Shown here piece after piece: positions 1 to 64,000 of a stretch of 64,000 bases of DNA. Location: positions 44,445-108,444 of the forward strand of contig JAZKIV010000036.1 in assembly GCA_040384685.1 (NCBI GenBank). Direction: 5' to 3'. Within the stretch, counting starts at the first letter, position 1. Every line of letters begins with the position of its first letter. Source of the stretch: Pseudomonadota bacterium (GTDB lineage: Bacteria > Pseudomonadota > Gammaproteobacteria > Burkholderiales > Burkholderiaceae_C). Both the position numbers and the translations under genes were made by a program. The notes under the pieces were generated by a model. That model had not been told where the DNA came from and made no database searches. It saw nothing but the letters and a program-made list of their open reading frames with translations.

Positions 1-3000
1 ATCGAGCCGCAACGCATCGACGCCTCCGAGCCGCTGGAGAGCTACGGCATCGACTCCATCCTGGTGGTGCAGTTCAGCAACGCGCTGCGCGGCACCTTCC
101 CGGAGGTCAGCAGCACCCTGCTGTTCGAGCACCGGACTATCGAAGCGCTGGTGTCGCACTTCATGGCGACCGAAAGCGAAGCGGTGCGCAGGCTGGCCGA
201 GCAGTCGCTGCCGGCGCACGCGGACACGGCCGCCAGCGCATCTGTGCCCGCACCGGCGACGCCCGTCGTCTCCAGGCCGCTACGACGCGTGGAGCCGGCG
301 CGCGCCACGCAAGCCTTGCCAGCCACCACCGGGACGCGCGACGTCGCCATCGTCGGCCTCTCAGGCCGCTACCCCCAGGCGGACAACGTCCACGCCTTCT
401 GGCGCAACCTGGCAGAAGGCCGCAACTGCATCTCCGCCATCCCGCCGGACCGCTGGGACTGGCAGCGTTACACCGGCACCATCGCGTCCAAGTGGGGCGG
501 TTTCCTCGACGGCATCGACTGCTTCGACGCACGCTTCTTCCGCATCTCGCCCAAGGAGGCCGAGCGCACGGACCCGCAGGAGCGCCTGTTCCTGCAGGAA
601 GCCTATGCCGCCATCGAGGACGCGGGCCACACGCCCGCCACGCTGGGCGAGCGAGTCGGCGTGTTCGTCGGCGTGATGAACAGCACCTATGCGCGCAACT
701 CGGCCTACTGGTCCATCGCCAACCGGGTGTCCTTCCTGCTCGACTTCAAGGGCCCGAGCCTGGCGGTCGACACGGCCTGCTCGTCATCGCTCACCGCCAT
801 CCACCTGGCGCTGGAAAGCATCGCCAACGGCAGCGCCGACTGCGCCATCGCCGGCGGCGTGAGCCTGATCGTCGATCCGCTGCACTACCAGCTGCTGTCG
901 TCCTTCACCATGCTGACCGCCGGCGACCGCTGCAAGTCCTTCGGCGACGGCGCCGACGGTTTCGTGGACGGCGAAGGCGTGGGCGCCGTTGTGCTCAAGC
1001 CGCTGACGCGCGCCGTCGCCGACGGCGACCGGATCTACGGCGTCATCAAGGCCAGCGCCGTCAACCACGGCGGCCGGACCAACGGCTATTCGGTGCCGGA
1101 CCCGGCCGCGCAGGCCGACGTGATCGCGCAGGCGCTGGAACGCGCTGGCGTGCACCCGCGCGCGGTCAGCTATGTCGAGGCGCACGGCACCGGCACCGCG
1201 CTGGGCGACCCGATCGAGATCGCCGGACTCGCCAAAGCGTTCTCCGCGCGCACGGCGGACCGGCAGTTCTGTGCCATCGGATCGGCCAAGTCCAACATCG
1301 GGCATTGCGAAAGCGCGGCCGGCATCGCGGCACTGACGAAGGTGCTGCTGCAGATGCGGCACGGGCAGATTGCGCCTTCGCTGCATGCGGAGGTGCCGAA
1401 CCCGCACATCGATTTCGCGGCCACGCCGTTCGCGGTGCAGCAGGAGCTGGCGCAGTGGAAGCGGCCAGTGGTGAGCCTCGACGGCGGGCCGGCGCGCGAG
1501 GTTCCGCGCATCGCGGGCATTTCGTCGTTCGGCGCGGGCGGGGCGAATGCGCACCTGGTGATCGAGGAGTACGTCGCGCCGCCGGCGCAGGCGCTCCACG
1601 TCGCGCCGGAGCGGCCGGCGCTGGTCGTGCTGTCGGCGCGCACCGAGGAACGGTTGCGAGAGCAGGCACGCCGGCTGCTGCAGGCCATCGCCGACGAGCA
1701 GCTCGGCGATGACCAGCTGGCGGATCTGGCGTACACGCTGCAGGTCGGCCGGGAGGCGATGGAGGAACGATTGGCGTTCACTGCCTCGTCCATGGCCGAT
1801 GTGAACGACACGCTGCGGCGCTTCGCTGCAGCGGAAACAGGCATCGACCGCCTTCACCGGGCCAGCGTGCGCGACCACAAACCCGCAATGACCGCGCTGG
1901 TGGCCGACGAGGACCACACCCAGCTGGTGACGAGCTGGATCGCCAAGGGCAAGGTCGGCAAATTGGCCGAACTGTGGACACAGGGCTACGCCATCGACTG
2001 GCGCGCGCTGCAATCCGGTCCGGCGATGCCGCGCCGCATCGGCCTGCCGACGTATCCGTTCGCGCGCGAGCGCCATTGGCGCCGCGACGCGGAAGCACCG
2101 GACACGGTTCCCGGCCAAGTTGTGACAGCAAACCTGCATCCGCTGCTGCACGCCAACACCTCCACGCTGGAGGTGCAGCGCTTCAGCTCCCGCTTCAGCG
2201 GCAGCGAGCCGTTCTTCGCCGACCACGTGGTGCAGGGGCGGCGTGTGCTGCCCGGTGTCGCGGCGCTGGAGATGGCGCGCGAGGCGGTCGTGCGGTCCAC
2301 CTCCGGTGCAAGTGGAGTCATGCTGAGGAACGTCGTCTGGTTGCGTCCTGTCGTCATCGGCGATGGCGCACTGGATGTGCACATCGAGCTGCTCCCGCAG
2401 GAAAACGGCATCGCGTTCGAGATCTGCAGCGGCGGCGAACTGCATGCGCAGGGTCTGGCCGTGGTGGCGCTGGAAACAGCGCGCCCGCGCGCCGACCTGA
2501 ACCTGCTGCGTGCGCAGTGCGCGCTCTCCATTCCCGCGGCGCGCTGCTACGAAGCCTTCACCCGCATGGGCATTGCCTACGGTCCCACGCACCGTGCCAT
2601 CGAGGCCTTGTCCACCGGTGCCGATGCGGCGGGGCAGCGGCAGGTGCTGGCGCGGCTTCGCAGGATGGACGGCGATGCAACCGGCTGCGCACTGCCGCCT
2701 GGCCTGGCCGATGCCGCGCTGCAGGCGGCGATCGGGTTCACGCTCAATGACAGTGACGGCGTCCCCGCCCTGCCGTTCGCGCTGAACGCGCTGGAGGTGT
2801 TCGCACCTTGCCCGGCCGATGCCTGGGCCATCGTGCGCGCGGACGGCGGCACATTCGACGTGGACATCTGCGATGACACGGGGGCCGTGTGCGTGCGCTT
2901 CACGGGCCTCGGCACGCGTCCGACGGATACACGCGAAGCACGCACCGCGCTATTCGTGCCGCACTGGGAAGCGCAGTCGGTCAATGCCTCGCAGGTGCAC

Positions 3001-6000
3001 GATGGCGAGCACTGGATCGTTCTCGCACCGCCGATGCATGGCGCGGCCGCTGCGATCCGCGGCAGCGTGGCACTGGATCGATTGCTATTGCTCGACAAGG
3101 TCGTGGGGATCGCTGCGGGCTACACGGCCGCGGCGGAGCTGCTGCTGCGCGAGCTGCAGGCGCTGTTCGCGGCCAAGCCGCAGCGCCAGGTCCTGATCCA
3201 GCTCGTGGTGAGCGATGGCGCGGAGCATCCGCTGTGGGCCGGCCTCTACGGAATGCTGCAAAGCGCCCGCCACGAGCACCCGAAGCTGGTGGTGCAGCTG
3301 ATCGCATGCGATGCCGGCGAGACGCCCGCCCAGTTGGCACGCCAGCTGCTCGACAACCGCGGCGCGGGCGATGGCCGCATCCGCTACCGCGACGGCGTGC
3401 GCGAGGTCGCCGCCTGGCAGGAGATTCCCACCGCTGCGGCAGTGCCCGCGTGGCGCGACCGCGGCGTCTATCTCATCACCGGTGGCGCGGGCGGGCTGGG
3501 CCTGCTGTGCGCACAGGAGATCGCACGCTGCGCCAAAGCGCCGGTGCTGGTGCTGGTCGGCCGCTCAGTGACGAGCGACGCATTGCAGGCACGCCTGCAG
3601 CCACTGGAAGCGGCGGGTGCGCGCGTCGAGTACCACGCCGCCGACGTAACGGACCGTGCCGCCGTCGTCGCGCTCATCGAGCACGTCACCCGCACGCATG
3701 GCCGGCTGGACAGCATCCTGCACGCCGCCGGCGTGCTGCGCGACGGCACCATCGCCGGCAAGCCCCCCGAAGACCTGCATGCCGTGCTGGCGCCCAAGGT
3801 GGCCGGCACCGTCAACCTGGACGAAGCGACGCGGCAGCTGCCGCTGGACTGCTTCGTCCTGTTTTCTTCCGTCTCGGGCGCACTGGGCAACGCCGGCCAG
3901 GCGGATTACGCTGCGGCCAACGCATTCCTCGATGCCTATGCGGCGTACCGCGACGGCCTGGTTGCCGCAGGCCAACGCAGCGGCCGCAGCCTGTCGGTCA
4001 ATTGGCCGCTGTGGGCCGAGGGCGGCATGGACCTGCGGGCCGAGGACCGCGAGCGGCTGGCGCAGCGCACCGGCCAGCGTCCGCTGGAGACGGTTGATGG
4101 TCTGCGCGCGCTGGACGCCTGCCTGGCCGCGGGTGCACCGCAGTTGCTGGTCGCGCATGGTGACGTGGAGCGCATCCGCGACAAGCTGCTGCGCGCACGG
4201 ACACCCGAGCCCCTGGCCGCGGACTCTGCACCGCCGACCGATGCCGGCGCACTGCCGCCCGAGGTCGAACGGCAGCTCGCCCACATGGTGTGCGAGCTGT
4301 TGAAGCTGCGGCCTGAGGAGATCGATCCGCGCGTGGAACTCGGCGAGTACGGGTTCGATTCCATCAGCTTCACCCAGTTCGCCAATGCGGTGAACGACGC
4401 CTGGGGCCTGGAGATCGCGCCGCCGCTGTTCTTCGAGCATTCCAGCCTGCGCGCGTTGGCAGCGCATCTGGTACAGGCGCATCTGACTGTATTTGCCGCG
4501 CCCGTGGTGGCTGAAGAGACACCCCCCTCTCGCCGGGCGCGCTTCGCGCAAGCGCCGACTCCCGCTATGGAACCAGCAGCCGACCCAGTCGCCATCATCG
4601 GCATCAGCGGCTGCTTCCCCCTGGCCGACGATCCGGATGCGCTATGGCGCAACCTGCTGGACGGCCGCGATTGCATCCGCGAGGTTCCGCCGGACCGCTG
4701 GGACTGGCGCGCGCTCTGGGGCGACCCGGCGCGGCAGGAAGGCAAGACCAACATCAAATGGGGCGGTTTCATCGACGGCGTGGCCGAGTTCGACGCGCAG
4801 TTCTTCGGCATCTCGCCGCGCGAGGCCGAGCTGATGGACCCGCAGCAGCGCCTGCTGATGACGCATGTGTGGAAAGCCATCGAGGACGCGGGCTACGCGG
4901 CCGAGTCGCTGGCCGGCACGCGCACCGCCCTGTTCGCCGGCATCGGCAACAGCGGCTACGGCGCCATGGTGCCGCATGCCGACGGCTACAGCGCCACCGG
5001 CGCCGTGCCCTCGGTCGGCCCCAATCGCATGAGCTATTTCCTGGACCTGCACGGCCCCAGCGAACCGGTGGAGACGGCTTGTTCCAGCGCGCTGGTGGCC
5101 GTGCACCGCGCACTGTCGGCGATGGAGCGCGACGGCTGCGAAATGGCGATTGCCGGCGGCGTCAACGTGCTGGTGTCGCCCGATGCGCACGTGAGCTTCG
5201 GCCGGGCCGGCATGCTGAGCGAGGACGGCCGCTGCAAGACCTTCTCCGCGCGCGCGAACGGCTACGTGCGCGCCGAGGGCGCGGGCTTCCTGGTGCTGAA
5301 GAAACTCAGCGCGGCCGAGCGCGACGGCGACCGCATCCATGGCCTGGTGCGCGCCAGCGCGGAGAACCACGGCGGACGTGCCAATTCGCTGACTGCGCCG
5401 AACCACCGCGCGCAGGAAGCGCTGCTGGTGGATGCGTATACCAGGGCGGGCATCGATCCGCGCACGGTAGGCTACATCGAGGTGCATGGCACGGGGACCG
5501 CGCTGGGCGACCCGATCGAGGTGAATGCGCTGAAGGGCGCGTTCCAGCAGCTCTATTCGCAGACGGATGGCAACGCTGTACCGGTCCAGCCGCATTGCGG
5601 CATCGCGTCCGTGAAAAGCAACATCGGCCACCTGGAACTCGCGGCCGGCGTCGCCGGCATCGTCAAGGTGCTGCTGCAGCTGAAGCACAAGACCTTGGCC
5701 AAGAGCCTGCATTGCGAGGACGTCAACCCGTACATCGACCTGAAAGACAGCCCGTTCTTCATCGTGCGCGAGAACCAGCCGTGGCAGGCACCGCGCGATG
5801 CGAACGGGCGGGAGCTGCCGCGGCGTGCGGGCGTGAGCTCGTTCGGCTTCGGCGGCACCAATGCGCATGTGGTGATCGAGGAGTACGTGCCGCCTGTGGC
5901 GCTTCAGCGCAAGGAACCTGTTGCCCTGCCTGGGGGCATCGCACTGGTCGTTCTGTCGGCGCGCAACCCCGAGCGCTTGCGCGAGCAGGCCCGGCAGCTG

Positions 6001-6507
6001 CTTAGTGCGGTGGAGGAACGCCGCTTCACCGACGCCGACCTGGCCGGTATCGCCTGGACGCTGCAGGCCGGCCGCTCGGCGATGGAGGAGCGGCTCGCGT
6101 TCACCGCCGCATCCATCGGCGAACTGCGCGCAAAGCTGGAACGCTTCCTGGCGGGCGCCACCGATGGCCTGCACCACGGCCAGTTGAAGCGTGCTGTGGA
6201 AGCCGGGACTGCTGCCGACGTGCCGAACGATCCGGACCAGCTGCTCGCGGCCTGGGTGCGCGGCCTGGCCGTGCACTGGGGCCGGCTGTACGGCACGCAC
6301 TGTCCGCGGCGCATCGCCCTGCCCACCTACCCGTTCGCGCGCGAGCGGCACTGGACGGCGCGCGGCGGCGCCGTGCCCGCACCTGAACCGACGAAGACGC
6401 AGCCGCTGCCCGGCGACGACCTGTTGAAGCGACTGCTGGATGGCGTGCGCGACGAGTTGCTGCCGCTGGATGACGCCGTGAACGAAGCCCGCAAGGCCAT
6501 GGCCTGA
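1..6507 (+). CDS. trans-AT type I polyketide synthase, 5'-truncated by the window: ACP-KS-DH-KR-ACP-KS plus C-terminal docking helices
   Basis: Frame 1 is open from base 1 (IEPQRIDASEPLESYGIDSI, an ACP). KS1 has DTACSSS/EAHGTGT/KSNIGH. DH has DHVVQGRRVLP and LADAALQ. KR has GGAGGLG, HAAGVLRD and YAAAN. Second ACP has GFDSI. KS2 has ETACSS/EVHGTGT/KSNIGH. No AT (GHSxG) domain. Confidence 0.96.
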   Translation: MEPQRIDASEPLESYGIDSILVVQFSNALRGTFPEVSSTLLFEHRTIEALVSHFMATESEAVRRLAEQSLPAHADTAASASVPAPATPVVSRPLRRVEPARATQALPATTGTRDVAIVGLSGRYPQADNVHAFWRNLAEGRNCISAIPPDRWDWQRYTGTIASKWGGFLDGIDCFDARFFRISPKEAERTDPQERLFLQEAYAAIEDAGHTPATLGERVGVFVGVMNSTYARNSAYWSIANRVSFLLDFKGPSLAVDTACSSSLTAIHLALESIANGSADCAIAGGVSLIVDPLHYQLLSSFTMLTAGDRCKSFGDGADGFVDGEGVGAVVLKPLTRAVADGDRIYGVIKASAVNHGGRTNGYSVPDPAAQADVIAQALERAGVHPRAVSYVEAHGTGTALGDPIEIAGLAKAFSARTADRQFCAIGSAKSNIGHCESAAGIAALTKVLLQMRHGQIAPSLHAEVPNPHIDFAATPFAVQQELAQWKRPVVSLDGGPAREVPRIAGISSFGAGGANAHLVIEEYVAPPAQALHVAPERPALVVLSARTEERLREQARRLLQAIADEQLGDDQLADLAYTLQVGREAMEERLAFTASSMADVNDTLRRFAAAETGIDRLHRASVRDHKPAMTALVADEDHTQLVTSWIAKGKVGKLAELWTQGYAIDWRALQSGPAMPRRIGLPTYPFARERHWRRDAEAPDTVPGQVVTANLHPLLHANTSTLEVQRFSSRFSGSEPFFADHVVQGRRVLPGVAALEMAREAVVRSTSGASGVMLRNVVWLRPVVIGDGALDVHIELLPQENGIAFEICSGGELHAQGLAVVALETARPRADLNLLRAQCALSIPAARCYEAFTRMGIAYGPTHRAIEALSTGADAAGQRQVLARLRRMDGDATGCALPPGLADAALQAAIGFTLNDSDGVPALPFALNALEVFAPCPADAWAIVRADGGTFDVDICDDTGAVCVRFTGLGTRPTDTREARTALFVPHWEAQSVNASQVHDGEHWIVLAPPMHGAAAAIRGSVALDRLLLLDKVVGIAAGYTAAAELLLRELQALFAAKPQRQVLIQLVVSDGAEHPLWAGLYGMLQSARHEHPKLVVQLIACDAGETPAQLARQLLDNRGAGDGRIRYRDGVREVAAWQEIPTAAAVPAWRDRGVYLITGGAGGLGLLCAQEIARCAKAPVLVLVGRSVTSDALQARLQPLEAAGARVEYHAADVTDRAAVVALIEHVTRTHGRLDSILHAAGVLRDGTIAGKPPEDLHAVLAPKVAGTVNLDEATRQLPLDCFVLFSSVSGALGNAGQADYAAANAFLDAYAAYRDGLVAAGQRSGRSLSVNWPLWAEGGMDLRAEDRERLAQRTGQRPLETVDGLRALDACLAAGAPQLLVAHGDVERIRDKLLRARTPEPLAADSAPPTDAGALPPEVERQLAHMVCELLKLRPEEIDPRVELGEYGFDSISFTQFANAVNDAWGLEIAPPLFFEHSSLRALAAHLVQAHLTVFAAPVVAEETPPSRRARFAQAPTPAMEPAADPVAIIGISGCFPLADDPDALWRNLLDGRDCIREVPPDRWDWRALWGDPARQEGKTNIKWGGFIDGVAEFDAQFFGISPREAELMDPQQRLLMTHVWKAIEDAGYAAESLAGTRTALFAGIGNSGYGAMVPHADGYSATGAVPSVGPNRMSYFLDLHGPSEPVETACSSALVAVHRALSAMERDGCEMAIAGGVNVLVSPDAHVSFGRAGMLSEDGRCKTFSARANGYVRAEGAGFLVLKKLSAAERDGDRIHGLVRASAENHGGRANSLTAPNHRAQEALLVDAYTRAGIDPRTVGYIEVHGTGTALGDPIEVNALKGAFQQLYSQTDGNAVPVQPHCGIASVKSNIGHLELAAGVAGIVKVLLQLKHKTLAKSLHCEDVNPYIDLKDSPFFIVRENQPWQAPRDANGRELPRRAGVSSFGFGGTNAHVVIEEYVPPVALQRKEPVALPGGIALVVLSARNPERLREQARQLLSAVEERRFTDADLAGIAWTLQAGRSAMEERLAFTAASIGELRAKLERFLAGATDGLHHGQLKRAVEAGTAADVPNDPDQLLAAWVRGLAVHWGRLYGTHCPRRIALPTYPFARERHWTARGGAVPAPEPTKTQPLPGDDLLKRLLDGVRDELLPLDDAVNEARKAMA

Positions 6508-6520
6508 GGCCGAGGAAAGC

Positions 6521-9500
6521 ATGACCGATTTTTTGACCCATGTGTTTGGCGAAGTGCGCCAGCGGCGGCTGTCCACCGAGGAGGCCCTGGCCCTGATTCG
6601 CCAGTTCCGCGGCGGCCGCGGCCCAGCCACCGGCGCGGCGCCGGTCCTGCATCCGCTCGCCCAGCGCAACATCTCCAACCTGCAAGAGCAAAGCTACACC
6701 AGCACTTTCACCGGCGCCGAGTTCTTCCTGGTCGACCACGTGGTGCAGGGCCGGCGCGTGCTGCCGGGCGTGGCCTTCCTGGAGATGGCCCGTGCGGCAG
6801 TCGCCGACGCCAGCGGCGCGGCCGGCCAGCCGACAGCGATCGCGCTGGACAAAATCGTCTGGACCCGGCCCATCGTGATCGACGGCGCGCCACTGGAGGT
6901 GCAGGTGCGCCTGTCGCCGGCCGCCGGCGGCGACATCGGCTACGAGATCACCAGCACGCCTGACGATGGCGAGGCCCTGGTGCATGCGCAGGGGCAGGCT
7001 CGCGTGCTGGAAGGCGAAACGCCGGCTCCTCGCGTCGACCTGGTGGCCATCCGCGCGGCATGCACGCGCAGCCTGGGTGCGGACGACTGCTACGCGGGGC
7101 TTCGCATCATCGGCTTGGCCCTGGGCCCGGGCTTTCGCGGCATTGAAGCGCTGCATGCGGGGCTGGACGCGGCGGGCCGGCCGCAGGCCATCGCCCAGCT
7201 GCGGCTGCCGCCTTCGGTCGCGGCCGATCACGACCGCTACGTGTTGCATCCCAGCCTGATGGATTCGGCGCTGCAGGCGACGTCCGGCCTGGCGCTGGCG
7301 GTCGGCGAAGCCGCACGCGGCGACGGCAAGCCTTCGCTGCCGTTCGCGCTGGAAGCCGTGCGCATCTTCGGCCGCGTGCCGGCGGACCCGTGGGCCGTGG
7401 TGCGCTTCGCCGCCGGCAGTGGTCCCGCCGACAAGGTGCGCAAGCTGGACATCGACCTGTGTGAGGCGGACGGCGCGGTGTGCGTGCGCATGCAGGGCTT
7501 CAGCATGCGCACGCTGGGGAGCGAGACAGCTGACCACAACGAGGACGCGGAACTGTTCGTACCCGCCTGGCGCGCACAGCCGCTCGCGCCCGTTGCCGGG
7601 CGGCCGGCGCACGCGCGGCACTGGGTGCTGCTGGCGCCGGATCTCGCGGAGTACGCGCCGGCGGTCGGACAGGCGCTAAACCCGGTACGTTCCCTGGCGT
7701 TCGCCGCGCACGCGGATACCGCAGCCGGCTACGCGGCCGCGGCGGCGCAGCTGCTGGCGCTCCTGCGCGAGCTCATCGCGGCCAAACCTGCCGGCGGGGT
7801 GCTGATGCAACTGGTGGTACGCGCAGACGGCGAGCACAGCCTGCACGCCGGCCTGTTCGGCCTGCTGCAAAGCGCGCAGCTCGAATTCCCCAAGCTCGTG
7901 GTGCAGCGGATCGACTGGGACGGCGGCGATGCCGCGCAACTGGCCCGCCTGCTGGCCGGCAACGCCCATGCCGGCAGTGGCCACATCCGCGAGCGCGATG
8001 GCGTGCGCGAAGCAGCGCACTGGCAAGAATTTCGTGGAACCGCCTCCGCCATGCCCTGGAAAGACGGCGGCGTCTACCTCGTCACCGGCGGCCTCGGCGG
8101 ACTCGGCCTGCTGTTCGCGCGCGAGATCGCCACGCAGGCACGCGCGCCGGTGCTGGTGCTGGCAGGCCGCTCCGCACCCGATGCCGCCGGCAGCGCGCGG
8201 CTGGACGCCTTGCGCGCGCTGGGCGCCGACGTGCGGCACCACGCCCTCGATGTTGGCGACGCCAGCGCGGTGCGTGCACTGGTGGATGGCATCGTGCGAG
8301 AGCATGGCCGTCTGGACGGCGTTCTGCATACCGCCGGCGTGCTGGCCGACGGCCTGATCGCTGGCAAAACCGAGGAGCAACTGCGCTCCGTGCTCGCCCC
8401 CAAGGTGGCCGGCACGCTCAACCTGGACGCCGCCACCGCCACGCTGCATCTGGATTGCTTCCTGCTGTTCTCGTCCGTGGCCGGCGTGCTCGGCAATATG
8501 GGCCAGGGCGACTACGCGGCAGCCAACGCGTTCCTGGACGCGTTTGCGCATCACCGCAACCGCCTTGCCGCGCAAGGCCAACGCCAGGGTCGCACGCTTG
8601 CCGTCGACTGGCCGCTGTGGGCCAAAGGCGGCATGCGCGCGACCTCGGGCAACCCACTGAAGACGGCCGCGGCCATGCAAGCGCTCTATCGCGTCTGGGG
8701 CGACGCATCGCTTTCGCAGGCGCTGGTGCTGGCGCCGGGTGCCGACGCCATCCGCGCGCGGCTGCTCGGCACATCGGCAGCTGCCGCGCCCCGAACCGTT
8801 GCGTCGCCGCGGCCGGCGAACAACGCCTCCGGCGAGCACGCGGAGCGCCTGCTGCAGCAAGCCGCCGCGCAACTGCTGAAGTTGCGTCCCGACGACATCG
8901 ACCCCGAGCGCGAGCTCAGCAAGTACGGCTTCGACTCCATCTCGTTCACGCAGTTCGCCAACACGCTGAACGACCGCTACGCGCTGGGCCTGACGCCCAC
9001 CGTGTTCTTCGAGCACCCGACGCTGCGCGAATTCGCCGGGCATCTCGCGCGCGAGCATCCGGCGGTGTTCGCGCCGCAGGCTCCCGCGCAGGCGGTGCCC
9101 GCACTGCAGGCGCCGCCCACGCGGCGCGAACGCTTCGCCGCTGCGCGCGTGCCCTCACCGGCCGCGCGAGCCGCCGAAGCCGGCCCTGAACCCGTCGCCA
9201 TCATCGGCATCAGCGGCCGCTTCCCGATGGCCGACGACCTGGACGCCTTCTGGCGCAACCTGCGCGACGGCCGCGACTGCATTGCCGAAATCCCGCCGGA
9301 CCGCTGGGACTGGCGCGCGGTCTGGGGCGACCCGGCCCAGGAAGGCGCCAAAACCAACATCAAGTGGGGCGGCTTCATCGACGGCGTGGACCGCTTCGAC
9401 GCGCAGTTCTTCGGCATCTCGCCGCGCGAAGCGGAGCTGATGGACCCGCAGCAGCGCCTGCTGATGACTTATGTGTGGAAAGCGGTGGAAGACGCCGGCT

Positions 9501-12500
9501 ATTCGGCCGAGGCCATTTCGGGCAGCAAGACCGCCCTGTTCGCCGGCACCATGGCAGGCGACTATGGCCGGCTGGTGGCGCGCGCGGCCACCTCCATCGA
9601 GGGGCACCACGCCACCGGCAACACGCCCTCGGTCGGGCCCAACCGCATGAGCTTCTTCCTGAACCTGCACGGCCCCAGCCAGCCGGTGGAAACGGCATGC
9701 TCCAGCGCGCTGATCGCCGTACACCGCGCCATGCTGGCGATCGAGCGGGACGGCTGCGAGATGGCGATCGCCGGCGGCATCAACACGCTCATCACGCCGG
9801 AGACGCACATCAGCTTCAGCAAGGCCGGCATGCTGAGCCAGGACGGGCGCTGCAAGACCTTCTCGGCGGCGGCCAACGGCTATGTGCGCGGCGAAGGCGT
9901 CGGCTTCCTGGTGATGAAGAAGCTGTCCGCCGCCGAGCGCGACGGTGACCACATCTATGGCGTGATCCGCGCGACGGCGGAGAACCATGGCGGGCGTGCC
10001 AGCTCGCTCACCGCGCCGAATCCGAAGGCGCAGCAGGAGCTGCTGCTGGCGGCGTACACGAAGGCCGGTATCGACCCGCGCACGGTCGGCTACATCGAGG
10101 CGCACGGCACGGGCACGCCGCTGGGCGATCCGGTGGAGGTGGATGCGCTCAAAAGTGCGTTCAGGCAGCTCTATCGGCAAGCGGGCGGCGATGCGGCTCT
10201 GGCCGAACCGCACTGCGGCATCGCTTCGGTGAAAAGCAACATCGGCCACCTGGAGCTCGCGGCAGGTGTCGCCGGGATCATCAAGGTGCTTCTGCAGCTG
10301 AAGCACAAGACCCTGGTCAAGAGCCTGCACTGCGATGACATCAATCCCTACATCGATCTCAGGGGCAGCCCGTTCTTCATCGTGCGCGACAACCAGCCCT
10401 GGGACGCGCCGCGCGATGCCAGCGGCCAGGCGCTGCCCCGGCGCGCGGGCGTGAGTTCCTTCGGCTTCGGCGGCGCGAACGCGCACGTGGTGATCGAGGA
10501 GTACGTGGCGCCTGCGGCACTTCAACGGCAGGAGCCCACGGCCTCGGCCGGTGGCAGCGCCCTGGTCGTGCTGTCGGCGCGCAACGAGGAGCGCCTGCGC
10601 GAGCAGGCCCAGCAGCTGCTCGCGGCCGTCGGCGAACACGGCTTCACCGACACCGACCTGCCCGACATTGCCTGGACCCTGCAAGCCGGCCGCACGGCCA
10701 TGGACGAGCGCCTGGCATTCACCGCAAGCTCGATTGCGGAAATGCAGTCCAGGCTCGCGGCCTTCCTCGAAGACGGGACCGGCGCTCACGACCTTCACCG
10801 CGGCCGCGCGCGGCGCGGCAAGGACGACCTCTCGGCCATGGCCTCGGACGAAGACCACCGGCAGCTCGTCGCATCCTGGCTCGCCAAGGGCAAGTTCGCG
10901 CGTGTGCTGGACCTGTGGGTGCGCGGCCTGGCGCTGGACTGGCAACAGCTGTATGGCGGCGCGCGCCTGCCGCGGCGCATCAGCCTGCCGACCTACCCGT
11001 TCGCGCCGGAACGGCATTGGGTGGAAACCGGTGCCGCATCGGTAGCTGTCGCTGGAACGGCGCGGCTCCACCCGGTGCTGCACCGCAACACCTCGGACTT
11101 CCAGGCGCAGCGCTTCGCCTCGCTGTTCACCGGCCAGGAGTTCTTCCTGGCCGACCACGTACTGCAGGGCACGCCGGTGCTGCCCGGCGTGGTGTCGCTG
11201 GAGATGGCGCGCCTGGCCGTGGCCCTCGCCACCGGCACGGCGAGCGGCGTCGTGCTCAAGGACTTCGTCTGGGCACGGCCCGTGATGCTGGCCGGCGGCC
11301 CGGCGGCAGTGGAGATCGTGCTGGCACCGCAGGACGGCGGCGAGATCGCCTACGAGATCCGCGGCGATGCGGCCGGTTCTGCCGTTCACGTGCAGGGCCG
11401 CGCCGTGTTGCGCGACAGTCCACCGGACCTCGCGCGCATCGACCTGCAAGCCCTGCGCGCGCAGTGCACGCGCGAGATTTCGGCCAGCGACGGTTACGCA
11501 GCGTTGCGCAACATGGGGCTGGTGCTCGGTCCCGCGCTGCGGGCCATCGAGTCGCTGCACGCGGGCGGCGATGCCGTGCTCGCGCGCCTGCGGCTGCCCA
11601 CCGCCGCGGCCGAGGGCCGCGCGCAGTACGTGCTGCACCCGAGCATGATGGACGCGTCCATCCAGGCGGCGCTGGGCTTCGCGCTGGCCGATGCGGATGC
11701 GGATGGCGGCGCATTGAAGCCGCTGCTGCCCTATTCCCTGCAATCGCTGGAGATCGCCCTACCGTGCCCCGACACCGGCTGGGCCGTACTGCGCCGGCGC
11801 ACCGGCGGCGCGGCATCGGACAGGGTACTGGTGCTCGACATCCTGCTGTGTGATGACGACGGCGTGGTCTGCGTACGCATGCAAGGCTTGGGCTTGCGGC
11901 TGCTGGAAGGCGAGATCGGCGCCGAGGCACGGCCCGTGCAGGCAACACGCCAGGCCGCCGCGCCTGCGGCACCCCAGGCGGACACCGGCGAGCTGCCCGC
12001 CACCGTGCGCCAATGGCTGAAGCGCACCATCTCGCAGCTGCTGAAGGTGCGCGTGGAACACATCGACGACGAGGTCGAGCTGACCGGCTACGGCTTCGAT
12101 TCGATCAAGTTCATCGAGCTGAGCCACGCAGTGAACCAGGAGCTGCGGCTGGAGCTGGCGCCGCCGGTGTTCTTCGAATACCCGACGCTGGGCGGCTTCG
12201 CCGACTACCTGCTGGCGGAGCACCGCGCGGCGGTGCTGCGGCGTTTCGAGGTACGGACGCCTGCCGCATCGCCGGTCGCCGTGCAGGCACCGGCGCCAGC
12301 ACTGCCGCCGCGACGGCTCCCCGCGTTCCAACGCCACGTGCACGCTGCCGCGCCGGCCACAGAGCCAGTGGCCATCATCGGCATCAGCGGCCGCTTCCCC
12401 ATGGCCGAGGACGTGGACGCGCTGTGGCGCAACCTGGCCGAGGGGCGCGACTGCATCGGCGAAATTCCGGCGAGGCGCTGGGACTGGACGGGACAGGGCG

Positions 12501-15500
12501 GCATGGTGCGCTGGGGCGGCACGATGGACGGCGTGGAGGAATTCGATCCGCTGTTCTTCAACATCTCGCCGCGCGAGGCGGCGCTGATGGACCCGCAGCA
12601 GCGCCTGCTGATGACGCATGTGTGGAAGGCGATCGAGGACGCCGGCTATGCGGCCGAAAGCCTGTCGGGCAGCCGCACCGCCCTGTTCGCCGGCACCATG
12701 GCCAGCGGTTACGCCAGCCTGGTGGCGCGCGCGCAGGCCGCGAACGACGGCTACAGCGCCACCGGCGCCGCGCCGTCGGTCGGGCCCAACCGCATGAGCT
12801 TCTTCCTGAACCTGCACGGCCCGAGCGAGCCGGTGGAGACGGCCTGTTCCAGCGCGCTGGTGGCGGTACACCGCGCCATGCAGGCGATCCACAACGACGG
12901 CTGCGAGCTGGCCATCGCCGGCGGCGTGAACACGCTGGTGGCGCCGGAGATCCACGCGAGCTTCAGCCAGGCCGGCATGCTGTCGCCCGACGGGCGCTGC
13001 AAGACGTTCTCGGCGGCGGCCAACGGCTATGTGCGTGGCGAAGGCGTGGGCTTCCTGGTGATGAAGAGATTGAGTGCCGCCGAACGCGATGGCGACCACA
13101 TCTATGGCGTGATCCGCGCGACGGCGGAGAACCACGGCGGCCGTGCGAGTTCGCTCACCGCGCCGAACCCGAAGGCGCAGCAGGAGCTGCTGCTGGCGGC
13201 GTATACGAAGGCCGGTATCGACCCGCGCACGGTCGGCTACATCGAGGCGCACGGTACTGGGACGCCGCTGGGCGATCCGGTGGAAGTGGATGCGCTCAAG
13301 AGCGCGTTCAGGCAGCTCTATCGGCAAGCGGGCGGCGATGCGGCTCTGGCCGAACCGCACTGCGGCATCGCTTCGGTGAAAAGCAACATCGGCCACCTGG
13401 AGCTCGCGGCAGGTGTCGCCGGGATCATCAAGGTTCTTCTGCAGCTGAAGCACAAGACGCTGGTGAAGAGCCTTCACTGCGATGACGTCAACCCGTACAT
13501 CGACCTGAAGGGCAGCCCGTTCTTCATCGTGCGGGAGAACCAGCCATGGGAAGCTCCTCGCGACGCGAATGGGCGTGAACTGCCCCGTCGCGCGGGCGTC
13601 AGCTCGTTCGGATTCGGCGGGGCGAATGCGCACGTGGTGATCGAGGAGCACGTGCGGTCACAGCAGAAAGCTGTGCCCTTGCCCGGCGGCACCGCCTTGA
13701 TCGTGCTGTCGGCGCGCAACGAGGAGCGCCTGCGCGAGCAGGCGCAGCACCTGCTCGCGGCCATCAACGAGCGCAGCTTCACCGACGCTGACCTGCCCAG
13801 CATCGCCTGGACCCTGCAGGCCGGCCGCACGGCCATGGACGAGCGCCTGGCGTTCGCCGCTTCTTCCATTGCGGAGATGGCGGACACGCTGCGCCGCTTC
13901 GCGAACGGCGAGCAGGCCGTCGATGGCCTGCACCGCGGGTCGGCCAGGAGCGCGAAGGACGTCGCCTCCCTGTTCGCGGACGACGACGACCTGCGCGTCG
14001 CCGTGCAGTCCTGGATCGCCAAGGGCAAGCACGGCAAGCTGCTGGCGCTGTGGGCCAAAGGCATGGCCATCGACTGGGTGCAGCTGTGGGGCGCGCACAG
14101 GCCGCGGCGCCTTAGCCTGCCGACCTACCCGTTCGCGCGCGAGCGCCACTGGATCGGTGCCACGCCGGCTTTGGCAACAGCAAGCGAACAACCGTTCGCC
14201 CTGAGCCTGTCGAAGGGCGTGCCAGGGCTTCGACAAGCTCAGCCCGAACGGGGGCAAGTTCAGCCCAAGCGGGAAACGGCGCGCCCCGGTTTCACGCCGA
14301 CAACGCTGCTGCTCGCGCCCGCCTGGCAACCGCAAGGCCCGGGCCAGGCCAGCACGCGCGCATACGACCAGCACTGGGTCTTCCTCTGCCTGCACCCCGG
14401 CACGCGACAAGAGCACGCAGCCCACATCGCCACCACGCTGCAACCCACGCGCTGCGTACCGCTGGGCGGCGATGCCATCGATCCCGCCGCGCGCTACACA
14501 GCCGCCGCCGAAACGCTGCTAGCCACCCTGCAGGAAATCGCGAACTCGAAACCCACGGCCGACGTGCTGCTGCAACTCGTGGTCGGCGACGACGCGGACA
14601 GCGCGCAGCTCGCCGGACTGCACGGCATGCTGCGCATCGCACGGCTGGAGAATTTCCGTCTGGTGCCACAGCTGCTGCAGGTCGAAGACGGTGTGACTCC
14701 GAAAGAGCTGGTCACCAAGCTGGCCGCCAACCGCGCAGCCGGCGCGGCGGAGATCCGCGAGACGAACGGCGAACGCCAGGTCGCCGTATGGCGCGAAGTC
14801 GCCGGCGCCGCGCAGCCGCCCCTGCCCTGGCGCGACCAGGGCGTCTACCTCATCACCGGCGGCGCGGGCGGCCTGGGCCTGCTGTTCGCGCGCGAGATCG
14901 CCCGGCGCGTGAAGGCGCCCACGCTGGTGCTCACCGGCCGCTCGCCGCGCGCGGCGGTGGACCAGGCGGCATTGCACGCGCTGGAGGCATTGGGCGCGCG
15001 CGTCGAGTACCACGCGGTGGACGTGGCCGATGGCGCCGCCGTGGCCTTGCTGGTGGAAGACCTCCTCAATCGCCTGGGCGAGCTGCACGGCGTGCTGCAT
15101 GCGGCGGGCATCGTGCGCGACGCCTACATCCAGAAGAAGACGGCCGGGGAGCTGCGCACGGTGCTGGCGCCCAAGGTGGCCGGCACGGTGAATCTGGACC
15201 AGGCCACGCGCCACCTGAAGCTCGACTGTTTCATCCTGTTCTCCTCCATTGCCGCCGTGTTCGGCAACCTGGGCCAGGCCGATTACGCCGCAGCCAACAG
15301 CTTCCTGGACGGCTACGCCGCACACCGCGATGCGCTGGTGCGGGCCGGCCAGCGCCATGGCCACACGCTGTCGGTCAACTGGCCGCTGTGGGACCAGGGC
15401 GGCATGCAGGCCGATGCGGCCACGCGGCAGCGCCTGCGCGAAATGTTCGGGCTGGTGCCGCTGGAGACCGCAGCCGGCCTGCACGCGCTGTACCAGGCGC

Positions 15501-18052
15501 TGGATGCGGGGCTGCCGCGCGTAGCGGTGCTGCAGGGCGACGTGGCGCGGCTGCGCGACAAGCTCGCGCTCGAGGCGCCGCAGGATCCAGGTACCGGCAC
15601 AGGGACAGGGACAGGGACAGACGCCGAGCAGGCCCTGCTGCACATCGTCGCTGGCCTGCTGAAGCTCGACCTCGCCACCATCGACCCTGGTGCCGAACTG
15701 GCGAGCTACGGCTTCGATTCCATCAGCGCCTCGCAGTTCGTCGCCGCGCTGAACGAGCGCTACCGGCTGGAGCTGACGGCTGCCGTGGTGTTCGAGCATC
15801 CGACCTTGCACGGGCTGGCGGATTTCCTGCAGCGGCAGCATCCGCAGGCGTTCAGCGCGCCGCCGCCGGCAGCAGCGCCCGCGCCGGTGCCGCAACCCAC
15901 GGCCCACGGCACCGGGCAGGAGCTCGCCCGCATCGTCGCCGACCTGCTGAAGCTCGATCCCGCCGCCATCGACGCCGACACCGAACTCGCCCAGTACGGC
16001 TTCGACTCGATCAGCGCCGCGCAATTCGTGAGCGCGCTCAACGCCGCCTATGGCCTGGACCTGACGGCGGCAGTGGTGTTCGAGCATCCCACGCTGCGCG
16101 GCCTGGTGCAGCTGCTGGGCGACCGGCTGCCCACCTCTTCAACCGAGCCGCAAGCCGCAGTGCCCGCACCCCAGCCCCTGTCATCCACCGGCCCCGAACC
16201 CATCGCCATCATTTCGCTGGCCGGCCGCTTCCCGCAGGCGGAGGACGTGGAAACCTTCTGGGACAACCTGAAAGCCGGGCGCGACTGCATCACCGAAATC
16301 CCGCCCGAACGCGGGCCGCTGGACGATTTCTACACGCCCGACGTGGAGGCCGCCGTCGCGGGCCTCAAGAGCTACAGCAAGTGGGGCGGCTTCCTCGACG
16401 ACGTGGAGGGCTTCGACCATGCCTTCTTCAACATGTCGGTGCCCGAGGCCGAGTCCAACGGCCCCAAGGTGTCGCTGTTCCTGGAGACGGTGTGGACCCT
16501 GCTGGAGCGCGCCGGCTACACCCGCGACACACTGCGCGAACGCGCGGGCGGCGGCAAGGTCGGTGTGTTCGTGGGCGCCATGCCGGGTTCGTACACGCGC
16601 TTCGGCGGCGACGCCGCGGCCGACGCGCCGCCGCCGCGCCTGGCGACCATCGCCAACCGCGTGTCGCACTTCTTCCGCTGCACCGGCCCCAGCATGGGGC
16701 TGGACACCATGAGCTCGTCGGCCGCCACCGCCATCCATATGGCCTGCGAGTCGCTGCGCCACGGCGGCTGCGGCATGGCCATCGCCGGCGGCGTGAGCCT
16801 GCTGCAGCCGCGCAGCTACGTGGAGGCCAGCCGGCGCCGCATGCTGGCCGGCCAGATCGCGAGCCGCAGCTTCGGTACCGGCGGCGGGCTGATCCTGTCG
16901 GAGTGCGTCGGTGCGGTGCTGCTCAAGCCCCTGTCCGCGGCGCTGCGCGACGGCGACACCGTGCTGGCCGTGGTCCGCGCCAGCGCGGCGTCGCATGCCG
17001 GCGGCGCGCTGAAGTATTCGCTGCTGGACCCGAACGCGCAGGCGCAGCTGATCCTGGAAACGCTGGCGCAGGCCGGCCTGTCGGCGCGCGGCATCGGCTA
17101 CGTGGAAGCGGCGGCCAACGGCTCGCCGCTATCGGACGCGGTGGAGGTGGCGGCGCTCGCCAAGGCGTTCCGCGCGCACACGGACGAACGCAAGTTCTGC
17201 GTGATCGGCACGGCCGAATCCAACGTCGGCCACACCGGGCCGGCCGGCGGCTTCACGCAGCTGGCCAAGGTGGTGCTGCAGCTCGCGCACCGGCAGTTCG
17301 TGCCCTCCATCAAGACCGAGCCGCGCAACCCGGAAATCCGGCTGGAAGACACGCCGTTCCAGCTGCGGCACGTGCTCGCCGAGTGGCACCGGCCGCTGCT
17401 GCCGACGGACGCCGGCCTGCGCGAGGAGCCGCGGCGCGCCCTGATCAATTCGGTGGGCGGCGGTGGCGCCTACGTCAGCATGGTGGTGGAGGAGTTCATT
17501 GCACCGCAGCCCGCCGCAAGGCCGGCGACCGGGACAGAACCACAGCTGGTCGTGCTGTCCGCGCGCGATGCGCAGCGCCTGCGCGCGATGGCGCGGCGCC
17601 TGCGCGCCTTCCTGGACCGGGATGCCGATGTGCCGCTCGCGGACATCGCCTGCACGCTGCAGCTCGGGCGCGAGGAGATGCGCTCGCGCCTGGCCGTGGT
17701 GGCGTCCAGCGTCGCCCAGCTGGCCGAACGGCTGGACCGCTTCCTCGACGGTGGCACGACTGCTGAGGCTGGGACACAAGTGCTGTTTGCCGCCGGCGAA
17801 GCCAGCGCCGCAGCCCGGCGCGAGCCCTGGACCGGCGGCACGGACGCGCTGGAAGGCATCGCCGCCCACTGGGTGCGGGGCGGCGCCGTGCACTGGGAAA
17901 GTTTGCATCGCGCGGCGCCCGCGCCGCGGCGCATCGTGCTGCCGACCTATCCCTTCGCGCGCAGTACGCCGGCATTCGCCGCGGAACCGGACCCCGTCGC
18001 CGAACAGCCAGGTTCCATCGGGAACCCCCCTACTAGGACATTCCCTACATAG
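6521..18052 (+). CDS. trans-AT type I PKS, 3843 aa: docking-DH-KR-ACP-KS-DH-ACP-KS-KR-ACP-ACP-KS0
   Basis: DH (DHVVQGRRVLP...MDSALQ); KR (HTAGVLAD, YAAAN); ACP; KS3 and KS4 (ETACSS/EAHGTGT/SNIGH); DH2 (DHVLQGTPVLP...MDASIQ); KR (HAAGIVRD); two GFDSI ACPs; last KS with DTMSSS and EAAANGS. GAGGA RBS upstream of 6521. Confidence 0.96.
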   Translation: MTDFLTHVFGEVRQRRLSTEEALALIRQFRGGRGPATGAAPVLHPLAQRNISNLQEQSYTSTFTGAEFFLVDHVVQGRRVLPGVAFLEMARAAVADASGAAGQPTAIALDKIVWTRPIVIDGAPLEVQVRLSPAAGGDIGYEITSTPDDGEALVHAQGQARVLEGETPAPRVDLVAIRAACTRSLGADDCYAGLRIIGLALGPGFRGIEALHAGLDAAGRPQAIAQLRLPPSVAADHDRYVLHPSLMDSALQATSGLALAVGEAARGDGKPSLPFALEAVRIFGRVPADPWAVVRFAAGSGPADKVRKLDIDLCEADGAVCVRMQGFSMRTLGSETADHNEDAELFVPAWRAQPLAPVAGRPAHARHWVLLAPDLAEYAPAVGQALNPVRSLAFAAHADTAAGYAAAAAQLLALLRELIAAKPAGGVLMQLVVRADGEHSLHAGLFGLLQSAQLEFPKLVVQRIDWDGGDAAQLARLLAGNAHAGSGHIRERDGVREAAHWQEFRGTASAMPWKDGGVYLVTGGLGGLGLLFAREIATQARAPVLVLAGRSAPDAAGSARLDALRALGADVRHHALDVGDASAVRALVDGIVREHGRLDGVLHTAGVLADGLIAGKTEEQLRSVLAPKVAGTLNLDAATATLHLDCFLLFSSVAGVLGNMGQGDYAAANAFLDAFAHHRNRLAAQGQRQGRTLAVDWPLWAKGGMRATSGNPLKTAAAMQALYRVWGDASLSQALVLAPGADAIRARLLGTSAAAAPRTVASPRPANNASGEHAERLLQQAAAQLLKLRPDDIDPERELSKYGFDSISFTQFANTLNDRYALGLTPTVFFEHPTLREFAGHLAREHPAVFAPQAPAQAVPALQAPPTRRERFAAARVPSPAARAAEAGPEPVAIIGISGRFPMADDLDAFWRNLRDGRDCIAEIPPDRWDWRAVWGDPAQEGAKTNIKWGGFIDGVDRFDAQFFGISPREAELMDPQQRLLMTYVWKAVEDAGYSAEAISGSKTALFAGTMAGDYGRLVARAATSIEGHHATGNTPSVGPNRMSFFLNLHGPSQPVETACSSALIAVHRAMLAIERDGCEMAIAGGINTLITPETHISFSKAGMLSQDGRCKTFSAAANGYVRGEGVGFLVMKKLSAAERDGDHIYGVIRATAENHGGRASSLTAPNPKAQQELLLAAYTKAGIDPRTVGYIEAHGTGTPLGDPVEVDALKSAFRQLYRQAGGDAALAEPHCGIASVKSNIGHLELAAGVAGIIKVLLQLKHKTLVKSLHCDDINPYIDLRGSPFFIVRDNQPWDAPRDASGQALPRRAGVSSFGFGGANAHVVIEEYVAPAALQRQEPTASAGGSALVVLSARNEERLREQAQQLLAAVGEHGFTDTDLPDIAWTLQAGRTAMDERLAFTASSIAEMQSRLAAFLEDGTGAHDLHRGRARRGKDDLSAMASDEDHRQLVASWLAKGKFARVLDLWVRGLALDWQQLYGGARLPRRISLPTYPFAPERHWVETGAASVAVAGTARLHPVLHRNTSDFQAQRFASLFTGQEFFLADHVLQGTPVLPGVVSLEMARLAVALATGTASGVVLKDFVWARPVMLAGGPAAVEIVLAPQDGGEIAYEIRGDAAGSAVHVQGRAVLRDSPPDLARIDLQALRAQCTREISASDGYAALRNMGLVLGPALRAIESLHAGGDAVLARLRLPTAAAEGRAQYVLHPSMMDASIQAALGFALADADADGGALKPLLPYSLQSLEIALPCPDTGWAVLRRRTGGAASDRVLVLDILLCDDDGVVCVRMQGLGLRLLEGEIGAEARPVQATRQAAAPAAPQADTGELPATVRQWLKRTISQLLKVRVEHIDDEVELTGYGFDSIKFIELSHAVNQELRLELAPPVFFEYPTLGGFADYLLAEHRAAVLRRFEVRTPAASPVAVQAPAPALPPRRLPAFQRHVHAAAPATEPVAIIGISGRFPMAEDVDALWRNLAEGRDCIGEIPARRWDWTGQGGMVRWGGTMDGVEEFDPLFFNISPREAALMDPQQRLLMTHVWKAIEDAGYAAESLSGSRTALFAGTMASGYASLVARAQAANDGYSATGAAPSVGPNRMSFFLNLHGPSEPVETACSSALVAVHRAMQAIHNDGCELAIAGGVNTLVAPEIHASFSQAGMLSPDGRCKTFSAAANGYVRGEGVGFLVMKRLSAAERDGDHIYGVIRATAENHGGRASSLTAPNPKAQQELLLAAYTKAGIDPRTVGYIEAHGTGTPLGDPVEVDALKSAFRQLYRQAGGDAALAEPHCGIASVKSNIGHLELAAGVAGIIKVLLQLKHKTLVKSLHCDDVNPYIDLKGSPFFIVRENQPWEAPRDANGRELPRRAGVSSFGFGGANAHVVIEEHVRSQQKAVPLPGGTALIVLSARNEERLREQAQHLLAAINERSFTDADLPSIAWTLQAGRTAMDERLAFAASSIAEMADTLRRFANGEQAVDGLHRGSARSAKDVASLFADDDDLRVAVQSWIAKGKHGKLLALWAKGMAIDWVQLWGAHRPRRLSLPTYPFARERHWIGATPALATASEQPFALSLSKGVPGLRQAQPERGQVQPKRETARPGFTPTTLLLAPAWQPQGPGQASTRAYDQHWVFLCLHPGTRQEHAAHIATTLQPTRCVPLGGDAIDPAARYTAAAETLLATLQEIANSKPTADVLLQLVVGDDADSAQLAGLHGMLRIARLENFRLVPQLLQVEDGVTPKELVTKLAANRAAGAAEIRETNGERQVAVWREVAGAAQPPLPWRDQGVYLITGGAGGLGLLFAREIARRVKAPTLVLTGRSPRAAVDQAALHALEALGARVEYHAVDVADGAAVALLVEDLLNRLGELHGVLHAAGIVRDAYIQKKTAGELRTVLAPKVAGTVNLDQATRHLKLDCFILFSSIAAVFGNLGQADYAAANSFLDGYAAHRDALVRAGQRHGHTLSVNWPLWDQGGMQADAATRQRLREMFGLVPLETAAGLHALYQALDAGLPRVAVLQGDVARLRDKLALEAPQDPGTGTGTGTGTDAEQALLHIVAGLLKLDLATIDPGAELASYGFDSISASQFVAALNERYRLELTAAVVFEHPTLHGLADFLQRQHPQAFSAPPPAAAPAPVPQPTAHGTGQELARIVADLLKLDPAAIDADTELAQYGFDSISAAQFVSALNAAYGLDLTAAVVFEHPTLRGLVQLLGDRLPTSSTEPQAAVPAPQPLSSTGPEPIAIISLAGRFPQAEDVETFWDNLKAGRDCITEIPPERGPLDDFYTPDVEAAVAGLKSYSKWGGFLDDVEGFDHAFFNMSVPEAESNGPKVSLFLETVWTLLERAGYTRDTLRERAGGGKVGVFVGAMPGSYTRFGGDAAADAPPPRLATIANRVSHFFRCTGPSMGLDTMSSSAATAIHMACESLRHGGCGMAIAGGVSLLQPRSYVEASRRRMLAGQIASRSFGTGGGLILSECVGAVLLKPLSAALRDGDTVLAVVRASAASHAGGALKYSLLDPNAQAQLILETLAQAGLSARGIGYVEAAANGSPLSDAVEVAALAKAFRAHTDERKFCVIGTAESNVGHTGPAGGFTQLAKVVLQLAHRQFVPSIKTEPRNPEIRLEDTPFQLRHVLAEWHRPLLPTDAGLREEPRRALINSVGGGGAYVSMVVEEFIAPQPAARPATGTEPQLVVLSARDAQRLRAMARRLRAFLDRDADVPLADIACTLQLGREEMRSRLAVVASSVAQLAERLDRFLDGGTTAEAGTQVLFAAGEASAAARREPWTGGTDALEGIAAHWVRGGAVHWESLHRAAPAPRRIVLPTYPFARSTPAFAAEPDPVAEQPGSIGNPPTRTFPT
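10157..10287 (+). repeat. 131-bp perfect direct repeat, copy 1 (inside KS3)
   Basis: Base-by-base identical to 13304-13434; offset 3147 nt, in frame. Confidence 0.9.
13304..13434 (+). repeat. 131-bp perfect direct repeat, copy 2 (inside KS4)
   Basis: Identical to 10157-10287; the flanking KS sequence is also highly similar. Confidence 0.9.
14192..14251. repeat. 60-bp REP-like palindrome embedded in frame in the PKS
   Basis: Arms CCGTTCGCCCTGAGCCTGTCGAAG (14192-14215) and CTTCGACAAGCTCAGCCCGAACGG (14228-14251), 21/24 complementary, 12-nt loop. Translated within PFALSLSKGVPGLRQAQPERG. Confidence 0.85.
15599..15619 (+). repeat. (ACAGGG)3 hexamer tandem repeat encoding a Gly-Thr linker before the tandem ACPs
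   Basis: acagggacagggacagggaca; protein DPGTGTGTGTGTD. Confidence 0.8.
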
Positions 18053-18141
18053 TCGTCGCAAAGACAACTTGGCGTCAAATTCGGCCCTAGCATTCGCGCA
18101 GCTCGGCAAGGCATTTTTGCCAGCACAGCAAGGACAAGAAT

Positions 18142-20076
18142 ATGGAGACGACGTTCCCGCGATTGCTGCTGCAGCATGCGGCGCAGCGCCCGGCCGAAGT
18201 GGCCATGCGCGAGAAGGAATACGGCATCTGGCAGACCCTGTCCTGGGCCCGCCTGGGGACGCTGGTCGAACAGCTGGCCTGCGGCCTGTACCAGGCCGGC
18301 CTGCGCCGCGGCGACCACATGGTGGTGGTCGGCGCCAACCGCCCGCGGCTCTATGCCACCACGCTGGCCATCCAGGCGCTCGGCGCCACACTGGTGCCGC
18401 TGCACCAGGACTCGGTCGCGGCCGAATACGCGTTCCCGATCAACAACTCCAACGTCCGCTTCGCCTTCGCCGAGAACCAGGAACAGGTCGACAAGCTGCT
18501 GGAAGTCCGGCCCGAGTGCCCGCAGCTGGCCACCATCTACTACGACGATCCGCGCGGCCTGCGCAATTACGGCGACGCCGGCCTGATCGCGCTGGACACG
18601 CTGCTGGAGGCCGGCCGCCTGTTCGCCGAGCAGAATCCCGGCTTCTTCCGCGCCGAGGTCGAACAAGGCCAGCCGGACGACGTGGCGGCCATCTTCATGA
18701 CCTCCGGCACCACCGGCGTCGCCAAGGGCGTGGTGCACACGCACCGCACCCTGCTGGACCGCTCCAAGGCCGGCGCCGATTTCGACAAGCTCGGCCCCAA
18801 GGAAGAAGTGCTGGCCTACCTGCCGCCCGCCTGGATCGGCCAGAACATCTTCAGCTACGCACAATGGCTGTACTGCGGCTACGTGGTGAACTGTCCCGAG
18901 TCGGCCGGCACCGTGTCGATCGACCTGAAGGAGATCGGGCCGACCTACTACTTCGCGCCGCCGCGCGTGTTCGAGGGCATGCTCACCAGCATCATGATCC
19001 GCATCGAGGACGCGAGCGCGCCCAAGCGCGGCATGTTCCATGCGTTCATGAAGATCGCCCTGCGCGTCGGCACGGCGCTGTCCGACGGCAAGCCGGTGCG
19101 CCCGCTGGACCGGCTGGCCTACGCGGTGGGCAACCTGCTGGTGTACGGGCCGCTGCGCAACGCCCTGGGCATGTCGCGCATCCGCGTGGCCTACACCGCG
19201 GGTGAGGCGATCGGGCCGGACCTGTTCGCCTTCTACCGTGCCATCGGCGTGAACCTGAAGCAGCTGTACGGCTCCACCGAGACGGCGGCGTTCGTCTGCA
19301 TGCAGCCGGACCACGAGGTGTATTCCGACACCGTGGGCATACCCCTGACCGGCGTGCAGATCGAGGTGAGCGCGAACGGCGAGATCCTGGTGCGCTCGCC
19401 CGGGCTGCTCAAGGAGTACTACAAGAACCCGGAGGCCACGGCCGAGGTCAGGACCGCCGACGGCTGGTACCGCACCGGCGACGCCGGCTTCTTCGACGCG
19501 CACGGGCACCTGAAGATCATCGACCGCGCCAAGGACGTCGGGCGCCTGTCGGACGGCTCCATGTTCTCGCCCAAGTACGTCGAGAACAAGCTCAAGTTCT
19601 TCCCCTTCATCAAGGAAGCGGTGGCGGTGGGCGACCAGCGCGACATCGTGTGCACGATGGTCAACATCGACTTCGAGGCGGTGGGCAACTGGGCCGAGCG
19701 GCGCAACCTGCCCTATGCCGGCTACACCGACCTGGCGCAGAAGCCCGAGGTCTACGGCCTCATCAAGGACTGCGTGGAAAAGGTCAACGCCGACCTGGCC
19801 GCCGACGAGAAGCTGGCCGGCAGCCAGATCCACCGCTTCCTGGTGCTGCACAAGGAACTGGACGCCGACGACGGCGAGCTGACGCGCACCAACAAGGTCC
19901 GCCGCGGCTTCATCGGCGAGAAGTACCAGGTGCTGGTGGATGCGCTGTATGCGGGCCGCACCGAGCAGTTCATCGAAACGCAGGTGAAATTCGAGGACGG
20001 GCGCACCGGCAGCGTGAGCGCCACCCTGAAGATCATGGACGCCAAGACCTATGCGCCAGTGAGGGCAGCGGCATGA
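18142..20076 (+). CDS. long-chain acyl-CoA synthetase (AMP-binding)
   Basis: MTSGTTGVAKG, YGSTE, WYRTGDAG and IIDRAKD adenylate-forming motifs. Confidence 0.92.
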   Translation: METTFPRLLLQHAAQRPAEVAMREKEYGIWQTLSWARLGTLVEQLACGLYQAGLRRGDHMVVVGANRPRLYATTLAIQALGATLVPLHQDSVAAEYAFPINNSNVRFAFAENQEQVDKLLEVRPECPQLATIYYDDPRGLRNYGDAGLIALDTLLEAGRLFAEQNPGFFRAEVEQGQPDDVAAIFMTSGTTGVAKGVVHTHRTLLDRSKAGADFDKLGPKEEVLAYLPPAWIGQNIFSYAQWLYCGYVVNCPESAGTVSIDLKEIGPTYYFAPPRVFEGMLTSIMIRIEDASAPKRGMFHAFMKIALRVGTALSDGKPVRPLDRLAYAVGNLLVYGPLRNALGMSRIRVAYTAGEAIGPDLFAFYRAIGVNLKQLYGSTETAAFVCMQPDHEVYSDTVGIPLTGVQIEVSANGEILVRSPGLLKEYYKNPEATAEVRTADGWYRTGDAGFFDAHGHLKIIDRAKDVGRLSDGSMFSPKYVENKLKFFPFIKEAVAVGDQRDIVCTMVNIDFEAVGNWAERRNLPYAGYTDLAQKPEVYGLIKDCVEKVNADLAADEKLAGSQIHRFLVLHKELDADDGELTRTNKVRRGFIGEKYQVLVDALYAGRTEQFIETQVKFEDGRTGSVSATLKIMDAKTYAPVRAAA

Positions 20077-20933
20077 AGATCATGAACGAATCTCCTTCTT
20101 CCAACGGCAGCGGCCCCTCCAGCGGCCCGGCCTCGGGCGGCGCATCCGGCGGCGGCAGCCGCCTGGGCGAGGTCATCCTCGACGTGCGCAACATCTCGCT
20201 GGCCTTCGGCGGCGTGAAGGCGCTGACCGACATCTCGTTCGACGTGCGCGAGCACGAGATCCGCGCCATCATCGGCCCGAACGGCGCCGGCAAAAGCTCG
20301 ATGCTGAATTGCATCAACGGCGTCTACCAGCCGCAGCAGGGCACCATCAATTTCCGCGGCAAGAGCTTCCACCACATGAAGAGCCGCCAGGTGGCCGAGA
20401 TGGGCATCGCGCGGACCTTCCAGAACCTGGCCCTGTTCAAGGGCATGAGCGTGCTGGACAACATCATGACCGGGCGCAACCTGCACATCAAGAGCAACAT
20501 CCTGCTGCAGGCGCTGCGCATCGGGCCGGCCGAGCGCGAAGAGATCCGGCACCGCGAGTACGTGGAGCACATCATCGACTTCCTGGAAATCCAGGCGTTC
20601 CGCAAGACCCCGGTGGGCCAGCTGCCCTACGGCCTGCAAAAGCGCGTGGACCTGGGCCGGGCGCTGGCCATGGAGCCGCAGGTGCTGCTGCTGGACGAGC
20701 CGATGGCCGGCATGAACCTGGAAGAGAAGCAGGACATGTGCCGCTTCGTGCTGGACGTGAACGACGAGTTCGGCACCACCGTGGTCCTGATCGAGCACGA
20801 CATGGGCGTGGTGATGGACATCAGCGACCGCGTGGTGGTGCTGGACTACGGCAAGAAGATCGGCGACGGCGCGCCCGAGGCGGTGCGCAGCAACCCCGAG
20901 GTGATCAAGGCCTACCTCGGGACGAGTCACTGA
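20073..20933 (+). CDS. ABC transporter ATP-binding subunit (LivG-like)
   Basis: ATGA overlap with the upstream gene; GPNGAGKS Walker A, LLLDEP Walker B. The ORF track begins upstream in a spurious extension. Confidence 0.92.
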   Translation: MKIMNESPSSNGSGPSSGPASGGASGGGSRLGEVILDVRNISLAFGGVKALTDISFDVREHEIRAIIGPNGAGKSSMLNCINGVYQPQQGTINFRGKSFHHMKSRQVAEMGIARTFQNLALFKGMSVLDNIMTGRNLHIKSNILLQALRIGPAEREEIRHREYVEHIIDFLEIQAFRKTPVGQLPYGLQKRVDLGRALAMEPQVLLLDEPMAGMNLEEKQDMCRFVLDVNDEFGTTVVLIEHDMGVVMDISDRVVVLDYGKKIGDGAPEAVRSNPEVIKAYLGTSH

Positions 20934-20950
20934 ACATGAAAGCGGATTCA

Positions 20951-21036
20951 TTCACCGCAGAGACGCGGAGATCGCAGAGGGCCGCAGAGAAAACGTCAAT
21001 GGATGTTCTCTGCGTCCTCTGCGCCTCTGCGGTGAA
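20951..21036. repeat. intergenic REP-like palindrome (86 bp)
   Basis: 29-nt arms 20951-20979 and 21008-21036, 25/29 complementary; terminal TTCACCGCAGAG/CTCTGCGGTGAA is perfect; internal CGCAGAG units. Confidence 0.8.
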
Positions 21037-21058
21037 GGCTGTTTAAAACGGAACCGAT

Positions 21059-21988
21059 ATGGGATTCTTCCTCGAAACACTGTTGGGCGGCCTGATGGTG
21101 GGCATGCTGTACGCGCTGGTGGCGCTCGGCTTCGTGCTGATCTTCAAGGCCTCCGGCGTCTTCAACTTCGCCCAGGGCGCGATGGTGCTGTTCGCGGCGC
21201 TGGCCATGGCGCGCTTCGCCGAATGGATTCCGGTTTACACCGGCATCACCAACCCGATCGTCGGCAACGTCATCGCCTTCATCGGCGCCGGCCTGGTGAT
21301 GCTGGTGGTGGCCTGGCTGGTCGAATACCTGGTGCTGCGCCACCTGGTGAACCAGGAAGGCGCCACCTTGCTGATGGCCACGCTGGGCATCGCCTACTTC
21401 CTGGAGGGCGTGGGCCAGACCCTGTTCGGCAACAGCGTCTACAAGATCGACGTGGGCATGCCCAAGGACCCGATGATCGCCTTCGAGTCCACCTTCCAGG
21501 GCGGCATCCTGATCAACAAGGAAGACCTGATCGCCGCGGCCATCGCGGCCGTGCTGGTGGCCCTGCTGAGCCTGTTCTTCCAGAAGACCGCCACCGGCCG
21601 CGCGCTGCGCGCCGTGGCCGACGACCACCAGGCGGCGCAGTCCATCGGCATTCCGCTGGCGCGCATCTGGGTCATCGTGTGGTGCGTGGCCGGCGTGGTG
21701 GCGCTGGTGGCCGGCATGATCTGGGGCAGCAAGCTGGGCGTGCAGTTCTCGCTGGCCACGGTGGCCCTGCGCGCGCTGCCGGTGGTGATCCTGGGCGGCC
21801 TCACCTCGGTGCCGGGCGCCATCATCGGCGGCCTGATCATCGGCGTCGGCGAAAAGCTCTCGGAGGTGTACATCGGCCCAATGGTCGGCGGCGGCATCGA
21901 GATCTGGTTCGCCTACGTGCTGGCGCTCGGCTTCCTGCTGATCCGCCCGCAAGGCCTGTTCGGCGAAAAGATCATCGACCGCGTATGA
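21059..21988 (+). CDS. branched-chain amino acid-type ABC permease (LivH-like)
   Basis: LYALVALGFVLIFKASGVFNFAQG; hydrophobic; operon context. Confidence 0.92.
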   Translation: MGFFLETLLGGLMVGMLYALVALGFVLIFKASGVFNFAQGAMVLFAALAMARFAEWIPVYTGITNPIVGNVIAFIGAGLVMLVVAWLVEYLVLRHLVNQEGATLLMATLGIAYFLEGVGQTLFGNSVYKIDVGMPKDPMIAFESTFQGGILINKEDLIAAAIAAVLVALLSLFFQKTATGRALRAVADDHQAAQSIGIPLARIWVIVWCVAGVVALVAGMIWGSKLGVQFSLATVALRALPVVILGGLTSVPGAIIGGLIIGVGEKLSEVYIGPMVGGGIEIWFAYVLALGFLLIRPQGLFGEKIIDRV

Positions 21989-22054
21989 CCGCGATGGTCG
22001 CTCCTTTCTCCGTCATCTCGTCATCAAGCGGCGCAGCCGCGAGGTCATTCCGTC

Positions 22055-23131
22055 ATGCTGTATAGAGAAAACGGCCAGTTCAAGACCAGCTACCGCGCCG
22101 ACCAGCAGATCTTCCCGATCCTGCAGGACCGCGTGTTCATCCTGCTGCTGTTCATCGTGGCCTTCGCGGTGGTGCCGGCGCTGGCCAGCGACTACCTGTT
22201 CCGCGCCCTGCTCATCCCGTTCCTGATCATGGCGCTGGCCGCGCTGGGCGTGAACGTGCTGGTGGGCTACTGCGGCCAGATCTCGCTGGGCTCCGGCGCC
22301 TTCATGGCGGTGGGGGCCTACGGCGCCTACAACTTCTTCGTGCGCGTGCCGGGCATGCCGCTGGTGCCGGCGCTGATCCTGGGCGGGGTGTGCGCCACGC
22401 TGTTCGGCATCCTGTTCGGCCTGCCCAGCCTGCGCGTCAAGGGCCTGTATCTCGCGGTGGCGACGCTGGCCGCGCAGTTCTTCTCCGACTGGATGTTCCT
22501 GCGCATCAACTGGCTGACCGCCAACTCGGCGTCCGGCTCGGTGACGGCGGGCAGCCTGCAGGTGTTCGGCATCCCGATCGAGAGCGCCGTCAGCAAGTAC
22601 TGGTTCTGCCTGGCCATCGTCACGGTCATCGGCCTGCTGGTGAAGAACCTGGTGCGCAGCGCCATCGGCCGCGAATGGATGGCGATCCGCGACATGGACG
22701 TGGCGGCGGCGGTGATCGGCATCCGGCCGATGTACGCCAAGCTCAGCGCCTTCGCCGTCAGCTCGTTCATCATCGGCGTGGCCGGCGCGCTGTGGGGCTT
22801 CGTCTACCTGGGCACCTGGGAGCCCGGCGCGTTCTCGGTCGACCAGTCGTTCCGGCTGCTGTTCATGGTGATCATCGGCGGCATGGGCTCGGTCATGGGC
22901 TCGTTCTTCGGCGCCGCCTTCATCGTGCTGCTGCCCATCCTGCTGAGCAACCTGCTGCCGGCGATCGCCTCGGTGTTCGGCATCACGGTGTCCATCGTCA
23001 CGGTGTCGCACGCCGAACTGATCATCTTCGGCGCGCTGATCGTGTGGTTCCTGATCGTCGAGCCGCACGGCCTGGCGCGCCTGTGGTCCACCGGCAAGCA
23101 GAAGCTGCGCCTGTGGCCGTTCCCGCATTGA
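22055..23131 (+). CDS. branched-chain amino acid-type ABC permease (LivM-like)
   Basis: GYCGQISLG, GLYLAVATLA, MVIIGGMGS. Confidence 0.92.
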   Translation: MLYRENGQFKTSYRADQQIFPILQDRVFILLLFIVAFAVVPALASDYLFRALLIPFLIMALAALGVNVLVGYCGQISLGSGAFMAVGAYGAYNFFVRVPGMPLVPALILGGVCATLFGILFGLPSLRVKGLYLAVATLAAQFFSDWMFLRINWLTANSASGSVTAGSLQVFGIPIESAVSKYWFCLAIVTVIGLLVKNLVRSAIGREWMAIRDMDVAAAVIGIRPMYAKLSAFAVSSFIIGVAGALWGFVYLGTWEPGAFSVDQSFRLLFMVIIGGMGSVMGSFFGAAFIVLLPILLSNLLPAIASVFGITVSIVTVSHAELIIFGALIVWFLIVEPHGLARLWSTGKQKLRLWPFPH

Positions 23132-23242
23132 ACGAGGAGTCATGAAGAACTTCGCCTTGCTCGCAATTACCGATGCGCCGCCCCAGCGTTGGGCAAACAC
23201 TGGCGCACCCGATTTGTTCGCTTCCACCTTTCCAAGGAGACA

Positions 23243-24571
23243 ATGATGAAGCTTCGTTTGACATTGCTGACGGCCGCTGTCGCTGCCGCGGCCGCGCTGG
23301 CCTCGCCCGGCGTGTTCGCCCAGGCCAAGGAGCAGTTCTTCCCGCTGCTGGCCTACCGCACCGGCCCCTACGCGCCCAACGGCACGCCCTGGGCCAACGC
23401 CAAGCAGGATTACATCAAGATGATCAACGCCCGCGACGGCGGCATCAACGGTGTGAAGCTCACGTTCGAGGAATGCGAGACCGGCTACGCCACCGACCGC
23501 GGCGTGGAGTGCTACGAGCGCCTGAAGAGCCGCCCGGGCGTGACCCTGTTCGACCCGCAGGCCACCGGCATCGCCTTCGCGCTCACCGACAAGGCCTACA
23601 CCGACCACATCCCGCTGATGACGCTGGGCTACGCCTACACCTCGTCGGCCGACGGCGGCGTCTTCAAGTGGAACTTCCCGCTGTTGGGCAGCTACTGGAC
23701 GGCGGCCGACATCCTGATCCAGCACATCGCCAAGAAGGAAGGCGGCTTCGACAAGCTCAAGGGCAAGAAGATCACCCTGGTCTACCACGACAGCCCGTTC
23801 GGCAAGGAGCCGATCGCGCTGCTGCAGGAACGCGCCAGGATGAACGGCTTCGAGCTGGGCCTGATCCCCGTAACCGCGCCCGGCGTGGAGCAGAAGTCGG
23901 CCTGGCTGCAGGTGCGCCAGAGCCGCCCGGACTACGTGCTGCTGTGGGGCTGGGGCGTGATGAACTCCACCGCCCTGAAGGAAGCGCAGGCCACCGGCTA
24001 CCCGCGCGACAAGATGTTCGGCGTGTGGTGGTCCGGTGCCGAACCCGACGTGAAGGACGTGGGCGAAGGCGCCAAGGGCTACAGCGCGCTCACCATGAAC
24101 GCCTCGGGCACCCAGCACAAGGCGATCCAGGACGTGCTGAAATACGTGCACGAAAAGGGCCAGGGCACGGGGCCGAAGGACGAAGTGGGCACGGTGCTCT
24201 ACAACCGCGGCCTGATCATCCAGATGCTGGGCGTGGAAGCCGTGCGCCGCGCGCAGGAGCGCTTCGGCAAGGGCAAGGTCATGACGCCCGACCAGGTGCG
24301 CTGGGGCCTGGAGAACCTGTCGCTGGACCAGAAGCGCCTGGAAGCCAACGGCTTCGCCACCATGATGCGCCCGGTGTCCACCTCCTGCACCGACCACATG
24401 GGTTCGATGTCGGCCCGCGTGCACAGCTGGGACGGCAGCAAGTGGAACTTCACCAGCGACTGGTACACGGCCGACGAGCAGATCATCAAGCCGATGGTCA
24501 AGGCCGCGGCGGACAAGTTCGCTGCGGACAAGAAGGTGACGCGCAGGACTGCTGCGGATTGCCAGTCCTGA
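23243..24571 (+). CDS. ABC transporter substrate-binding protein (type I periplasmic fold)
   Basis: AAGGAG RBS before ATG 23243; signal peptide ending VFAQA; YRTGPYA and ECETGY motifs. Confidence 0.92.
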   Translation: MMKLRLTLLTAAVAAAAALASPGVFAQAKEQFFPLLAYRTGPYAPNGTPWANAKQDYIKMINARDGGINGVKLTFEECETGYATDRGVECYERLKSRPGVTLFDPQATGIAFALTDKAYTDHIPLMTLGYAYTSSADGGVFKWNFPLLGSYWTAADILIQHIAKKEGGFDKLKGKKITLVYHDSPFGKEPIALLQERARMNGFELGLIPVTAPGVEQKSAWLQVRQSRPDYVLLWGWGVMNSTALKEAQATGYPRDKMFGVWWSGAEPDVKDVGEGAKGYSALTMNASGTQHKAIQDVLKYVHEKGQGTGPKDEVGTVLYNRGLIIQMLGVEAVRRAQERFGKGKVMTPDQVRWGLENLSLDQKRLEANGFATMMRPVSTSCTDHMGSMSARVHSWDGSKWNFTSDWYTADEQIIKPMVKAAADKFAADKKVTRRTAADCQS

Positions 24572-24583
24572 TCGGCTGACGGC

Positions 24584-24636
24584 ATTGGTGGCTCCGCAAG
24601 GAGCCGCCAATCGAAAGGCTCCGGCCTTTCGATTGG
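24584..24636 (+). terminator. two overlapping stem-loops after the SBP gene (mRNA stabiliser or attenuator candidate)
   Basis: ATTGGTGGCTCC-GCAA-GGAGCCGCCAAT (24584-24611) and the perfect CCAATCGAAAGG-CTCCGG-CCTTTCGATTGG (24607-24636). No U-tract. Confidence 0.5.
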
Positions 24637-24655
24637 TACGAAAGCCGAGCGAACT

Positions 24656-25465
24656 ATGGAACCGAACAACATCGTCCTCAACGTCAACGGCATCGAGGTC
24701 ATCTACAACCACGTGATCCTGGTGCTCAAGGGCGTCTCGCTGCAGGTGCCGCAGGGCAGCATCGTGGCCATCCTGGGCGGCAACGGCGCGGGCAAGACCA
24801 CCACCCTGCGCGCCGTGTCGAACCTGCTCAAGGGCGAACGCGGCGCGGTGACCAAGGGCTCGATCGAGCTGCGCGGCGAGCGCATCGAGAACCTGTCGCC
24901 GGCCGACCTGGTGCAGCGCGGCGTGGTGCAGGTGATGGAAGGCCGGCATTGCTTCGCCCACCTCACCATCGAGGAGAACCTGCTCACCGGCGCCTACACG
25001 CGCAAGAGCAAGTCCGAGGTGGCGGCCAACCTGGAGAAGGTCTACACGTATTTCCCGCGCCTGAAGACGCGGCGCGGTTCGCAGGCGGCCTACACCTCCG
25101 GCGGCGAACAGCAGATGTGCGCCATCGGCCGCGCGCTGATGGCCAACCCCAGCATGGTGCTGCTGGACGAGCCGTCGATGGGCTTGGCGCCGCAGATCGT
25201 GCAGGAGGTGTTCGAGATCGTGAAGGACCTCAACACCAAGGAACGGGTCACCTTCCTGCTGGCCGAGCAGAACACCAACATCGCCCTGAAATATTCCAAC
25301 TACGGCTACATCATGGAAAGCGGCCGGGTGGTGATGGACGGGCCGGCCGCCGAGCTGGCCAACAATGAGGACGTCAAGGAGTTCTACCTGGGCGTCGGCG
25401 GGGCCGAGCGCAAGAGTTTCAAGGACGTGAAAAGTTACAAGCGGCGCAAACGCTGGCTCGCTTGA
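24656..25465 (+). CDS. ABC transporter ATP-binding subunit (LivF-like)
   Basis: GGNGAGKT, TSGGEQQM, LLDEP. Confidence 0.92.
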   Translation: MEPNNIVLNVNGIEVIYNHVILVLKGVSLQVPQGSIVAILGGNGAGKTTTLRAVSNLLKGERGAVTKGSIELRGERIENLSPADLVQRGVVQVMEGRHCFAHLTIEENLLTGAYTRKSKSEVAANLEKVYTYFPRLKTRRGSQAAYTSGGEQQMCAIGRALMANPSMVLLDEPSMGLAPQIVQEVFEIVKDLNTKERVTFLLAEQNTNIALKYSNYGYIMESGRVVMDGPAAELANNEDVKEFYLGVGGAERKSFKDVKSYKRRKRWLA

Positions 25466-25478
25466 AGGGAAGAGAACA

Positions 25479-26726
25479 ATGAGCGAGTATTTCGACCCGC
25501 TGGAAACGCGCGATCCGTCGCAGCGTGAAGCGGCACTGATGGACGCGCTGCCGCGCCAGGTGGCCCATGCGCAGCGCAACACCGCCGCCTTCGCGGCGAT
25601 CCTGCACGGCGTCGACGCGGCGGCGGTCAACTCGCGCGCGGCGCTGGCGCGCCTGCCCGTCACGCGCAAGCACGAGCTGCTGGAGCGCCAGAAGGCCGAA
25701 CGCGCCAACGACGCCTTCGGCGGCTTTTCGGCGCTGGTGCGCGGGCCGCAGATGCCGCGCGTGTTCGCCTCGCCCGGCCCGATCTACGAACCCGATGGCG
25801 CGGCCCGGGACTACTGGCGCGCCGCGCGCGCCCTGTTCGCCGCGGGCTTCCGCTCCGGCGACATGGTGCACAACGCCTTCAGCTACCACATGACGCCCGG
25901 CGCCTTCATCATGGAATCGGGCGCGCACGCCATCGGCTGCAGCGTATTTCCGGCCGGCACCGGCCAGACCGAGCAGCAGCTGCAGGCCATCGCCGACCTG
26001 AAGCCGCGCGGCTACCTGGGCACGCCCAGCTTCCTGCGCATCCTCGTCGAGAAGGCGCGCGAGGCCGGCGCCGACGTTTCCAGCCTGAAGAAGGGCCTGA
26101 CCGGCGGCGAGGCGCTACCGCCTTCGCTGCGCGACTGGTTCGCCGAGGCCGGCATGGACGTCTACCAGAGCTTCGCCACCGCCGACCTGGGCCTGATCGC
26201 CTACGAAACCGAGGCGCGCCAGGGCCTGGTGCTGGACGAAGGCGTGATCGTCGAGATCGTGCGGCCCGGCACCGGCGACGCGGTGCCCGAGGGCGAGGTC
26301 GGCGAGCTGGTCGTCACCACGCTGAACGCCGGCTATCCGCTGATCCGTTTCGGCACCGGCGACCTGTCGGCCATGCTGCCCGGGCGCTGCCCGAGCGGCC
26401 GCACCAATGCCCGCATCAAGGGCTGGATGGGCCGGGCCGACCAGACCACCAAGATCCGCGGCATGTTCGTGCACCCGGGCCAGGTGGCCGACATCGCGCG
26501 CCGCTTCCCCGAGGTGCTGAAGGCACGGCTGGTGGTGAGCGGCGAGATGGCCAACGACATCATGACCCTGCTGGTCGAAGCCGCGTCGGCCCCGCAGGGC
26601 CTGGACGCGCGCATCGGCGAAGCCATCCGCGACGTGACCAAGCTGCGCGGCGACGTGCAGCTGCTGCAGCCGGGGACGCTGCCCAACGACGGCAAGGTCA
26701 TCGAGGACGCGCGCAGCTACAAATAG
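25479..26726 (+). CDS. phenylacetate-CoA ligase family protein (PaaK-like)
   Basis: FASPGPIYEP, IRFGTGDLS, GRADQTTKIRG. Confidence 0.88.
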   Translation: MSEYFDPLETRDPSQREAALMDALPRQVAHAQRNTAAFAAILHGVDAAAVNSRAALARLPVTRKHELLERQKAERANDAFGGFSALVRGPQMPRVFASPGPIYEPDGAARDYWRAARALFAAGFRSGDMVHNAFSYHMTPGAFIMESGAHAIGCSVFPAGTGQTEQQLQAIADLKPRGYLGTPSFLRILVEKAREAGADVSSLKKGLTGGEALPPSLRDWFAEAGMDVYQSFATADLGLIAYETEARQGLVLDEGVIVEIVRPGTGDAVPEGEVGELVVTTLNAGYPLIRFGTGDLSAMLPGRCPSGRTNARIKGWMGRADQTTKIRGMFVHPGQVADIARRFPEVLKARLVVSGEMANDIMTLLVEAASAPQGLDARIGEAIRDVTKLRGDVQLLQPGTLPNDGKVIEDARSYK

Positions 26727-26734
26727 TTCGCGCC

Positions 26735-28993
26735 TCAGGAGGTCTTGTCGACCTGCACCCAGTTGACCTCCATGTAGCCCCAGTTTTTGGAAATCCTGAA
26801 CGTGTTGGCGCCGGCATTCAGCTGCGCCGTGAGCTGGATGTTCTGCCAACCCAGATTGCTTCCCTGCAGCGGAAACGCGATCTCCTGCGCCGCACCGCCG
26901 TTCACGGCCACGTTGTTGTGCTGGTCGTTGTACACGTGGTAGCGGATCGTGATTGTGTACGTGCCCGCAGCCATGTTGTCGAAATGCAGATCCAACCAGG
27001 ACCCCGCTTGCGAAAAGTCGCCGACATAGCCCGGCCCGTCGTAGCCCGCGAGCGGCGAGCTCGCGGCGGAAACGCCGTTCATAGTGCCCGCGCCCGCATA
27101 CACGCGCGATGACGTCATGGTGCCGCCGCCACCGGTGCTGCCGCCGGTCGGCTGGAGCGAGATCGAATCCAGGTCGATGTAGCCCCAGCCCGCGGCGACC
27201 GCGACCGTGTTGGCACCCTGGTTCAGGGGCACGTTCGAAACCGTCACCACATTCCACGCCGGATGCGTCGCCGGGAACGGCACGGCGACCGGCGCTGCTC
27301 CGTTGACGATCACGTTCTCCTGCTGCGGCGTATACGCGTGGTAACGGATCTGGATGTCGTAGTTGCCGGCGGCGACGCCCTGGAAGGTCGCCGTCGTCGT
27401 GCCCGTGCCGCCGTAGTACACGTAGCCTGTTCCCGTGTAGCCGGCCTCGGCGGTCTGGACGGCGAGATCGGAGGTCCGGTTCGCGTCCTCGGCCTGGATG
27501 GTCATGGACGGCGGCGGGGGAGGCGGCGGCGGCGGGGGTGGCGTGTTGCTCCCCTCCGGAATCCACCAGTTGCCCGACGCGACGATCATTCCGAGCAGCT
27601 CGAGTTCCGAGTCGTAGTAGCCCATCTCCGGCCAAGGCAGTGCCCAGCTCCAGCAGTTGTCGAGCAGCGTCTGGAACTGCGGGTCGCTCATCGCGGCAGC
27701 CATCACCCCCGCGGCCATACCCCTCAAAGCCTCGGCGTCGGAGAAGCGGGTGCCATCGAGCCGGTACAGGCCGGGGAAGTACGGCCGCATATTTCCTGCC
27801 GCGCCTGGCCCGGGACCGGGCTTTTGGGGATTCGGCCAATCGGGGTGATCGGTGTTGACCCAATGCGTGTTGAAGAATCTCCCGATGCGCGTGAGATATC
27901 CATTCGTGCCTGCCCATCTGGGGTCCGCAGAAAAAACGTAGTCGCTCGCGAAGCGCCAGGGATCGCGGTACGCGTTGGATCCATACGCATCCGTGAAAGG
28001 GGTGCCTTCCGCCGGTGGGCTGTCGCCGGGCGGATACGGAATGGCGTCGGTGGGATTCGCGGTGGCCGAGTACTTGATCCAGTCGGGCAACAGCCCGGTG
28101 GTCTGGCCATTCGCATCCAGCGCATGATGCTCCTGCATATCCGCGATGAGGGCGAAGCTGCGGGGAATGACCTTGTCCGTCCAGAACGTGTCGCCCGTCG
28201 CCGCGGCGAAGGACCGGAAGTGGCCGATCATCAGGTCGGACGTGCGCGTCATTCCCTGCGGCTTGAAATACTGTCCACGGCTCAGCATGGCGCCGGTGTC
28301 CGCATCCGTGTTGACCAGCTTGATGGCCGTGATCGTCCGGATTGCGCGCTGCCTGTAGTTCTGCGGGGAGCCGTCGATGCCGTTCGACCCCCACTGCTTG
28401 TCCGCCATCAGCAAGGCCAGCGCGATGTCGAGGTCGCCGTCGACAGCGTTGTAGGAATCGGGGTTGGTCCCACCGACGCACCACGCCATCAGGTAGTCGC
28501 GCGCGTAGCGTGTCTGCCCGCCCTCGGTGAACGTCGCCGTGATCGTGGCCGTCGCTGGATTGCTTGCCACCGTCGCCAGCAGGCCGTCGAAGAGCGTCTT
28601 GGCGTTCGGGTCACCATACTGCCCGCCGGCCATGGTGACGGCCAGCAGCATCGCGTAGCCCATGCCTTCCGACACATACGTGCAGTCGGGCTTGCTGAAT
28701 GCGTCGTACGCCTGGTTGCCGTTCCACACGATGCGATCCGTCTTCCACTTGCTATACCGTGTTCTGAGTTGCTGATCGAGCGTCGTGCGGTCCGCGGCAG
28801 TGACCTGGATGCCCGCCTTGTAGGCCTGCAGTCGCCCGCCGAAGGGATAGGCTGGCGCCGGATCGGGTGCCGCCATCGGTGCTGCCGCTGCCGCAGGCGC
28901 CGACGGACCGGCTGTGGAGCCACCTCCGCAGCCGGCGACGAGTGCCGCGGTCACGGTAGCGCCAAGCAGCGCACTGAAGAACCTGGAGATCAC
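26735..28993 (-). CDS. lipoprotein glycoside hydrolase family 8 with Pro linker and two CBM35/CBM6-like modules
   Basis: GTG start with GAGGA RBS; lipobox LVAGC; SEGMGYAM, DGDLDIA, NAYRDPWR and SGNWW GH8 motifs; poly-Pro; two beta-sandwich repeats ending WGYIDLD and WGYMEVN. Confidence 0.82.
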   Translation of the reverse strand: MISRFFSALLGATVTAALVAGCGGGSTAGPSAPAAAAAPMAAPDPAPAYPFGGRLQAYKAGIQVTAADRTTLDQQLRTRYSKWKTDRIVWNGNQAYDAFSKPDCTYVSEGMGYAMLLAVTMAGGQYGDPNAKTLFDGLLATVASNPATATITATFTEGGQTRYARDYLMAWCVGGTNPDSYNAVDGDLDIALALLMADKQWGSNGIDGSPQNYRQRAIRTITAIKLVNTDADTGAMLSRGQYFKPQGMTRTSDLMIGHFRSFAAATGDTFWTDKVIPRSFALIADMQEHHALDANGQTTGLLPDWIKYSATANPTDAIPYPPGDSPPAEGTPFTDAYGSNAYRDPWRFASDYVFSADPRWAGTNGYLTRIGRFFNTHWVNTDHPDWPNPQKPGPGPGAAGNMRPYFPGLYRLDGTRFSDAEALRGMAAGVMAAAMSDPQFQTLLDNCWSWALPWPEMGYYDSELELLGMIVASGNWWIPEGSNTPPPPPPPPPPPSMTIQAEDANRTSDLAVQTAEAGYTGTGYVYYGGTGTTTATFQGVAAGNYDIQIRYHAYTPQQENVIVNGAAPVAVPFPATHPAWNVVTVSNVPLNQGANTVAVAAGWGYIDLDSISLQPTGGSTGGGGTMTSSRVYAGAGTMNGVSAASSPLAGYDGPGYVGDFSQAGSWLDLHFDNMAAGTYTITIRYHVYNDQHNNVAVNGGAAQEIAFPLQGSNLGWQNIQLTAQLNAGANTFRISKNWGYMEVNWVQVDKTS

Positions 28994-29168
28994 TTTGCGT
29001 TCCTCGTTTTCCGGAGAAAGAGAAACGAGTGTGTGTTGCCGTGACAAGGCAGGTGTGTAGCAGACCGGTAAGAAACGGCCGCTGACGAGGCAACAAACTT
29101 CTTTCGTCCCGCTAGATGTGCCACGGATATGGCCACAATGGGCTCTTCATCCACAGCCCGGAGGCGGC

Positions 29169-29453
29169 GTGCAGGAACCCGAATTCAGCAACAACGAAGC
29201 GGCCCACCAGTACGAACTGAAGCAGGACGGCAGCGTGGCCGGCCATGCGGCGTACGACGAGCAGCCCGGCCGCGTGCGCTTCACCCACACCGAGATCGAC
29301 CCGAAGTACGAAGGCCAGGGGCTCGGCTCCAAGCTGGCCAAGCAGGCGCTGGACGACGTGCGCCGGCGCGGGCTGAAAGCCGTGCCGCAGTGCCGCTTCA
29401 TCGCCGCCTACATCCAGCGGCACCCGGAGTATTCGGACCTGGTCGCGGGCTGA
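29169..29453 (+). CDS. small GNAT-like protein (YjdJ/Acetyltransf_CG type)
   Basis: FTHTEIDPKYEGQGLGSKL...PQCRFI; GGAGG before the GTG start. Confidence 0.85.
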   Translation: MQEPEFSNNEAAHQYELKQDGSVAGHAAYDEQPGRVRFTHTEIDPKYEGQGLGSKLAKQALDDVRRRGLKAVPQCRFIAAYIQRHPEYSDLVAG

Positions 29454-29467
29454 CGCCCGCCGGCGTT

Positions 29468-29929
29468 TCAGCCGGCCGGGTCCAGCGGCTTGCCGAAATG
29501 CAGGCCGACGATGCGGCAGCCCTGGTTCATCCAGAAGCGCTGCGCCACCGCGTTGGTGACGAAGGTGTCCAGCACGATGCGCTCGCAGCCGCGCTCTCGC
29601 GCGATGCGTTCCAGCGCGTGCCACAGCAGCTGCCCCAGGCCGCGGCCACGCTCATCGTCGCCGACGATGAAGTGGTCGACGTACAGGTACCTGCCGTAGC
29701 AGAAGCGGTTCTGGATCCAGTAGCCGCTCATGCCGAGCATCTGCACTTCAGCCCTACCCTCGCCTTCCTCGAAGGCGCCGATGCATTCCCAGCCCCCGGC
29801 TTCGACGTCGTCCAGCCGCCGCAGAAGCGTGTCCTCGGCAATCGAGGGATAGAGCGCGCGCAGATGGAGCAGGAACGCTTCCTGGTCGCGCGGAAACCGC
29901 AGCGGGCGCAAGACTGCCGCCTGCATCAT
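29468..29929 (-). CDS. GNAT N-acetyltransferase
   Basis: LYVDHFIVGDDERGRGLG acetyl-CoA motif A, NAVAQRFW. GGAGG before 29929; an alternative ATG at 29947 overlaps the eamA-like stop. Confidence 0.88.
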   Translation of the reverse strand: MMQAAVLRPLRFPRDQEAFLLHLRALYPSIAEDTLLRRLDDVEAGGWECIGAFEEGEGRAEVQMLGMSGYWIQNRFCYGRYLYVDHFIVGDDERGRGLGQLLWHALERIARERGCERIVLDTFVTNAVAQRFWMNQGCRIVGLHFGKPLDPAG

Positions 29930-29943
29930 CGAACCACCTCCAC

Positions 29944-30840
29944 TCATGCGGTGCGCGCCCGCGGCACGGGCGCAGGTTTCAGGGCCATCGGCACCACGTG
30001 CACGGCCACGCCGGCCAGCACCACGGCGGCCGACACCAGCAGCTGCACGCTCAGGTTCTCGTCCAGCAGCAGCCAGGCCAGCGCGACGCCGAACACCGGG
30101 ATCAGCAGCGCGATGGGCGAAGTGGCGGCCACGCCGACCGTGCCGATCGCCTTGCCCCACAGCACCTGCGCCACCGCGAACGAGGCGATCACCACATAGG
30201 CCACCGGCAGCCAGCCGGCCAGCGGCGCCTGCACCAGCGCCTGCAGCGCCGGCGGCGCGCCGGGCAGCGCCAGCTCGCGCGCCAGCCAGATGGCCGGCAG
30301 GCAGATCAGGCCGCTGGCGCACTGCAGCCGGATCACGCTCTCGGTGCTGCGCTTGATGGTGGTGTTGGCGAAGGCCCAGCCGGCCGCCGCCAGCAGGCAG
30401 ACCGCGCTGGCCAGCCAGGGCGCCTTGCTGCCGCCGGTGGCCAGCACGCCGGTGAGGCCGGCCAGGCCCAGCACGCTGCCGGCGATGGTGGTGGTGCGCA
30501 CCGATTCGCCCAGGATCAGCCAGCTGAGCGCCAGCGAGATGAACACCTGGAACTGCATCAGCAGCGCCGCCAGCCCGGGCGACAGGCCGAGCTGGATGGC
30601 GACGGTGGACAGCAGGTACTGGCCGATGCCCGAGCACAGCGAATACAGCAGCAAGGTCGTCACCGGCATCTTTCTGGGCCAGCCGACGATGGGAATCAGC
30701 GCGGCGACGAAGGCGAAGCGCAGCGCCGTGAGCAGGTACGGATCGAAATGTTCGAGCGCGAGCCGCACCGCCACGAAGTTGCCGCCCCACAGGACGGCGG
30801 CGGCCACCGCCGCCGCATACGCCACGCCCCTGGACGTCAC
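29944..30840 (-). CDS. EamA/DMT family exporter
   Basis: LWGGNFVAVR, LTALRF, about ten hydrophobic segments, SPIALLIPVFG. Confidence 0.9.
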   Translation of the reverse strand: MTSRGVAYAAAVAAAVLWGGNFVAVRLALEHFDPYLLTALRFAFVAALIPIVGWPRKMPVTTLLLYSLCSGIGQYLLSTVAIQLGLSPGLAALLMQFQVFISLALSWLILGESVRTTTIAGSVLGLAGLTGVLATGGSKAPWLASAVCLLAAAGWAFANTTIKRSTESVIRLQCASGLICLPAIWLARELALPGAPPALQALVQAPLAGWLPVAYVVIASFAVAQVLWGKAIGTVGVAATSPIALLIPVFGVALAWLLLDENLSVQLLVSAAVVLAGVAVHVVPMALKPAPVPRARTA

Positions 30841-31754
30841 GCCGCCGCCTCCAGCGCCGCGGACCTGCCGGTCTCGCGGGCCGACTCGAACACATCGGCC
30901 AGCATGGCGTAGTAGCGGTTGGCCACCTGCAGCCGCAGCTGGACACCGGTGGCCACCTCGGCCGTGAGTTCCGGGCGGGCCTGCAGCATCGGCAGCACCA
31001 CCTGGTTGAGCAGGTCGTCGCCGTGCTTGGCATCGATCTTCACGTGCATCTCGTGATAGTAGATGATGTCCTCGGGCACGCCCAGCCTGCGCATGCCCTG
31101 CACCGCGCGCGCGAAGCGCCGGGGCGCGGTGTGCTCCAGCAAGGTCAGCGCGCCCATCAGCTTCACGCAGTGCTCGCGCCGGACCGACAGCAGCAGCAGC
31201 AGGTTGCCGTTGGCCAGCGCCTCGGCGGTCGGCTGCACGAAGCGGCCGAACCGGGTGCCGTCGATGGCGTCGCGGAAGTACGCGGCCGAGTCGCAGAACA
31301 GGCGCGTGTGCATCTGGGTCTCGTCGCCCATGCCCATCTCGTCCCAGTAGTTGGCGGCCAGCGCCACCTTGGCCGCGCCCTTCAGGCCCATCTGCGCCAT
31401 CGCGATCACGTCGTCGAAGCGGCCGTCCACCTGCTCTTCGTAGAGCACGTAGACCGACAGCTCCTGCAGCGTGGCGTGCTGCGCCAGGTGGTCGAAGAAG
31501 GGTTCGGCCGCGGCCACCTGCTCGCGAAAGCGCGCGCGGTACCAGGGCTCGAAGTCCTCGGCGCGGCGCGGCAGCGCGGCGGTGTCGACGGTGGCCAGCT
31601 CGCGCGCCAGCCAGGCCGATTCGACCGCCTGCGTCGCGTCGCGGTGCGCGGCGAGCGCGGCCGCGTCGAACTCCTGCGGGCCGGCCAGTTCGCGCAGGTA
31701 CTGCGCGTTCAGCAGCAGCTGCGACGGCAGGCTGTACGGGTCATGCGTGTGCAT
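30837..31754 (-). CDS. heme-oxygenase-like dimetal oxidase (HDO; iron-containing redox enzyme family)
   Basis: NYWDEMGMG...MHTRLF, LEH, and HEMHVKIDAKH give the E,H / E / H,D,H ligand pattern. Confidence 0.82.
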   Translation of the reverse strand: MHTHDPYSLPSQLLLNAQYLRELAGPQEFDAAALAAHRDATQAVESAWLARELATVDTAALPRRAEDFEPWYRARFREQVAAAEPFFDHLAQHATLQELSVYVLYEEQVDGRFDDVIAMAQMGLKGAAKVALAANYWDEMGMGDETQMHTRLFCDSAAYFRDAIDGTRFGRFVQPTAEALANGNLLLLLSVRREHCVKLMGALTLLEHTAPRRFARAVQGMRRLGVPEDIIYYHEMHVKIDAKHGDDLLNQVVLPMLQARPELTAEVATGVQLRLQVANRYYAMLADVFESARETGRSAALEAAA

Positions 31755-31755
31755 T

Positions 31756-32346
31756 TCAGAATGCCTTTCGTTCGTGGACGAAGTCCTTCAGGTCCGGCTT
31801 GCTCTTCCAGAACGGCTCCAGCGGATGGTCGCCCAGCGCCTCCACGTATTCGGAGCGCTCGGCCTGCTGCAAGGTGGGCAGGTAGCGCGGGCAGTTCGGG
31901 AAGATGTCCGTCACCGCCACGCTGACCGCGGCGTGTGCGCCCTTCAGCGAGCGCACCAGTTCCGGCTCGGTCACCACTTCGGCACGGCCGTGGATGCGCA
32001 GCTTGCGCTTCTCTCCGGAAAACTCCAGGAACAGCAGCGCCACGCGCGTGGTCGCGCGGATGTTGCCCAGCGTGCGGAACATGCCGTTGCCGTCGTAGTC
32101 GGGAAACACCAGCGTGTGGCCGCCGTGCAGTTGCACGAAGCCCTCCGGGCCGCTCTTGACCGAGCAGTCCAGCGTGCCGTCGGCGGCCGACGAGGCGATG
32201 AAGAAGAACTGAGCCTTGCCGATGATTTCCGCATCGGTCTCGTTGAAGGCGGTGCGGCGGCGCGTCTGCTCGATGCGCTCGGCGATGCGGGTGGTGCCCA
32301 TCTCGGCCTGCAGCGCCTTCTGTTCGGCGTGAAAGAACTCGGACAT
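31756..32346 (-). CDS. pyridoxamine 5'-phosphate oxidase-like FMN-binding protein
   Basis: DCSVKSGPEGFV, FPDYDGNGMFRTLGNI, FPNCPRY. Confidence 0.85.
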   Translation of the reverse strand: MSEFFHAEQKALQAEMGTTRIAERIEQTRRRTAFNETDAEIIGKAQFFFIASSAADGTLDCSVKSGPEGFVQLHGGHTLVFPDYDGNGMFRTLGNIRATTRVALLFLEFSGEKRKLRIHGRAEVVTEPELVRSLKGAHAAVSVAVTDIFPNCPRYLPTLQQAERSEYVEALGDHPLEPFWKSKPDLKDFVHERKAF

Positions 32347-32358
32347 GTCGGCCTCCTG

Positions 32359-33069
32359 TCAGCGGAACTCGATCACCAGCACGTCGCGGTAACCCGGCCT
32401 GGCCGGGTCCGCGGGCTGGATGGCGGTGGTGTCGTGCAGCACGGTGTCGTCGCGAAACACCATGATGTCGCCGCCCGCGTCCAGGCGGCCCTGGAACGCG
32501 GCCTCGTGCGTCAGCAGGTCGAACAGCGTGGTGTCGCCGCCGATGAAGTTGATGTGGTTGGCCATGAACAGGCAGCTGAACTTCACGCCGTCGCGGTGCT
32601 TGCCCTCGGGCACCGGTTTGCCGGCTTCCTCGGACCTCGCCACGATGCGGTTGAAGTAGGTGTTGATGCGCCAGCGCGGCTGGTCTTCCAGCACACTGTA
32701 GGCCGCGCCCAGCAGCTTCAGCACGCGCTGCACCACCTGGTTGTTCACGATGGTGTCGGTCAGCGGCGCGAAGTGGCGGTCCACCCCGCCGTTGAGCGGG
32801 TTGAAGTACTTCGGCTGCGAATAGGGTGCGTGCGGCTGCACTTCCAGCCGGTCGTCGCCATGGGTGTAGACGAAGCGACCGAAGCGGCGCAGCCGGTAGG
32901 AGCCGCCGTCGTTCATGTAGGCGTCGGGCGGCAGGTCCTCGAAGATGGCCTGGAACGCGCGCCAGTCGTCCAGCGCCGTCAGGTCTTCGCCGAGAACCTG
33001 CGCGGTGGTGCCGATCACGAAGCGCTCTTCGGCAAGGGTGTCGAGTCCCGAGGTGGTCACGTCATGCAT
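32359..33069 (-). CDS. 2-oxoglutarate/Fe(II) dioxygenase (PF10014/BsmA/IDO-like)
   Basis: YRLRRF, PEGKHRDG (HxD), distal LHD, C-terminal RDVL. Confidence 0.8.
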   Translation of the reverse strand: MHDVTTSGLDTLAEERFVIGTTAQVLGEDLTALDDWRAFQAIFEDLPPDAYMNDGGSYRLRRFGRFVYTHGDDRLEVQPHAPYSQPKYFNPLNGGVDRHFAPLTDTIVNNQVVQRVLKLLGAAYSVLEDQPRWRINTYFNRIVARSEEAGKPVPEGKHRDGVKFSCLFMANHINFIGGDTTLFDLLTHEAAFQGRLDAGGDIMVFRDDTVLHDTTAIQPADPARPGYRDVLVIEFR

Positions 33070-33943
33070 AGCTGGCCTTCCTGCTGTTGTAGATGTCCTG
33101 GATGAGGTCGAAATAGGAACTGTTCTGGAACACGATGCGCGACGCGATGCGTTCGTGGAACGCGCGGAACGCTTCCGGGCGCAGCGCGGGAGCGAGGTGG
33201 TGCTCCACGTGGAAGTTGTTGCCGTTGGTGAACCAGGTGGCCAGCCAGCCGGCGCGCACGGTGCGCGTGTTCTCGAACACCGAAGGCGACTTGGCGCAGC
33301 CCCAGTGCTCGGGCAGTTCCAGCAGCGTGTGCATGCAGGCGGCCAGCGGGAAGGCCAGCAGCAGCACCGCGTCGAACGGGCGGAACACGGCGGCCAGCGC
33401 CATCGCCGCCAGCACGATCGCGCCGAAGGCGGCGTAGTCGCGGCGGATGCGGCGCTCGTTGTTCCTGTTGTAGACGCGCCCGATGGGCGCGCCGGTCCAT
33501 GCCGCCCACACCAGCTGCGCCACGCGCACCCAGTGCGGCAGCATCAGCAGGTTGGCCGCCAGGCGCCACGGCCGTTCGTTGTCTTCCTTGGAGAACTGGA
33601 AGAACTCCGAGTCGTCGTCGGTGCCCACGTGCTGGTGGTGGTGCAGATGGCGGTCCTGGTAGTGGTGGAAGGAGATCAGCAGCGGCAGGCCGAGCACGAA
33701 GCCCAGCGCGCGGTCCAGCCCGCGGCTGCCGGTGCCGGTGCTGTGCAGCGCCTGGTGCTCCAGCTCGATGCCGTGCGCGAAGGCCATGGCCACCAGCAGC
33801 ACGCCTGCCGCCTTCATCCACCAGAATTGCATGCCCGCCAGAGCGGTACCGGCGGCTATCATCAGCGCCCACACAGCGCATTTCGCAAGAAACACCATCG
33901 GCCGATTAGCGACCAGGTCTTTGTAGTCGATTCCCTGATTCAT
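33062..33943 (-). CDS. membrane fatty-acid-desaturase family enzyme
   Basis: Three His boxes HQALH, HLHHH and HVEHH with hydrophobic spans. Start uncertain (33943 or 33991). Confidence 0.85.
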   Translation of the reverse strand: MNQGIDYKDLVANRPMVFLAKCAVWALMIAAGTALAGMQFWWMKAAGVLLVAMAFAHGIELEHQALHSTGTGSRGLDRALGFVLGLPLLISFHHYQDRHLHHHQHVGTDDDSEFFQFSKEDNERPWRLAANLLMLPHWVRVAQLVWAAWTGAPIGRVYNRNNERRIRRDYAAFGAIVLAAMALAAVFRPFDAVLLLAFPLAACMHTLLELPEHWGCAKSPSVFENTRTVRAGWLATWFTNGNNFHVEHHLAPALRPEAFRAFHERIASRIVFQNSSYFDLIQDIYNSRKASYA

Positions 33944-34365
33944 ATTTTTTGAGACGAGTGCATGCCTCGCGCCGTTTTGGCTGCGATTCATGGTCAAGAG
34001 AGAGCCTCGCGTGCGCCGGAGGGCATGGAATGCCGGCATCGCAAAGGGAATGTGATGAGAGAGAGTGCGGTTGTTCTTCTTGTGTGTGCCTGTCGTCCTT
34101 CCCGAGGTGCCAATAGATGTCCGCCCGCGAATGCGGGCGGAGCGCGACTGCGCAATATGTCTACTGCTTACCCAGGGCGACGTGGGCCTTGATGGCCCGC
34201 CGCGGCGGTGCGGGGCCCGCACCGATCCTCCCTGGCGCACCTGGCCCGTGAATGGAGCCGGTGCTTTTTTTGCGCAGGGCGGACCTTAGCATTCATCTTT
34301 ACGGCCAGCAAGAGTACCTGTGTATTGATGCTGCCAATTCCGCGCATCATCTTGCTGACTTATAT

Positions 34366-35505
34366 CTATATGCCGAGCTCACGCAGAATGTCGGCATTGT
34401 GTTGCCCGACGCCGGGCACCTCGTCCATGCGGTGGTCGAAGCTGCTGTTGCGCCCCGGCGGCAGCAGCGCGGGGACTGCGCCTTCGGGCGTGCCGACCTC
34501 GCGCCAGCGGTCGCGCGCCTTCAGTTGCGGGTGCGCCCACAGGCCGGCCATGTCGTTCATGCGCGCGTGAGCGATCTGCGCTGCGTCCAGCCGCTGCTCC
34601 ACCTGCGCGATGTCGAGTGCACCGAAGACGTGCAGGATGATGGCCTTCAGCTCGGCGCGGTGCGTGTTGCGCTTCGCGTTGGCATCGAAACGGGGGTCGG
34701 TGGCAAGTGTTGGGTCCCGCAGCACCTTCTCACAGAACAGCTTCCACTCGCGTTCGTTCTGCAGGCCCAGCATCACCGTGCTGCCGTCGCCCACGGCAAA
34801 CGGGCCGTAGGGGTAGATGCTGGAATGCGAAGCGCCGTTGCGCGGCGGCGGCGGCGCGCCCTCGAAGGCATAGTACATCGGGTAGCCCATCCACTCGGCC
34901 AGCGACTCCAGCATGGAGACGTCGATGCGGCTGCCCTCGCCGGTGCGCTCGCGCTGCAGCAGCGCGGCCAGGATGCCGCTGTAGGCATACATGCCGGCGG
35001 CGATGTCGGCGATGGAGTTGCCCGCCTTGCTCGGCTCGTCCGGCGTGCCGGTGACCGACAGCATGCCGGCCTCGCTCTGGATCAGCAGGTCATAGGCCTT
35101 CTTGTCGCGGTAGGGGCCGTCGTCGCCGTAGCCCGAAATGTCGCAGACGATCAGCCGCGGATGCTTCGCATGCAGCGCCTCGAACGACAGGCCCATGCGC
35201 GCCGTGGCGCCCGGCGCCAGGTTCTGCACCAGCACGTCGGCGCGCGCCAGCAGCGCGACGAGCACCGCCATGTCCTGTGCATTCTTCAGGTCCAGCGCCA
35301 GGCTTTCCTTGGAGCGGTTGGTCCAGACGAAATGCGAGGACTGGCCGCGCACCCGCGTGTCGTAGGCGCGCGCGAAGTCGCCCGTGCCGGGCCGCTCCAC
35401 CTTGATGACGCGCGCGCCCAGGTCGGCCAGCTGGCGGGTGCAGAACGGCGCGGCGATGGCGTGTTCGAGGGAAACGACGGTGATGCCGTCGAGCGGTCGG
35501 GTCAT
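34366..35505 (-). CDS. CaiB/BaiF class III CoA transferase
   Basis: LADLGARVIKVE, NRSKESLALDLK, AYDLLIQSE. Confidence 0.92.
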   Translation of the reverse strand: MTRPLDGITVVSLEHAIAAPFCTRQLADLGARVIKVERPGTGDFARAYDTRVRGQSSHFVWTNRSKESLALDLKNAQDMAVLVALLARADVLVQNLAPGATARMGLSFEALHAKHPRLIVCDISGYGDDGPYRDKKAYDLLIQSEAGMLSVTGTPDEPSKAGNSIADIAAGMYAYSGILAALLQRERTGEGSRIDVSMLESLAEWMGYPMYYAFEGAPPPPRNGASHSSIYPYGPFAVGDGSTVMLGLQNEREWKLFCEKVLRDPTLATDPRFDANAKRNTHRAELKAIILHVFGALDIAQVEQRLDAAQIAHARMNDMAGLWAHPQLKARDRWREVGTPEGAVPALLPPGRNSSFDHRMDEVPGVGQHNADILRELGI

Positions 35506-35518
35506 GGGTGGATGGCTT

Positions 35519-36673
35519 TCAAAACGACCGCGGCAGCCCGAGCACATGCTCCGCCACGTAGGACAGGATCAGGTTGGTGGAGATCGGCGCCACCTGGTAG
35601 AGCCGGGTCTCGCGGAATTTGCGCTCCACGTCGTATTCGGCGGCGAAGCCGAAGCCGCCGTGGAACTGCAGGCAGGCGTTGGCCGCTTCCCAGCTGGCCT
35701 TGGCGGCCAGGTACTTGGCCATGTTGGCCTGCGTGCCGCAGGGCTCGCGCGCATCGAACAGGCGGCAGGCTTCCCAGCGCATCAGGTCGGCCGCCTCCAC
35801 CTCGATGTGCGCTTCGGCGATGGGAAACTGCACGCCCTGGTTCTGGCCGATCGGGCGGCCGAACACGGTGCGGTCCTTCACATAGCGCGTCACCCGGTCG
35901 ATGAACCAGCGGCCGTCGCCGATGCATTCGGCGGCGATCAGGGTGCGCTCGGCGTTCAACCCGTCCAGGATGTATTTGAAGCCCTGGCCTTGCGCGCCGA
36001 TCAGGTTCTCCGCGGGAATTTCCAGGTTCTCGAAGAACAGCTCGTTGGTTTCGTGGTTCACCATGTTGGCGATCGGCCGCACCGTCATGCCGCGGCCGAT
36101 CGCCTCGCGCAGGTCGACCAGGAAGATCGACATGCCCTCGGACTTCTTCGTTACCTCGGCCAGCGGCGTGGTGCGCGCCAGCAGGATCATGAAATCCGAA
36201 TGCTGCACGCGCGAGATCCAGACCTTCTGGCCGTTCACGACGTAGCGGTCGCCGTGCTTCACGGCGGTGGTCTTGATCTTCGTCGTGTCGGTGCCGGTGC
36301 TGGGCTCGGTCACGCCCATGGACTGCAGCCGCCATTCGCCGCTGGCGATCTTCGGCAGGTAGTGCCGCTTCTGCGTTTCCGAGCCGTGCCGCAGCAGCGT
36401 GCCCATGTTGTACATCTGGCCGTGGCAGGCGCCGGAGTTGCCGCCCGAGCGGTTGATCTCCTCCATGATCACAGAGGCCTCGGCCAGCCCCAGCCCCGAG
36501 CCGCCGTACTCCTGCGGGATCAGCGCGGCCAGCCAGCCGGCCTCGGTGAGCGCGGCGACGAAGGCCTCGGGATAGGCCCGCTCCTGGTCGATCCTGCGGT
36601 GGTATTCGTCCGGGAATTGCGCGCACAGCGCGCGCACGGCGTCGCGGATGTCCTGGTAGGCGGGGGTCGGCAT
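35519..36673 (-). CDS. acyl-CoA dehydrogenase
   Basis: VTEPSTGTD, NGQKVWIS, FHGGFGFAAEY, RETRLYQV. Start 36673 or 36682. Confidence 0.92.
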   Translation of the reverse strand: MPTPAYQDIRDAVRALCAQFPDEYHRRIDQERAYPEAFVAALTEAGWLAALIPQEYGGSGLGLAEASVIMEEINRSGGNSGACHGQMYNMGTLLRHGSETQKRHYLPKIASGEWRLQSMGVTEPSTGTDTTKIKTTAVKHGDRYVVNGQKVWISRVQHSDFMILLARTTPLAEVTKKSEGMSIFLVDLREAIGRGMTVRPIANMVNHETNELFFENLEIPAENLIGAQGQGFKYILDGLNAERTLIAAECIGDGRWFIDRVTRYVKDRTVFGRPIGQNQGVQFPIAEAHIEVEAADLMRWEACRLFDAREPCGTQANMAKYLAAKASWEAANACLQFHGGFGFAAEYDVERKFRETRLYQVAPISTNLILSYVAEHVLGLPRSF

Positions 36674-36714
36674 GGCCGCCATCTTGCCTTGCGCCGCCGC
36701 GCCGGACAAATCGG

Positions 36715-37635
36715 CTACGGCGCCGGCGCGCTCCAGTTCGGTGCGCCGAATGTGGACTGCAGGAAACGGCTGAGCGCCTCGGCGGCGACGCCGGGCTGGC
36801 GCCGCGTGCTCCACAGCAGCGTGATGTCCACCGGCGCCAGCGCGTCCAGCGGCCGCGTTTCCACCCGCGCGCCCTCGCGCGCGAACGGCCGGTAGGCGAC
36901 GTCGCTCAGCACCGTGACGCCCATCCCCTGGGCCACCAGGCTGCGTACCGCCTCGATGGACTGGACCCGGAAGCGGATGTCCGGCACCAGGCGGCGCCGC
37001 GCGAAGATCTCGCGCGTGCTGTCGCCCATCTCGTCCACGTCGTACAGGATGTAGGGCTGCCTGGCGATGTCGGCCAGCGTGACCTGGCGCTTGGCCAGCA
37101 GCGGATGGCCGGCACCCAGCCACAGCTGGCGGCGCGAACGGGTCAGCACCCGCGCCTGCACGCCGGCAGGCAGCTTGGGGTTGAAGCGCAGCACCGCCAG
37201 GTCGGCCCGGCCGCCGGCCACCGCCGCTTCCGCCTGCACGCGCGTGGCTTCCTCCACGGCCAGCCGGACCAATGGGTAGGCGGCGGCGAAACGCGCCAGG
37301 GCCGGCACCAGGTAGTAGCCCAGGGTCGACGACGAAGCCAGCAGCCTGGCCGAGCCTTGCAGTTCCGCGGTCGCGCCGCCGGCTTCCACGCCCGCCGCGG
37401 CCACGGCGGAGGCGATGTGGCGGGCGCGCTCCAGGAACCGCTGGCCCTGCAAGGTCAAGGCGACGCCGCTCGCATGCCGGCGCTCGAACAGCCGGCAGCC
37501 CAGGGCCGCTTCCAGTTCGCGGATGGCCGCCGTCATGGCCGATTGCGTCACGTGCACCCTGGCCGCGGCGCTGGTGAACTGCCCGGCTTCCGCCGCCGCA
37601 AGGAAGTACTCGACCTGCTTCAGCGTGAACTGCAT
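36715..37635 (-). CDS. LysR-family regulator
   Basis: FTSAAARVHVTQSAMTAAIRELE...LFER helix-turn-helix. Confidence 0.92.
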   Translation of the reverse strand: MQFTLKQVEYFLAAAEAGQFTSAAARVHVTQSAMTAAIRELEAALGCRLFERRHASGVALTLQGQRFLERARHIASAVAAAGVEAGGATAELQGSARLLASSSTLGYYLVPALARFAAAYPLVRLAVEEATRVQAEAAVAGGRADLAVLRFNPKLPAGVQARVLTRSRRQLWLGAGHPLLAKRQVTLADIARQPYILYDVDEMGDSTREIFARRRLVPDIRFRVQSIEAVRSLVAQGMGVTVLSDVAYRPFAREGARVETRPLDALAPVDITLLWSTRRQPGVAAEALSRFLQSTFGAPNWSAPAP

Positions 37636-37735
37636 AAACCGGATCGATGCATGGCGCGAAGATTACTCGCTTTCGCGCGCAACCCGCCGAATCCACAATG
37701 GCGCATCAGCATCTGTAAAACTCATGCCAGCTTCC

Positions 37736-38497
37736 ATGAAAACCATCGGTATCGTCGCCCACAGCGCGGAAGGCGCCGGGCTGTGCTTCCTCGCTGCCTG
37801 CCGCGCCGGCGGTGAATTGCTGGGCGAGCACCTGCACCCGCCCATCGCCATGAGCGCCATCGCCATGGGCCTGAGCATGCCGGGCTGGTGGGCCAATGAC
37901 CTGGAACAGGTCAAGCCGCACCTGCTGCGCGGCATCGAGATGGTGGCGCGCTCCGGCGCCGACTTCTTCGTCTGCCCCGACAACACGGCGCACCTTGCGC
38001 TGGAGCGGATGCAGCTGCCGCTGCCGGGCCTGCACATCGCCGGCGTGGTCGGCACGGAGACCGTGCGCCGCGGCTTCTCGCGCGTGGGGCTGCTGGGAAC
38101 GCGCTGGACCATGTCGGGCACGGTCTATCCGGATGCGCTGCGGCGCCATGGCGTCGAGCTGCTGGTGCCCGATGCGCAGGAGCAGGAAGAATTGAACGAA
38201 CTGATCTTCCGCGAGCTGTGCAACGGCCGCTTCGCGCCCGCCACCACCGCAAGCTTCCTGCGCGCCATCGAGCGCCTGAAGGTGCGCGGCGCGCAGGCCG
38301 TGATCCTCGGCTGCACCGAGATCCCGATCATCGTGGACGACCGCAATGCGGCGCTGCCGACGCTCGACTCGACGCGGCTGCTGGCGCGCTACGCGGTCGA
38401 GCTGGCGCTGCGCGACAGGCCTCTGCCCGCGCAGCAGGACGGCTGGCTCGCGCCGCCGGTGCTCACGGCGCCGGCCGGCTCGCCTTCAGGGATGTGA
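37736..38497 (+). CDS. aspartate/glutamate racemase family protein
   Basis: CPDNTAH, GLLGTRWTM, ILGCTEI. Confidence 0.85.
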   Translation: MKTIGIVAHSAEGAGLCFLAACRAGGELLGEHLHPPIAMSAIAMGLSMPGWWANDLEQVKPHLLRGIEMVARSGADFFVCPDNTAHLALERMQLPLPGLHIAGVVGTETVRRGFSRVGLLGTRWTMSGTVYPDALRRHGVELLVPDAQEQEELNELIFRELCNGRFAPATTASFLRAIERLKVRGAQAVILGCTEIPIIVDDRNAALPTLDSTRLLARYAVELALRDRPLPAQQDGWLAPPVLTAPAGSPSGM

Positions 38498-39131
38498 CCA
38501 GCGCCTCGCCGGCCGACAGGATGTGGGCGGACAGGCGCGCCGCGGCATCCTCGCCATCGCCTTTCTCCACGGCGCGCAGGATCAGCCGGTGCTCCTTGTC
38601 GGAGCGCGGTTGCCAGTTCTGCGTTTGCCAGGCGGCGAACAGGATGCGGCTGGCGGCCGCCTGCAGGTCCTCGACGGATGCCAGCAGCCGCTGCATGCCG
38701 CAGGGCGCGAGCAGCGCCAGGTGGAACTTGTGGTTGGCTTGTTCCCACACCCGCAGGTCGGTCGAGGCGTCGCTGTCGGCCAGCGCTTCGCGCGCGCGCT
38801 GCAGGTCGGCGGCCACGATGCGCGGCACGGCGTGGCGCAGCGCCAGGGATTCCAGCGCCGCCCGCATCTCGGTGATCTCGCGCACCGCCTGCGGGTCCAT
38901 GCCGGCCACCCGCACGCCGCGCCTGGGCTCGCTCGCCACCAGGCCCTGCGCCTCCAGCCGGCGGAAGGCTTCGCGCACCGGCACGTGGCTGGCGCCGAAC
39001 TCCACGGCCACGTGATCCTGCCGCAGCCGCTCGCCGGGTGCGAGCGTGCCCGACACGATGCGCGCCGCCAGCTCCCGGCTGATGCGGCCGGCCAGGGTGT
39101 TGTCTTCGCTTGCGGACAAAGTGGTCGTCAT
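38463..39131 (-). CDS. GntR/FCD-family regulator
   Basis: PGERLRQD, SHVPVREAFRRLE, NHKFH. Confidence 0.9.
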   Translation of the reverse strand: MTTTLSASEDNTLAGRISRELAARIVSGTLAPGERLRQDHVAVEFGASHVPVREAFRRLEAQGLVASEPRRGVRVAGMDPQAVREITEMRAALESLALRHAVPRIVAADLQRAREALADSDASTDLRVWEQANHKFHLALLAPCGMQRLLASVEDLQAAASRILFAAWQTQNWQPRSDKEHRLILRAVEKGDGEDAAARLSAHILSAGEALVTSLKASRPAP

Positions 39132-39169
39132 CTGATAATCTATTATAGATAATTTACCAAGGAACTCCG

Positions 39170-40345
39170 ATGACGACCCAACGCCACCGCCCCGCGCGCC
39201 TGCAGCACATCGCCGGCATCGGCGTCGACCGCATGGGGTCGATCGCCGACGCCTCGGGCGAAGACTACCTGCGCCTGGAGAACCTGGACGTGGACATTCC
39301 GCCGGATGCCGACGCCATCGAGCGCACCCGGCTGGCCGCCAGCACCGACGCCGACAACAGCTACCTGCCCTTCGTCGGCCAGGCCGCCCTGCGCGACGTG
39401 GCGGCTCGGCACGTGAGCCAGCTGTCCGGCGTGCCATACAGCGGCGAGCGCAACTGCGTCATCAGCGCCGGGGGCCTGTCGGGCATCCTCAACGTGCTGC
39501 TGGCCACCATCGAGGTCGGCGACGAGGTGATCGTCACCGACCCGACTTACGCCGGCCTGCTCAACCGCATCCGCCTGGCCGGCGGCGTTCCGCGTTTCAT
39601 GCCCTTCCTTTTCCAGCCGGGCGCGCCGTGGAAGCTGGACCGCGACGCGCTGCGCGCCGCCGTCACGCCGAAGACGCGCGCCATGCTGCTGATGTCGCCA
39701 TCCATGCCTTCGGGCGGCATGCTGGATGCGGGCGACTGGTCGCTGGCGGCCGAGCTGTGCGTGCAGCACGACCTGCTGCTGATCCTGGACAGCGCCATGG
39801 AGCGGCTGGTGTTCGACGGCGCGCCGGTGATCCATCCGGCCGGGCTGCCGGGCATGGCCGGGCGCACCATCACCATCGGCGCGGCATCGAAAGAGCTGCG
39901 CATGATCGGCTGGCGCGTCGGCTGGATCGTCGCGCCGGAGGCCTTCATGCCGGACCTGGTGGCGGTATCGATGGCCAACGTGGTGGTGCCGGTCGGCATC
40001 GCGCAGGATGCGGCCGCCATCGCGCTGCGCGGCTCCTACGCCACCCTGCCCGCCTACGTGGCCGAACTGCAGGCGCGCCGCGACCTGCTGATGCGCGAGC
40101 TCGACGGCCTGCCGGTCGGCCTGCCGATGGGCGGCTGGTCGATGCTGCTGCGCGTCTCGGATTTCGGCCTCGATGGCGCCGCCATGTCCCAGCGGCTGCT
40201 GGCCGAGAAGATCTGCGCGACGGCCATGGGCGGCTGGGGCGAAGCGCATGGCCCGCAGTACATCCGCTTCGTCTTCGCCAACGAGCCTGTGGCGCGGCTG
40301 CAAGGCATCGGAGCCCGCATCCGGCGGGCGCTCGGCCTGGCCTGA
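39170..40345 (+). CDS. PLP-dependent class I/II aminotransferase
   Basis: TDPTY, SPSMPSG, ASKELRMIGWRVG. Confidence 0.88.
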   Translation: MTTQRHRPARLQHIAGIGVDRMGSIADASGEDYLRLENLDVDIPPDADAIERTRLAASTDADNSYLPFVGQAALRDVAARHVSQLSGVPYSGERNCVISAGGLSGILNVLLATIEVGDEVIVTDPTYAGLLNRIRLAGGVPRFMPFLFQPGAPWKLDRDALRAAVTPKTRAMLLMSPSMPSGGMLDAGDWSLAAELCVQHDLLLILDSAMERLVFDGAPVIHPAGLPGMAGRTITIGAASKELRMIGWRVGWIVAPEAFMPDLVAVSMANVVVPVGIAQDAAAIALRGSYATLPAYVAELQARRDLLMRELDGLPVGLPMGGWSMLLRVSDFGLDGAAMSQRLLAEKICATAMGGWGEAHGPQYIRFVFANEPVARLQGIGARIRRALGLA

Positions 40346-40362
40346 GCGACAATCCGGGCGCT

Positions 40363-41424
40363 TTGACGACCGACCTGTTTGGGGAGATTCCGGACGGCGA
40401 CCCGCCGGACAAGAAGAAACGCGGCAAGCCACCGGCGGGCCCGCGCGACGCCGCCCGCGTGAACCCCAGCCCGGCCGATCCGCAGTCCGAGGAACTGGCC
40501 GCGCGGCTGCCCGGCCGGCTGCACATGGGCACCTCGTCCTGGAATTTCCCGGGCTGGAAGGGCCTGGTCTGGGACAAGGACTACGCCGATGCCGTGCTGT
40601 CGCGCCACGGCCTGGCGGCCTATGCACAGCATCCGATGCTGCGTTCGGTCAGCCTGGACCGGTCCTTCTACCGGCCGCTCACGGCCACCCAGTACGCCGG
40701 CTACGCCGCCCAGGTCCCGGACCATTTCCGCTTCATCGTGAAGGCGCCCAGCCTGGTGTCCGACGCCCTGGTGCGCGGCGAGGACGGCCGCGGCATGCAG
40801 GCCAACCCGGCGTTCCTGAGCCCGGAGCTGGCGGTCACCGAATTCGTTCAGCCGGCCCTGGAAGGCCTGGGCCCGAAGATCGGCGCGCTGGTGTTCCAGC
40901 TGAGCCCGCTGCCACCGTCCTGGCTGGCCAACATCCCGGAAATGCTGGACCGGCTGGCGGCAATGCTGGCTGCCCTGCCGCCGCTCAAGCCGATGGCGCC
41001 CGACGGGGTGATCGCGGTGGAGGTGCGCAACCCCGAACTGCTGACGCCGGCTTTCGCCGCCGTGCTGAAGCAGGCCGGCGCCACCTACTGCCTGGGGCTG
41101 CACGCCAAGATGCCGCCGATCGAGGAGCAGCTGCCGCTGCTGCGGGCGCTCTGGCCCGGGCCGCTGGTGTGCCGCTGGAACCTGCACCGCAAGCACGGTG
41201 CCTACGGCTATGAGGAGGCGAAAAAGCTGTACGAGCCGTACGACCGCATGGTCGACCCGGACCCGGACACCCGCGAGACGCTGGCGAAAGTGATCGCCGC
41301 GACCACGGCGGCCGGCCTGCCGGCTTACGTCACCTGCAACAACAAGGCCGAAGGCTCGGCCCCGCTCACCGTGCTGGAACTCGGGCGCGCCGTGCTGGCA
41401 CATGAGCCGAAGGTTTTAAAGTGA
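40363..41424 (+). CDS. DUF72 (YecE-like) protein
   Basis: MGTSSWNFPGW, DRSFY, FRFIVKAP, NNKAEG; probable TTG start. Confidence 0.85.
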   Translation: MTTDLFGEIPDGDPPDKKKRGKPPAGPRDAARVNPSPADPQSEELAARLPGRLHMGTSSWNFPGWKGLVWDKDYADAVLSRHGLAAYAQHPMLRSVSLDRSFYRPLTATQYAGYAAQVPDHFRFIVKAPSLVSDALVRGEDGRGMQANPAFLSPELAVTEFVQPALEGLGPKIGALVFQLSPLPPSWLANIPEMLDRLAAMLAALPPLKPMAPDGVIAVEVRNPELLTPAFAAVLKQAGATYCLGLHAKMPPIEEQLPLLRALWPGPLVCRWNLHRKHGAYGYEEAKKLYEPYDRMVDPDPDTRETLAKVIAATTAAGLPAYVTCNNKAEGSAPLTVLELGRAVLAHEPKVLK

Positions 41425-41576
41425 CTCATCCGTGACAGGAAGCAACACTATTAGTTACCATCTTGTCGTCTGATGTGTCGTTTGTTGTCAACTTCCTCAC
41501 AAGAATGAACTCAAGTTGGCCTACGATGTATCTACCGTGTGTTGCACTAATTTCCCATTTCGCTCCGGCAGATCCC

Positions 41577-41924
41577 ATGCGTTGGCTGAAACCGAATCTT
41601 AGAAGCAGCATCTATGGCTTGCTGGGCCAGCAGGCGCCCACGCCCTCGGAATCGGTCCTGGAAAACAGCACCGAAGACATCCGGGAAGCCATGCTCGCCC
41701 TGCTCGGCGACGACGGCCCCAAACGCTTCGCCTCGATCACCCGCCGCATCCGCTACGCCAACGACATCCAGGGCCTGTGGTACCTGCGCGGCGACCTGAT
41801 GGCCGCGCTGGCCACCCTGCACGGCGAAGCCGAAGCCCGCAAGCGGGTGCAGGGCATCACCGAAATGTTCCAGGGCCTGCTGCCCGGCAGCCTGACCTCC
41901 CGCCCCAGCCCCCTGATGGGCTGA
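41577..41924 (+). CDS. small hypothetical protein
   Basis: 115-aa ORF with host-like codon usage (MRWLKP...LWYLRGDLM). Confidence 0.7.
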   Translation: MRWLKPNLRSSIYGLLGQQAPTPSESVLENSTEDIREAMLALLGDDGPKRFASITRRIRYANDIQGLWYLRGDLMAALATLHGEAEARKRVQGITEMFQGLLPGSLTSRPSPLMG

Positions 41925-41963
41925 AGGGATTGACCGGCCAACCGGTCGGTCAACCAGCCTCCT

Positions 41964-44513
<2,550 letters not shown>

Positions 44514-44528
44514 CCCGATCTCCTCGTT

Positions 44529-45161
44529 TCAGGTCTTGAACTCGTCCAGCCAGCGCAGCAGCGCACGCTCGTTCTCAGTGCCGGCGGCGAAGCGCTCGCG
44601 CAGCGCCGCGTGCGATTCGGGCACGTGCTGGTTCATCTTGAGCTTGCACTGCCAGGCGGTCACGTCCAGCTCGAAGGCGACGACGGCATTCAGCATCATG
44701 CCGGTGTAGTCGTCCGGCAGGTCGCGCCACTGCTGCGCGTACGGCGGCTCGTGCGCGCCGATCAGTTTCTTCAACAGCGCGTCCTTGGGCCCGGCGTCGT
44801 CCACCAGCCGGGCCTGCACCGTGCAGTGCACGGCCAGGTAGTTCCAGCTCGGCACGCGCGCCAGGTCCGGGTAGACGCCGGGCGAGATGTAGGCATGCGG
44901 GCCGAGGAAGGCCACCCGCGCGGTGGGCCGGGCCTGCAGGTAGCGCCAGTGCGCATTGGGCTTGGCGCAGTGCCCGAGCAGCACCCAGCGCGGCGGCTGC
45001 CCCTCGGCCTCCGGCGCGCGCTCTTCCAGCAGCAGCGGCAGGTGCGTGACGTACGGCAGGCCGTCGTCGTCGCAGGAAATCAGGCTGGCGAACGGGTACT
45101 CGCGCATCAGCCGCGCAGCGATGGCGCGGTCTTCCGACTTGAACCGTGGCGGGACGTACAT
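44529..45161 (-). CDS. PaiB-like FMN-binding split-barrel protein
   Basis: THLPLL, GHCAKPNAHW, GPHAYISP, VPSWNY, KLKMNQ. Confidence 0.88.
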   Translation of the reverse strand: MYVPPRFKSEDRAIAARLMREYPFASLISCDDDGLPYVTHLPLLLEERAPEAEGQPPRWVLLGHCAKPNAHWRYLQARPTARVAFLGPHAYISPGVYPDLARVPSWNYLAVHCTVQARLVDDAGPKDALLKKLIGAHEPPYAQQWRDLPDDYTGMMLNAVVAFELDVTAWQCKLKMNQHVPESHAALRERFAAGTENERALLRWLDEFKT

Positions 45162-45210
45162 GGCGCCATTGTGCACGCCGCATCGCGGCTGCTCGACGGC
45201 CGCCGCGGCC

Positions 45211-46215
45211 TTACGGCTCCAGGTTGGACAGCGCGCGCGCCCAGATCTCGGTGGCGCCGGGCTGGGTGCCCGGGTCGTGCAGCGCGGCGCGGCCGAAGCC
45301 GAGCGGCAGGCGCATCTGCGTGCCGGCGACTTCGGTGCGCAGCTCCGGCACGGCGAAGGCCGCCAGGTGCGCCTGCACCGCCGCCGCGTCGGCGCCGGGC
45401 AGCAGCGCGCAGAAGTCGGCGCCGCCCAGGCTGCCCAGCGCGCCGCGGTCCGGCAGGCGCCGCCGCAGCTCGTGCGCCACCGCCTGGCGCAGCGCGTCCT
45501 GCCGCAACTTGCTGCCGGAGACCAGCTGCTTGAAGTCCTTCACCCGCACGTAGCACAGCGCCAGCGACGTGCCGCCCGCGCGCGTGTCGGCGACGGCGCG
45601 CGCCACCAGGTCGCGGAAGCTGCGCACGCTCCAGCAGCCGGTCACGCTGTCGAAGTGGCCGCGCCGCTCCATCTCGCCCAGCCGCGCCACCACGCGGCGG
45701 TGCACCGTGCCCAGGGCGTCAAACTGCAGCTCGGTCTCGGCCAGCCGGGCCAGGTCCTGCAGGGCCAGCACGTCGCTCTGGCGGAAGGCGCGCGGCTCCA
45801 CGTGCATGGCGCACAGCGCGCCGCCGCGCACGCCGGGCATGCGCTGCAGCGGCACGCCGAGGAACGAGCGCACCTGCGGCCCGCCGGTGATCAGCGGGTT
45901 GTGCCAGAACAGCGGGTTGATCGATGCGTCGGGCACCAGCAGCGGCTGCGTGTCCAGGATGTGCGGATCGCAGAACGCCAGCGCGTGGCTCGCCAGCGTG
46001 GCCGGCAGCCCCTGCACCGCGCGCAGCGCATGCGCGTCGTCCTGCCAGGTGGTGACGAAAGCGATGGGGATCTCCAGCAGGCGCATCGCGGTGCGCGTGA
46101 TGCGCTCGAACCGCTGGTCGCTCGGAACCGGCTTCGGCGGCGCCGGCGGCACGGTCTCCGGCCCCAGCGTGTCCAGCTGCAGCACCTCATGCTCCGCAAA
46201 GGGAATGCTCAACAT
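45211..46215 (-). CDS. GAF domain plus degenerate GGDEF-like domain protein
   Basis: FERITR...AFC...PDA...NPLITGGPQVRSFLGVPL GAF; D.VTG.WS and LGGADF in place of GGDEF. Confidence 0.75.
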   Translation of the reverse strand: MLSIPFAEHEVLQLDTLGPETVPPAPPKPVPSDQRFERITRTAMRLLEIPIAFVTTWQDDAHALRAVQGLPATLASHALAFCDPHILDTQPLLVPDASINPLFWHNPLITGGPQVRSFLGVPLQRMPGVRGGALCAMHVEPRAFRQSDVLALQDLARLAETELQFDALGTVHRRVVARLGEMERRGHFDSVTGCWSVRSFRDLVARAVADTRAGGTSLALCYVRVKDFKQLVSGSKLRQDALRQAVAHELRRRLPDRGALGSLGGADFCALLPGADAAAVQAHLAAFAVPELRTEVAGTQMRLPLGFGRAALHDPGTQPGATEIWARALSNLEP

Positions 46216-46313
46216 CTTCACGGCTCCAGCAGTTGTTTGAAGCAATGTAGAAGCGCGCCGCCCACAGCGCGTAGGGCAATTGCCTAGCGGGGATGCTCGA
46301 TTGGCGTAGGGGT

Positions 46314-46805
46314 CTAGTTCAGCCGCTTGATCGACAGCAGCATCTCGATGCGGGCCACGGGCTGGTCGCCGAATTCCTCCGGCGCCGTCACCAGCACCTC
46401 GATCGGGGTTTCGATGCGTTGCCGCGTGCGCGCCGCCTCCTCGCACACGCGCGACAGTTCCTCGCCCTGGATGCAGGTGAAATGCGCGCGGCCACCCACG
46501 CGCTTGTAGAACTGCGCGGACGAGGTCTTCACGATCGGCGGCACGACGTGGCCGGTGGCGAACATGTAGCGGATCGGGAACACGCCGGCCACCAGGTCGG
46601 CCGCGATGCTGAAGGCGCCGATGAACATGGAGTCGTGCAGGTTGCGGGTGCGCCGCGACAGCGGCACGCTGACCACCACCTTTTGCGCCGACAGCTCCTC
46701 CAGGCGCGGCTGCACGTAGCGCATCATCGGCACCCGCCGGACCGCCAGGTGGAACATCGCCTTCGCTTGCAGGCTTTGGGGCAGCAGGCCGATCAGCTTG
46801 TTCAT
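46314..46805 (-). CDS. hotdog-fold thioesterase-like protein (DUF4442/YiiD-like)
   Basis: TRNLHDSMFIGA, FYKRVGG...F.C. Confidence 0.75.
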   Translation of the reverse strand: MNKLIGLLPQSLQAKAMFHLAVRRVPMMRYVQPRLEELSAQKVVVSVPLSRRTRNLHDSMFIGAFSIAADLVAGVFPIRYMFATGHVVPPIVKTSSAQFYKRVGGRAHFTCIQGEELSRVCEEAARTRQRIETPIEVLVTAPEEFGDQPVARIEMLLSIKRLN

Positions 46806-46809
46806 GGCG

Positions 46810-47340
46810 TCATCGCTCCATCGCGGCGCGGGTCAGGCGGTCGGCTTCGATCCAGGCGCTGATCGCGCCCGGGAACGCCGGCGAAGCGGGGTCGGAGCCG
46901 AGCGCGGCGCGTGTCTCGGTGCTGCTGACGATGCCGCTGCGCCCGATGATCGCGCCCTTCAGGTGGCCGGCCGCCATGGTCTTGCCGTCCTGCAGGAATT
47001 CGAAGCGGAAGTAGCTCCAGCGCTCGTCCCAGCAGGCCATGGTGGTGCGCAGCGTGTAGCGGCGAAACGGCTTCAGCGCATGGCGGAACGACACCATCGC
47101 GCCGCCGAGCATCGGCAGCCAGCCCTTGCGCCGGGCGATGCGGAAGAACCCGGCGCGGCCGAAGTACTCGACCACGATGAGGTCGGTGATGGTCAGGTAG
47201 CGGCCGTTGTTCATGTGGCCATTGACGTCGAGGTCGCCCGGCCACACGCGCATCGTCATCTCGATGGTGTCGCCCAGGCGGATCGGCGGTTTCAGCCGCA
47301 TCCCCAGCCAGGTGAGCAACAGGCGCAGGTAGAGGTTCAT
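46810..47340 (-). CDS. acyl-CoA thioesterase (4HBT-like)
   Basis: RVWPGDLDVNGHMNNGRYL; ATGA overlap with the ligase gene. Confidence 0.85.
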   Translation of the reverse strand: MNLYLRLLLTWLGMRLKPPIRLGDTIEMTMRVWPGDLDVNGHMNNGRYLTITDLIVVEYFGRAGFFRIARRKGWLPMLGGAMVSFRHALKPFRRYTLRTTMACWDERWSYFRFEFLQDGKTMAAGHLKGAIIGRSGIVSSTETRAALGSDPASPAFPGAISAWIEADRLTRAAMER

Positions 47341-48935
47341 GCGCGGACGTCCTTTTGCGCCATGCGCTGTGCGTCCTGCGCCCGCAGGGTCTGGCGCAGG
47401 ATCTTGCCCGCCGCGCTTTTCGGGATGGCGGCGCAGGCGACGACCTCGGCGAGCTGCTTGTAGTCCGCCAGGTGCTGCCCGGCCCAGGCCTGGATGCGCT
47501 CGGGCGCATGCGAGCCGTCGTCCAGCGTCCGCGTCACCACGTAGGCCACCGGCAGCTCGCCGGCGCGCTCGTCGGGCCGGCCGATGACGGCCGCGTCGAC
47601 CACCGCGGGATGCCCGGCCAGCAGGGCCTCGAGTTCGGCCGGGGCCACCTGGAAGCCCTTCACCTTGATCAGCTCCTTCAGGCGGCCGGTGATGGAGAGA
47701 TAGCCGTCCGCATCGAACACGCCCAGGTCGCCGGTGCGCACCCAGCCGTCGGCGGTGAGCGTTTCCTGTGTCGCCGCGGGCTGCCGCCAGTAGCCGGTGA
47801 AGGCCTGCGGGCCGCGGAACCACAGCTCCCCCGGCGTGCCCGGCGGCAGGTCCGCGCCACTGGCCGGATCGACCACGCGCGCCTGCGTCCCCGGCAGCAG
47901 GCAGCCGCTGGAGCCGGGCCGGACGCGCCGCGGCGGATTCACCGTGATGCAGCCCGACGACTCGGTCATCCCGAAGCCCTGGCCGACCTGGCACTCCAGG
48001 CGCCCGGCGACCTTGCGCTCCAGCGCCTCGCCCAGCGGCGCGGCGCCGCACCCCACCATTTCCAGCGACGACAGGTCGTGGGCATCGACCAGCGGATGCA
48101 GCGCCAGGAACTGCATCACCGGCGGCACGGTGCTCAGGTAGGACACGCGGTGGGTGGCGATGGCCTGGAGGAAGGACGCCGGCTCGAAGCGGCCCAGCGT
48201 GACCACCTTGGCGCCCGTGGCCAGCCCGCACAGGGTAACGATGGTGAAGCCGGTGATGTGGAACATCGGCAGGAAGGCCAGCATCACCGCGCCCGCCGGC
48301 GTCGGCCAGACCTGCGTGTACTGGCGGATGTTGGTGACCAGCGCGCGGTGGCTGAGCATCACGCCCTTGGGCATGCCGGTGGTGCCGGAGGAATACGGCA
48401 GTGCCGCCAGCGCATCCGGCGCCGCGCATCCGGCCGGCTCAGCGTCGTCGCAAGCAAGCAGGCCGGCGAAGCCGATGCAGCCCGCCGCGTCTCCCGTCAG
48501 CACGATGCGCACGTCGTCGATGCCCGCCACCGCTTCGCGCACGGTCGCCAGCAGCACAGGGGCGGTGAACACGAAGCGCGCGCCGCAGTCGCGCAGCTGC
48601 CGCGCCAGGTCGGCGGCGCCGTAGCCGGGGTTGGCGCCGCTCACCACACCGCCGGCCGCCATGGCGCCGAAGGCGGCGACCGGCCAGTCCGGCGAATTGG
48701 GGGCGAACATCAGCAGCACGTCGCCCGGCCGCAGGCCGCAGGCGGCCCAGCCCGCGGCGCAGCGGCCGATCGCGTGGTCCAGTTCGCCGTAAGTGAGCTG
48801 CACGCCGGTGTCGCCGTCCAGCAGCGCGACCTGGCCGGGACGCTGCCGCGCGCCCGCGCGGATGAAGTCCGGCAGGTTCAGCGGCGGCACCGCGGCGGCA
48901 AGGGCGGGTCCCTCGATCACGGTTCGCGCGCCCAT
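47337..48935 (-). CDS. 4-coumarate-CoA-ligase-like acyl/aryl-CoA ligase
   Basis: LPYSSGTTGMPKGV, GQGFGMTE, RTGDLG, KELIKVKGFQVAPAELE. Confidence 0.88.
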   Translation of the reverse strand: MGARTVIEGPALAAAVPPLNLPDFIRAGARQRPGQVALLDGDTGVQLTYGELDHAIGRCAAGWAACGLRPGDVLLMFAPNSPDWPVAAFGAMAAGGVVSGANPGYGAADLARQLRDCGARFVFTAPVLLATVREAVAGIDDVRIVLTGDAAGCIGFAGLLACDDAEPAGCAAPDALAALPYSSGTTGMPKGVMLSHRALVTNIRQYTQVWPTPAGAVMLAFLPMFHITGFTIVTLCGLATGAKVVTLGRFEPASFLQAIATHRVSYLSTVPPVMQFLALHPLVDAHDLSSLEMVGCGAAPLGEALERKVAGRLECQVGQGFGMTESSGCITVNPPRRVRPGSSGCLLPGTQARVVDPASGADLPPGTPGELWFRGPQAFTGYWRQPAATQETLTADGWVRTGDLGVFDADGYLSITGRLKELIKVKGFQVAPAELEALLAGHPAVVDAAVIGRPDERAGELPVAYVVTRTLDDGSHAPERIQAWAGQHLADYKQLAEVVACAAIPKSAAGKILRQTLRAQDAQRMAQKDVRA

Positions 48936-49435
48936 GGGCCGGACCCGGTGCGCCGCAGCACGGCAGCGCGCTTGCCGAACGGCGCCGGCGTGACCTTGAA
49001 CGCCAGGTTCCACAGCTCGATGCGCTCCACCTCGATCTTCACGAAGACCGCATCGGGATCGTCCGCGCCGGCGGGGAACACCGCGTTCCACGCCGGGTTC
49101 CAGCGGCTTGCCAGCTCCGAAGGATCGTCGAGCAGGACCGCGCGGCCGCCGAATGCCGCATAGGCGCTGTCCGGGTCGTGCTGGTAGCCGACGGTGACGC
49201 GGGCGTCGCGCCGGATCTCCGCCGCCTTGCGCGAGGCCTTGCTGGTGAGGAACCAGACCGTCCACGCGTCCTCGCCCGGCACGCCCGGGATCTGCGAGAC
49301 CACGCGCGCATGCGGCGCGCCGTCCTCGCCCACGGTCGCGATCCAGCAGTGCCTGGCCGCCAGCGCCGTGCTGCGCGCGGCCGCCAGCAGCTGTTCGACG
49401 TGCGCGGCCTCCTGGCCGTCATCCGCAGACATCAT
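48917..49435 (-). CDS. PNPOx-like / general stress protein 26 flavin-binding protein
   Basis: PHARVV, WFLTSKASRK, IEVERIELW. Confidence 0.8.
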   Translation of the reverse strand: MMSADDGQEAAHVEQLLAAARSTALAARHCWIATVGEDGAPHARVVSQIPGVPGEDAWTVWFLTSKASRKAAEIRRDARVTVGYQHDPDSAYAAFGGRAVLLDDPSELASRWNPAWNAVFPAGADDPDAVFVKIEVERIELWNLAFKVTPAPFGKRAAVLRRTGSGPWAREP

Positions 49436-49470
49436 CCCGCCTCCTTTGTGCACCCTGCCCGAGCATCGCC

Positions 49471-49689
49471 TTATTCGAGCACGGCGGCAAACTTGGCGAA
49501 GGCGTATTCGGTCGCCCGCTCCCTGGCTTGCGGGCCGACGAAGATCGCCACCAGCGCGTCGCCGGCGGCCTCCTGCTGCGTGGCCTCGACCTGCCAGGCG
49601 TCGGTGCGTGCCGCGGAGGCGGACACGCTGGCCGCGATCTCGATGCGCGACAACTCGGGCGCGGCGTTTTTCTGCTTTCCATGGGACAT
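49471..49689 (-). CDS. 72-aa hypothetical protein
   Basis: Short ORF filling the gap in a same-strand gene run; IFVGPQARERATEYA. Confidence 0.5.
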   Translation of the reverse strand: MSHGKQKNAAPELSRIEIAASVSASAARTDAWQVEATQQEAAGDALVAIFVGPQARERATEYAFAKFAAVLE

Positions 49690-49721
49690 GGCTGGAACCT
49701 TTCTTGCTGGATGGAATGTGC

Positions 49722-50846
49722 TCACGCGGCCTGGGGTGGCCCCCAGGACAGCACATGGGCCTGGTCGGGCGGAACGCGCCGCCCGAGAAGATCGAGGTAG
49801 GTGCGCTGCACGGCCGCCGGCCCGCTCAGGCGCACGATGTCGACGCAGTTCGGCACGGCCTGCGCCAGCTCGGCCCAGGCCGCGTCGCAGCGCGCCAGGA
49901 AGCGCCCGGCGCCCCACTCCTGCACCCGCTTGTGGCTTTGCGCCGGCGCGAAGAACAGCACCGGCTGCACGCCGGGCACGGCCTGCTCCGCGGCGGTCTT
50001 GTTCCAGTGCGTCAGGCCGACCCGGCAGCTGTAGCGCAACTGCTCGCCCAAATGGCGGTGCACGGCGCCGACCACCTCCGCGTTGCCGGCCATGTCGACG
50101 AACACCGCCGGCGCATCCGCGGGAATCGACGCGACGTCTTCGTACGCGATCGCCCCGTCGAAGAAGCCGGTGCGCCGCACGAAGCCGATGTTGGCCGCGG
50201 AGGTCAGCCCGATCACCTGCGGCCGGTCGGGCCGGCGCGACAGCAGGCAAGCGAGGCCAAGCGCCGTCTTGCTCGACGCGCTGGCGATGACCACCCGGCG
50301 GGCGCCGAAGAAGCCCTGGTCCGCCAGGAAATCGTCGAGCAGGAAGGCGGTGTTGAACAGCGGCTTGAACACGGCCTGCAGGTCTTCGGCGCGTGCATCG
50401 GCCCGCGCGCCCGGCGCCGTGTAGGCATAGCGGTTGTAGACCGCCGGCAGCTCACGGCGGTGCGGCGTGATCTCATCGACATGGCCGCCGGCCGCATCGC
50501 CGAATTCGCCCACGGCGCGGGTCGACATCGGGTGGTAGCCGAACAGGCGGCCGCCGGCTTCGATGTGCGGATGCCGCGACGCCAGCACGTCGGCGTAGCC
50601 CCACACCGGCACCCTGCCCCAGCCCGGCGGCGCGGGGAAGAACTTCCAGAAGCCCATGGCTTCGCCGAGCGCCGCGTAGGTGACGTTGTTGGCCGTCAGC
50701 CCGAAGCTGTCGATGCCCAGCAGCACCTGGCCGGGGCGCAGTTCCGCTGGTGCGGGCTCGGCAGGCGCGAACCTGCAGTCGCTCAGGTCGCGCCGGTTCA
50801 CCAGGAAGTCGAGCGGCCCCGGCCCAGGGTCCGGCGCCTGCGTCAC
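49722..50846 (-). CDS. DUF2855 family protein
   Basis: LTANNVTYA, VPVWG, SASSKTA, FFAP; GTGA overlap. Confidence 0.8.
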   Translation of the reverse strand: MTQAPDPGPGPLDFLVNRRDLSDCRFAPAEPAPAELRPGQVLLGIDSFGLTANNVTYAALGEAMGFWKFFPAPPGWGRVPVWGYADVLASRHPHIEAGGRLFGYHPMSTRAVGEFGDAAGGHVDEITPHRRELPAVYNRYAYTAPGARADARAEDLQAVFKPLFNTAFLLDDFLADQGFFGARRVVIASASSKTALGLACLLSRRPDRPQVIGLTSAANIGFVRRTGFFDGAIAYEDVASIPADAPAVFVDMAGNAEVVGAVHRHLGEQLRYSCRVGLTHWNKTAAEQAVPGVQPVLFFAPAQSHKRVQEWGAGRFLARCDAAWAELAQAVPNCVDIVRLSGPAAVQRTYLDLLGRRVPPDQAHVLSWGPPQAA

Positions 50847-52117
50847 GGCTGCTGCACCGGCCGGGCGCCGCTGGTGGACATGCCGAACGCGTGCCGCGTA
50901 TTGACCCACACGGCGCGCGCGATCGCGCCCGGCGCCATGAACTGCATCAGCGAACTGTTGCGGCTGCCGAAGGCCACGATGTGCGAAGCGCATGCCGGGT
51001 CGCGCGCGCCGGCCGAATTCATCAGCGTCTCGATGCCGTTGTAGCGGCGGCCCGACAGGTAGTCCTTCATCACGAACTCGTGGCCGCCCAGCCGCTTCTT
51101 GTGCTGCCCGGCGTACGCCTTCAGGGCGCGCGCCATCTCCAGCTTGCCCTCGAACGCCGGCCGCACGTTGTCGAACAGCCATTCGGCGGTCTGGAAGGCG
51201 AAGCCGCAGCCCACGCCCCACAGGGGGTCGGCGGTGAAGGACGCGTCGCCGATGAAGGCGATGCCCGCGTGCACCGGCGGGCGGGTGATCATCGGCATCT
51301 TCAGCATGCCCAGGAACGGCGAGACGCGGCGGCCGAGACGCGGCGACGGCGCGTCGGGAATGCCGTCGAAGTACTTCAGGAACTCCTCTTCGACATGGCC
51401 TTTCCACTGCGGCAGCTGGTCGTTGGTCGGCATCGCGCCGAGCATCACCAGCCCGTCGTCGGTGCGCAGCACCGACGCCCAGTTCGGGTTCAGGAAGTAG
51501 ATCTGCGCCGTGCTCTGCTTGGGCATGGGCATGTCGGCGTAGTAGGCCGAATAGGTGAAGCGCCCGTTGGCGTGCGTCTTGGACTTGGCGCCCGACAGCT
51601 GGGCCACCGCCGAATTCCGGCCATCCGCCGCGACCACCAGCCGCGCGCGGATGGTGCGGCCGCTGCCCTGCTGCGAGGAGGTGCGCACGCCCACGGCGCG
51701 GCCGTTCTCCATGACCAGTTCGCGCACCGACTGGCCGGGCATGAAGTCCACGCCGGCGGTCGCGGCCGCTTTGGCGCGCACCAGCGGGTCGAGCTTTTCG
51801 CGGCGCAGGTTGTAGCCGTAGGCCGGACGGTCGCGCGGTTCGCCAGGGTCGCGGATCCAGCCCCACGGCGTGGAGATCTCCAGCACCTGCCGGACCCCGC
51901 CGGCGGCTTCGATCGGCTCGACCAGGCCCAGCCGCTTCAGCGTCGGCGTGGCGCTGGACTGGATCAAGTGCGTGCAGATCTTCTTGTACGCGTCCGTGTC
52001 CGTCTCGCGCTCGATCAGCGCGACCTTCAGGCCTTGCCGGCCGAACAGGATCGCCGCGGCGCAGCCGGACAGGCTTGCGCCCACGATGGCGACGTCATAA
52101 GTGGGTTGCTCGGACAT
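50843..52117 (-). CDS. FAD-dependent monooxygenase/oxidoreductase
   Basis: DVAIVGASLSG, VAADGRNS, IGDASFTADPLWGVG; GGAGG-type RBS. Confidence 0.85.
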   Translation of the reverse strand: MSEQPTYDVAIVGASLSGCAAAILFGRQGLKVALIERETDTDAYKKICTHLIQSSATPTLKRLGLVEPIEAAGGVRQVLEISTPWGWIRDPGEPRDRPAYGYNLRREKLDPLVRAKAAATAGVDFMPGQSVRELVMENGRAVGVRTSSQQGSGRTIRARLVVAADGRNSAVAQLSGAKSKTHANGRFTYSAYYADMPMPKQSTAQIYFLNPNWASVLRTDDGLVMLGAMPTNDQLPQWKGHVEEEFLKYFDGIPDAPSPRLGRRVSPFLGMLKMPMITRPPVHAGIAFIGDASFTADPLWGVGCGFAFQTAEWLFDNVRPAFEGKLEMARALKAYAGQHKKRLGGHEFVMKDYLSGRRYNGIETLMNSAGARDPACASHIVAFGSRNSSLMQFMAPGAIARAVWVNTRHAFGMSTSGARPVQQP

Positions 52118-52131
52118 GGTTCCTCCTTGGA

Positions 52132-53355
52132 TCAATGGTCGACGGGTCGATCGGCAGCGGCGGCGGGGCGCCTTGCGGTGAACAGCGCGAACGCGCACAG
52201 AGCCGCGATCGCGCAGATGGCCAGGGTGATGGGCAGCGCCGCCGGCATCGGGAACAGCGCCAGCAGCGCGGTTCCGAAGGCGGCGCCGGTCAGCTGGCAA
52301 AAACCGTTCAGCGCGGCGGCCGCGCCGGCGTTGCGCGGAAACGGCTGCATCGCCGCGGCCGTCGCCACCGGGTTGATGATCCCGATGCCCGCCAGGTAGG
52401 GCAGCAGCGGCAGCACGAAATTGATCCAGCCGAGCGGCCGCGCCAGCACCAGCACGCACATGCCCAGGCCGCCGGCGGCCATCAGCCCGATGGCGACCAG
52501 GATCGCGCCGTTGGTGCCCAGGCGGCGGCGCAGCATGCCGGGCATGGTGCCGCCGGCGAACAGCGCGAACACCAGGCCCGCCGGCACCAGGCCGAACATG
52601 ACGGCGGACACGCCCAGGTGCTGCATGAAGATCGTCGGCGCGGCGGCGAAGAAGGCGAACAGCCCGGCAACGCCCAGGCTGGTGGCCAGCGTGGGCGCGA
52701 GGAATTCGGGCGTGGTGGCGATGTGCCGGTAGCTGCGCAGCAGGGCGCGCGGCGACAGGGGCACGGGCGCAAGGCCGCGGTCCGGAATGCAGGTCCACGC
52801 CAGCAGCGCGGCCGCCGCGCCGCAGGCGGCCAGCAGGGCGAAGTCGGCCCGCCAGCCCAGGGTGGCTTCGATCAGCCCGCCCAGCAGCGGCGAAAAGCCC
52901 GGCGCCGCGGTCATCAGCGTCAGGATCACGGCCAGCGCGTGGGCCAGCTCGGCGCCCTCGAACCAGTCGCGCGCGATGGCGCGCACCAGGGTCGATGCGG
53001 CGCATGCTCCGATGCCCTGCACCGCGCGCGCCGCCAGCAGGGCGTCCAGGCTGCTCGCCAGTGCGCAGGCGACGGCCGCCAGCGCGTACAGCACCAGCCC
53101 GGCCGTCAGCACGCGGCGGCGGCCCCAGGCGTCCGACAGCGGTCCCCAGGCCAGCTGCGACAGCGCGAAGGCGGCCAGGAACACCGTCAGGGTCGCGCGC
53201 GCGCCGCCGGCCGTGGTGCCGAACTCCTCCGCCAGGCGCGGCATGGACGGCAGGTAGAGATTGGTGGCCAGCATCGCCAGGGTGGCCAGCAGCGTGAGTA
53301 TTGCCAGCAGGCCTTTCGGCGCGCGCTGCTGCGGCGGGCGGGCCGTTGCGTTCAC
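52132..53355 (-). CDS. Bcr/CflA-family MFS exporter
   Basis: [28 protein letters not shown]...LGWR. Confidence 0.9.
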
Positions 53356-53684
53356 CGCGCGCTCCGCACCAGGTGCTGCAGCTTGCCCGGCACGCCGGCC
53401 CAGCGCTCGGCATCGGGCAAGGCCGGCTTGCTGTGCGCGATCGGCGGCCAGATCCTGGACAGCTCCGCATTCAGCTTGGCGCAATGCAGGTTCTCCGGCG
53501 TCAGGTCGCATTCGGACACGATCGCCTCGACCGGGCACTCGATCTCGCACAGGCCGCAGTCGACGCATTCGTCCGGGTCGATCGCCAGGAAGTTGGCGCC
53601 CTCGCGGAAGCAGTCGACCGGGCACACCGTGACGCAGGTGGTGTGCTTGCAGCCGATGCACATCTCGGTAACGACGTAGGTCAT
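53352..53684 (-). CDS. FdxA-type (7Fe/8Fe) ferredoxin
   Basis: [18 protein letters not shown] and [12 protein letters not shown]. Confidence 0.92.
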
Positions 53685-53700
53685 GCGGCGGCTCCCCGGG

Positions 53701-54444
53701 CTAGGCGGACAGGCCGCCGTCGATGACGAAGGTCTGGCCGGTCATGTAGGAAGCGTCGGCCGAGGCCAGGAACAGGCACAGCGCCGCCACCTCCCTGACG
53801 CTGCCGAAGCGGCGCAGCGGGATGCCCTTCTTGATCGCCGACTGCTGCGCCGGCGCGAAGCCGGCGACCATTTCGGTTTCGATGAAACCGGGCACGACCG
53901 CGTTCACCCGGACGTTGAAGCGCGACATCTCCAGCGCCAGCGACCTGGTCATCCCGATCAGCGCGGCCTTGCTGGCGCCGTAGTTGGTCTGGCCCGGGTT
54001 GCCCTTGATGCCGCTGACCGAGCTCATCTGCAGCACCACGCCGTCGCCGCGCTCGGCCATGGCGCGCACGAAATGCCGCGACACGAAGAAGGCCGAGTCG
54101 AGGTTGGTCGTCATGACGTCATGCCACTGCTCTCCGCTCATGCGCATCAGCGCCACGTCGCGGGTGATGCCGACGTTGTTGACGATGGCCGAGGGCGCGC
54201 CGCGCCTGGCCAGCAGGTCCTCGGCCAAGGCGCGCACGGCCTGCTCGTCGGCGCAGTCGCAGCGGAATCCTTCCGACTGGCTGCCGGCCTGCCGCAGCTG
54301 CGCCACCAGGGCATCCGCGGCCTGCGCCGACTGCCGGTAGGTGAAGCAGACCTCGTGGCCCGCCGCCGCGAAGGCTTCGACGACACCCTTGCCGATGCCG
54401 CGCGAGCCTCCGGTCACCAGCACCCAGGGTTTCAGTGCGTCCAT
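53701..54444 (-). CDS. 3-oxoacyl-ACP reductase (FabG-like SDR)
   Basis: [23 protein letters not shown]. Confidence 0.92.
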
Positions 54445-55955
54445 TGCCTGGCCTTCATCTCCGCATAGCCGAACGCCGCCTCGTAGCTCGGGCCGGCGAC
54501 CCAGGCGCTCAGGAAGTGCACGCCCTTCACCGGAAACTGCCGGTGGAACAGGTGGCCCGACATGTCGGTGCCGACCATCGCGCCGTAGCCGGCGCCGTCG
54601 GTGTTGTTGGTGAAGCGCTGGTAGGTGCGCGGCGACGACAGCTCGCAAAAGCGCACCCGCCCTTGCATGCGCGGGCGCGCCGCGTACAGCCTGCCCAGCA
54701 GCGCGTCCAGCGCGCGCCGCTTCTTGCCCTTGTAGCCCGCCGCGCGGCGCTCCGGCCAGTGCGACATGGCGTCCAGCACGTTCAGGCAGACCACCATGCC
54801 GGCCGAGGGGTCGAGCAGGTGGTAGTTGGTGACTTCCATCGGCGAGGCATGCCAGTACGCGGCCTCGCAGATCTGCTCGTCCTGCGGATGGGCCTGCGCC
54901 TCGCGCCGCGCCGCCAGCGCGGCATCGTCCGGCCCGGCGAACACCATGGTCTCGCAGCTCTCCAGGCCCAGCTCGGCGGGGCTGCAGTCGGTGGTGAGGT
55001 AGGCCGTGGTGGTGGCCCGGGACGGCTTGAGCGCCTGCAGCCTGGCCTTCACCGGCTCCAGTTCCTCGTGCGGCTCGAACAGGCGCGCCACCGCGTAGTG
55101 CGGCGAGGCGTTGACGTAGATGCGGTCCGACAGGAACCGGCCCTTGCTGGTGTCGACGCCGACCGCCGTGCCGGTGCCGTCGACCAGGATGCGCTTGACC
55201 GTGGTGCCGAGCATCACCTCGCCGCCGGTGTCGGTGACGCGGCGCGCCAGCGTGCTCGAAAGCATCTGCGACGCGCCTTCGACATAGGCGTTGCCCTTGC
55301 ACAGCGTGGCGTAGACCACGTGCAGGAAATACAGGTAGCTCAGGTCTTCCGGGAAGCCGCCGACGTAGATGCCGGTGGCGCCGATGATCTCGCGCAGGAA
55401 GCCGTCGTCGAAGCGTTCGGCCAGCGCGTCGCTGACGGTGAGGGTGCGCAGGTGCCGGTGCGCGTAGCGCAGCTCGGCGAAATCGACCTCGTAGTTGCCC
55501 TCCATCAGCTGGAACTGGTAGTAGCCGTGCTTGCCGTGGGTGTTGACCTCGCGGAAGAACGCCAGGATGGCCGCCTCCTCCCCCGGGAACCGCTCGACCA
55601 GCGTGCGCTCCACGCCGGCGCCGCTGTTCGGCAGCACGAAGCCGCCGTCCGGCAGCGCGGCCTCGAAGTAGCTGTGCGGCACCTTCAGCGTGAGCTCCTT
55701 GTCCAGCCCGAGCTCACCGAACATGCGGTGCATGTTGCCGCCGTCGCCCATGCCGCTCAGCTTGTGCAGGCTGCAGTCGAACACGGCCGGCGCCTTGGGC
55801 CGATGGAACACGCTCGCGTAGCCGCCCGGCACCGTGTGCTTGTCGACCACCAGGATCCGTGCCGACGGCGCGCGCGCCAGCGCGTGCGCCGCGAACGCCA
55901 GGCTGGTGATGCCGGCGCCGACACAGATCGCGTCCCATCCGCCCTCCTGGCTCAC
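54432..55955 (-). CDS. phytoene-desaturase-like FAD oxidoreductase
   Basis: DAICVGAG, DKHTVPGGY, SSPRTYQRFT...GAGYG; GTG start overlapping the upstream stop. Confidence 0.8.
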   Translation of the reverse strand: MSQEGGWDAICVGAGITSLAFAAHALARAPSARILVVDKHTVPGGYASVFHRPKAPAVFDCSLHKLSGMGDGGNMHRMFGELGLDKELTLKVPHSYFEAALPDGGFVLPNSGAGVERTLVERFPGEEAAILAFFREVNTHGKHGYYQFQLMEGNYEVDFAELRYAHRHLRTLTVSDALAERFDDGFLREIIGATGIYVGGFPEDLSYLYFLHVVYATLCKGNAYVEGASQMLSSTLARRVTDTGGEVMLGTTVKRILVDGTGTAVGVDTSKGRFLSDRIYVNASPHYAVARLFEPHEELEPVKARLQALKPSRATTTAYLTTDCSPAELGLESCETMVFAGPDDAALAARREAQAHPQDEQICEAAYWHASPMEVTNYHLLDPSAGMVVCLNVLDAMSHWPERRAAGYKGKKRRALDALLGRLYAARPRMQGRVRFCELSSPRTYQRFTNNTDGAGYGAMVGTDMSGHLFHRQFPVKGVHFLSAWVAGPSYEAAFGYAEMKARQWTH

Positions 55956-56833
55956 AGCACGCTCAGCTTGCGCAGCCAGCCGTACAGCGGCGCGAAGCGC
56001 TTGTCGTTGAGCGCCGTGTTGCTGGCCGAGCCGCGCACCTCGTCGATGCGCGCCTGGTCGTCCGCCGCCACCGGGAAGGCGAAGCTCACGTGCTGCGCGA
56101 TCTCGGGGTTGTAGGTGAACTGCGGAATCAGCGCCGCCATCAGCCCGCGCAGCAGGCCGCGCAGCTTGTCGCCCGCCGGCGGCGGTGCCGCTTCCAGATA
56201 CGACTCCGTCACCCAGCGGCCGAAAGCGATGTGGCGCGACTCGTCGACGTGGTGCTCGTAGAACATGGCGCGGGTCATCGGCTCGATGTCCTGCGACTGG
56301 GAGGCGTGCATCGCCGCGAGTTCGGCCATCCATTCGATGACCATCGTGGCGCTGATGCCGAACTCCGGCGGCATGGCGGGCAGCTGCACGGTCAGCAGCT
56401 CGTGCAGGTTGCCCGCCGGCGCGTAGAGCCCCAGGCCGGCCATCTGCATGTAGCGCTGGAACATCAGCGTGTGGACGATCTCTTCCTTGGAGAACAGCAT
56501 CAGGTACTCGTACACCGCGCCGGACATCGTGCCGGGATGCTTGTTGATGTAGCCCAGGTACAGCGGCGGAATGGTCTGTTCCAGCAGGATGAACATCGAG
56601 ACGTCGCGCGCGGTCTCCTGCCACAGCACCTCGTGGCGCTGCGCCTCGCTGAGCTGCTCCCAGTACGGCGTGCCCGCCAGCCAGCCCTGCTCGGCCGGCT
56701 TGGGCACAAGGGTCTTGTCCACGCCCTTGCTCCAGGACAGGACGGTGGCAACGTCCATCGGGCGTTCGTGCGAGCTGGCGATCAGCCGCGCCACGCCGGC
56801 CCGGCTGCTGTCGTTCAAGGGGACGGTCTGCAT
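55952..56833 (-). CDS. AurF-type ferritin-like diiron oxygenase
   Basis: LLEQ...KEEIVH and MAE...HHVDESRH, including the HxxxExxH extra-His motif. Confidence 0.82.
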   Translation of the reverse strand: MQTVPLNDSSRAGVARLIASSHERPMDVATVLSWSKGVDKTLVPKPAEQGWLAGTPYWEQLSEAQRHEVLWQETARDVSMFILLEQTIPPLYLGYINKHPGTMSGAVYEYLMLFSKEEIVHTLMFQRYMQMAGLGLYAPAGNLHELLTVQLPAMPPEFGISATMVIEWMAELAAMHASQSQDIEPMTRAMFYEHHVDESRHIAFGRWVTESYLEAAPPPAGDKLRGLLRGLMAALIPQFTYNPEIAQHVSFAFPVAADDQARIDEVRGSASNTALNDKRFAPLYGWLRKLSVL

Positions 56834-56875
56834 CTGGTTTCCTTCGGATCGGGTGGATGGATGGGCGGCGGCTGC

Positions 56876-57166
56876 CTACTGCGGCGCCGCCGCGCCGGCC
56901 ACGGCCACGGCCGCGGACACGGCACCGGCCTCGCCGGCGTGGTCCTCGATGTACTGGCACAGGTCGCCCAGCGTCTTGATCTTTCCGGACACGAACAGGT
57001 CGGCGTCGACGGTGACGCCGAAGTTCTTCTTGATGCCGACCTGGATCTCGACGTAGTCCAGGCTGTCCAGTTCGACGTCCGCCAGGGCCAGGCCCGGGAC
57101 GAGAAGCGCTTCGTCGATGTCCTTGAGTTCGAGGACCGCGTCGCGGAGAAAATCGGCTGCATTCAT
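56876..57166 (-). CDS. discrete acyl carrier protein
   Basis: ELDSLDYVEI, acidic, 96 aa; GGAG RBS. Confidence 0.9.
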   Translation of the reverse strand: MNAADFLRDAVLELKDIDEALLVPGLALADVELDSLDYVEIQVGIKKNFGVTVDADLFVSGKIKTLGDLCQYIEDHAGEAGAVSAAVAVAGAAAPQ

Positions 57167-57993
57167 TGGAGGCTCCCTGGGTTGCGTGGTGGCTGCTGTG
57201 TTTCCGGTCTGGCGAGCAGGCCGATCTCGATGCGCATGACCAGGTCCTGCCCATGGACGATCGGCAACGAAACGGACCCGAGCACCTTGTCCGGGTCGGC
57301 GATGATGTCGGGCGCCGCCATCGCGTACGACAGCTGCCGCGGCGAGAACGGCAGCGGCCCCGGCGTGCGCAGCGCCTGCGTGTCGATGAACACCGTGTGG
57401 CTGACCTGCACGAACACCGCGCGCTCCGGCGCGGCGCCCATGGCGCCCGGGAATTCCTGCCGCACCTTCAGCGCGATGGCATCCAGCTTGGTGCGGATGA
57501 AGTCGGCGAAGACGATCGCGTCGAGCACGATCCAGCCTTCCTGCACGGTGGGATAGCTTTGCAGGAAGCGCTCGGCGTCGCCTTCGGCGAGCGGCGAGAA
57601 GCGCAGCTGGTCCGCGGCGTGCGCGGCGAGCCAGCCGCCCTGCTCCGGCGCCGGCGCGTAGCCGCCGCGCAGCCGTTCCTCCTGGCCTTCGCGCGCATTC
57701 AGCCGGAAGCCCAGGCCCGAGGTCCGCGACGCCTGCAGCGTCAGCAGGCTGGACGACCCGTGCGGAATGGGCTTGCGGAACACGCCGTGGTACTTCATCC
57801 AGCGGCTCGCAGCGGCACCCGTGCCGTCGGTCAGCGCCGCCTTGATCGGCAGCGAGGCCAGCATGCCGTGCACCACCAGGCCGTCGAGGCCGGCACTCCT
57901 GGCCTTGTGCAGGTCGAAGTGGATGGGGTTGTAGTCGCCGGAAAACTGCGCCCAGGCGGACACCTCGGGCAGGCCGAACGCGAGGTCGGTCAT
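57163..57993 (-). CDS. MaoC-like hotdog dehydratase
   Basis: FSGDYNPIH...VVHGM hydratase motif. Confidence 0.8.
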   Translation of the reverse strand: MTDLAFGLPEVSAWAQFSGDYNPIHFDLHKARSAGLDGLVVHGMLASLPIKAALTDGTGAAASRWMKYHGVFRKPIPHGSSSLLTLQASRTSGLGFRLNAREGQEERLRGGYAPAPEQGGWLAAHAADQLRFSPLAEGDAERFLQSYPTVQEGWIVLDAIVFADFIRTKLDAIALKVRQEFPGAMGAAPERAVFVQVSHTVFIDTQALRTPGPLPFSPRQLSYAMAAPDIIADPDKVLGSVSLPIVHGQDLVMRIEIGLLARPETQQPPRNPGSLQ

Positions 57994-59243
57994 GCCTGCG
58001 CCCGCTCGATCACCAGGGCGCAGTTCGCGCCGCCGAAGCCGAAGCTCAGGTTCATGACCGTATCGGCACTCTCCAGCCGGCCATGCTGGTTCGGCGTGTA
58101 GTCGAGGTCGCAGGCGGGGTCGGGTTCGTCCAGGTGGATGGTGGCCGGCACGATTCCCGTCTCCAGCGTCTTGAGGCAGAAGATGGCTTCCAGAGAACCC
58201 GCCGCGCCGATCAGGTGGCCGGTGTAGGACTTGGTGCTCGACATCGGGATGGCATAGGCAGCATCCCCCAGCGCGGCCTTCAGCGCGTTGGTTTCGTTGA
58301 CGTCGTTCAGCGGCGTCGAGGTGCCGTGGACGTTGATGTAGTCAAGCTGGTTCGGGCGGCGGCCGGCACCGGCCAGCGCGCCCTGGATGGTGCGCACGCG
58401 CGCCTGCAGGTCCTCGGCCGGCGCCGTCATGTCGTGGGCGTCCGAGTAGTTCGCGTAGCCGGTGATCTCGCCCAGGATGCGCGCTCCGCGCGCCACCGCG
58501 TGGTCCCACTCCTCCAGGCACAGGACGGCCGCGCCCTCGGACAGCACGAAGCCGCTGCGGCGCCGGCTGAACGGGCAGCAGGCCAGGCGCACGTCGTCCT
58601 GTTCCTTGCTCAGCGCCTGCATGATGTCGATGGACCAGACGTTGAACTGCTCCTTCAGCGACTCGCTGCCGCCGGCGAGCATGACCTTGGCGCGCCCGGA
58701 CTTGATGACTTCGTATGCATCGCCGATGGCCATCGACCCGGTGGCGCATGCCGCCACCGGCGTGTTCTGGTAGCCTCGAATGTCCCAATGCAGGGACACC
58801 GCCGCTGTGGCGACACTGCTCATCGACATCAGTGTCGAAAATGAGGACGCCAGGCCCGACTGGCGATAGTCGTTGTTATTGTGATTGACCGCGTCGACCC
58901 CACCCCAGCCGGTTCCGATGATGGCGCCGGCATCGAACGCCTGCACCGCGCGGCGCAGGCCGTCGCCCGAGCCGAACGCCATCACAATCGCCTCACGCGA
59001 CGCCAGCAGGGCGTAGCGTGCGAATTCAGGGAGCATCTTCAGGATCGACTTGGGGAAATCGGCGTAGCGCTTGCGGTCCGCGGGGACGAAGCCGAAGAAG
59101 CGTGCCTTGATGCTGGGGTCGGCGAACTCGTGCCTGCGGTACCCGGCGCGGCGCTCGAGAACGCCTTCCCAGATGGCCGGGACGTTGTCGCCGAGGCCGC
59201 AGATCGCCCCATAGCCTGTGACAGCGACGCGATGACTACGCAT
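57990..59243 (-). CDS. discrete beta-ketoacyl-ACP synthase (FabF/KAS II-like)
   Basis: AACATG, HGTST, KSYTGHLIGAAG, SFGFGG; Cys-His-His triad intact. Confidence 0.93.
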   Translation of the reverse strand: MRSHRVAVTGYGAICGLGDNVPAIWEGVLERRAGYRRHEFADPSIKARFFGFVPADRKRYADFPKSILKMLPEFARYALLASREAIVMAFGSGDGLRRAVQAFDAGAIIGTGWGGVDAVNHNNNDYRQSGLASSFSTLMSMSSVATAAVSLHWDIRGYQNTPVAACATGSMAIGDAYEVIKSGRAKVMLAGGSESLKEQFNVWSIDIMQALSKEQDDVRLACCPFSRRRSGFVLSEGAAVLCLEEWDHAVARGARILGEITGYANYSDAHDMTAPAEDLQARVRTIQGALAGAGRRPNQLDYINVHGTSTPLNDVNETNALKAALGDAAYAIPMSSTKSYTGHLIGAAGSLEAIFCLKTLETGIVPATIHLDEPDPACDLDYTPNQHGRLESADTVMNLSFGFGGANCALVIERAQA

Positions 59244-59497
59244 GATCCACCCTGATCTCTTTTTTATGCCGACTCGGACCGGTGCCCCGCCTGAGGGGGG
59301 AAGACCGGACGCAACTGCCTACTGCATTTCCGCGCGATGGCACACCGCCATCGACCCCTTCCGCCAGCCCACGAAAGCCTGCCTGCCGACATGAGCACCT
59401 TGCCAGGCGCATCCGGCGCATTCGCGTCTGCTTATCTTTCCACGAGAAAGATTAACGCCATGGTCGACCAATATCTTTCCATTGTCAAGATCACCAC

Positions 59498-60127
59498 ATG
59501 AAAACGTCTGTATCCGCGAAATCGGCAGCGAAGAAGCCGGCCAGGCCGGCCGCTCCCTACCATCACGGCAACCTGCGCGAGGCCTTGCTGGCGGCGGCGG
59601 ACACCGTGCTCACGGAACGCGGCGCGCACGGCATCACGCTGCGCGAAGTGGCCAAGGCGGCCGGGGTGTCGCATGCCGCCCCGTACCACCATTTCTCCAG
59701 CCTGGAGGACCTGCTGGCGGCGGTGGCCGAGCGCGAATTCATGGCGCTGGCGGCCGTGCTGGAGCGTGCCGCGGCAGCGGGCACCGCGCGCGAGAAATTC
59801 CTGGCCATCGCCGACGCCTACGTGCGCTTCGCGCGCAGCCGGCCCGCGCAGTACCGCCTGATGTTCGGCCCGCTGATGGCGCACAAGCACGACTACCCGG
59901 GCATGCGGGCGGCCGGCGAACGGGCCTTCGGCGTCGTGCTGGCCGCGGCCAACGCGCACGACCCGAAGAACGGGCCCGAGCTGGCGCTGTGCGGCTGGAG
60001 CCTGGCGCACGGCCTGAGCAACCTGATGATCGACGGCGCCATCGACAACCTGTCGACCCGGGTGCAAAGCCCCGATCGGCTGCCGCGCCGCCTGACCTCC
60101 TGGCTGCTGGCCGCGAAAGGCATCTGA
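59498..60127 (+). CDS. TetR-family regulator (TetR_C WHG-like)
   Basis: YHHGNLR, ITLREVAKAAGVSHAAPYHHF, WSLAHG. Confidence 0.92.
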   Translation: MKTSVSAKSAAKKPARPAAPYHHGNLREALLAAADTVLTERGAHGITLREVAKAAGVSHAAPYHHFSSLEDLLAAVAEREFMALAAVLERAAAAGTAREKFLAIADAYVRFARSRPAQYRLMFGPLMAHKHDYPGMRAAGERAFGVVLAAANAHDPKNGPELALCGWSLAHGLSNLMIDGAIDNLSTRVQSPDRLPRRLTSWLLAAKGI

Positions 60128-60181
60128 TGTCTCTGGTGCAGTGCTAGACTGCGGCCAAAATCCTATGGCTCCCCGCACCGG

Positions 60182-61369
60182 ATGGAGCCGAGACAGGGGG
60201 ATGGCATGGCGAAGACAGGCATGGACCCGTTGGTTGCTGCGGCAGCTTTCGACCCGGCATTGCAGGCCTCACCGGACACGCTGCGCGTGCTCGCGCGCAA
60301 GCGCATCCATCCGCACCGATTGCCGCCTGACCATCCGGCGGTCTCGCTGACCACACCCAGGAACGGCACCAACGCCGCGCGCGAGGCGCTGTTCGCCGCC
60401 GCCGCCGAAGGCCGGCCCATCATCCTCACCAATGTGCGCGTGCCGGTGGCCGGCGAACGCGAACTGGGCCTGCAGGGCGCCCTGCTGAAGGCCATTGCCG
60501 CGGGCTTCAAGCGCGGCGAGAAAGCCAAGGCGCAGACCGGCCCGAACGGCACGCGCCGCCGGCTCGCCATCGCCGAATTGCTGCGCCGCTGGCAGAGCGG
60601 GCGGCACATCGTGAGCATCACCGACCTGCACGTGCGCGGTACCTCGCTGGAACGCGACATCGACACCGACGAACTTTCCGGCTTCAACCTGCTGCCGCTC
60701 GGTTCCGAGGACATGCGGCGCCAGGAAATGATGACACTGGTGGTGAGCTCGCGCGGCAACGTCACCGACTCGCATTCGGACGACCCGGACGGCAGCAACC
60801 ACTGCTTCGTCGGCCGCAAGCTGTGGCTGGCCTGGGAGACTTTCGAGGGACAGCGCGCCGGCCTGGAAGACTGCTCGCGCGACGCGATCCACCAGCGCGC
60901 GCACTTCGACCTGGCGACCTTCGCCGCGCTGCGCAGCGCCAAGTGGTGGACCGTCGGCCCCGGCGAAACCCTGTTCCTGCCCGGCCGGCTGTCGCACCGC
61001 GTGGTCACGCTGGAGCGCTACGTCGGCATCGGCAGCTTCTATTGCACGCCGGCCTCCTGCCTGGAGAACCTGAGCCGCTGGTACCAGCACGGCGCGCTGT
61101 GGGAACTGGACGACCCCGAGGGCGAGAACGCCGGCCTGGTGGACGAGATCACCCTGGCGCTCGCGCACAAGCTGCAGCGCCTGGCGCAGCAGGCGCCGCG
61201 CACGCAGCAGCAGTGGGGCATGGACTTCCTCGGCGAAGGCCTGCAGTCCTGGCAGCGCCGCTGGCCGCAGGCGCGGCGGCAGCGCTTGATGGCGCAGCAC
61301 CCGCCGTTCGCGGGGCTGGTGAGCGGCGTGGAGCACTTGGCGGGTGCGGTGCCGCAGCGCCGCCCTTAG
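60182..61369 (+). CDS. JmjC/cupin-like Fe(II)/2OG oxygenase
   Basis: TDSHSD (HxD), GRKLW, LFLPGRLSHRV. Start 60182 or 60206. Confidence 0.7.
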   Translation: MEPRQGDGMAKTGMDPLVAAAAFDPALQASPDTLRVLARKRIHPHRLPPDHPAVSLTTPRNGTNAAREALFAAAAEGRPIILTNVRVPVAGERELGLQGALLKAIAAGFKRGEKAKAQTGPNGTRRRLAIAELLRRWQSGRHIVSITDLHVRGTSLERDIDTDELSGFNLLPLGSEDMRRQEMMTLVVSSRGNVTDSHSDDPDGSNHCFVGRKLWLAWETFEGQRAGLEDCSRDAIHQRAHFDLATFAALRSAKWWTVGPGETLFLPGRLSHRVVTLERYVGIGSFYCTPASCLENLSRWYQHGALWELDDPEGENAGLVDEITLALAHKLQRLAQQAPRTQQQWGMDFLGEGLQSWQRRWPQARRQRLMAQHPPFAGLVSGVEHLAGAVPQRRP

Positions 61370-62361
61370 GCGTCGCGCAGGTACTGGGCGATCTGCTGCT
61401 CGGTGATGTTGCTGCCGCACAGCACCGTGGCCACGCGCTTGCCGGCGAAGCGCGCGCGGTGCGCGACGATGGCCGCGACGCCCACCGCGCCGGCCGGCTC
61501 GATCAGCAGGCCGGCATGCCGGTGCACCAGGCGCATGGCCTCGACGATGTGCGTGTCGTCGACCAGCAGCACGTCGTCGACGATGCCGCGCATGTCGTCC
61601 ACGGCTTCCGGAATCGGCACGCGCACGGCGATGCCGTCGGCGATGGTGTGCGCGGCGTCGGTCTGCACCAGCTTGCCGTCCCGCCACGACTTTTCCATCG
61701 CGTCGGCGCCGGTGGCCGACACGCCGAGCACCCGCGTGGCCGGCGACGCCGCCTTGAACCAGCGGGCGATGCCGTTCAGCATGGCGCCGTTGCCCAGCGG
61801 CACGCTGATGGCGTCGAAGGCGTCGCCGCGCGCCAGCAGCTCCATGGCCATGGTGCCGTGCCCTTCGCTGATCTCGGCATCCAGCCCGTCTTCCACCATC
61901 CAGCCGCCGATCTCCTCGGCATAGGCCTTGGCTGCGTCCTTGGCGGCGTCGAAATCCTCGCCGACCTGGCGCACCTCCGCGCCGAAGCCGCGCATGCGCG
62001 CCACCTTCAGCGGGTTGGCATGCAGCGAGGCGTAGACCACGATCGGCAGGCCCTGCGCGCGGCAGGCATAGGCCATCGCCTGGCCCCAGTTGCCGGCGCT
62101 GGCGCAGACGATGGCGCGCTTGTCGCCGCGCCGCACCATCTCGCTGAGGAAGAAGCTGGCGCCACGGCCCTTGAAACTGCGGATCGGGTTGGTGAACTCC
62201 AGTTTGAGCGTCAGCGCGCAGCCGAGTGCTTCGCTCAGCGGTTCGCAGTCGTACTGCGGCGAGTTGAGGAACTCGGGTGGAATGACACCCGCGCTGCGGG
62301 CGATGTTGGCGAGCGACAGGCGGTGGCCGCCTTCGGCGAGATCGGGAGTCGGATTCGTCAT
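61366..62361 (-). CDS. threonine/serine dehydratase family PLP enzyme
   Basis: SFKGRGA, ASAGNWG, PLGNG, EPAGAVG, LCGSN. Confidence 0.9.
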   Translation of the reverse strand: MTNPTPDLAEGGHRLSLANIARSAGVIPPEFLNSPQYDCEPLSEALGCALTLKLEFTNPIRSFKGRGASFFLSEMVRRGDKRAIVCASAGNWGQAMAYACRAQGLPIVVYASLHANPLKVARMRGFGAEVRQVGEDFDAAKDAAKAYAEEIGGWMVEDGLDAEISEGHGTMAMELLARGDAFDAISVPLGNGAMLNGIARWFKAASPATRVLGVSATGADAMEKSWRDGKLVQTDAAHTIADGIAVRVPIPEAVDDMRGIVDDVLLVDDTHIVEAMRLVHRHAGLLIEPAGAVGVAAIVAHRARFAGKRVATVLCGSNITEQQIAQYLRDA

Positions 62362-62458
62362 GCCTGCAGTTTGCCGTCAACCGCGTGCGTGAAAACCGCT
62401 TTTTCGGCTAGGCTCGTGCGGCCAAGCCGCATCGCGACCCATTTCGACCGTCACCAAC

Positions 62459-62938
62459 ATGCCACCCGCCGACACCCTCGACGATTTCGACCGCGCCATC
62501 CTGGCGCGCTACCAGCACGACACCAAACGCGCCGCCGAAAGCATCGGCGAGGAAGTCGGCCTGTCGGCCGCCGCGGTGCAGCGCCGCATCAAGCGCATGC
62601 GCGAAAGCGGTGTGATCCAGGCCGAGATCGCTCAGATCGACCCGGCCCGCGTCGGCCTGCCGGTGACGGTGGTGGTGCACGTGGACATCGAGCGCGAGTC
62701 GCTGGCGCACATCGACGCCTTCAAGGCCCACATGCGGGCACGGCCCGAGGTGCAGCAGTGCTGGTACACCACCGGTTTTACCGATTTCATTCTGGTGGTG
62801 CGCGTGGCCAGCATGGCGGCCTACGAGCAGTTCACCCGCGACGCGCTGCTGGGGCACGACAACGTGTCGAAGTTTTCGAGTTTCGTGGTGCTGGGGGAGG
62901 TGAAGAGCGGGTTGGGGTTGGCGATGCCTGGGACATAA
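62459..62938 (+). CDS. Lrp/AsnC-family regulator
   Basis: LDDFDRAIL...VGLSAAAVQRRIKRM; divergent from the dehydratase. Confidence 0.93.
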   Translation: MPPADTLDDFDRAILARYQHDTKRAAESIGEEVGLSAAAVQRRIKRMRESGVIQAEIAQIDPARVGLPVTVVVHVDIERESLAHIDAFKAHMRARPEVQQCWYTTGFTDFILVVRVASMAAYEQFTRDALLGHDNVSKFSSFVVLGEVKSGLGLAMPGT

Positions 62939-62939
62939 C

Positions 62940-64000
62940 CAGCTGAAGGGAGCAGATGCGAAGCTCAAGCCATGTCTCGAATTGGAACAACCCAGCACTA
63001 CCTTTTGAATTTCCAATACGGTTGCCCCTTAACAGTCATTTTCATCAAACCTGGCCTCTCATTCGCCCCCATTCCCTTACCAAAGAGCAATGTCAGATCC
63101 GTTAGTAGAGTTCTTGATTCGACAACGTATCCATGCCCGAGAAAATCGGTATCAATGTCGGAGGCGTCGATTGATTGCATCCCGTCAAAGAGTTGGAGCA
63201 TCGGCATTGAGTCCCCCGCCCTTTGTGTTCCGTTAAAGCGCTTCGATAACTGAAGAGCCTTATCATTAGATGAGGCATACAGCGTAATGCGTTTTCTCAA
63301 CTTTGCATATGCTGGAGCTATATCTCGAATGAATACATCAGCATCGATATCCGGTGCTGCCAGCACAAGCTCTTCAAATTTTTTCGCTAGATCAGGCCGT
63401 TGGAGAAGCAAACTTGCAAGTGCACGTGATGTCGGTCTGGTGCCCATGCTATGGGCAATTATTACAATGCTCTCGACGCTGCTTTTCTCTGCAAATCTTT
63501 CAAAAAATACCTTTAGATTATTTTCCGTCCACTCGGCATTCGCCGAGTCAATTAGATAGCCATCGGGTGATCCTTGTGACGGCCAGCTAAAAAATGATGG
63601 AATTGCTTGAATGTCCAGATCCACGGCAAGCTGAGCAGTCCTAAGAGCGGCATCACTAAAAGAAACGTTGTACCCATGAATAAAAATGAATGCTCGCTGC
63701 AACTTGCGTCCTTCACTTATCGAGCGAATCTCTTGAAAAAACCTGTCCTCAGCCAAAGTCTGGGCCCGTTCAATAACAAAGTGCTTGCCCTTATCCGGAG
63801 CGAATTCAAACCTCGTGAGCTTTGGAAGTTCCAGCCACCCTATCTTGTGGGTGGGTGGAATAGATACTGAAACTGAGCCGAATGTCAAATTCCCTCTCGC
63901 CGTGCCAAATTTTCTTCCTTGTAGTTGATCGGGGATTGACGCTCGATCGGAGCCGAAGAAGACTTCCAACTTCTGAGGCTGCGCCTGCTGTTGCCCGGCC
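62940..64000. other. low-GC segment (probable horizontally acquired DNA)
   Basis: Counted lines 63001-63060 (26/60 GC) and 63241-63300 (24/60) versus 43/60 at 1081-1140. Confidence 0.8.
62998..64000 (-). CDS. DUF900-like alpha/beta hydrolase, start beyond the window
   Basis: FIHGYN, FSWPS, AHSMG, APDID, GHGY. The frame stays open from 63969 to the window edge. Confidence 0.8.
   Translation of the reverse strand, partial: AGQQQAQPQKLEVFFGSDRASIPDQLQGRKFGTARGNLTFGSVSVSIPPTHKIGWLELPKLTRFEFAPDKGKHFVIERAQTLAEDRFFQEIRSISEGRKLQRAFIFIHGYNVSFSDAALRTAQLAVDLDIQAIPSFFSWPSQGSPDGYLIDSANAEWTENNLKVFFERFAEKSSVESIVIIAHSMGTRPTSRALASLLLQRPDLAKKFEELVLAAPDIDADVFIRDIAPAYAKLRKRITLYASSNDKALQLSKRFNGTQRAGDSMPMLQLFDGMQSIDASDIDTDFLGHGYVVESRTLLTDLTLLFGKGMGANERPGLMKMTVKGQPYWKFKR

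Follow-up and report, generated by a model that had tools for sequence, protein, structure and literature searches.

The window, a 64,000-nucleotide stretch of a metagenomic contig from a Ramlibacter-like soil or water bacterium, carries six genes on its minus strand between positions 29468 and 33943 (Table 1). All six open reading frames are present, with a GC3 of 0.91–0.96 in the called frames, and the junctions recomputed from the coordinates measure -8, +12, +1, -4 and then either -4 or +14 nt, which confirms the arrangement given in an initial annotation of the sequence. The domain assignments made there are likewise correct, as seen from the Pfam matches of all six proteins. Shine-Dalgarno-like motifs are located 5' of the dioxygenase, flavoprotein, HDO (heme-oxygenase-like di-iron oxidase) and EamA genes and of the second start of the GNAT gene, and the six genes are translationally coupled. 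The GNAT start at 29929, preceded by GGAGG at a distance of 8 nt, is the better supported one, while for the desaturase-like gene the start at 33943 is favoured by comparison with the related locus L001, where the ATG further upstream is not in frame. Cofactor-binding residues are intact in all four redox enzymes. Genes for an NRPS, a PKS or a ligase are absent from the six-gene operon; a trans-AT-type PKS is encoded on the opposite strand at 64–18052, about 11 kb away, with an ABC-transporter operon and a secreted glycosidase in between.

Table 1. Features of the operon and its immediate borders in the window.
Feature	Position	Strand	Size	Basis
Membrane di-iron desaturase/hydroxylase-like enzyme (operon gene 1)	33062..33943	-	293 aa	PF00487, 1e-33
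Fe(II)/2-oxoglutarate dioxygenase	32359..33069	-	236 aa	PF10014, 6e-55
PNPOx-type split-barrel flavoprotein	31756..32346	-	196 aa	PF01243, 5e-13
HDO, heme-oxygenase-like di-iron oxidase	30837..31754	-	305 aa	PF14518, 5e-36
EamA/DMT-family exporter	29944..30840	-	298 aa	PF00892, two repeats, 2e-25
GNAT N-acetyltransferase	29468..29947 or 29468–29929	-	159 aa or 153 aa	PF00583, 7e-15
Intergenic region 5' of the operon, presumed promoter region	33944..34365	-	422 nt	Read from sequence
Gap between operon stop and convergent small GNAT gene	29454..29467	.	14 nt	Short GC hairpin across both stops
Small convergent GNAT gene	29169–29453	+		PF14542, 3e-28

The region upstream of the operon is 86% identical to its counterpart in L001. 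It contains no match to the sigma-70 consensus and no Rfam family above threshold, and a search of the operon for a promoter and a regulator left neither assignable. A GC-rich hairpin at about 34122–34141 probably ends the upstream gcdH-like/CoA-transferase operon. The six genes are situated directly 3' of a LysR regulator, an acyl-CoA dehydrogenase and a family III CoA-transferase, which resemble genes of glutarate/lysine catabolism. This location, together with the pairing of a GNAT and an exporter as in a classic resistance module, could indicate a catabolic or detoxifying operon, in which an amino acid or analogue from the environment is broken down or inactivated by the oxidases, neutralised by the GNAT and expelled by EamA. 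However, the catabolic neighbours are conserved within Ramlibacter only and give way elsewhere to NRPS, ThiF/ArgC or transposase genes; no hydrolase, dehydrogenase or transaminase feeding central metabolism is part of the operon, and the known HDOs of the same branch are all biosynthetic, which makes such a role improbable.

The best solved relative of the HDO is HrmI, with E-values of 6e-39 when the single sequence is compared and 3e-50 with the family profile, and an identity of 28–34% (about 33%). The same profile matches RohS (5e-9), SznF (1e-4) and BesC (0.03) far less closely. The AF2 model (pLDDT 92.9) superimposes on HrmI with a TM-score of 0.79–0.81, and the residues equivalent to the metal ligands described for BelK (PMC11611017), Glu139, His149, Glu207, His237, Asp241 and His244, are conserved, as is Tyr233. 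The protein is placed in a sister clade, outside the HrmI/BelK clade. Since its nearest characterised relatives, HrmI followed by RohS and SznF, are all N-oxygenases, the HDO is regarded as a putative N-oxygenase. Among the chemistries offered by the initial annotation, amino-acid N-oxygenation is thus favoured, whereas an oxyvinylglycine-like product finds no support in the sequence. It should be noted that BesC and HrmI perform quite different HDO chemistry on near-identical substrates (PMC13108848).

The flavoprotein gene ends 1 nt ahead of the HDO start. The protein is best read as a partner of the HDO and not as a separate oxidase, because PNPOx-HDO fusions occur in three independent lineages (P0039, P0294 and P0319), because the two genes are adjacent across phyla and because the fold resembles that of a small FMN electron-transfer protein. 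On a Streptomyces plasmid, for example, a full-length flavoprotein ortholog (39% identity) adjoins an HDO 40% identical to that of the window. The AF2 model (pLDDT 88) finds its best fold matches in the FMN-binding protein of D. vulgaris, HupZ, YviC and F420 reductases, and the sequence matches TIGR04025 at 2e-23, below the cut-off. The PNPOx gene is missing from the Pseudomonas cassettes, and members of this large family are mostly stand-alone genes in housekeeping contexts.

In the dioxygenase, His158, Asp160, His212 and Arg228 are invariant. The protein is 31–34% identical to each of MpDO (PDB-ID: 3pl0), 9dqp and the cyclopropanase ScBelL (PDB-ID: 8jms), and its distance to a hydroxylase-type structure is the same as that to a cyclopropanase. 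MpDO is the top single PDB match (7.6e-32, 34% identity); ScBelL is matched at 2e-21, the hydroxylase IDO at 4e-3. Orthologs form a sharp group (at least 51% identity) found in the same genera as the HDO. Enzymes of the PF10014 family act on free amino acids and follow an HDO in the hrm/bel pathways (PMC12006828, PMC10764440, PMC11611017).

The desaturase-like enzyme has hydrophobic segments and three His boxes (H63-x3-H67, H99-x2-HH and H245-x2-HH), which are invariant in 16 orthologs, as are His57, His205, His213 and His263. The closest curated model is the arginine gamma-hydroxylase GntB (5e-10, far below the cut-off). Since the enzyme is integral to the membrane and its superfamily modifies lipids, and since there are links to ornithine and arginine metabolism, it might act together with the GNAT on ornithine- or lysine-lipids instead of a free amino acid. 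Such a membrane aminolipid modification is very improbable, given that the GNAT, a small protein of PF00583, is no OlsB-type acyltransferase, that activity of the HDO and PF10014 families is known only towards amino acids, free or peptide-bound, and towards fatty acids, and that a soluble product fits the exporter and NRPS context.

Among NCBIfam models, the exporter comes closest to that of the O-acetylserine/cysteine exporter EamA (1e-28, below the cut-off). The exporter is found in the versions from Ramlibacter, L032/33, L043–45, Trinickia L006, L031 and Ideonella. The GNAT contains the acetyl-CoA motif RGRGLG, matches characterised GNATs such as ArsN1, streptothricin acetyltransferase and PhnO weakly, and is kept in every class-A locus.

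Genome comparison revealed further copies of the set, with the genes rearranged, in Ramlibacter, Trinickia, Pseudomonas, Pantoea, Winslowiella and several metagenomic lineages. The order desaturase-dioxygenase-PNPOx-HDO-EamA-GNAT(-ArgC) is shared by the window, L001, L032/33 and L043–45; Trinickia, Winslowiella and Pantoea display desaturase-PNPOx-HDO-dioxygenase-(EamA)-GNAT-(ThiF)-ArgC, and Pseudomonas desaturase-HDO-dioxygenase-GNAT-ThiF-ArgC. In L037 the cassette is split divergently, flanked by transposases and accompanied by Asd. The desaturase gene adjoins the HDO gene in both context classes A and B, class-B loci keeping these two but lacking the PF10014 gene. Because the families are adjacent in many unrelated genomes in differing orders, the six-gene grouping is more than chance. 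The possibility that the genes do not co-occur elsewhere, left open by the initial annotation, is thereby removed, and its statement that no known cluster has this combination holds: a literature search found no characterised cluster of the same composition, and every NCBIfam match of the six proteins stays below the cut-off of its model. The cassette is therefore real, conserved and uncharacterised, and represents a good target for genome mining.

Two further claims have to be modified. The absence of a scaffold synthase is true for the window copy but is not a general trait, since the cassette of Pantoea agglomerans leads directly into NRPS genes. Moreover, the six genes are not the full set: by sequence comparison the complete operon is one of seven genes, the seventh being a paralog of ArgC. 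These paralogs are bona fide (TIGR01851, 345–420 bits) and are present in every other complete copy, at the site that corresponds to the short gap behind the GNAT gene in the window. The window copy lacks both ArgC and the ThiF gene of other versions and may therefore make a different or truncated product. The initial annotation took N-acetylation to be a means of self-protection, which it may be; by analogy, the recurrent GNAT-(ThiF)-ArgC order would also fit a 'protecting group' logic like that of ArgA/ArgB/ArgC. Optional additions in other hosts comprise a ThiF-type adenylase, an ArgP/LysG-type regulator (370 bits), an extra Asd and an NRPS; together with ArgC, they tie the cassette to arginine/ornithine/lysine metabolism.

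The operon represents the conserved cassette as found in Ramlibacter, and with a probability of about one half the function of this cassette is the oxidative modification of a basic amino acid in its free form, followed by export of the product; the substrate would be lysine, ornithine or arginine, perhaps N-alpha-acetylated. A basic substrate is suggested by the ArgC paralogs, the ArgP/LysG regulator, Asd in L037 and a relative of the HDO fused to the catalytic domain of arginyl-tRNA synthetase; the NRPS continuation in Pantoea and the exporters support a biosynthetic role. The HDO would activate O2 at a 3-His/3-carboxylate di-iron site and N-oxygenate the nitrogen of the side chain, giving a hydroxylamine or a nitro group, like HrmI/BelK, RohS and SznF. 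In the simplest case the flavoprotein would serve as an FMN electron carrier returning the di-ferric site to the reduced state in each cycle, comparable to MboB for MboA; alternatively, it could process the N-oxygenated intermediate. The PF10014 enzyme would act next on a side-chain C-H bond, by cyclopropanation if a nitronate is present (HrmJ/BelL) and otherwise by hydroxylation (IDO/MFL), and the desaturase-like enzyme could add a hydroxyl group or double bond, as GntB does on arginine. Finally, the GNAT might acetylate the alpha-amine before EamA exports the product. That this product is an antimetabolite, as initially proposed, is pure inference.

If the HDO instead stopped at the N-hydroxy amine and the GNAT acetylated the same nitrogen, an N-acetyl-N-hydroxy-ornithine- or -lysine-type ligand would result, a hydroxamate or metal-binding building block to be exported or, in Pantoea, put into a peptide. 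HrmI does release N6-hydroxylysine as an intermediate (PMC13108848), HDO, GNAT and exporter travel together (the Pseudomonas layout is listed without EamA), the cassette leads into an NRPS in Pantoea, a TonB receptor lies alongside the Ideonella variant, and the GNAT weakly matches the IucB-type family PF13523. That match is below the cut-off (E 0.002), however, two extra C-H oxidases and the ArgC paralog are left without a role, and no siderophore uptake genes adjoin the operon in the window; this route is hardly probable.

Tailoring of a free basic amino acid, the preferred reading, has partial precedents. The Bes (beta-ethynylserine), gvg (FVG) and rtx (rhizobitoxine) systems are likewise small and megasynthase-free, tailor free amino acids and combine an HDO (BesC, GvgC) or the desaturase-fold RtxC with amino-acid exporters. 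Nevertheless, the initial analogies to Bes and RtxC find no support in the sequence: BesC is matched poorly, and the window operon lacks a PLP enzyme, halogenase, ATP-grasp ligase, formyl-/carbamoyl-transferase and RtxA-type synthase. GntB of guanitoxin biosynthesis illustrates that hydroxylation of a basic amino acid in its free form is within reach of the PF00487 membrane di-iron fold, but the window enzyme scores 39 bits where the cut-off is 380 and hence is not its equivalog, and the PLP cyclase, kinase and methyltransferases of gnt are missing in the window. IDO, MFL, HilA, HilB and MpDO share the PF10014 family and facial triad with the dioxygenase, whereas they hydroxylate aliphatic amino acids without an HDO pairing. 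The mangotoxin operon is also small, lacks an NRPS and pairs an HDO, MboA, with a dedicated co-encoded redox partner, MboB, acting on an arginine-derived substrate; its product is thought to disturb ornithine/arginine biosynthesis (PMC13185094). In contrast to the window, MboB is a flavin/Fe2S2 reductase without the PNPOx fold, the substrate of the acetylenase MboA is a tripeptide from two ATP-grasp ligases, which the window lacks, and the mbo operon contains no PF10014 enzyme, desaturase or GNAT.

The only systems in which an HDO and a PF10014 enzyme are known to act consecutively, omitted from the precedents first listed, are HrmI/HrmJ (hormaomycin) and BelK/BelL (belactosin), which convert L-lysine via 6-nitronorleucine to 3-(2-nitrocyclopropyl)alanine (PMC12006828, PMC10764440, PMC11611017). 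As in the window, a PF14518 di-iron HDO gene lies beside a PF10014 Fe/2OG gene; both enzymes act on the free amino acid, and the six metal ligands and conserved Tyr of HrmI are all found in the window HDO. A strict version of this pathway, with the remaining enzymes reducing, hydroxylating or acetylating the nitrocyclopropyl product, is nonetheless rather unlikely. HrmI is by far the nearest solved HDO, ScBelL outscores IDO, and nitroreductases occur among PNPOx-fold proteins. On the other hand, identities are low (about 33% for the HDO, 31% for the PF10014 protein), the HDO falls in the sister clade and has about 55 residues fewer than HrmI (305 versus 362 aa), and MpDO, which served as template for a leucine hydroxylase, is slightly nearer to the dioxygenase. 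ArgC and ArgP are as indicative of ornithine or arginine as of lysine, and class-B loci dispense with the PF10014 gene despite carrying desaturase and HDO. The DAP epimerase (belM/hrmT) and Mo-reductase (belN) genes are missing in the window, while hrm/bel lack the desaturase-like enzyme, PNPOx flavoprotein, GNAT and ArgC paralog. Finally, the hrm/bel hosts are Streptomyces, whereas the cassette resides in Proteobacteria, from which belL homologues have been reported as well (PMC10764440).

The six minus-strand open reading frames of the operon fill positions 29468–33943 of the window. Since the G+C content of the window is about 70%, genes were called from third-position GC, which amounts to 0.91–0.96 in each of the six frames. 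Consecutive genes are separated by −8, +12, +1, −4 and −4 nt, with the last junction changing to +14 nt if the N-acetyltransferase (GNAT) starts at position 29929, where the Shine-Dalgarno motif is better than at 29947. The start of the desaturase-like gene at 33943 is supported by the sister genome L001, where the other possible start, an ATG further upstream, is not in frame. Recomputed junctions and Pfam domains agree with the six-gene operon described in the initial annotation. The sequence originates from a watershed metagenome, for which the matching runs are DNA only, and the nearest genome, the Ramlibacter MAG L001, contains the same six genes with amino-acid identities of 80–98%. A PDB sequence search yielded no informative relatives for the desaturase-like enzyme, the PNPOx flavoprotein or the GNAT.

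Table. Location of the operon genes and of neighboring features in the window
Feature	Position	Strand	Remarks
Two giant trans-AT-type PKS genes (2147 and 3832 aa)	64–18052	+	KS, DH, KR and ACP domains, RhiE-like KS linkers
Secreted GH8 glycosidase	26735–29047	−	Two CBM35 modules, 11-proline linker; downstream of operon
Small Acetyltransf_CG-type GNAT (PF14542)	29169–29453	+	Pfam 3e-28; convergent on operon end, 14-nt gap
Acetyltransf_1 (GNAT)	29468–29947	−	Operon; Pfam 7e-15
EamA	29944–30840	−	Operon; Pfam 2e-25
Haem_oxygenas_2 (PF14518), HDO	30837–31754	−	Operon; Pfam 5e-36
PNPOx_N	31756–32346	−	Operon; Pfam 5e-13
2OG-Fe_Oxy_2 (PF10014)	32359–33069	−	Operon; Pfam 6e-55
FA_desaturase (PF00487)	33062–33943	−	Operon; Pfam 1e-33
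LysR regulator, acyl-CoA dehydrogenase (396 aa), family III CoA-transferase (379 aa)	34366–37635	−	Upstream of operon
ORF of 463 aa	42875–44266	−	N-terminal MafB19-like/cytidine-deaminase-type zinc deaminase, C-terminal alpha/beta-hydrolase
Second PNPOx-like protein	48917–49435	−	Part of operon 46314–59243
AurF-like di-iron N-oxygenase (PF11583)	55952–56833	−	Part of operon 46314–59243

No AT domain was detected by Pfam in either of the two PKS genes, which, judged from their sequence, look like a trans-AT system continuing past the left window end and are followed by an operon encoding an AMP-ligase and a liv-type ABC transporter. As the missing scaffold synthase of the six-gene operon the PKS pair was rejected, being located on the opposite strand, 11 kb away and behind the transporter operon and the glycosidase; near other copies of the cassette no PKS was found. 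The small GNAT gene at the operon end occupies the position of an ArgC paralog in other genomes, and L001 has a small GNAT too. On the upstream side, the arrangement of the LysR, dehydrogenase and CoA-transferase genes resembles, at the sequence level, the gcdR-gcdH-gcoT genes of glutarate/lysine catabolism. These genes were rejected as cassette members and are regarded as a separate operon, because they are kept only in L001 and because 422 nt, including a GC-rich hairpin, lie between them and the desaturase gene. Catabolism or detoxification appears quite unlikely as the function of the cassette itself.

In the operon leader, a promoter scan found no sigma-70 consensus; the Rfam search identified no family either, its sole signal being a sub-threshold SorX match on the wrong strand. 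Directly after the CoA-transferase stop, an AT-rich block of about 105 nt (34260–34365), which ends in an A7 run, is near-identical between the window and L001; no conserved ORF spans this block, since in L001 the frame is interrupted by a 5-nt indel. About 22 kb from the cassette lies another candidate N-oxygenase operon (46314–59243, minus strand). Apart from the AurF-like and PNPOx-like proteins listed in the table, it encodes two FAD/NAD oxidoreductases, an SDR, an MFS transporter, a DUF2855 protein, an AMP-ligase and two thioesterase-fold proteins. Within the last 2 kb of the window (62001–64000) the G+C content falls from about 0.70 to 0.56.

Conservation of the gene set was surveyed by a one-genome-per-species scan seeded with an HDO alignment, after which homologous proteins were located on the contigs that encode them. 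The resulting 45 loci were sorted by tblastn with all six operon proteins into three HDO contexts, termed classes A, B and C. Class A, defined by a desaturase-like enzyme, HDO, PF10014 enzyme and GNAT in one gene string, includes the window together with L001, L003, L004, L006, L007, L009, L022, L025–27, L030, L032–34, L037 and L043–45. Co-occurrence of the gene set elsewhere, which the initial annotation had proposed as a check, was thus found across several genera. The order desaturase-dioxygenase-PNPOx-HDO-EamA-GNAT is seen in the window and L001 and, extended by a seventh gene, in L032/33 and L043–45, whose HDOs are 51–76% identical to that of the window. Trinickia mobilis, Winslowiella iniecta and Pantoea agglomerans display the order desaturase-PNPOx-HDO-dioxygenase-(EamA)-GNAT-(ThiF)-seventh gene, and several Pseudomonas the order desaturase-HDO-dioxygenase-GNAT-ThiF-seventh gene, accompanied by a divergent ArgP/LysG-family regulator (370 bits). 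Class A membership is kept despite this reshuffling, which is a signature of selection for co-localisation. In L037 the cassette is divergently split and carries in addition an aspartate-semialdehyde dehydrogenase (Asd) and an outer-membrane channel. This complete copy lies between two transposase genes (3506–14006 of L037), and the bracketing suggests horizontal movement of the cassette.

Class B loci, found in Ideonella, Burkholderia alba and Paraburkholderia xenovorans, retain only desaturase and HDO of the core, joined by an Asp/Glu-type racemase, an EamA exporter or a PNPOx gene, with a PNPOx::HDO fusion in L031. The Asp/Glu racemase of the window (37817–38497) was rejected as a cassette member, being only 28–30% identical to the class B-linked racemases. 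In class C (Burkholderiaceae and Nevskia; L005, L008, L010, L011, L014–L021, L023, L028, L029), the HDO is accompanied by a ferredoxin, a second short HDO, three ATP-grasp ligases and a PLP-dependent decarboxylase, a gene content that probably represents an uncharacterised pathway of an ATP-grasp peptide plus HDO type. The class C cluster of L028 and L029 then continues with a catalase, a hydrolase and an MFS transporter.

The seventh gene encodes an N-acetyl-gamma-glutamyl-phosphate reductase equivalog (TIGR01851, 345–420 bits at a cut-off of 230). This ArgC paralog is shared by all complete class A loci other than the window and L001, the two from Ramlibacter, and tblastn detected no ArgC-like or ThiF-like sequence in the whole 64 kb of the window. 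Since all other complete class A loci contain ArgC, the six-gene operon is a lineage-specific, ArgC-less version of a seven-gene operon. In Pantoea, the class A cassette leads straight into NRPS genes with the domains C, C-A-T-C and T; in this genus at least, an NRPS is fed by the cassette. The initial description as a six-gene set devoid of a scaffold synthase therefore holds for the copy in the window but not for the family, in which the set derives from a seven-gene operon and can be continued by an NRPS.

Wherever ThiF and ArgC occur, the order is invariably GNAT-ThiF-ArgC. By analogy, this resembles ArgA-ArgB-ArgC with an adenylase replacing the kinase, and thus N-acetylation may be a pathway step instead of, or besides, the self-protection proposed initially. 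Alternatively to such a role in the pathway, the ArgC paralog could be a resistant copy of the target of the product.

The HDO scores 124.5 bits on Pfam PF14518 (gathering cut-off 28.9). Its 3-His/3-carboxylate ligand set, formed by Glu139, His149, Glu207, His237, Asp241 and His244, is invariant in 20 homologs, and Tyr233 is also conserved across the family. The spacing equals that of Glu205, His215, Glu269, His299, Asp303 and His306 in BelK of belactosin biosynthesis, metal ligands that have been validated by mutagenesis (PMC11611017). The AlphaFold (AF2) model (pLDDT 92.9) displays the all-helical heme-oxygenase-like fold, with HrmI of hormaomycin biosynthesis (TM 0.79–0.81), RohS, FlcD, SznF, CADD and BesC as top Foldseek matches. 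Against all PDB sequences, HrmI is the sole strong match (6e-39), followed by BesC (0.014), and a profile of 20 family members ranks HrmI (3e-50), RohS (5e-9) and SznF (1e-4) ahead of BesC (0.03). N-oxygenases thus make up all three of the closest characterised relatives, which favours N-oxygenation among the chemistries offered by the initial annotation. HrmI and BelK convert the epsilon-amine of free L-lysine via N6-hydroxylysine to a nitro group (PMC13108848). Membership in the HrmI/BelK clade was rejected, since in a neighbour-joining tree the proteobacterial HDOs form one clade that is placed as sister to the clade of HrmI and P0083, and identity to HrmI is 28–34%. From sequence and model it is concluded that the HDO is putatively N-oxygenase-like, short of an established lysine nitro-synthase. 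The sub-family is rare: a search of 1.84 billion representatives clustered at 50% identity yields 59 matches at E≤1e-30 and 312 at E≤1e-10. Some relatives (P0341, P0402, P0404, P0395 and P0388) occur as fusions, the partners being an arginyl-tRNA-synthetase catalytic domain, small-molecule methyltransferase domains, a cNMP-binding domain and a DAG-kinase/NAD-kinase-like domain.

The HDO is co-encoded with its PF10014 partner: in the operon the dioxygenase gene lies two positions upstream, and in the Pseudomonas, Pantoea and Trinickia versions it directly adjoins the HDO gene. The dioxygenase (186 bits on PF10014) contains an invariant facial triad, His158/Asp160/His212, and an invariant 2OG-binding Arg228. 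Its ortholog group is sharply bounded, with identities of 92% down to 51% and then at most 42%; named orthologs come from the HDO-cassette genera Ramlibacter, Trinickia, Pantoea, Pseudomonas and Arenibaculum and, in one case, from Rahnella aquatilis. Free amino acids are the substrates of PF10014 enzymes: IDO and MFL hydroxylate them, TqaL forms aziridines, and HrmJ and BelL form nitrocyclopropylalanine from 6-nitronorleucine immediately after the HDO step (PMC12006828, PMC10764440, PMC11611017). The dioxygenase is 34% identical to MpDO (3pl0; 7.6e-32 in the PDB search), the template used for the leucine hydroxylase MFL, 32% to 9dqp (2e-29) and 31% to the cyclopropanase ScBelL (2e-21), with IDO at 4e-3. 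Being roughly equidistant from both types, it could hydroxylate or cyclopropanate, a choice that the sequence does not decide. A strict hrm/bel-type pathway to nitrocyclopropylalanine would employ the same two enzyme families; with the HDO placed outside the HrmI/BelK clade, it is considered rather unlikely.

The stop codon of the PNPOx gene precedes the HDO start by 1 nt. No sequence-level relative of the flavoprotein was found in the PDB. Its model (pLDDT 88) shows a split beta-barrel, for which the closest folds are a small FMN-binding electron-transfer protein of Desulfovibrio vulgaris, HupZ, YviC and F420-dependent reductases. The family is very large (6771 matches) and its majority look stand-alone, with a subset recruited to HDOs. 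PNPOx-HDO fusions, containing a full-length PNPOx of the same sub-family with 37–46% identity, occur in three separate 50%-identity clusters (P0039, P0294, P0319), and an otherwise unrelated cluster on a Streptomyces plasmid encodes an HDO of 40% identity and, after it, a full-length PNPOx of 39% identity. These fusions, together with the adjacency across phyla, are strong evidence for a functional pair. By analogy, the simplest role would be that of a reductase restoring the di-ferric site of the HDO to the di-ferrous state in every turnover, a role that MboB of the mangotoxin system plays for the HDO MboA in what its authors describe as maybe the first characterised pair of an HDO and a dedicated redox partner (PMC13185094). 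Alternatively, the flavoprotein may process the N-oxygenated product. It is dispensable, since cassettes of Pseudomonas are devoid of a PNPOx gene.

The desaturase-like enzyme, present in classes A and B, is the most faithful neighbor of the HDO. Its histidine boxes H63-x3-H67, H99-x2-HH and H245-x2-HH are conserved, with twelve histidines in all invariant in 16 orthologs, and hydrophobic segments comprise residues 15–37 and 169–211. The best curated model is that of the guanitoxin arginine gamma-hydroxylase GntB (NF041365); a GntB equivalog was rejected, as the score of 39.3 bits is far below the cut-off of 380. For a membrane enzyme of this fold modification of an aminolipid has also to be weighed, a function that is judged most improbable for the cassette. 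An exporter is encoded in the operon as claimed initially, the nearest model of the EamA protein being an O-acetylserine/cysteine exporter. The GNAT has no close characterised relative in NCBIfam and PDB sequence searches. A hydroxamate or metal-ligand pathway, which would likewise accommodate N-oxygenation and acylation, is regarded as a minor alternative of low probability.

The observations cover which genes are present, their cofactor residues and folds, their conservation and their fusions; from these we infer substrate, step order, product and biological role as follows. The HDO, assisted by the PNPOx flavoprotein, would N-oxygenate a free basic amino acid, which the PF10014 enzyme and the desaturase-like enzyme would further oxidize at carbon before it is N-acetylated and exported; to this general model a probability of about 0.5 is assigned. 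Lysine, ornithine or arginine is suggested by what the closest relatives of the HDO and the desaturase act on, by the ArgC paralog and the ArgP/LysG-type regulator, by the additional Asd and by the fusion of an HDO relative to an arginyl-tRNA-synthetase catalytic domain. As a proposal, the several oxidations of one amino acid put forward in the initial annotation are right in outline; the antimetabolite and self-protection roles named there are hypotheses. A more specific reading is doubtful if all its parts are taken jointly: a new two-component N-oxygenase, consisting of the HDO and a dedicated PNPOx-fold flavoprotein, would make, with a membrane desaturase-fold amino-acid oxidase and the PF10014 enzyme, a novel nitro-, N-hydroxy- or cyclopropyl-bearing N-acetylated analogue of ornithine or lysine, exported as an antimetabolite of arginine biosynthesis, and the co-transferred ArgC paralog would be a resistant target copy lost in the Ramlibacter lineage.

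The cassette is real, conserved and a good target for genome mining. By March 2026, functional validation had been achieved for only about a dozen HDOs, none from the HDO family of the cassette (PMC13108848), and each new one has so far revealed unusual amino-acid chemistry. The flavoprotein is a candidate natural redox partner with a fold not yet tied to HDOs, a link backed by three gene fusions, and the desaturase-like protein may provide a second case, within the membrane desaturase fold, of an enzyme with an amino-acid substrate. Hints at the biological target or precursor pool come from the ArgC paralog and the ArgP/LysG regulator. With 6–7 genes the set is compact and amenable to expression testing, and orthologous copies in culturable Pseudomonas, Pantoea, Trinickia and Winslowiella make its chemistry accessible in tractable hosts.

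Comparison with known systems bears out the initial claim that the gene combination has no known match: none of the six proteins reaches a curated NCBIfam cut-off, and a literature search that included Pantoea PNP clusters and other named clusters retrieved no paper on it. Comparison of profiles and composition ruled out identity with the Bes, FVG, rhizobitoxine and guanitoxin systems. The mangotoxin mbo operon, the top literature match for HDO plus desaturase, was rejected due to its different composition, as it combines an HDO with an Fe2S2-flavin reductase, two ATP-grasp ligases and an amidinotransferase-fold deiminase (PMC13185094), and ATP-grasp, Fer2 and amidinotransferase domains are absent from the operon and its flanks. 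The closest known systems, and the best precedent, which the initial annotation had not named, are HrmI/HrmJ and BelK/BelL. With these the cassette shares the logic of HDO plus PF10014 enzyme, representing a small megasynthase-free cluster type in which free amino acids are tailored by an HDO and an Fe/2OG enzyme. In contrast to hrm and bel, however, the window lacks belM/hrmT and belN, and the cassette comprises four extra conserved partners unknown in either system.

Follow-up and report, generated by a model that had tools for sequence, protein, structure and literature searches.

The window analysed here is a 64,000-nucleotide stretch of contig JAZKIV010000036.1, from a bacterium of the Burkholderiaceae_C lineage, and it contains a compact six-gene operon that encodes, in order, a desaturase-like enzyme, a PF10014 2OG dioxygenase, a PNPOx-like protein, a heme-oxygenase-like diiron enzyme (HDO), an EamA exporter and a GNAT acetyltransferase (Table 1). 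The first two genes overlap by 8 nucleotides; the 2OG and PNPOx genes are separated by 12 nucleotides, which contain an AGGAGG motif lying 6 nucleotides upstream of the PNPOx ATG; the HDO and exporter genes overlap by 4 nucleotides (GTGA); and the GNAT gene follows directly after that of the exporter. The desaturase-like reading frame forms part of a longer GTG-initiated frame reaching 34240, and its probable start was placed at the ATG at 33943 because homologues align only from approximately residue 110 of the longer frame, and because the orthologue in Moritella is 291 amino acids in length. A scan for promoters and terminators returned nothing above chance.

Table 1. Genes and features of the operon, listed in the direction of transcription
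Feature	Coordinates	Strand	Basis or remark
Desaturase-like membrane diiron enzyme (~293 aa)	33062..33943	-	PF00487, E 3e-33; first operon gene
PF10014 (2OG-Fe_Oxy_2) Fe/2OG dioxygenase	32359..33069	-	PF10014, E 6e-55
PNPOx-like split-barrel protein, 196 aa, predicted flavoprotein	31756..32346	-	PF01243, 50 bits (cut-off 28.1)
Spacer, single base A, between PNPOx stop and HDO start	31755..31755	-	Sequence reads TGA-A-ATG
HrmI-like HDO, 305 aa	30837..31754	-	PF14518, 124.5 bits (cut-off 28.9)
EamA-family exporter	29944..30840	-	PF00892, E 2e-25
GNAT acetyltransferase	29468..29947	-	Weak NCBIfam matches; last operon gene

The original prediction drew attention to the close spacing of the PNPOx and HDO genes, and the sequence bears that observation out: the TGA stop codon of the former (31758-31756) is followed by one base and then by the ATG of the latter (31754-31752), which is itself preceded, 9 nucleotides upstream, by AAGG. 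Taken alone, that spacing means little, since the whole six-gene operon is packed just as closely; what is above chance is the recurrence of the gene pair in other genomes, and its fusion, rather than the 1-nucleotide gap. In a genome of the same genus (G404) the operon is conserved, again with a gap of 1 nucleotide, and the PNPOx-like protein (98.5% identical to that of the window) is the product of its most conserved gene, as compared with 90% for the HDO.

The HDO matches PF14518 across profile positions 10-175 of 177, and was matched to HrmI (PDB 9n1a) both by a single-sequence phmmer search (E 6e-39, spanning residues 35-285) and by a profile search (E 1e-50), the next solved HDOs being of the RohS type (1e-9) and SznF (1e-5). 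Residues E139, H149, E207, H237, D241 and H244 are invariant across 15 homologues, are spaced as E-x9-H ... E ... H-x3-D-x2-H, and align with the matching residues of HrmI; the three-histidine, three-carboxylate diiron set is present. The protein is clearly related to the lysine N-oxygenase HrmI and is probably an amino-acid N-oxygenase, an assignment that is drawn from this homology and not from the presence of a neighboring flavoprotein.

In the hormaomycin and belactosin pathways, HrmI or BelK acts together with HrmJ or BelL to convert L-lysine to 6-nitronorleucine, and then to nitrocyclopropylalanine; HrmI forms N6-hydroxylysine, which is released as an intermediate, and then the nitro product. 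Both HrmI and BelK were found to require an external reductant (NADH plus PMS) in vitro (PMC11611017), in agreement with the premise of the original prediction that N-oxygenating HDOs draw on outside electrons. HrmJ and BelL belong to the same Pfam family, PF10014, as the dioxygenase of the window (PMC11611017). That family also includes TqaL, and the PDB relatives of the window's own member are 3pl0, 9dqp, 9dq0 and 8jms. The operon therefore resembles the HrmI/BelK systems in that an HrmI-homologous HDO, with the same metal ligands, adjoins a gene for a PF10014 Fe/2OG enzyme, as well as in having a free amino acid as its putative substrate, and in the occurrence of amino-acid supply or racemase/epimerase-type genes in related clusters. 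It differs from them in several respects: the HDO of the window belongs to its own 30-row clade (98* support), separate from 48 HDOs for which a PF10014 gene is the usual sole partner; clusters of its clade further encode a desaturase-like membrane enzyme and, in roughly a third of the genomes, a PNPOx-like protein; and clusters of the window's type are free-standing, accompanied by an exporter and a GNAT. The tree was built without the sequence of HrmI itself, and the placement of HrmI and BelK in the clade of 48 is presumptive.

The PNPOx-like protein was modelled by AF2 as a single domain with a split-barrel fold (pLDDT 90.5), and its closest structural matches include HupZ (Z 15.5), YviC-FMN (Z 14.5) and the D. 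vulgaris FMN-binding protein (Z 13.2), and its barrel core corresponds to that of small FMN-binding proteins at Z values of 13-15. Its structural neighbors carry FMN, FAD, F420 or heme, and the protein is predicted to bind a flavin; the conserved K64 and R/K91 could serve as phosphate binders. While its best NCBIfam match is to TIGR04025 (the MSMEG_1061/DR2398 FMN-dependent PPOX-type flavoproteins), with which it shares length and domain layout, its score of 82.8 bits lies under the cut-off of 170, and standalone relatives score similarly (81-95 bits). Because of that shortfall it is assigned to a sister family of uncharacterised proteins, distinguished by invariant motifs of their own (CSxK, YDGNG, NCPRY and WK). 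Many polar residues, including two cysteines, are invariant in the family, and the HDO-linked proteins retain every residue that is invariant in the wider family, the standalone clade included. Searches against Pfam and NCBIfam returned PF01243 and TIGR04025-like matches only, and gave no NAD(P)H-binding, Fe-S, second-cofactor or flavin-reductase (PF01613) domain. The ESM Atlas returned only generic PNPOx clusters, and literature searches found no paper on the PNPOx-HDO pair, on the operon of the window or on the TIGR04025 family.

Beyond the window's operon, the two proteins are clearly functionally tied. Of the 26 species genomes in the window's HDO clade, 9 carry a PNPOx gene of this type no further than 8 kb from the HDO gene, either divergent from it, downstream of it, or upstream and on the same strand. 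The two proteins are also fused in three lineages whose mutual identity does not exceed 43% (P0042; P0102 with P0244; and P0122). The fusion from Moritella PE36 (P0244; L022:7374-8864) is a single reading frame of 496 amino acids, and in all three lineages the PNPOx domain is N-terminal to the HDO. In two of the nine linked cases (L015 and L019) the HDO and PNPOx genes are found together with both the desaturase and 2OG genes missing. Pairwise identities of the two proteins are correlated (r = 0.89), which indicates that they are co-inherited. Their association is nonetheless patchy: the PNPOx gene is absent from 17 of the 26 near-clade loci and from those of 47 of the 48 HDOs of the other clade, with at least six gains or losses across the HDO tree, and no substitute redox gene was found in the HDO loci that are without it. 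The PNPOx family is for the most part standalone, with an HDO at only 2 of the best 80 metagenome loci, and beside none of the 12 members found among 400 sampled Pseudomonadota genomes. No recurrent neighbor of the standalone clade was found, the reading frames put to Pfam being spurious alternative frames.

The reading preferred here, though tentatively and at somewhat less than even odds, is that the HDO has a dedicated electron donor in the PNPOx-like protein. As a flavin-binding partner of the HrmI-like enzyme, it would pass two electrons to the diferric HDO in each cycle of N-oxygenation, with lysine, or else a different product of the aspartate pathway, as the probable free amino-acid substrate, and it might also serve the desaturase-like diiron enzyme. 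That electrons reach the diiron site, what reduces the flavin in the first place and which amino acid is oxygenated are all inferred. Two of the operon's products are diiron enzymes that depend on a reductant, and none of the others besides the PNPOx-like protein is a candidate electron carrier; the retention of the family's invariant residues in the HDO-linked proteins would be expected if a generic cofactor chemistry had been recruited. The linkage and the fusions lend weight to the dedicated reductase partner originally proposed, while the missing NAD(P)H domain, the HDO-unlinked majority of the family and the many HrmI-like HDOs that lack a PNPOx neighbor detract from it. With no domain that binds NAD(P)H, a donor of this kind would itself need a reductase; and with the gene missing from most HDO loci, HDOs as a group do not depend on the protein for their activity. 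That a PF01243-type flavoprotein physically docks, as a dedicated donor, onto an HrmI-like N-oxygenase is likewise possible, at somewhat less than an even chance. An AF2 model of a natural fusion (P0042), used as a stand-in for a model of the complex, returned a pTM of 0.66, a low-confidence linker and no confident interface between the domains; charge complementarity between the two proteins was uninformative.

A precedent for such a partnership is provided by MboA and MboB, of the mangotoxin pathway, a pair presented in 2026 as perhaps the first case of an HDO with a redox partner dedicated to it (PMC13185094). MboB is the only dedicated HDO redox partner described so far (PMC13185094), in keeping with the original prediction, by which the physiological reductants of HDOs are mostly unidentified. 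Similar to that pair, the HDO gene of the window lies beside that of a candidate redox protein in the same operon; MboB, however, is an NAD(P)H/flavin/Fe2S2 reductase and MboA a peptide acetylenase, while the window offers a predicted split barrel of 196 amino acids, with no match to an Fe-S or NAD(P)H domain, and an HrmI-like HDO. In vitro studies have relied upon PMS/NADH or ascorbate in place of physiological reductants that are almost unknown, and a flavoprotein that recurs beside, and fused to, HrmI-like N-oxygenases is a concrete candidate for that role. If the donor reading is correct, the protein would join MboB as a second kind of redox partner for HDOs, the first to rely on flavin only, and the PNPOx-HDO fusions of Moritella sp. 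PE36 and of two metagenomic lineages would be self-sufficient enzymes of natural origin. Those fusions are ready test cases for the reduction of an HDO or for the handing-on of reactive N-hydroxy intermediates, and a self-sufficient enzyme that forms nitro or hydroxylamine groups would be useful in biocatalysis.

The fusions and the co-inheritance are equally compatible with two consecutive enzymes of a pathway, and the main rival to the donor reading, with a real though minority chance of being correct, is that the PNPOx-like protein acts on a small-molecule substrate of its own. That substrate would most plausibly be the amino acid as released by the HDO, in N-hydroxy, nitroso or nitro form, and it would be oxidised, reduced, dehydrated or cyclised, and a fusion of the two would channel a labile intermediate; the release of N6-hydroxylysine by HrmI is consistent with such a relay. 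The split-barrel superfamily includes PipS, KtzT and NohD, heme proteins of PF04299 that act on N5-hydroxy-ornithine supplied by an amino-acid N-hydroxylase, as well as the oxidases PdxH and PhzG and nitro-reducing proteins of the NimA and Ddn types. Within the PNPOx family, the numerous polar positions that never vary, the two cysteines among them, look like a catalytic site and weigh against a donor role, and the fusions of other family members to GNAT (P0246), TetR, SRPBCC and acyltransferase domains point, again against a donor role, to small-molecule chemistry. The presence of the PNPOx gene also tracks differences in cluster content: L013, L020 and L021 carry a YdjA-like nitroreductase, and L015 and L019 a cyclase and PhyH. 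Against this rival, the same residues are invariant in HDO-linked and in standalone members, the latter having no HDO to feed them, and the likeness to PipS, KtzT and NohD is limited to the fold (Z 9.4 for KtzT, as compared with 15.5 for the top match, and NohD at Foldseek rank 47). Those proteins belong to a different Pfam family, for which the window's protein gave no match in Pfam, and the histidine that ligates their heme, together with its accompanying Thr/Lys pair, has no conserved counterpart; no invariant histidine was found across 21 aligned members of the PNPOx family. In addition, no PF01243 enzyme is known to act on aliphatic N-oxygenated amino acids.

It is unlikely that the PNPOx-like protein is mainly an electron donor to the membrane desaturase-like enzyme, with its adjacency to the HDO being secondary. 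Enzymes of the desaturase, AlkB and GntB types depend on an external supply of two electrons, and the window's member has GntB (L-arginine gamma-hydroxylase) as its best, although weak, NCBIfam match (39 bits). The PNPOx gene is present in 8 of 15 near-clade loci with a desaturase gene, as compared with 2 of 12 without, and the Moritella genes are ordered desaturase-PNPOx-HDO. Every fusion, however, is to the HDO and none to the desaturase; the PNPOx gene is missing from seven loci that have both desaturase and HDO genes; and it is retained beside the HDO in the two loci, L015 and L019, from which the desaturase is absent. A role outside of biosynthesis, in which the protein would act with the GNAT and the exporter in self-protection or detoxification, upon a toxic product or by-product, is similarly improbable: while the operon does encode both of those partners, the family includes a GNAT-PNPOx fusion and split-barrel proteins of the NimA type make cells resistant to nitro compounds, it is difficult to see why a resistance protein should be fused to a biosynthetic HDO, and close Pseudomonas loci keep the GNAT and lack the PNPOx.

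The operon occurs sporadically in Proteobacteria and Actinobacteria, and represents an uncharacterised candidate pathway to a modified free amino acid. Its exporter weakly matches a model of O-acetylserine/cysteine exporters, and its GNAT, with weak NCBIfam matches to GNAT resistance acetyltransferases, is 43% identical to the GNAT encoded next after the 2OG enzyme in loci L001 and L027 of Pseudomonas; a GNAT is also present in the Moritella locus. Two known systems were considered and set aside: the FVG (gvg) cluster, brought to mind by homologues in Pseudomonas and Pantoea, has a core of a carbamoyltransferase and GvgA/C that does not match this gene set, and the homologues in Burkholderia and Trinickia that might suggest a role of the gramibactin GrbE type have loci that contain instead two ATP-grasp ligases, a PLP decarboxylase and an MFS transporter, along with another HDO-like gene. 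Two PNPOx-bearing relatives of the operon, L013 and L019, adjoin large putative NRPS-like reading frames.

The genes on the minus strand that run from a desaturase-like protein to a GNAT protein form one compact operon, whose members are joined, in order, by an 8-nt overlap, a 12-nt gap containing AGGAGG, a 1-nt gap and a 4-nt overlap, with the GNAT gene lying directly 3' of the EamA exporter gene. The original prediction had placed a PNPOx-like split-barrel protein (hereafter PNPOx) next to a heme-oxygenase-like diiron enzyme (HDO) and had proposed it as a dedicated reductase partner; the adjacency proved exact, with a single base separating the two genes. Because all junctions in the operon are equally tight, that spacing is in itself undistinctive. 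The operon's dioxygenase belongs to the Pfam family of HrmJ, BelL and TqaL. The top NCBIfam match of the desaturase-like protein is GntB, a membrane L-arginine gamma-hydroxylase of guanitoxin biosynthesis, and that similarity, though weak (39 bits), would fit action on free amino acids and not on lipids.

Coordinates of the operon genes and of a racemase gene located 3.5 kb upstream
Feature	Position	Strand	Remarks
Desaturase-like gene	33943 to 33062	-	longer GTG ORF extends to 34240
PF10014 Fe/2OG dioxygenase	33069 to 32359	-	
PNPOx-like gene	32346 to 31756	-	TGA stop 31758-31756
HDO	31754 to 30837	-	ATG start 31754-31752
EamA exporter	30840 to 29944	-	
GNAT	about 29947 to 29468	-	
Asp/Glu-type racemase	37415-38497	+	adjoins LysR gene

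The HDO matches PF14518 at 124.5 bits, and among solved structures its best match by far is HrmI (E values of 6e-39 for a single-sequence query and 1e-50 for a profile of 15 sequences), followed by RohS-type structures (1e-9) and SznF (1e-5). Residues E139, H149, E207, H237, D241 and H244 are invariant in 15 homologues and display the usual HDO spacing. The operon resembles the HrmI/HrmJ system in its HDO/2OG core, whereas it differs in that its HDO falls in a sister clade and additional genes are present. The window's own genome contains eight PF14518 matches above the cut-off, which is unusually many (for example C35:72010-72543, C13:260853-261377, C23:65105-65623 and C10:21123-21644); among these genes, PNPOx accompanies only the window's HDO. 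Those on C13 and C35 are 30-32% identical to it, and the latter lies inside a 512-aa open frame, such that an extra domain may be present.

Relatives of the HDO were scanned in one genome per species, and the resulting 80 loci were searched with the operon's proteins, followed by construction of an HDO tree that placed the window's enzyme in a well-supported clade (98) spanning 26 species genomes of the scan. In 9 of those 26, a PNPOx of the same family is encoded within 8 kb of the HDO (in Streptomyces, Kitasatospora, Actinoplanes and Moritella), in positions that vary from upstream on the same strand to downstream or divergent. Two loci (L015 and L019) retain the pair without the desaturase and 2OG genes, and instead encode a cyclase and an ectoine-hydroxylase-like PhyH enzyme. 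The remaining 17 loci of the clade have no PNPOx, and no replacement redox gene was found in them. In another clade of 48 HDOs, for which a PF10014 gene is usually the only partner, PNPOx occurs solely in a fused protein (P0122) on a long branch.

Natural fusions of PNPOx to HDO, always with PNPOx at the N-terminus, fall into three lineages with mutual identity of 43% or less: P0042 (511 aa), P0102 plus the Moritella sp. PE36 protein P0244, and P0122 (646 aa). The Moritella fusion is one unbroken 496-aa ORF immediately after a desaturase gene. An AF2 model of P0042 displays two well-folded domains (pLDDT 90.7), and its pTM of 0.66 and low-confidence linker mean that no interface between them can be claimed. 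Pairwise identity in the PNPOx part tracks that in the HDO part (r = 0.89), as expected for co-inherited partners. We consider the linkage solid, and the pairing more than an accident of operon structure. The operon itself is an accessory trait, since it was found in 1 of 18 same-genus species genomes (G404; C414:10524-14438, locus L186), with an identical 1-nt junction, and in 0 of 12 more distant relatives searched; between G404 and the window, PNPOx is the best conserved operon gene (98.5% identity, versus 90% for the HDO). No paper was found on the pair, its fusions or the operon.

PNPOx matches PF01243 at 50 bits and TIGR04025 at 82.8 bits (below the cut-off of 170), lacks any NAD(P)H-binding or Fe-S domain, and had no sequence-level relatives among solved structures. 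Its confident AF2 model (pLDDT 90.5) contains a split-barrel core (approximately residues 30-157) to which HupZ, FMN-bound YviC and the Desulfovibrio FMN-binding protein are similar at Z scores of 13-15.5; because neighbours of this fold bind FMN, FAD, F420 or heme, the cofactor of PNPOx itself is putative. The family is large and has invariant motifs of its own (CSxK, YDGNG, NCPRY and WK); among 1.8 billion representative proteins, 3829 matched at E<1e-3, of which 27 also passed E<1e-30. A metagenome scan recovered 588 relatives, and of the best 80 (40-49% identical to PNPOx) two had an HDO close by, both being close kin of the window or Moritella; among 400 sampled Pseudomonadota genomes, 12 carried a relative, in no case with an HDO inside 1.5 kb. 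In a tree of PNPOx proteins, the standalone members group into a single tight clade (98), outside of which the 14 HDO-linked proteins lie on long branches, a topology compatible with a single recruitment; the HDO-linked proteins retain all family-invariant residues. The family, whose members (about 195 aa) mostly stand alone, is very conserved, has two invariant cysteines and is plentiful in soil metagenomes (L081-L160), and no recurrent neighbour, dedicated NCBIfam model or literature was found for it.

Diiron N-oxygenases that convert an amine to a hydroxylamine, or to a nitro group by AurF-type stoichiometry, consume two electrons per cycle. We tentatively favor a somewhat widened form of the original prediction, in which PNPOx may be the operon's own electron carrier: it would deliver two electrons per cycle to the diferric HDO, might also supply the desaturase-like enzyme, and would depend on a host reductase for its own reduction. 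This reading is limited by the size and mostly HDO-free distribution of the PNPOx family, the missing NAD(P)H-binding and Fe-S domains, the 17 clade loci without PNPOx and the seven other HDO genes of the window's genome that lack it. Three Streptomyces clusters encode a YdjA-like NAD(P)H nitroreductase-family protein nearby. HrmI and BelK require NADH and phenazine methosulfate in vitro (PMC11611017, PMC13108848), and the sole precedent for an HDO partner is found in MboA/MboB, although MboB is a reductase of a different kind from PNPOx (PMC13185094). The main rival, that PNPOx uses the N-oxygenated HDO product as its own substrate, is nearly as plausible: PipS, KtzT and NohD, of the same superfold, act on N5-hydroxy-ornithine (PMC12576811), although PNPOx fell outside their family in membership tests. 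Members of the PNPOx family are also found joined to GNAT, TetR, PF01553 acyltransferase, AHSA1/SRPBCC and ureidoglycolate-lyase-like domains (P0246, P0248, P0250, P0252-P0254 and P0107), architectures that are no less suited to an enzyme or a ligand-binding module than to an electron carrier. That PNPOx is a donor for the desaturase only, or acts in detoxification jointly with the GNAT protein, are minor alternatives.

HDOs 43-45% identical to that of the window occur in another type of cluster (L002:3810-11644 and L009, from Burkholderia lata and Trinickia, and L004 from Caballeronia), where the neighbouring genes encode a second HDO-like protein, two ATP-grasp ligases, an MFS transporter and a PLP decarboxylase, and in Caballeronia a carbamoyltransferase; the set resembles that of a mangotoxin-style pathway to a small peptide, as yet uncharacterised. 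Related desaturase/HDO clusters contain aspartokinase, aspartate-semialdehyde-dehydrogenase-like and ThiF-family genes (L025:4621-5952, L027:10461-11405, L027:9538-10392 and L022:3804-4742), which hint at a substrate from the aspartate/lysine pathway and an adenylation step. Racemases of the same family as that near the operon (27-33% identical) lie within such clusters in Paraburkholderia (L003:8777-9664) and Streptomyces (L011:5802-6764), and the window's racemase may therefore be part of the operon's pathway.

Follow-up and report, generated by a model that had tools for sequence, protein, structure and literature searches.

A Compact 15-Gene Operon Encoding a Ketosynthase, an Acyl Carrier Protein and a Distant AurF-Family Diiron Protein

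The Locus

Positions 46314-59243 of the window, i.e., the whole 64,000-nucleotide stretch of DNA analyzed here, hold 15 intact minus-strand genes, as defined by GC3 frame analysis and ORF calls. A separate gene call on an identical Logan contig matches this layout. Protein families were assigned with Pfam and NCBIfam profiles. From the divergent regulatory gene onward, the features are as follows.

59498-60127, plus strand: TetR-family regulator, 209 aa (TetR_N and TetR_C_33)
59244-59497, no strand: divergent intergenic region, 254 nt, candidate promoter and operator (sequence inspection)
57990-59243, minus strand: FabF-like β-ketoacyl-ACP synthase (KS), 417 aa, the sole KS (Pfam Ketoacyl-synt N and C)
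57163-57993, minus strand: MaoC-type (R)-hydratase/dehydratase, 276 aa (PF01575, MaoC_dehydratas)
56876-57166, minus strand: discrete acyl carrier protein (ACP), 96 aa (PP-binding)
55952-56833, minus strand: ferritin-like diiron oxygenase, distant AurF family, 293 aa (PF11583, E 4.6e-21)
54432-55955, minus strand: CrtI/amine-oxidase-like FAD protein, 507 aa (NAD_binding_8, E 1e-10, and DAO)
53701-54444, minus strand: FabG-type 3-oxoacyl-ACP reductase, 247 aa (adh_short_C2, E 4e-63)
53352-53684, minus strand: FdxA-type 7Fe ferredoxin, 110 aa (Fer4 and DUF3470)
52132-53355, minus strand: Bcr/CflA-family MFS efflux transporter, 407 aa (TIGR00710, 235 bits, cut-off 201)
50843-52117, minus strand: FAD_binding_3 flavoprotein, geranylgeranyl (GG)-reductase/UbiH-like, 424 aa (Pfam)
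49722-50846, minus strand: DUF2855 protein, predicted MDR double-bond-reductase-like fold, 374 aa (PF11017, E 6.5e-99)
49471-49689, minus strand: conserved 72-aa protein (positional homologues in contigs L002, L082 and L083)
48917-49435, minus strand: PNPOx-like flavin-binding protein, 172 aa (PNPOx_N and Pyrid_ox_like)
47337-48935, minus strand: 4CL-like acyl/aryl-CoA ligase, 532 aa (AMP-binding and AMP-binding_C)
46810-47340, minus strand: 4HBT_2 hotdog thioesterase, 176 aa (PF13279)
46314-46805, minus strand: DUF4442 hotdog-fold protein, 163 aa, final operon gene (PF14539)

The 15 genes form one compact biosynthetic operon. Read from the coordinates, 4-nt overlaps join KS to MaoC, MaoC to ACP, the AurF-like gene to the CrtI-like gene, ferredoxin to MFS, the FAD_binding_3 gene to DUF2855, and ligase to thioesterase; in the case of MaoC, it is the stop and start codons that overlap those of its two neighbors. 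The CrtI/FabG and PNPOx/ligase junctions overlap as well. The FAD_binding_3 gene has an alternative TTG start at 52135, and whether the MFS/FAD junction overlaps depends on the start codon, giving a total of eight or nine overlaps. The largest intergenic gap is the 42 nt between the ACP and AurF-like genes, the others being 35, 32, 16 and 4 nt, and a search of the block's sequence found no convincing terminator within it. Downstream, a 128-nt gap precedes unrelated genes for a GAF-GGDEF protein, a PaiB-like protein, a TadA-hydrolase fusion and an LD-carboxypeptidase. The host of the operon is an uncultured Burkholderiales bacterium, the window being from a watershed metagenome.

The original prediction, made from the sequence, had described 15 genes on one strand, with overlaps at eight junctions and no gap above 42 nt, together with a divergent TetR gene (TetR_N is found at 59498-60127) and a single KS without a chain-length factor (CLF), KAS III or acyltransferase. 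All of this is confirmed, one KS-family protein being encoded in 46314-59243, and the families named for the genes are borne out by Pfam and NCBIfam matches. Two entries needed amendment: the thioesterase frame is now fixed at 46810-47340, and the protein labeled "FAD monooxygenase" has its best score with the GG reductase family. The ORF at 46802-47509 was rejected as the thioesterase gene for its low GC3.

The Elongation Genes

The KS scores 381 bits with the fabF model TIGR03150, under the cut-off of 494. In the PDB, it is matched best by FabF (E 4e-85), and an ishigamide-type KS (6smo) is also among the matches. The Cys-His-His triad is complete, with Cys in AACATG and His in HGTSTP and GHLIGAAG. 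The MaoC protein has the hydratase motif GDYNPIH at residues 19-25, along with weak matches to HadB and FAS dehydratases, and the ACP carries the DSL serine motif (ELDSLDYV). FabG scores above the NF009466 FabG cut-off and has the S...YxxxK triad. Pfam and NCBIfam searches of the 15 proteins gave no match to the FabI/K/L/V enoyl-ACP reductase or malonyl transacylase families. No second KS-like protein or CLF partner, and thus no KS/CLF pair, was found in 46314-59243. A relative, L084, has an Acyl_transf_1 gene near its conserved core (see below).

A Seven-Gene Core

Comparative genomics, which the original prediction had proposed for delimiting the conserved part, gave a core of seven genes: KS, MaoC dehydratase, ACP, AurF-like diiron protein, CrtI-like flavoprotein, FabG and FdxA. 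The core, with its order kept, occurs in ~35 of 185,579 species genomes, a very patchy distribution across Beta-, Gamma- and Alphaproteobacteria that includes Massilia, Pseudomonas, Chromobacterium, Stenotrophomonas and Paraburkholderia. The KS is 58-84% identical across all core loci.

All 15 genes plus the TetR gene recur in the same order on an unrelated metagenome contig, L082 (64-84% amino-acid identity), and 14 of the 15 on a Burkholderiaceae MAG contig, L002 (53-84% over the two contigs). It follows that the gene arrangement is not a matter of chance. In the more distant L083, the MFS, FAD, DUF2855 and small ORF are syntenic. The eight distal genes, MFS to DUF4442, are absent from ~90% of core loci, and tailoring gene sets differ between lineages. 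Minimal core clusters have one small membrane protein as their only addition, the core in L085 is accompanied by a ligase and a 4HBT_2 thioesterase, and the L082 cluster extends into FAAL, second ACP, membrane FA_desaturase and P450 genes. On sequence comparison, then, the block is a widespread seven-gene core carrying eight lineage-specific add-ons, rather than a 15-gene evolutionary unit. The 15-gene system first proposed thus stands as an operon but not as a unit of evolution. Nor can ligase priming, as also proposed, apply throughout, since a ligase is missing from most core clusters; most likewise lack a chorismate enzyme or aminotransferase.

In Pseudomonas, as in Burkholderiales-like metagenome contigs, the core is often flanked by LuxI/LuxR or LuxR genes, and efflux pumps adjoin it in some relatives. 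Together with the patchy distribution, these neighbors point to specialized metabolism. It is unlikely that the core has instead a primary-like role, i.e., that it produces a specialized fatty acid for the membrane, or cleaves or oxidizes an acyl-ACP to a building block, with the distal genes engaged in salvage or detoxification. Consistent with such a role are the closeness of KS and FabG to housekeeping FabF and FabG, the sparse minimal clusters, and RNA-seq contigs from ordinary runs of cultured Chromobacterium, which cover the whole core (a single contig spans it in three runs, DNA carry-over being possible). BioE, a ferritin-like diiron enzyme that can cleave acyl-ACP or acyl-CoA and so serves pimelate formation, provides a precedent (PMC12704756). 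However, the very patchy distribution, the flanking LuxI/LuxR or LuxR genes, the adjacent efflux pumps, the tailoring sets that vary by lineage and the absence of any association with bio, lip or pls genes argue against a primary-like role and are in keeping with specialized metabolism.

The Diiron Protein and Its Redox Partners

Residues E85, E118xxH121, E167, H194 and E198xxH201 of the diiron protein are invariant in 15 homologues. The ligand positions were assigned by motif spacing relative to the AurF numbering of PMC13061610, which describes a seventh histidine, here at the H194 position, as typical of N-oxygenases. Because this histidine is kept, C-H chemistry is only a tentative assignment for the protein. 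N-oxygenation is likewise not to be assumed, because the protein is only distantly AurF-like: the best Foldseek matches of its AF2 model (pLDDT 94) are CmlI and AurF, with TM ~0.6 and 17% identity, followed by R2lox. A profile search of PDB sequences with the diiron protein recovered neither AurF nor CmlI at E<1. The subfamily is tiny and sharply set apart from the rest of PF11583: a search of 1.84 billion sequences gave just 27 representatives at E<=1e-30.

These matches bear on an aureothin-like pathway, in which the diiron protein would be an arylamine N-oxygenase (acting, e.g., on p-aminobenzoate to give p-nitrobenzoate or the hydroxylamine) and the resulting aromatic acid, activated by the 4CL-like ligase, would be extended by KS, KR and DH on the ACP to a nitro- or N-oxy-aryl polyketide. 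We regard this pathway as distinctly unlikely. The Pfam and structural matches to AurF and CmlI, the invariant H194, the ligase, which in the PDB is closest to plant 4-coumarate-CoA ligases (E 3e-113), and a distant Chryseobacterium cluster in which AurF-like and CrtI-like genes accompany a KS/CLF pair and a gene for a PabB-like chorismate-binding enzyme are all as it would predict. However, besides the low identity and the separateness of the subfamily, the operon has no arylamine-supplying gene, the ligase, chorismate enzyme and aminotransferase are missing from most core clusters, and the diiron gene is placed between ACP and flavoprotein genes in an operon with a dedicated ferredoxin.

The CrtI-like protein scores 54 bits with crtI_fam (cut-off 238), and its CrtD and CrtISO matches are also below cut-off. 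Its single PDB match is CrtI (4dgk, E 1.5e-3, residues 11-315). Nearly all core loci have this gene directly after the diiron gene, and three CrtI-like paralogues are present in the Pseudomonas, L085 and L086 versions. The target of the protein may not be an acyl chain at all.

The ferredoxin scores 140 bits with NF045490 (FdxA_Protbact; cut-off 135), and ACP, diiron and FdxA genes share an operon in ~30 loci. Soluble acyl-ACP desaturases depend on ferredoxin. A ferredoxin-NADP reductase gene adjoins the ferredoxin gene of the core in L084, is near it in L085, and is upstream of the KS gene in L086; together with the core ferredoxin, the reductase of these relatives would give an unbroken electron path from NAD(P)H to the diiron protein.

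The Distal Genes

The MFS gene is conserved in L002, L082 and L083, as is the FAD_binding_3 protein (69-83% identical), for which the GG reductase family is the best NCBIfam match (1.7e-23) and UbiH the next, all below cut-off. The AF2 model of the DUF2855 protein (pLDDT 90) matches PA1648, PTGR1, plant double-bond reductases, CurA, LovC and the CurK ER in Foldseek (E 1e-12 to 1e-15, TM 0.53-0.71). The original statement that the cluster has no ER is doubtful, since DUF2855 is modeled with an MDR double-bond/enoyl-reductase fold and the FAD protein is best matched by GG reductases. The "several oxidations" proposed there are overstated for the same reason, these two proteins making some of the tailoring more likely reductive.

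The 72-aa protein has no family match in Pfam or NCBIfam, and its homologues in L002, L082 and L083 share the C-terminal motif VAxFxGPxAxxRAxEYAxAKFxAVL. The PNPOx-like protein weakly matches the F420-type PPOX family TIGR03618. The ligase, which has an alternative GTG start at 48920, is matched best in NCBIfam by subfamilies of fatty-acid-CoA ligases, at scores below cut-off. The thioesterase is 56-69% identical to that of a separate AurF-like/ligase/ECH operon found at 17 loci, and the DUF4442 protein has an orthologue in L082 (70% identical). The membership of the last five genes, at first thought less certain, is settled by their synteny in L082 and L002; the ligase and 4HBT_2 thioesterase pair, moreover, occurs alongside AurF-like genes in two further types of cluster.

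It is very unlikely that the block consists of two chance neighbors, a seven-gene biosynthetic core and a separate acid-activation, reduction and efflux operon from MFS to hotdog gene (e.g., for xenobiotic or fatty-acid handling), as the rarity of the distal genes among core loci, the huge and generic DUF2855 family with its unrelated contexts and the common pairing of an MFS pump with a TetR could suggest, for start-stop overlaps run through the whole block, including the ferredoxin/MFS junction, with no convincing terminator found, L082 and L002 have the same gene order and L083 part of it, the TetR gene diverges from the KS gene and not from the MFS gene, thioesterase homologues track AurF-like genes elsewhere, and the L085 core also has a ligase and 4HBT_2 thioesterase. 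Within the operon, the distal eight genes could alternatively serve resistance, salvage or an unrelated pathway.

A Two-Layer Pathway

The reading that we favor, with somewhat better than even confidence, is a TetR-controlled operon of two layers, in which ACP-bound extension would be followed by ferredoxin-driven, oxygen-dependent modification, tailoring, release and export. In the first layer, the FabF-like KS, FabG, MaoC and the discrete ACP would extend an acyl chain on their own carrier, with malonyl loading and phosphopantetheinylation presumably provided by housekeeping enzymes. FdxA, the diiron oxygenase and the CrtI-like flavoenzyme would carry out an oxygen-dependent modification while the chain is still a thioester, the likeliest chemistry being desaturation or oxygenation and then further dehydrogenation or isomerization. 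Precedents are BioE and CylC, ferritin-like diiron enzymes whose substrates are acyl-ACP or acyl-CoA, and UfaD, a CrtI-like desaturase of fatty acyl chains. In the second, lineage-specific layer, the GG-reductase-like flavoprotein, DUF2855, the PNPOx-like protein and the 72-aa protein would tailor the chain. The 4CL-like ligase would supply or re-activate an acid as a thioester, the two hotdog thioesterases would release the product and the Bcr/CflA MFS pump would export it. The product is most likely a modified fatty acid or a reduced polyketide; we infer this product, the substrate and every chemical step. No paper assigning a product to the cluster was found in the open-access literature, nor any match to a characterized BGC, in keeping with the original prediction. 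The operon brings together a small FAS-like machinery and a diiron oxygenase that is rare and linked to a ferredoxin.

Comparison with Known Systems

As in bacterial type II FAS, the operon encodes a discrete KS (Cys-His-His) nearest to FabF, a FabG, a dehydratase and a small ACP. In contrast to type II FAS, the dehydratase is MaoC-type rather than FabZ/FabA, FabI/K/V, FabD and FabH are absent, the KS is under the fabF equivalog cut-off, and the genes are embedded with diiron, CrtI-like and ferredoxin genes. Highly reducing type II PKS and aryl polyene systems (APE, flexirubin, ishigamide) also have a discrete KS, KR, DH and ACP without an obvious ER, and the window's version shares with them a ligase and hotdog thioesterases. 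However, the window has a single KS and one ACP, with no CLF-like partner, KAS III, LolA/MMPL export set or acyltransferases. We know of no diiron and ferredoxin pair in those systems.

Bacterial polyyne pathways (cepacin, caryoynencin, protegencin) resemble the proposed one: their products derive from fatty acids, and they use a ligase, an ACP and a thioesterase together with oxygen-dependent desaturation. The operon, however, lacks a membrane FA_desaturase, rubredoxin and FAAL; FAAL and FA_desaturase are seen only in the L082 extension. To our knowledge, polyyne clusters have no KS, KR or DH. CrtI-like oxidoreductases in a polyketide pathway are found in polycyclic tetramate macrolactam clusters.

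With AurF and CmlI, the diiron protein shares Pfam family, fold, the six putative ligands and the seventh histidine, but its gene is linked to an ACP and a ferredoxin, and most clusters have no arylamine supply. Like plant-type acyl-ACP desaturases, BioE and CylC, a ferritin-like diiron halogenase acting on acyl-ACP or acyl-CoA (PMC8406957; PMC12101540), it is a diiron four-helix-bundle protein, encoded here with an ACP and a ferredoxin, the likeness seen here being one of gene context and fold type. UfaD, a CrtI-like desaturase of fatty acyl chains in furan fatty acid synthesis (PMC7380195), is likewise a phytoene-desaturase-family flavoprotein of a lipid or polyketide pathway, homologous to the CrtI-like protein at the family level only.

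The Divergent Regulatory Region

Within the TetR/KS spacer, a palindrome, ATCTTTC-N5-GAAAGAT, occupies 59434-59452, with a second ATCTTTCCA at 59473-59481. The region was also found to contain an inverted repeat. L082 has an orthologue of the TetR protein (69% identical) encoded in the same divergent position.

Gene content and layout of the operon

The window has a G+C content of about 70%, and its ORF lists are crowded by spurious frames. Genes were resolved by a third-position GC frame plot together with start-codon inspection. Fifteen intact minus-strand genes, running from 59243 to 46314, are found, and the same set was obtained by independent gene calling on an identical Logan contig. 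The genes are listed as follows, together with the regulator gene beside them.

Genes of the operon and the adjacent regulator gene (window coordinates, strand, product)
57990–59243, minus, KS
57163–57993, minus, MaoC dehydratase
56876–57166, minus, ACP
55952–56833, minus, AurF-like diiron protein
54432–55955, minus, CrtI-like flavoprotein
53701–54444, minus, FabG
53352–53684, minus, FdxA ferredoxin
52132–53355, minus, Bcr/CflA MFS protein
50843–52117, minus, FAD_binding_3 protein
49722–50846, minus, DUF2855 protein
49471–49689, minus, 72-aa ORF
48917–49435, minus, PNPOx-like protein
47337–48935, minus, AMP-ligase
46810–47340, minus, 4HBT_2 thioesterase
46314–46805, minus, DUF4442 hotdog protein
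59498–60127, divergent from the operon across a 254-nt spacer, TetR gene

Eight or nine of the junctions overlap, and the largest gap, 42 nt, separates the ACP and AurF-like genes. The original prediction had described this operon correctly. Its layout stands, and every family that it named is confirmed by Pfam and NCBIfam; the frame of the thioesterase needed correction, since the ORF at 46802–47509 has a non-coding GC3.

Within the spacer between the TetR and KS genes are a short palindrome and repeats of the word ATCTTTCCA. Beyond the 3′ side of the operon, a 128-nt gap is followed by genes for GAF-GGDEF, PaiB-like, TadA-hydrolase fusion and LD-carboxypeptidase proteins, which look unrelated. 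The fusion is a single 469-aa ORF (42875–44284, minus strand) in which a TadA/MafB19-like deaminase domain is combined with an alpha/beta-hydrolase domain. A terminator/promoter scan gave no convincing internal terminators, with counts within about 2 standard deviations of those in shuffled sequence, and Rfam and tRNA scans of the window had no matches.

Distribution of the core

All 16 window proteins were mapped onto 77 loci (L numbers) from one-genome-per-species GTDB contigs. The first seven genes, KS to FdxA, form a core that keeps its order and strand in about 35 of these loci. The hosts are Massilia, Zoogloeaceae, Pseudoalteromonas, seven Pseudomonas species, Lysobacter, Stenotrophomonas, Chromobacterium, Paraburkholderia, Burkholderia stabilis, bee-gut Acetobacteraceae and a Hyphomicrobiales MAG. 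Thus, the 15 genes are not one unique system; rather, a widespread core carries lineage-specific additions. A tblastn search of PLSDB with the diiron protein found no plasmid copies.

The Chromobacterium cluster adds nothing to the core except a small membrane protein of DUF3995. The Pseudomonas clusters and two Burkholderiales-like metagenome contigs add an alpha/beta hydrolase and two extra amine-oxidase-like flavoproteins; assignment of a 150-aa ORF of the Pseudomonas clusters to DUF3995 was not supported. A GyrB gene adjoins the Pseudomonas cluster. It was rejected as a resistance gene and is probably a housekeeping copy, as it is present in only 2 of the Pseudomonas-type loci. Three contigs add an FNR-type ferredoxin reductase, placed beside the ferredoxin gene (L084), near it (L085) or upstream of the KS gene (L086). 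With this separate reductase encoded in relatives, the CrtI-like protein was ruled out as the ferredoxin reductase.

A LuxI AHL synthase and a LuxR receptor flank the core in L011, L014–L016, L018–L020, L022, L054 and L085, which are Pseudomonas species and one Burkholderiales-like contig. In addition, L084 is flanked by a LuxR gene and L086 by a gene for a GerE-family regulator. The LuxI/LuxR linkage suggests that the core cluster is under quorum-sensing control. A more speculative possibility is that acyl-ACP of the cluster serves as a substrate of the AHL synthase.

The source of the window is a watershed metagenome, and the window was found in no RNA run. For the orthologous Chromobacterium core, RNA-seq assemblies from a cultured strain include single contigs of 6.9–12 kb spanning the whole operon, and a low-depth run gives tiled contigs across the MaoC/ACP/AurF and AurF/CrtI junctions. 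These contigs are consistent with a polycistronic transcript, with DNA carry-over possible.

The core enzymes and the diiron protein

The core proteins carry the expected motifs, that is, the Cys-His-His residues of the KS, the DSL serine of the ACP, the catalytic triad of FabG and, in the N-terminal half of the MaoC protein, the GDxNPxH hydratase motif. The best solved relatives of the KS are FabF enzymes (E 4e-85), and its score falls short of the cut-off of the fabF equivalog model. The ferredoxin scores above the cut-off of the proteobacterial FdxA model.

Relatives of the diiron protein make up 148 clusters at E ≤ 1e-10 in a collection of 5.8 billion proteins, and an exhaustive profile search of 1.84 billion representatives gave only 27 matches at E ≤ 1e-30. 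AlphaFold models the protein with high confidence (pLDDT 94). In structure the model is closest to CmlI and AurF, at a TM of only about 0.6 and 17% identity, with R2-like ligand-binding oxidases close behind; in a sequence-profile search of the PDB, neither AurF nor CmlI was recovered at E < 1. Residues E85, E118xxH121, E167, H194 and E198xxH201 are all invariant. By motif spacing, H194 is assigned as a putative additional ligand and the others as the likely six canonical ligands. Thus, from its fold, its ligand positions and its low identity to CmlI and AurF, the protein belongs to the AurF superfamily as a genuine ferritin-like diiron oxygenase, but on an outlying branch.

The neighbors of the diiron gene are fixed, as follows: the ACP gene is upstream, the flavoprotein gene is downstream, and a ferredoxin gene, with or without a reductase gene, is in the operon. 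This arrangement favors a thioester-bound substrate and a ferredoxin-driven catalytic cycle. Classical soluble acyl-ACP desaturases are a precedent for such chemistry on acyl thioesters, and the recent unexpected chemistry of ferritin-like diiron enzymes includes acyl-ACP halogenation, pimelate formation and diazo formation. Precedents acting on acyl-ACP or acyl-CoA are BioE (PMC12704756) and CylC (PMC8406957; PMC12101540). Fatty acyl chains can also be desaturated by CrtI-like enzymes, as by UfaD (PMC7380195).

The distal genes

The remaining eight genes, MFS to hotdog, are absent from the core loci of the hosts listed, Massilia to the Hyphomicrobiales MAG, and from the L084–L086 variants. 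All 15 genes and the divergent TetR gene recur in identical order, at 64–84% identity, on an unrelated metagenome contig (L082). A Burkholderiaceae MAG contig (L002) has 14 of the 15 at 53–81% identity, and a more distant locus (L083) keeps the MFS, FAD, DUF2855 and small-ORF genes after the core, followed by an RND pump. From this synteny, the presence of the distal genes appears not to be accidental. In L082, the closest full-length relative, the operon goes on (14716–21116) with genes for a membrane FA_desaturase, a second ACP, a CMAS-like methyltransferase, two P450s and a FAAL-type ligase, plus two additional 4HBT thioesterases; none of them is in the window. This extension again suggests lipid chemistry.

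The DUF2855 family is very large, with more than 5,400 matches, and its contexts elsewhere are unrelated. The model of the window protein (pLDDT 90) resembles MDR double-bond reductases, with E values of 1e-12 to 1e-15, namely PA1648, PTGR1, plant alkenal reductases, CurA, and the enoyl reductases LovC and CurK. The original prediction had found no ER. No ER family is named in the operon, as stated, and the modeled fold makes the DUF2855 protein a candidate for the "missing" ER. For the FAD_binding_3 protein, the geranylgeranyl-reductase family ranks first and UbiH-type hydroxylases next, both below cut-off, and the PNPOx-like protein weakly resembles F420/FMN reductases. Based on these family and fold matches, reduction seems to have as large a part in the tailoring layer as oxidation. 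The 72-aa ORF, which matched no family, is conserved and has a distinct motif at its C-terminus. The closest solved structures to the ligase are plant 4-coumarate-CoA ligases (3e-113), and there is similarity to fatty-acid-CoA ligase subfamilies as well.

Other AurF-like cluster types

AurF-like proteins of a second clade, 43–46% identical, are encoded in a different conserved operon, which is present in 17 loci. It is seen within L031–L048 and L053 (for example, L043 7739–13541), in Oxalobacteraceae, Pseudomonas MAGs, Burkholderia alba and Paludibacterium. An HxlR regulator comes first, followed in order by AMP-ligase, AurF-like protein, enoyl-CoA hydratase, 4HBT_2 thioesterase and amine-oxidase-like flavoprotein. 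The operon appears to be a CoA-based equivalent of the ACP-based core. Its thioesterase is 56–69% identical to that of the window, and in L085 a ligase and a 4HBT_2 thioesterase also adjoin the core. Thus, the ligase/thioesterase pair is a recurrent companion of the diiron family, which settles, in favor of membership, the earlier doubt over the last genes of the operon. The flavoproteins of the two cluster types are not orthologues, as BLASTP finds no significant similarity.

Bacteroidetes clusters (L063 4453–19611 of Chryseobacterium sp. NFX27, and L064–L077) contain an AurF-like gene, 27% identical, together with a CrtI-like gene. Two KAS III enzymes, a KS with a truncated, CLF-like KS protein, FabG and a FabA-like dehydratase are also encoded, as are a thioesterase, a ligase and a PabB-like chorismate-binding enzyme, and the product may be an aminobenzoate-primed type II polyketide. 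In Collimonas, the accession numbers of the AurF and ACP entries differ by three, so that the two are non-adjacent, unlike those of the window.

Proposed pathway and alternatives

The cluster represents an orphan conserved family marked by an enzyme from a rare branch of the diiron oxygenases, and its general logic is already familiar: it is that of a type II FAS or a highly reducing type II PKS, with oxygen-dependent tailoring added. The window operon differs from aromatic and aryl-polyene type II PKS clusters in having no CLF, and from polyyne clusters in having neither membrane desaturases nor a FAAL. Full-text searches of the open-access literature found no description of the gene set.

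We propose that the KS, FabG and MaoC proteins would lengthen a chain on the dedicated ACP, with malonyl loading and a PPTase supplied in trans, or by own copies in some relatives. FdxA would pass electrons to the diiron enzyme, which would desaturate or oxygenate the tethered chain, and the CrtI-like flavoenzyme would then further dehydrogenate or isomerize it. In the window lineage, the GG-reductase-like, DUF2855 and PNPOx-like proteins would tune the oxidation state. The ligase may prime the pathway with an acid or re-activate one, the hotdog thioesterases would free the product, and the MFS pump would export it, with TetR repressing the operon until its ligand arrives. We hold this scheme, in which we infer every chemical step, to be somewhat likelier right than wrong.

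A membrane-lipid or cofactor role is improbable; the repeated LuxI/LuxR linkage suggests a product acting between cells. N-oxygenation of an aromatic starter, as in aureothin, is quite improbable. A seventh His is described as characteristic of N-oxygenases (PMC13061610), and H194 matches it in spacing; the diiron protein as a whole falls outside close membership of the AurF/CmlI N-oxygenases. Least probable, with the synteny of the distal genes set beside their absence from most core loci, is that two unrelated units lie side by side.

A doubtful but possible extension of the proposed pathway is that the ACP, diiron oxygenase, CrtI-like flavoprotein and ferredoxin form a new enzymatic module. 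This module would carry out an undescribed O2-dependent step on a carrier-bound chain, e.g., a desaturation cascade, oxidative cyclization or C–C cleavage. Its products would then constitute a new class of lipid-derived signals or antibiotics, often quorum-sensing regulated, across Proteobacteria, with the window as a reductively tailored, exported variant.

If the model holds, the clusters are a compact orphan family for which cultured hosts exist in Chromobacterium, Pseudomonas, Massilia, Stenotrophomonas and Paraburkholderia. The defining enzyme, from a very small, isolated ferritin-like diiron oxygenase branch wired to an ACP and a ferredoxin, would be promising for a new C–H or C–C reaction, and the window variant offers the DUF2855 family a testable ene/enoyl reductase role. 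The finding is a lead rather than a demonstrated new system.

Other features of the window

A trans-AT-type modular PKS occupies 64–18052 on the plus strand and runs off the left end. Its two giant ORFs (2147 and 3832 aa) have repeated KS-DH-KR-ACP units and RhiE-like KS-MAT linkers and lack an AT domain; an AMP-binding protein follows (18142–20076). Because it lies about 28 kb from the operon, with transport and housekeeping genes between, the PKS was treated as a separate cluster. Beside the TetR gene, 60287–62938 encodes a 360-aa protein with only a weak Cupin_8 match, a PALP-family PLP enzyme and an AsnC regulator. The G+C content, about 0.70 elsewhere, falls to 0.56 over the final 2 kb (62001–64000).
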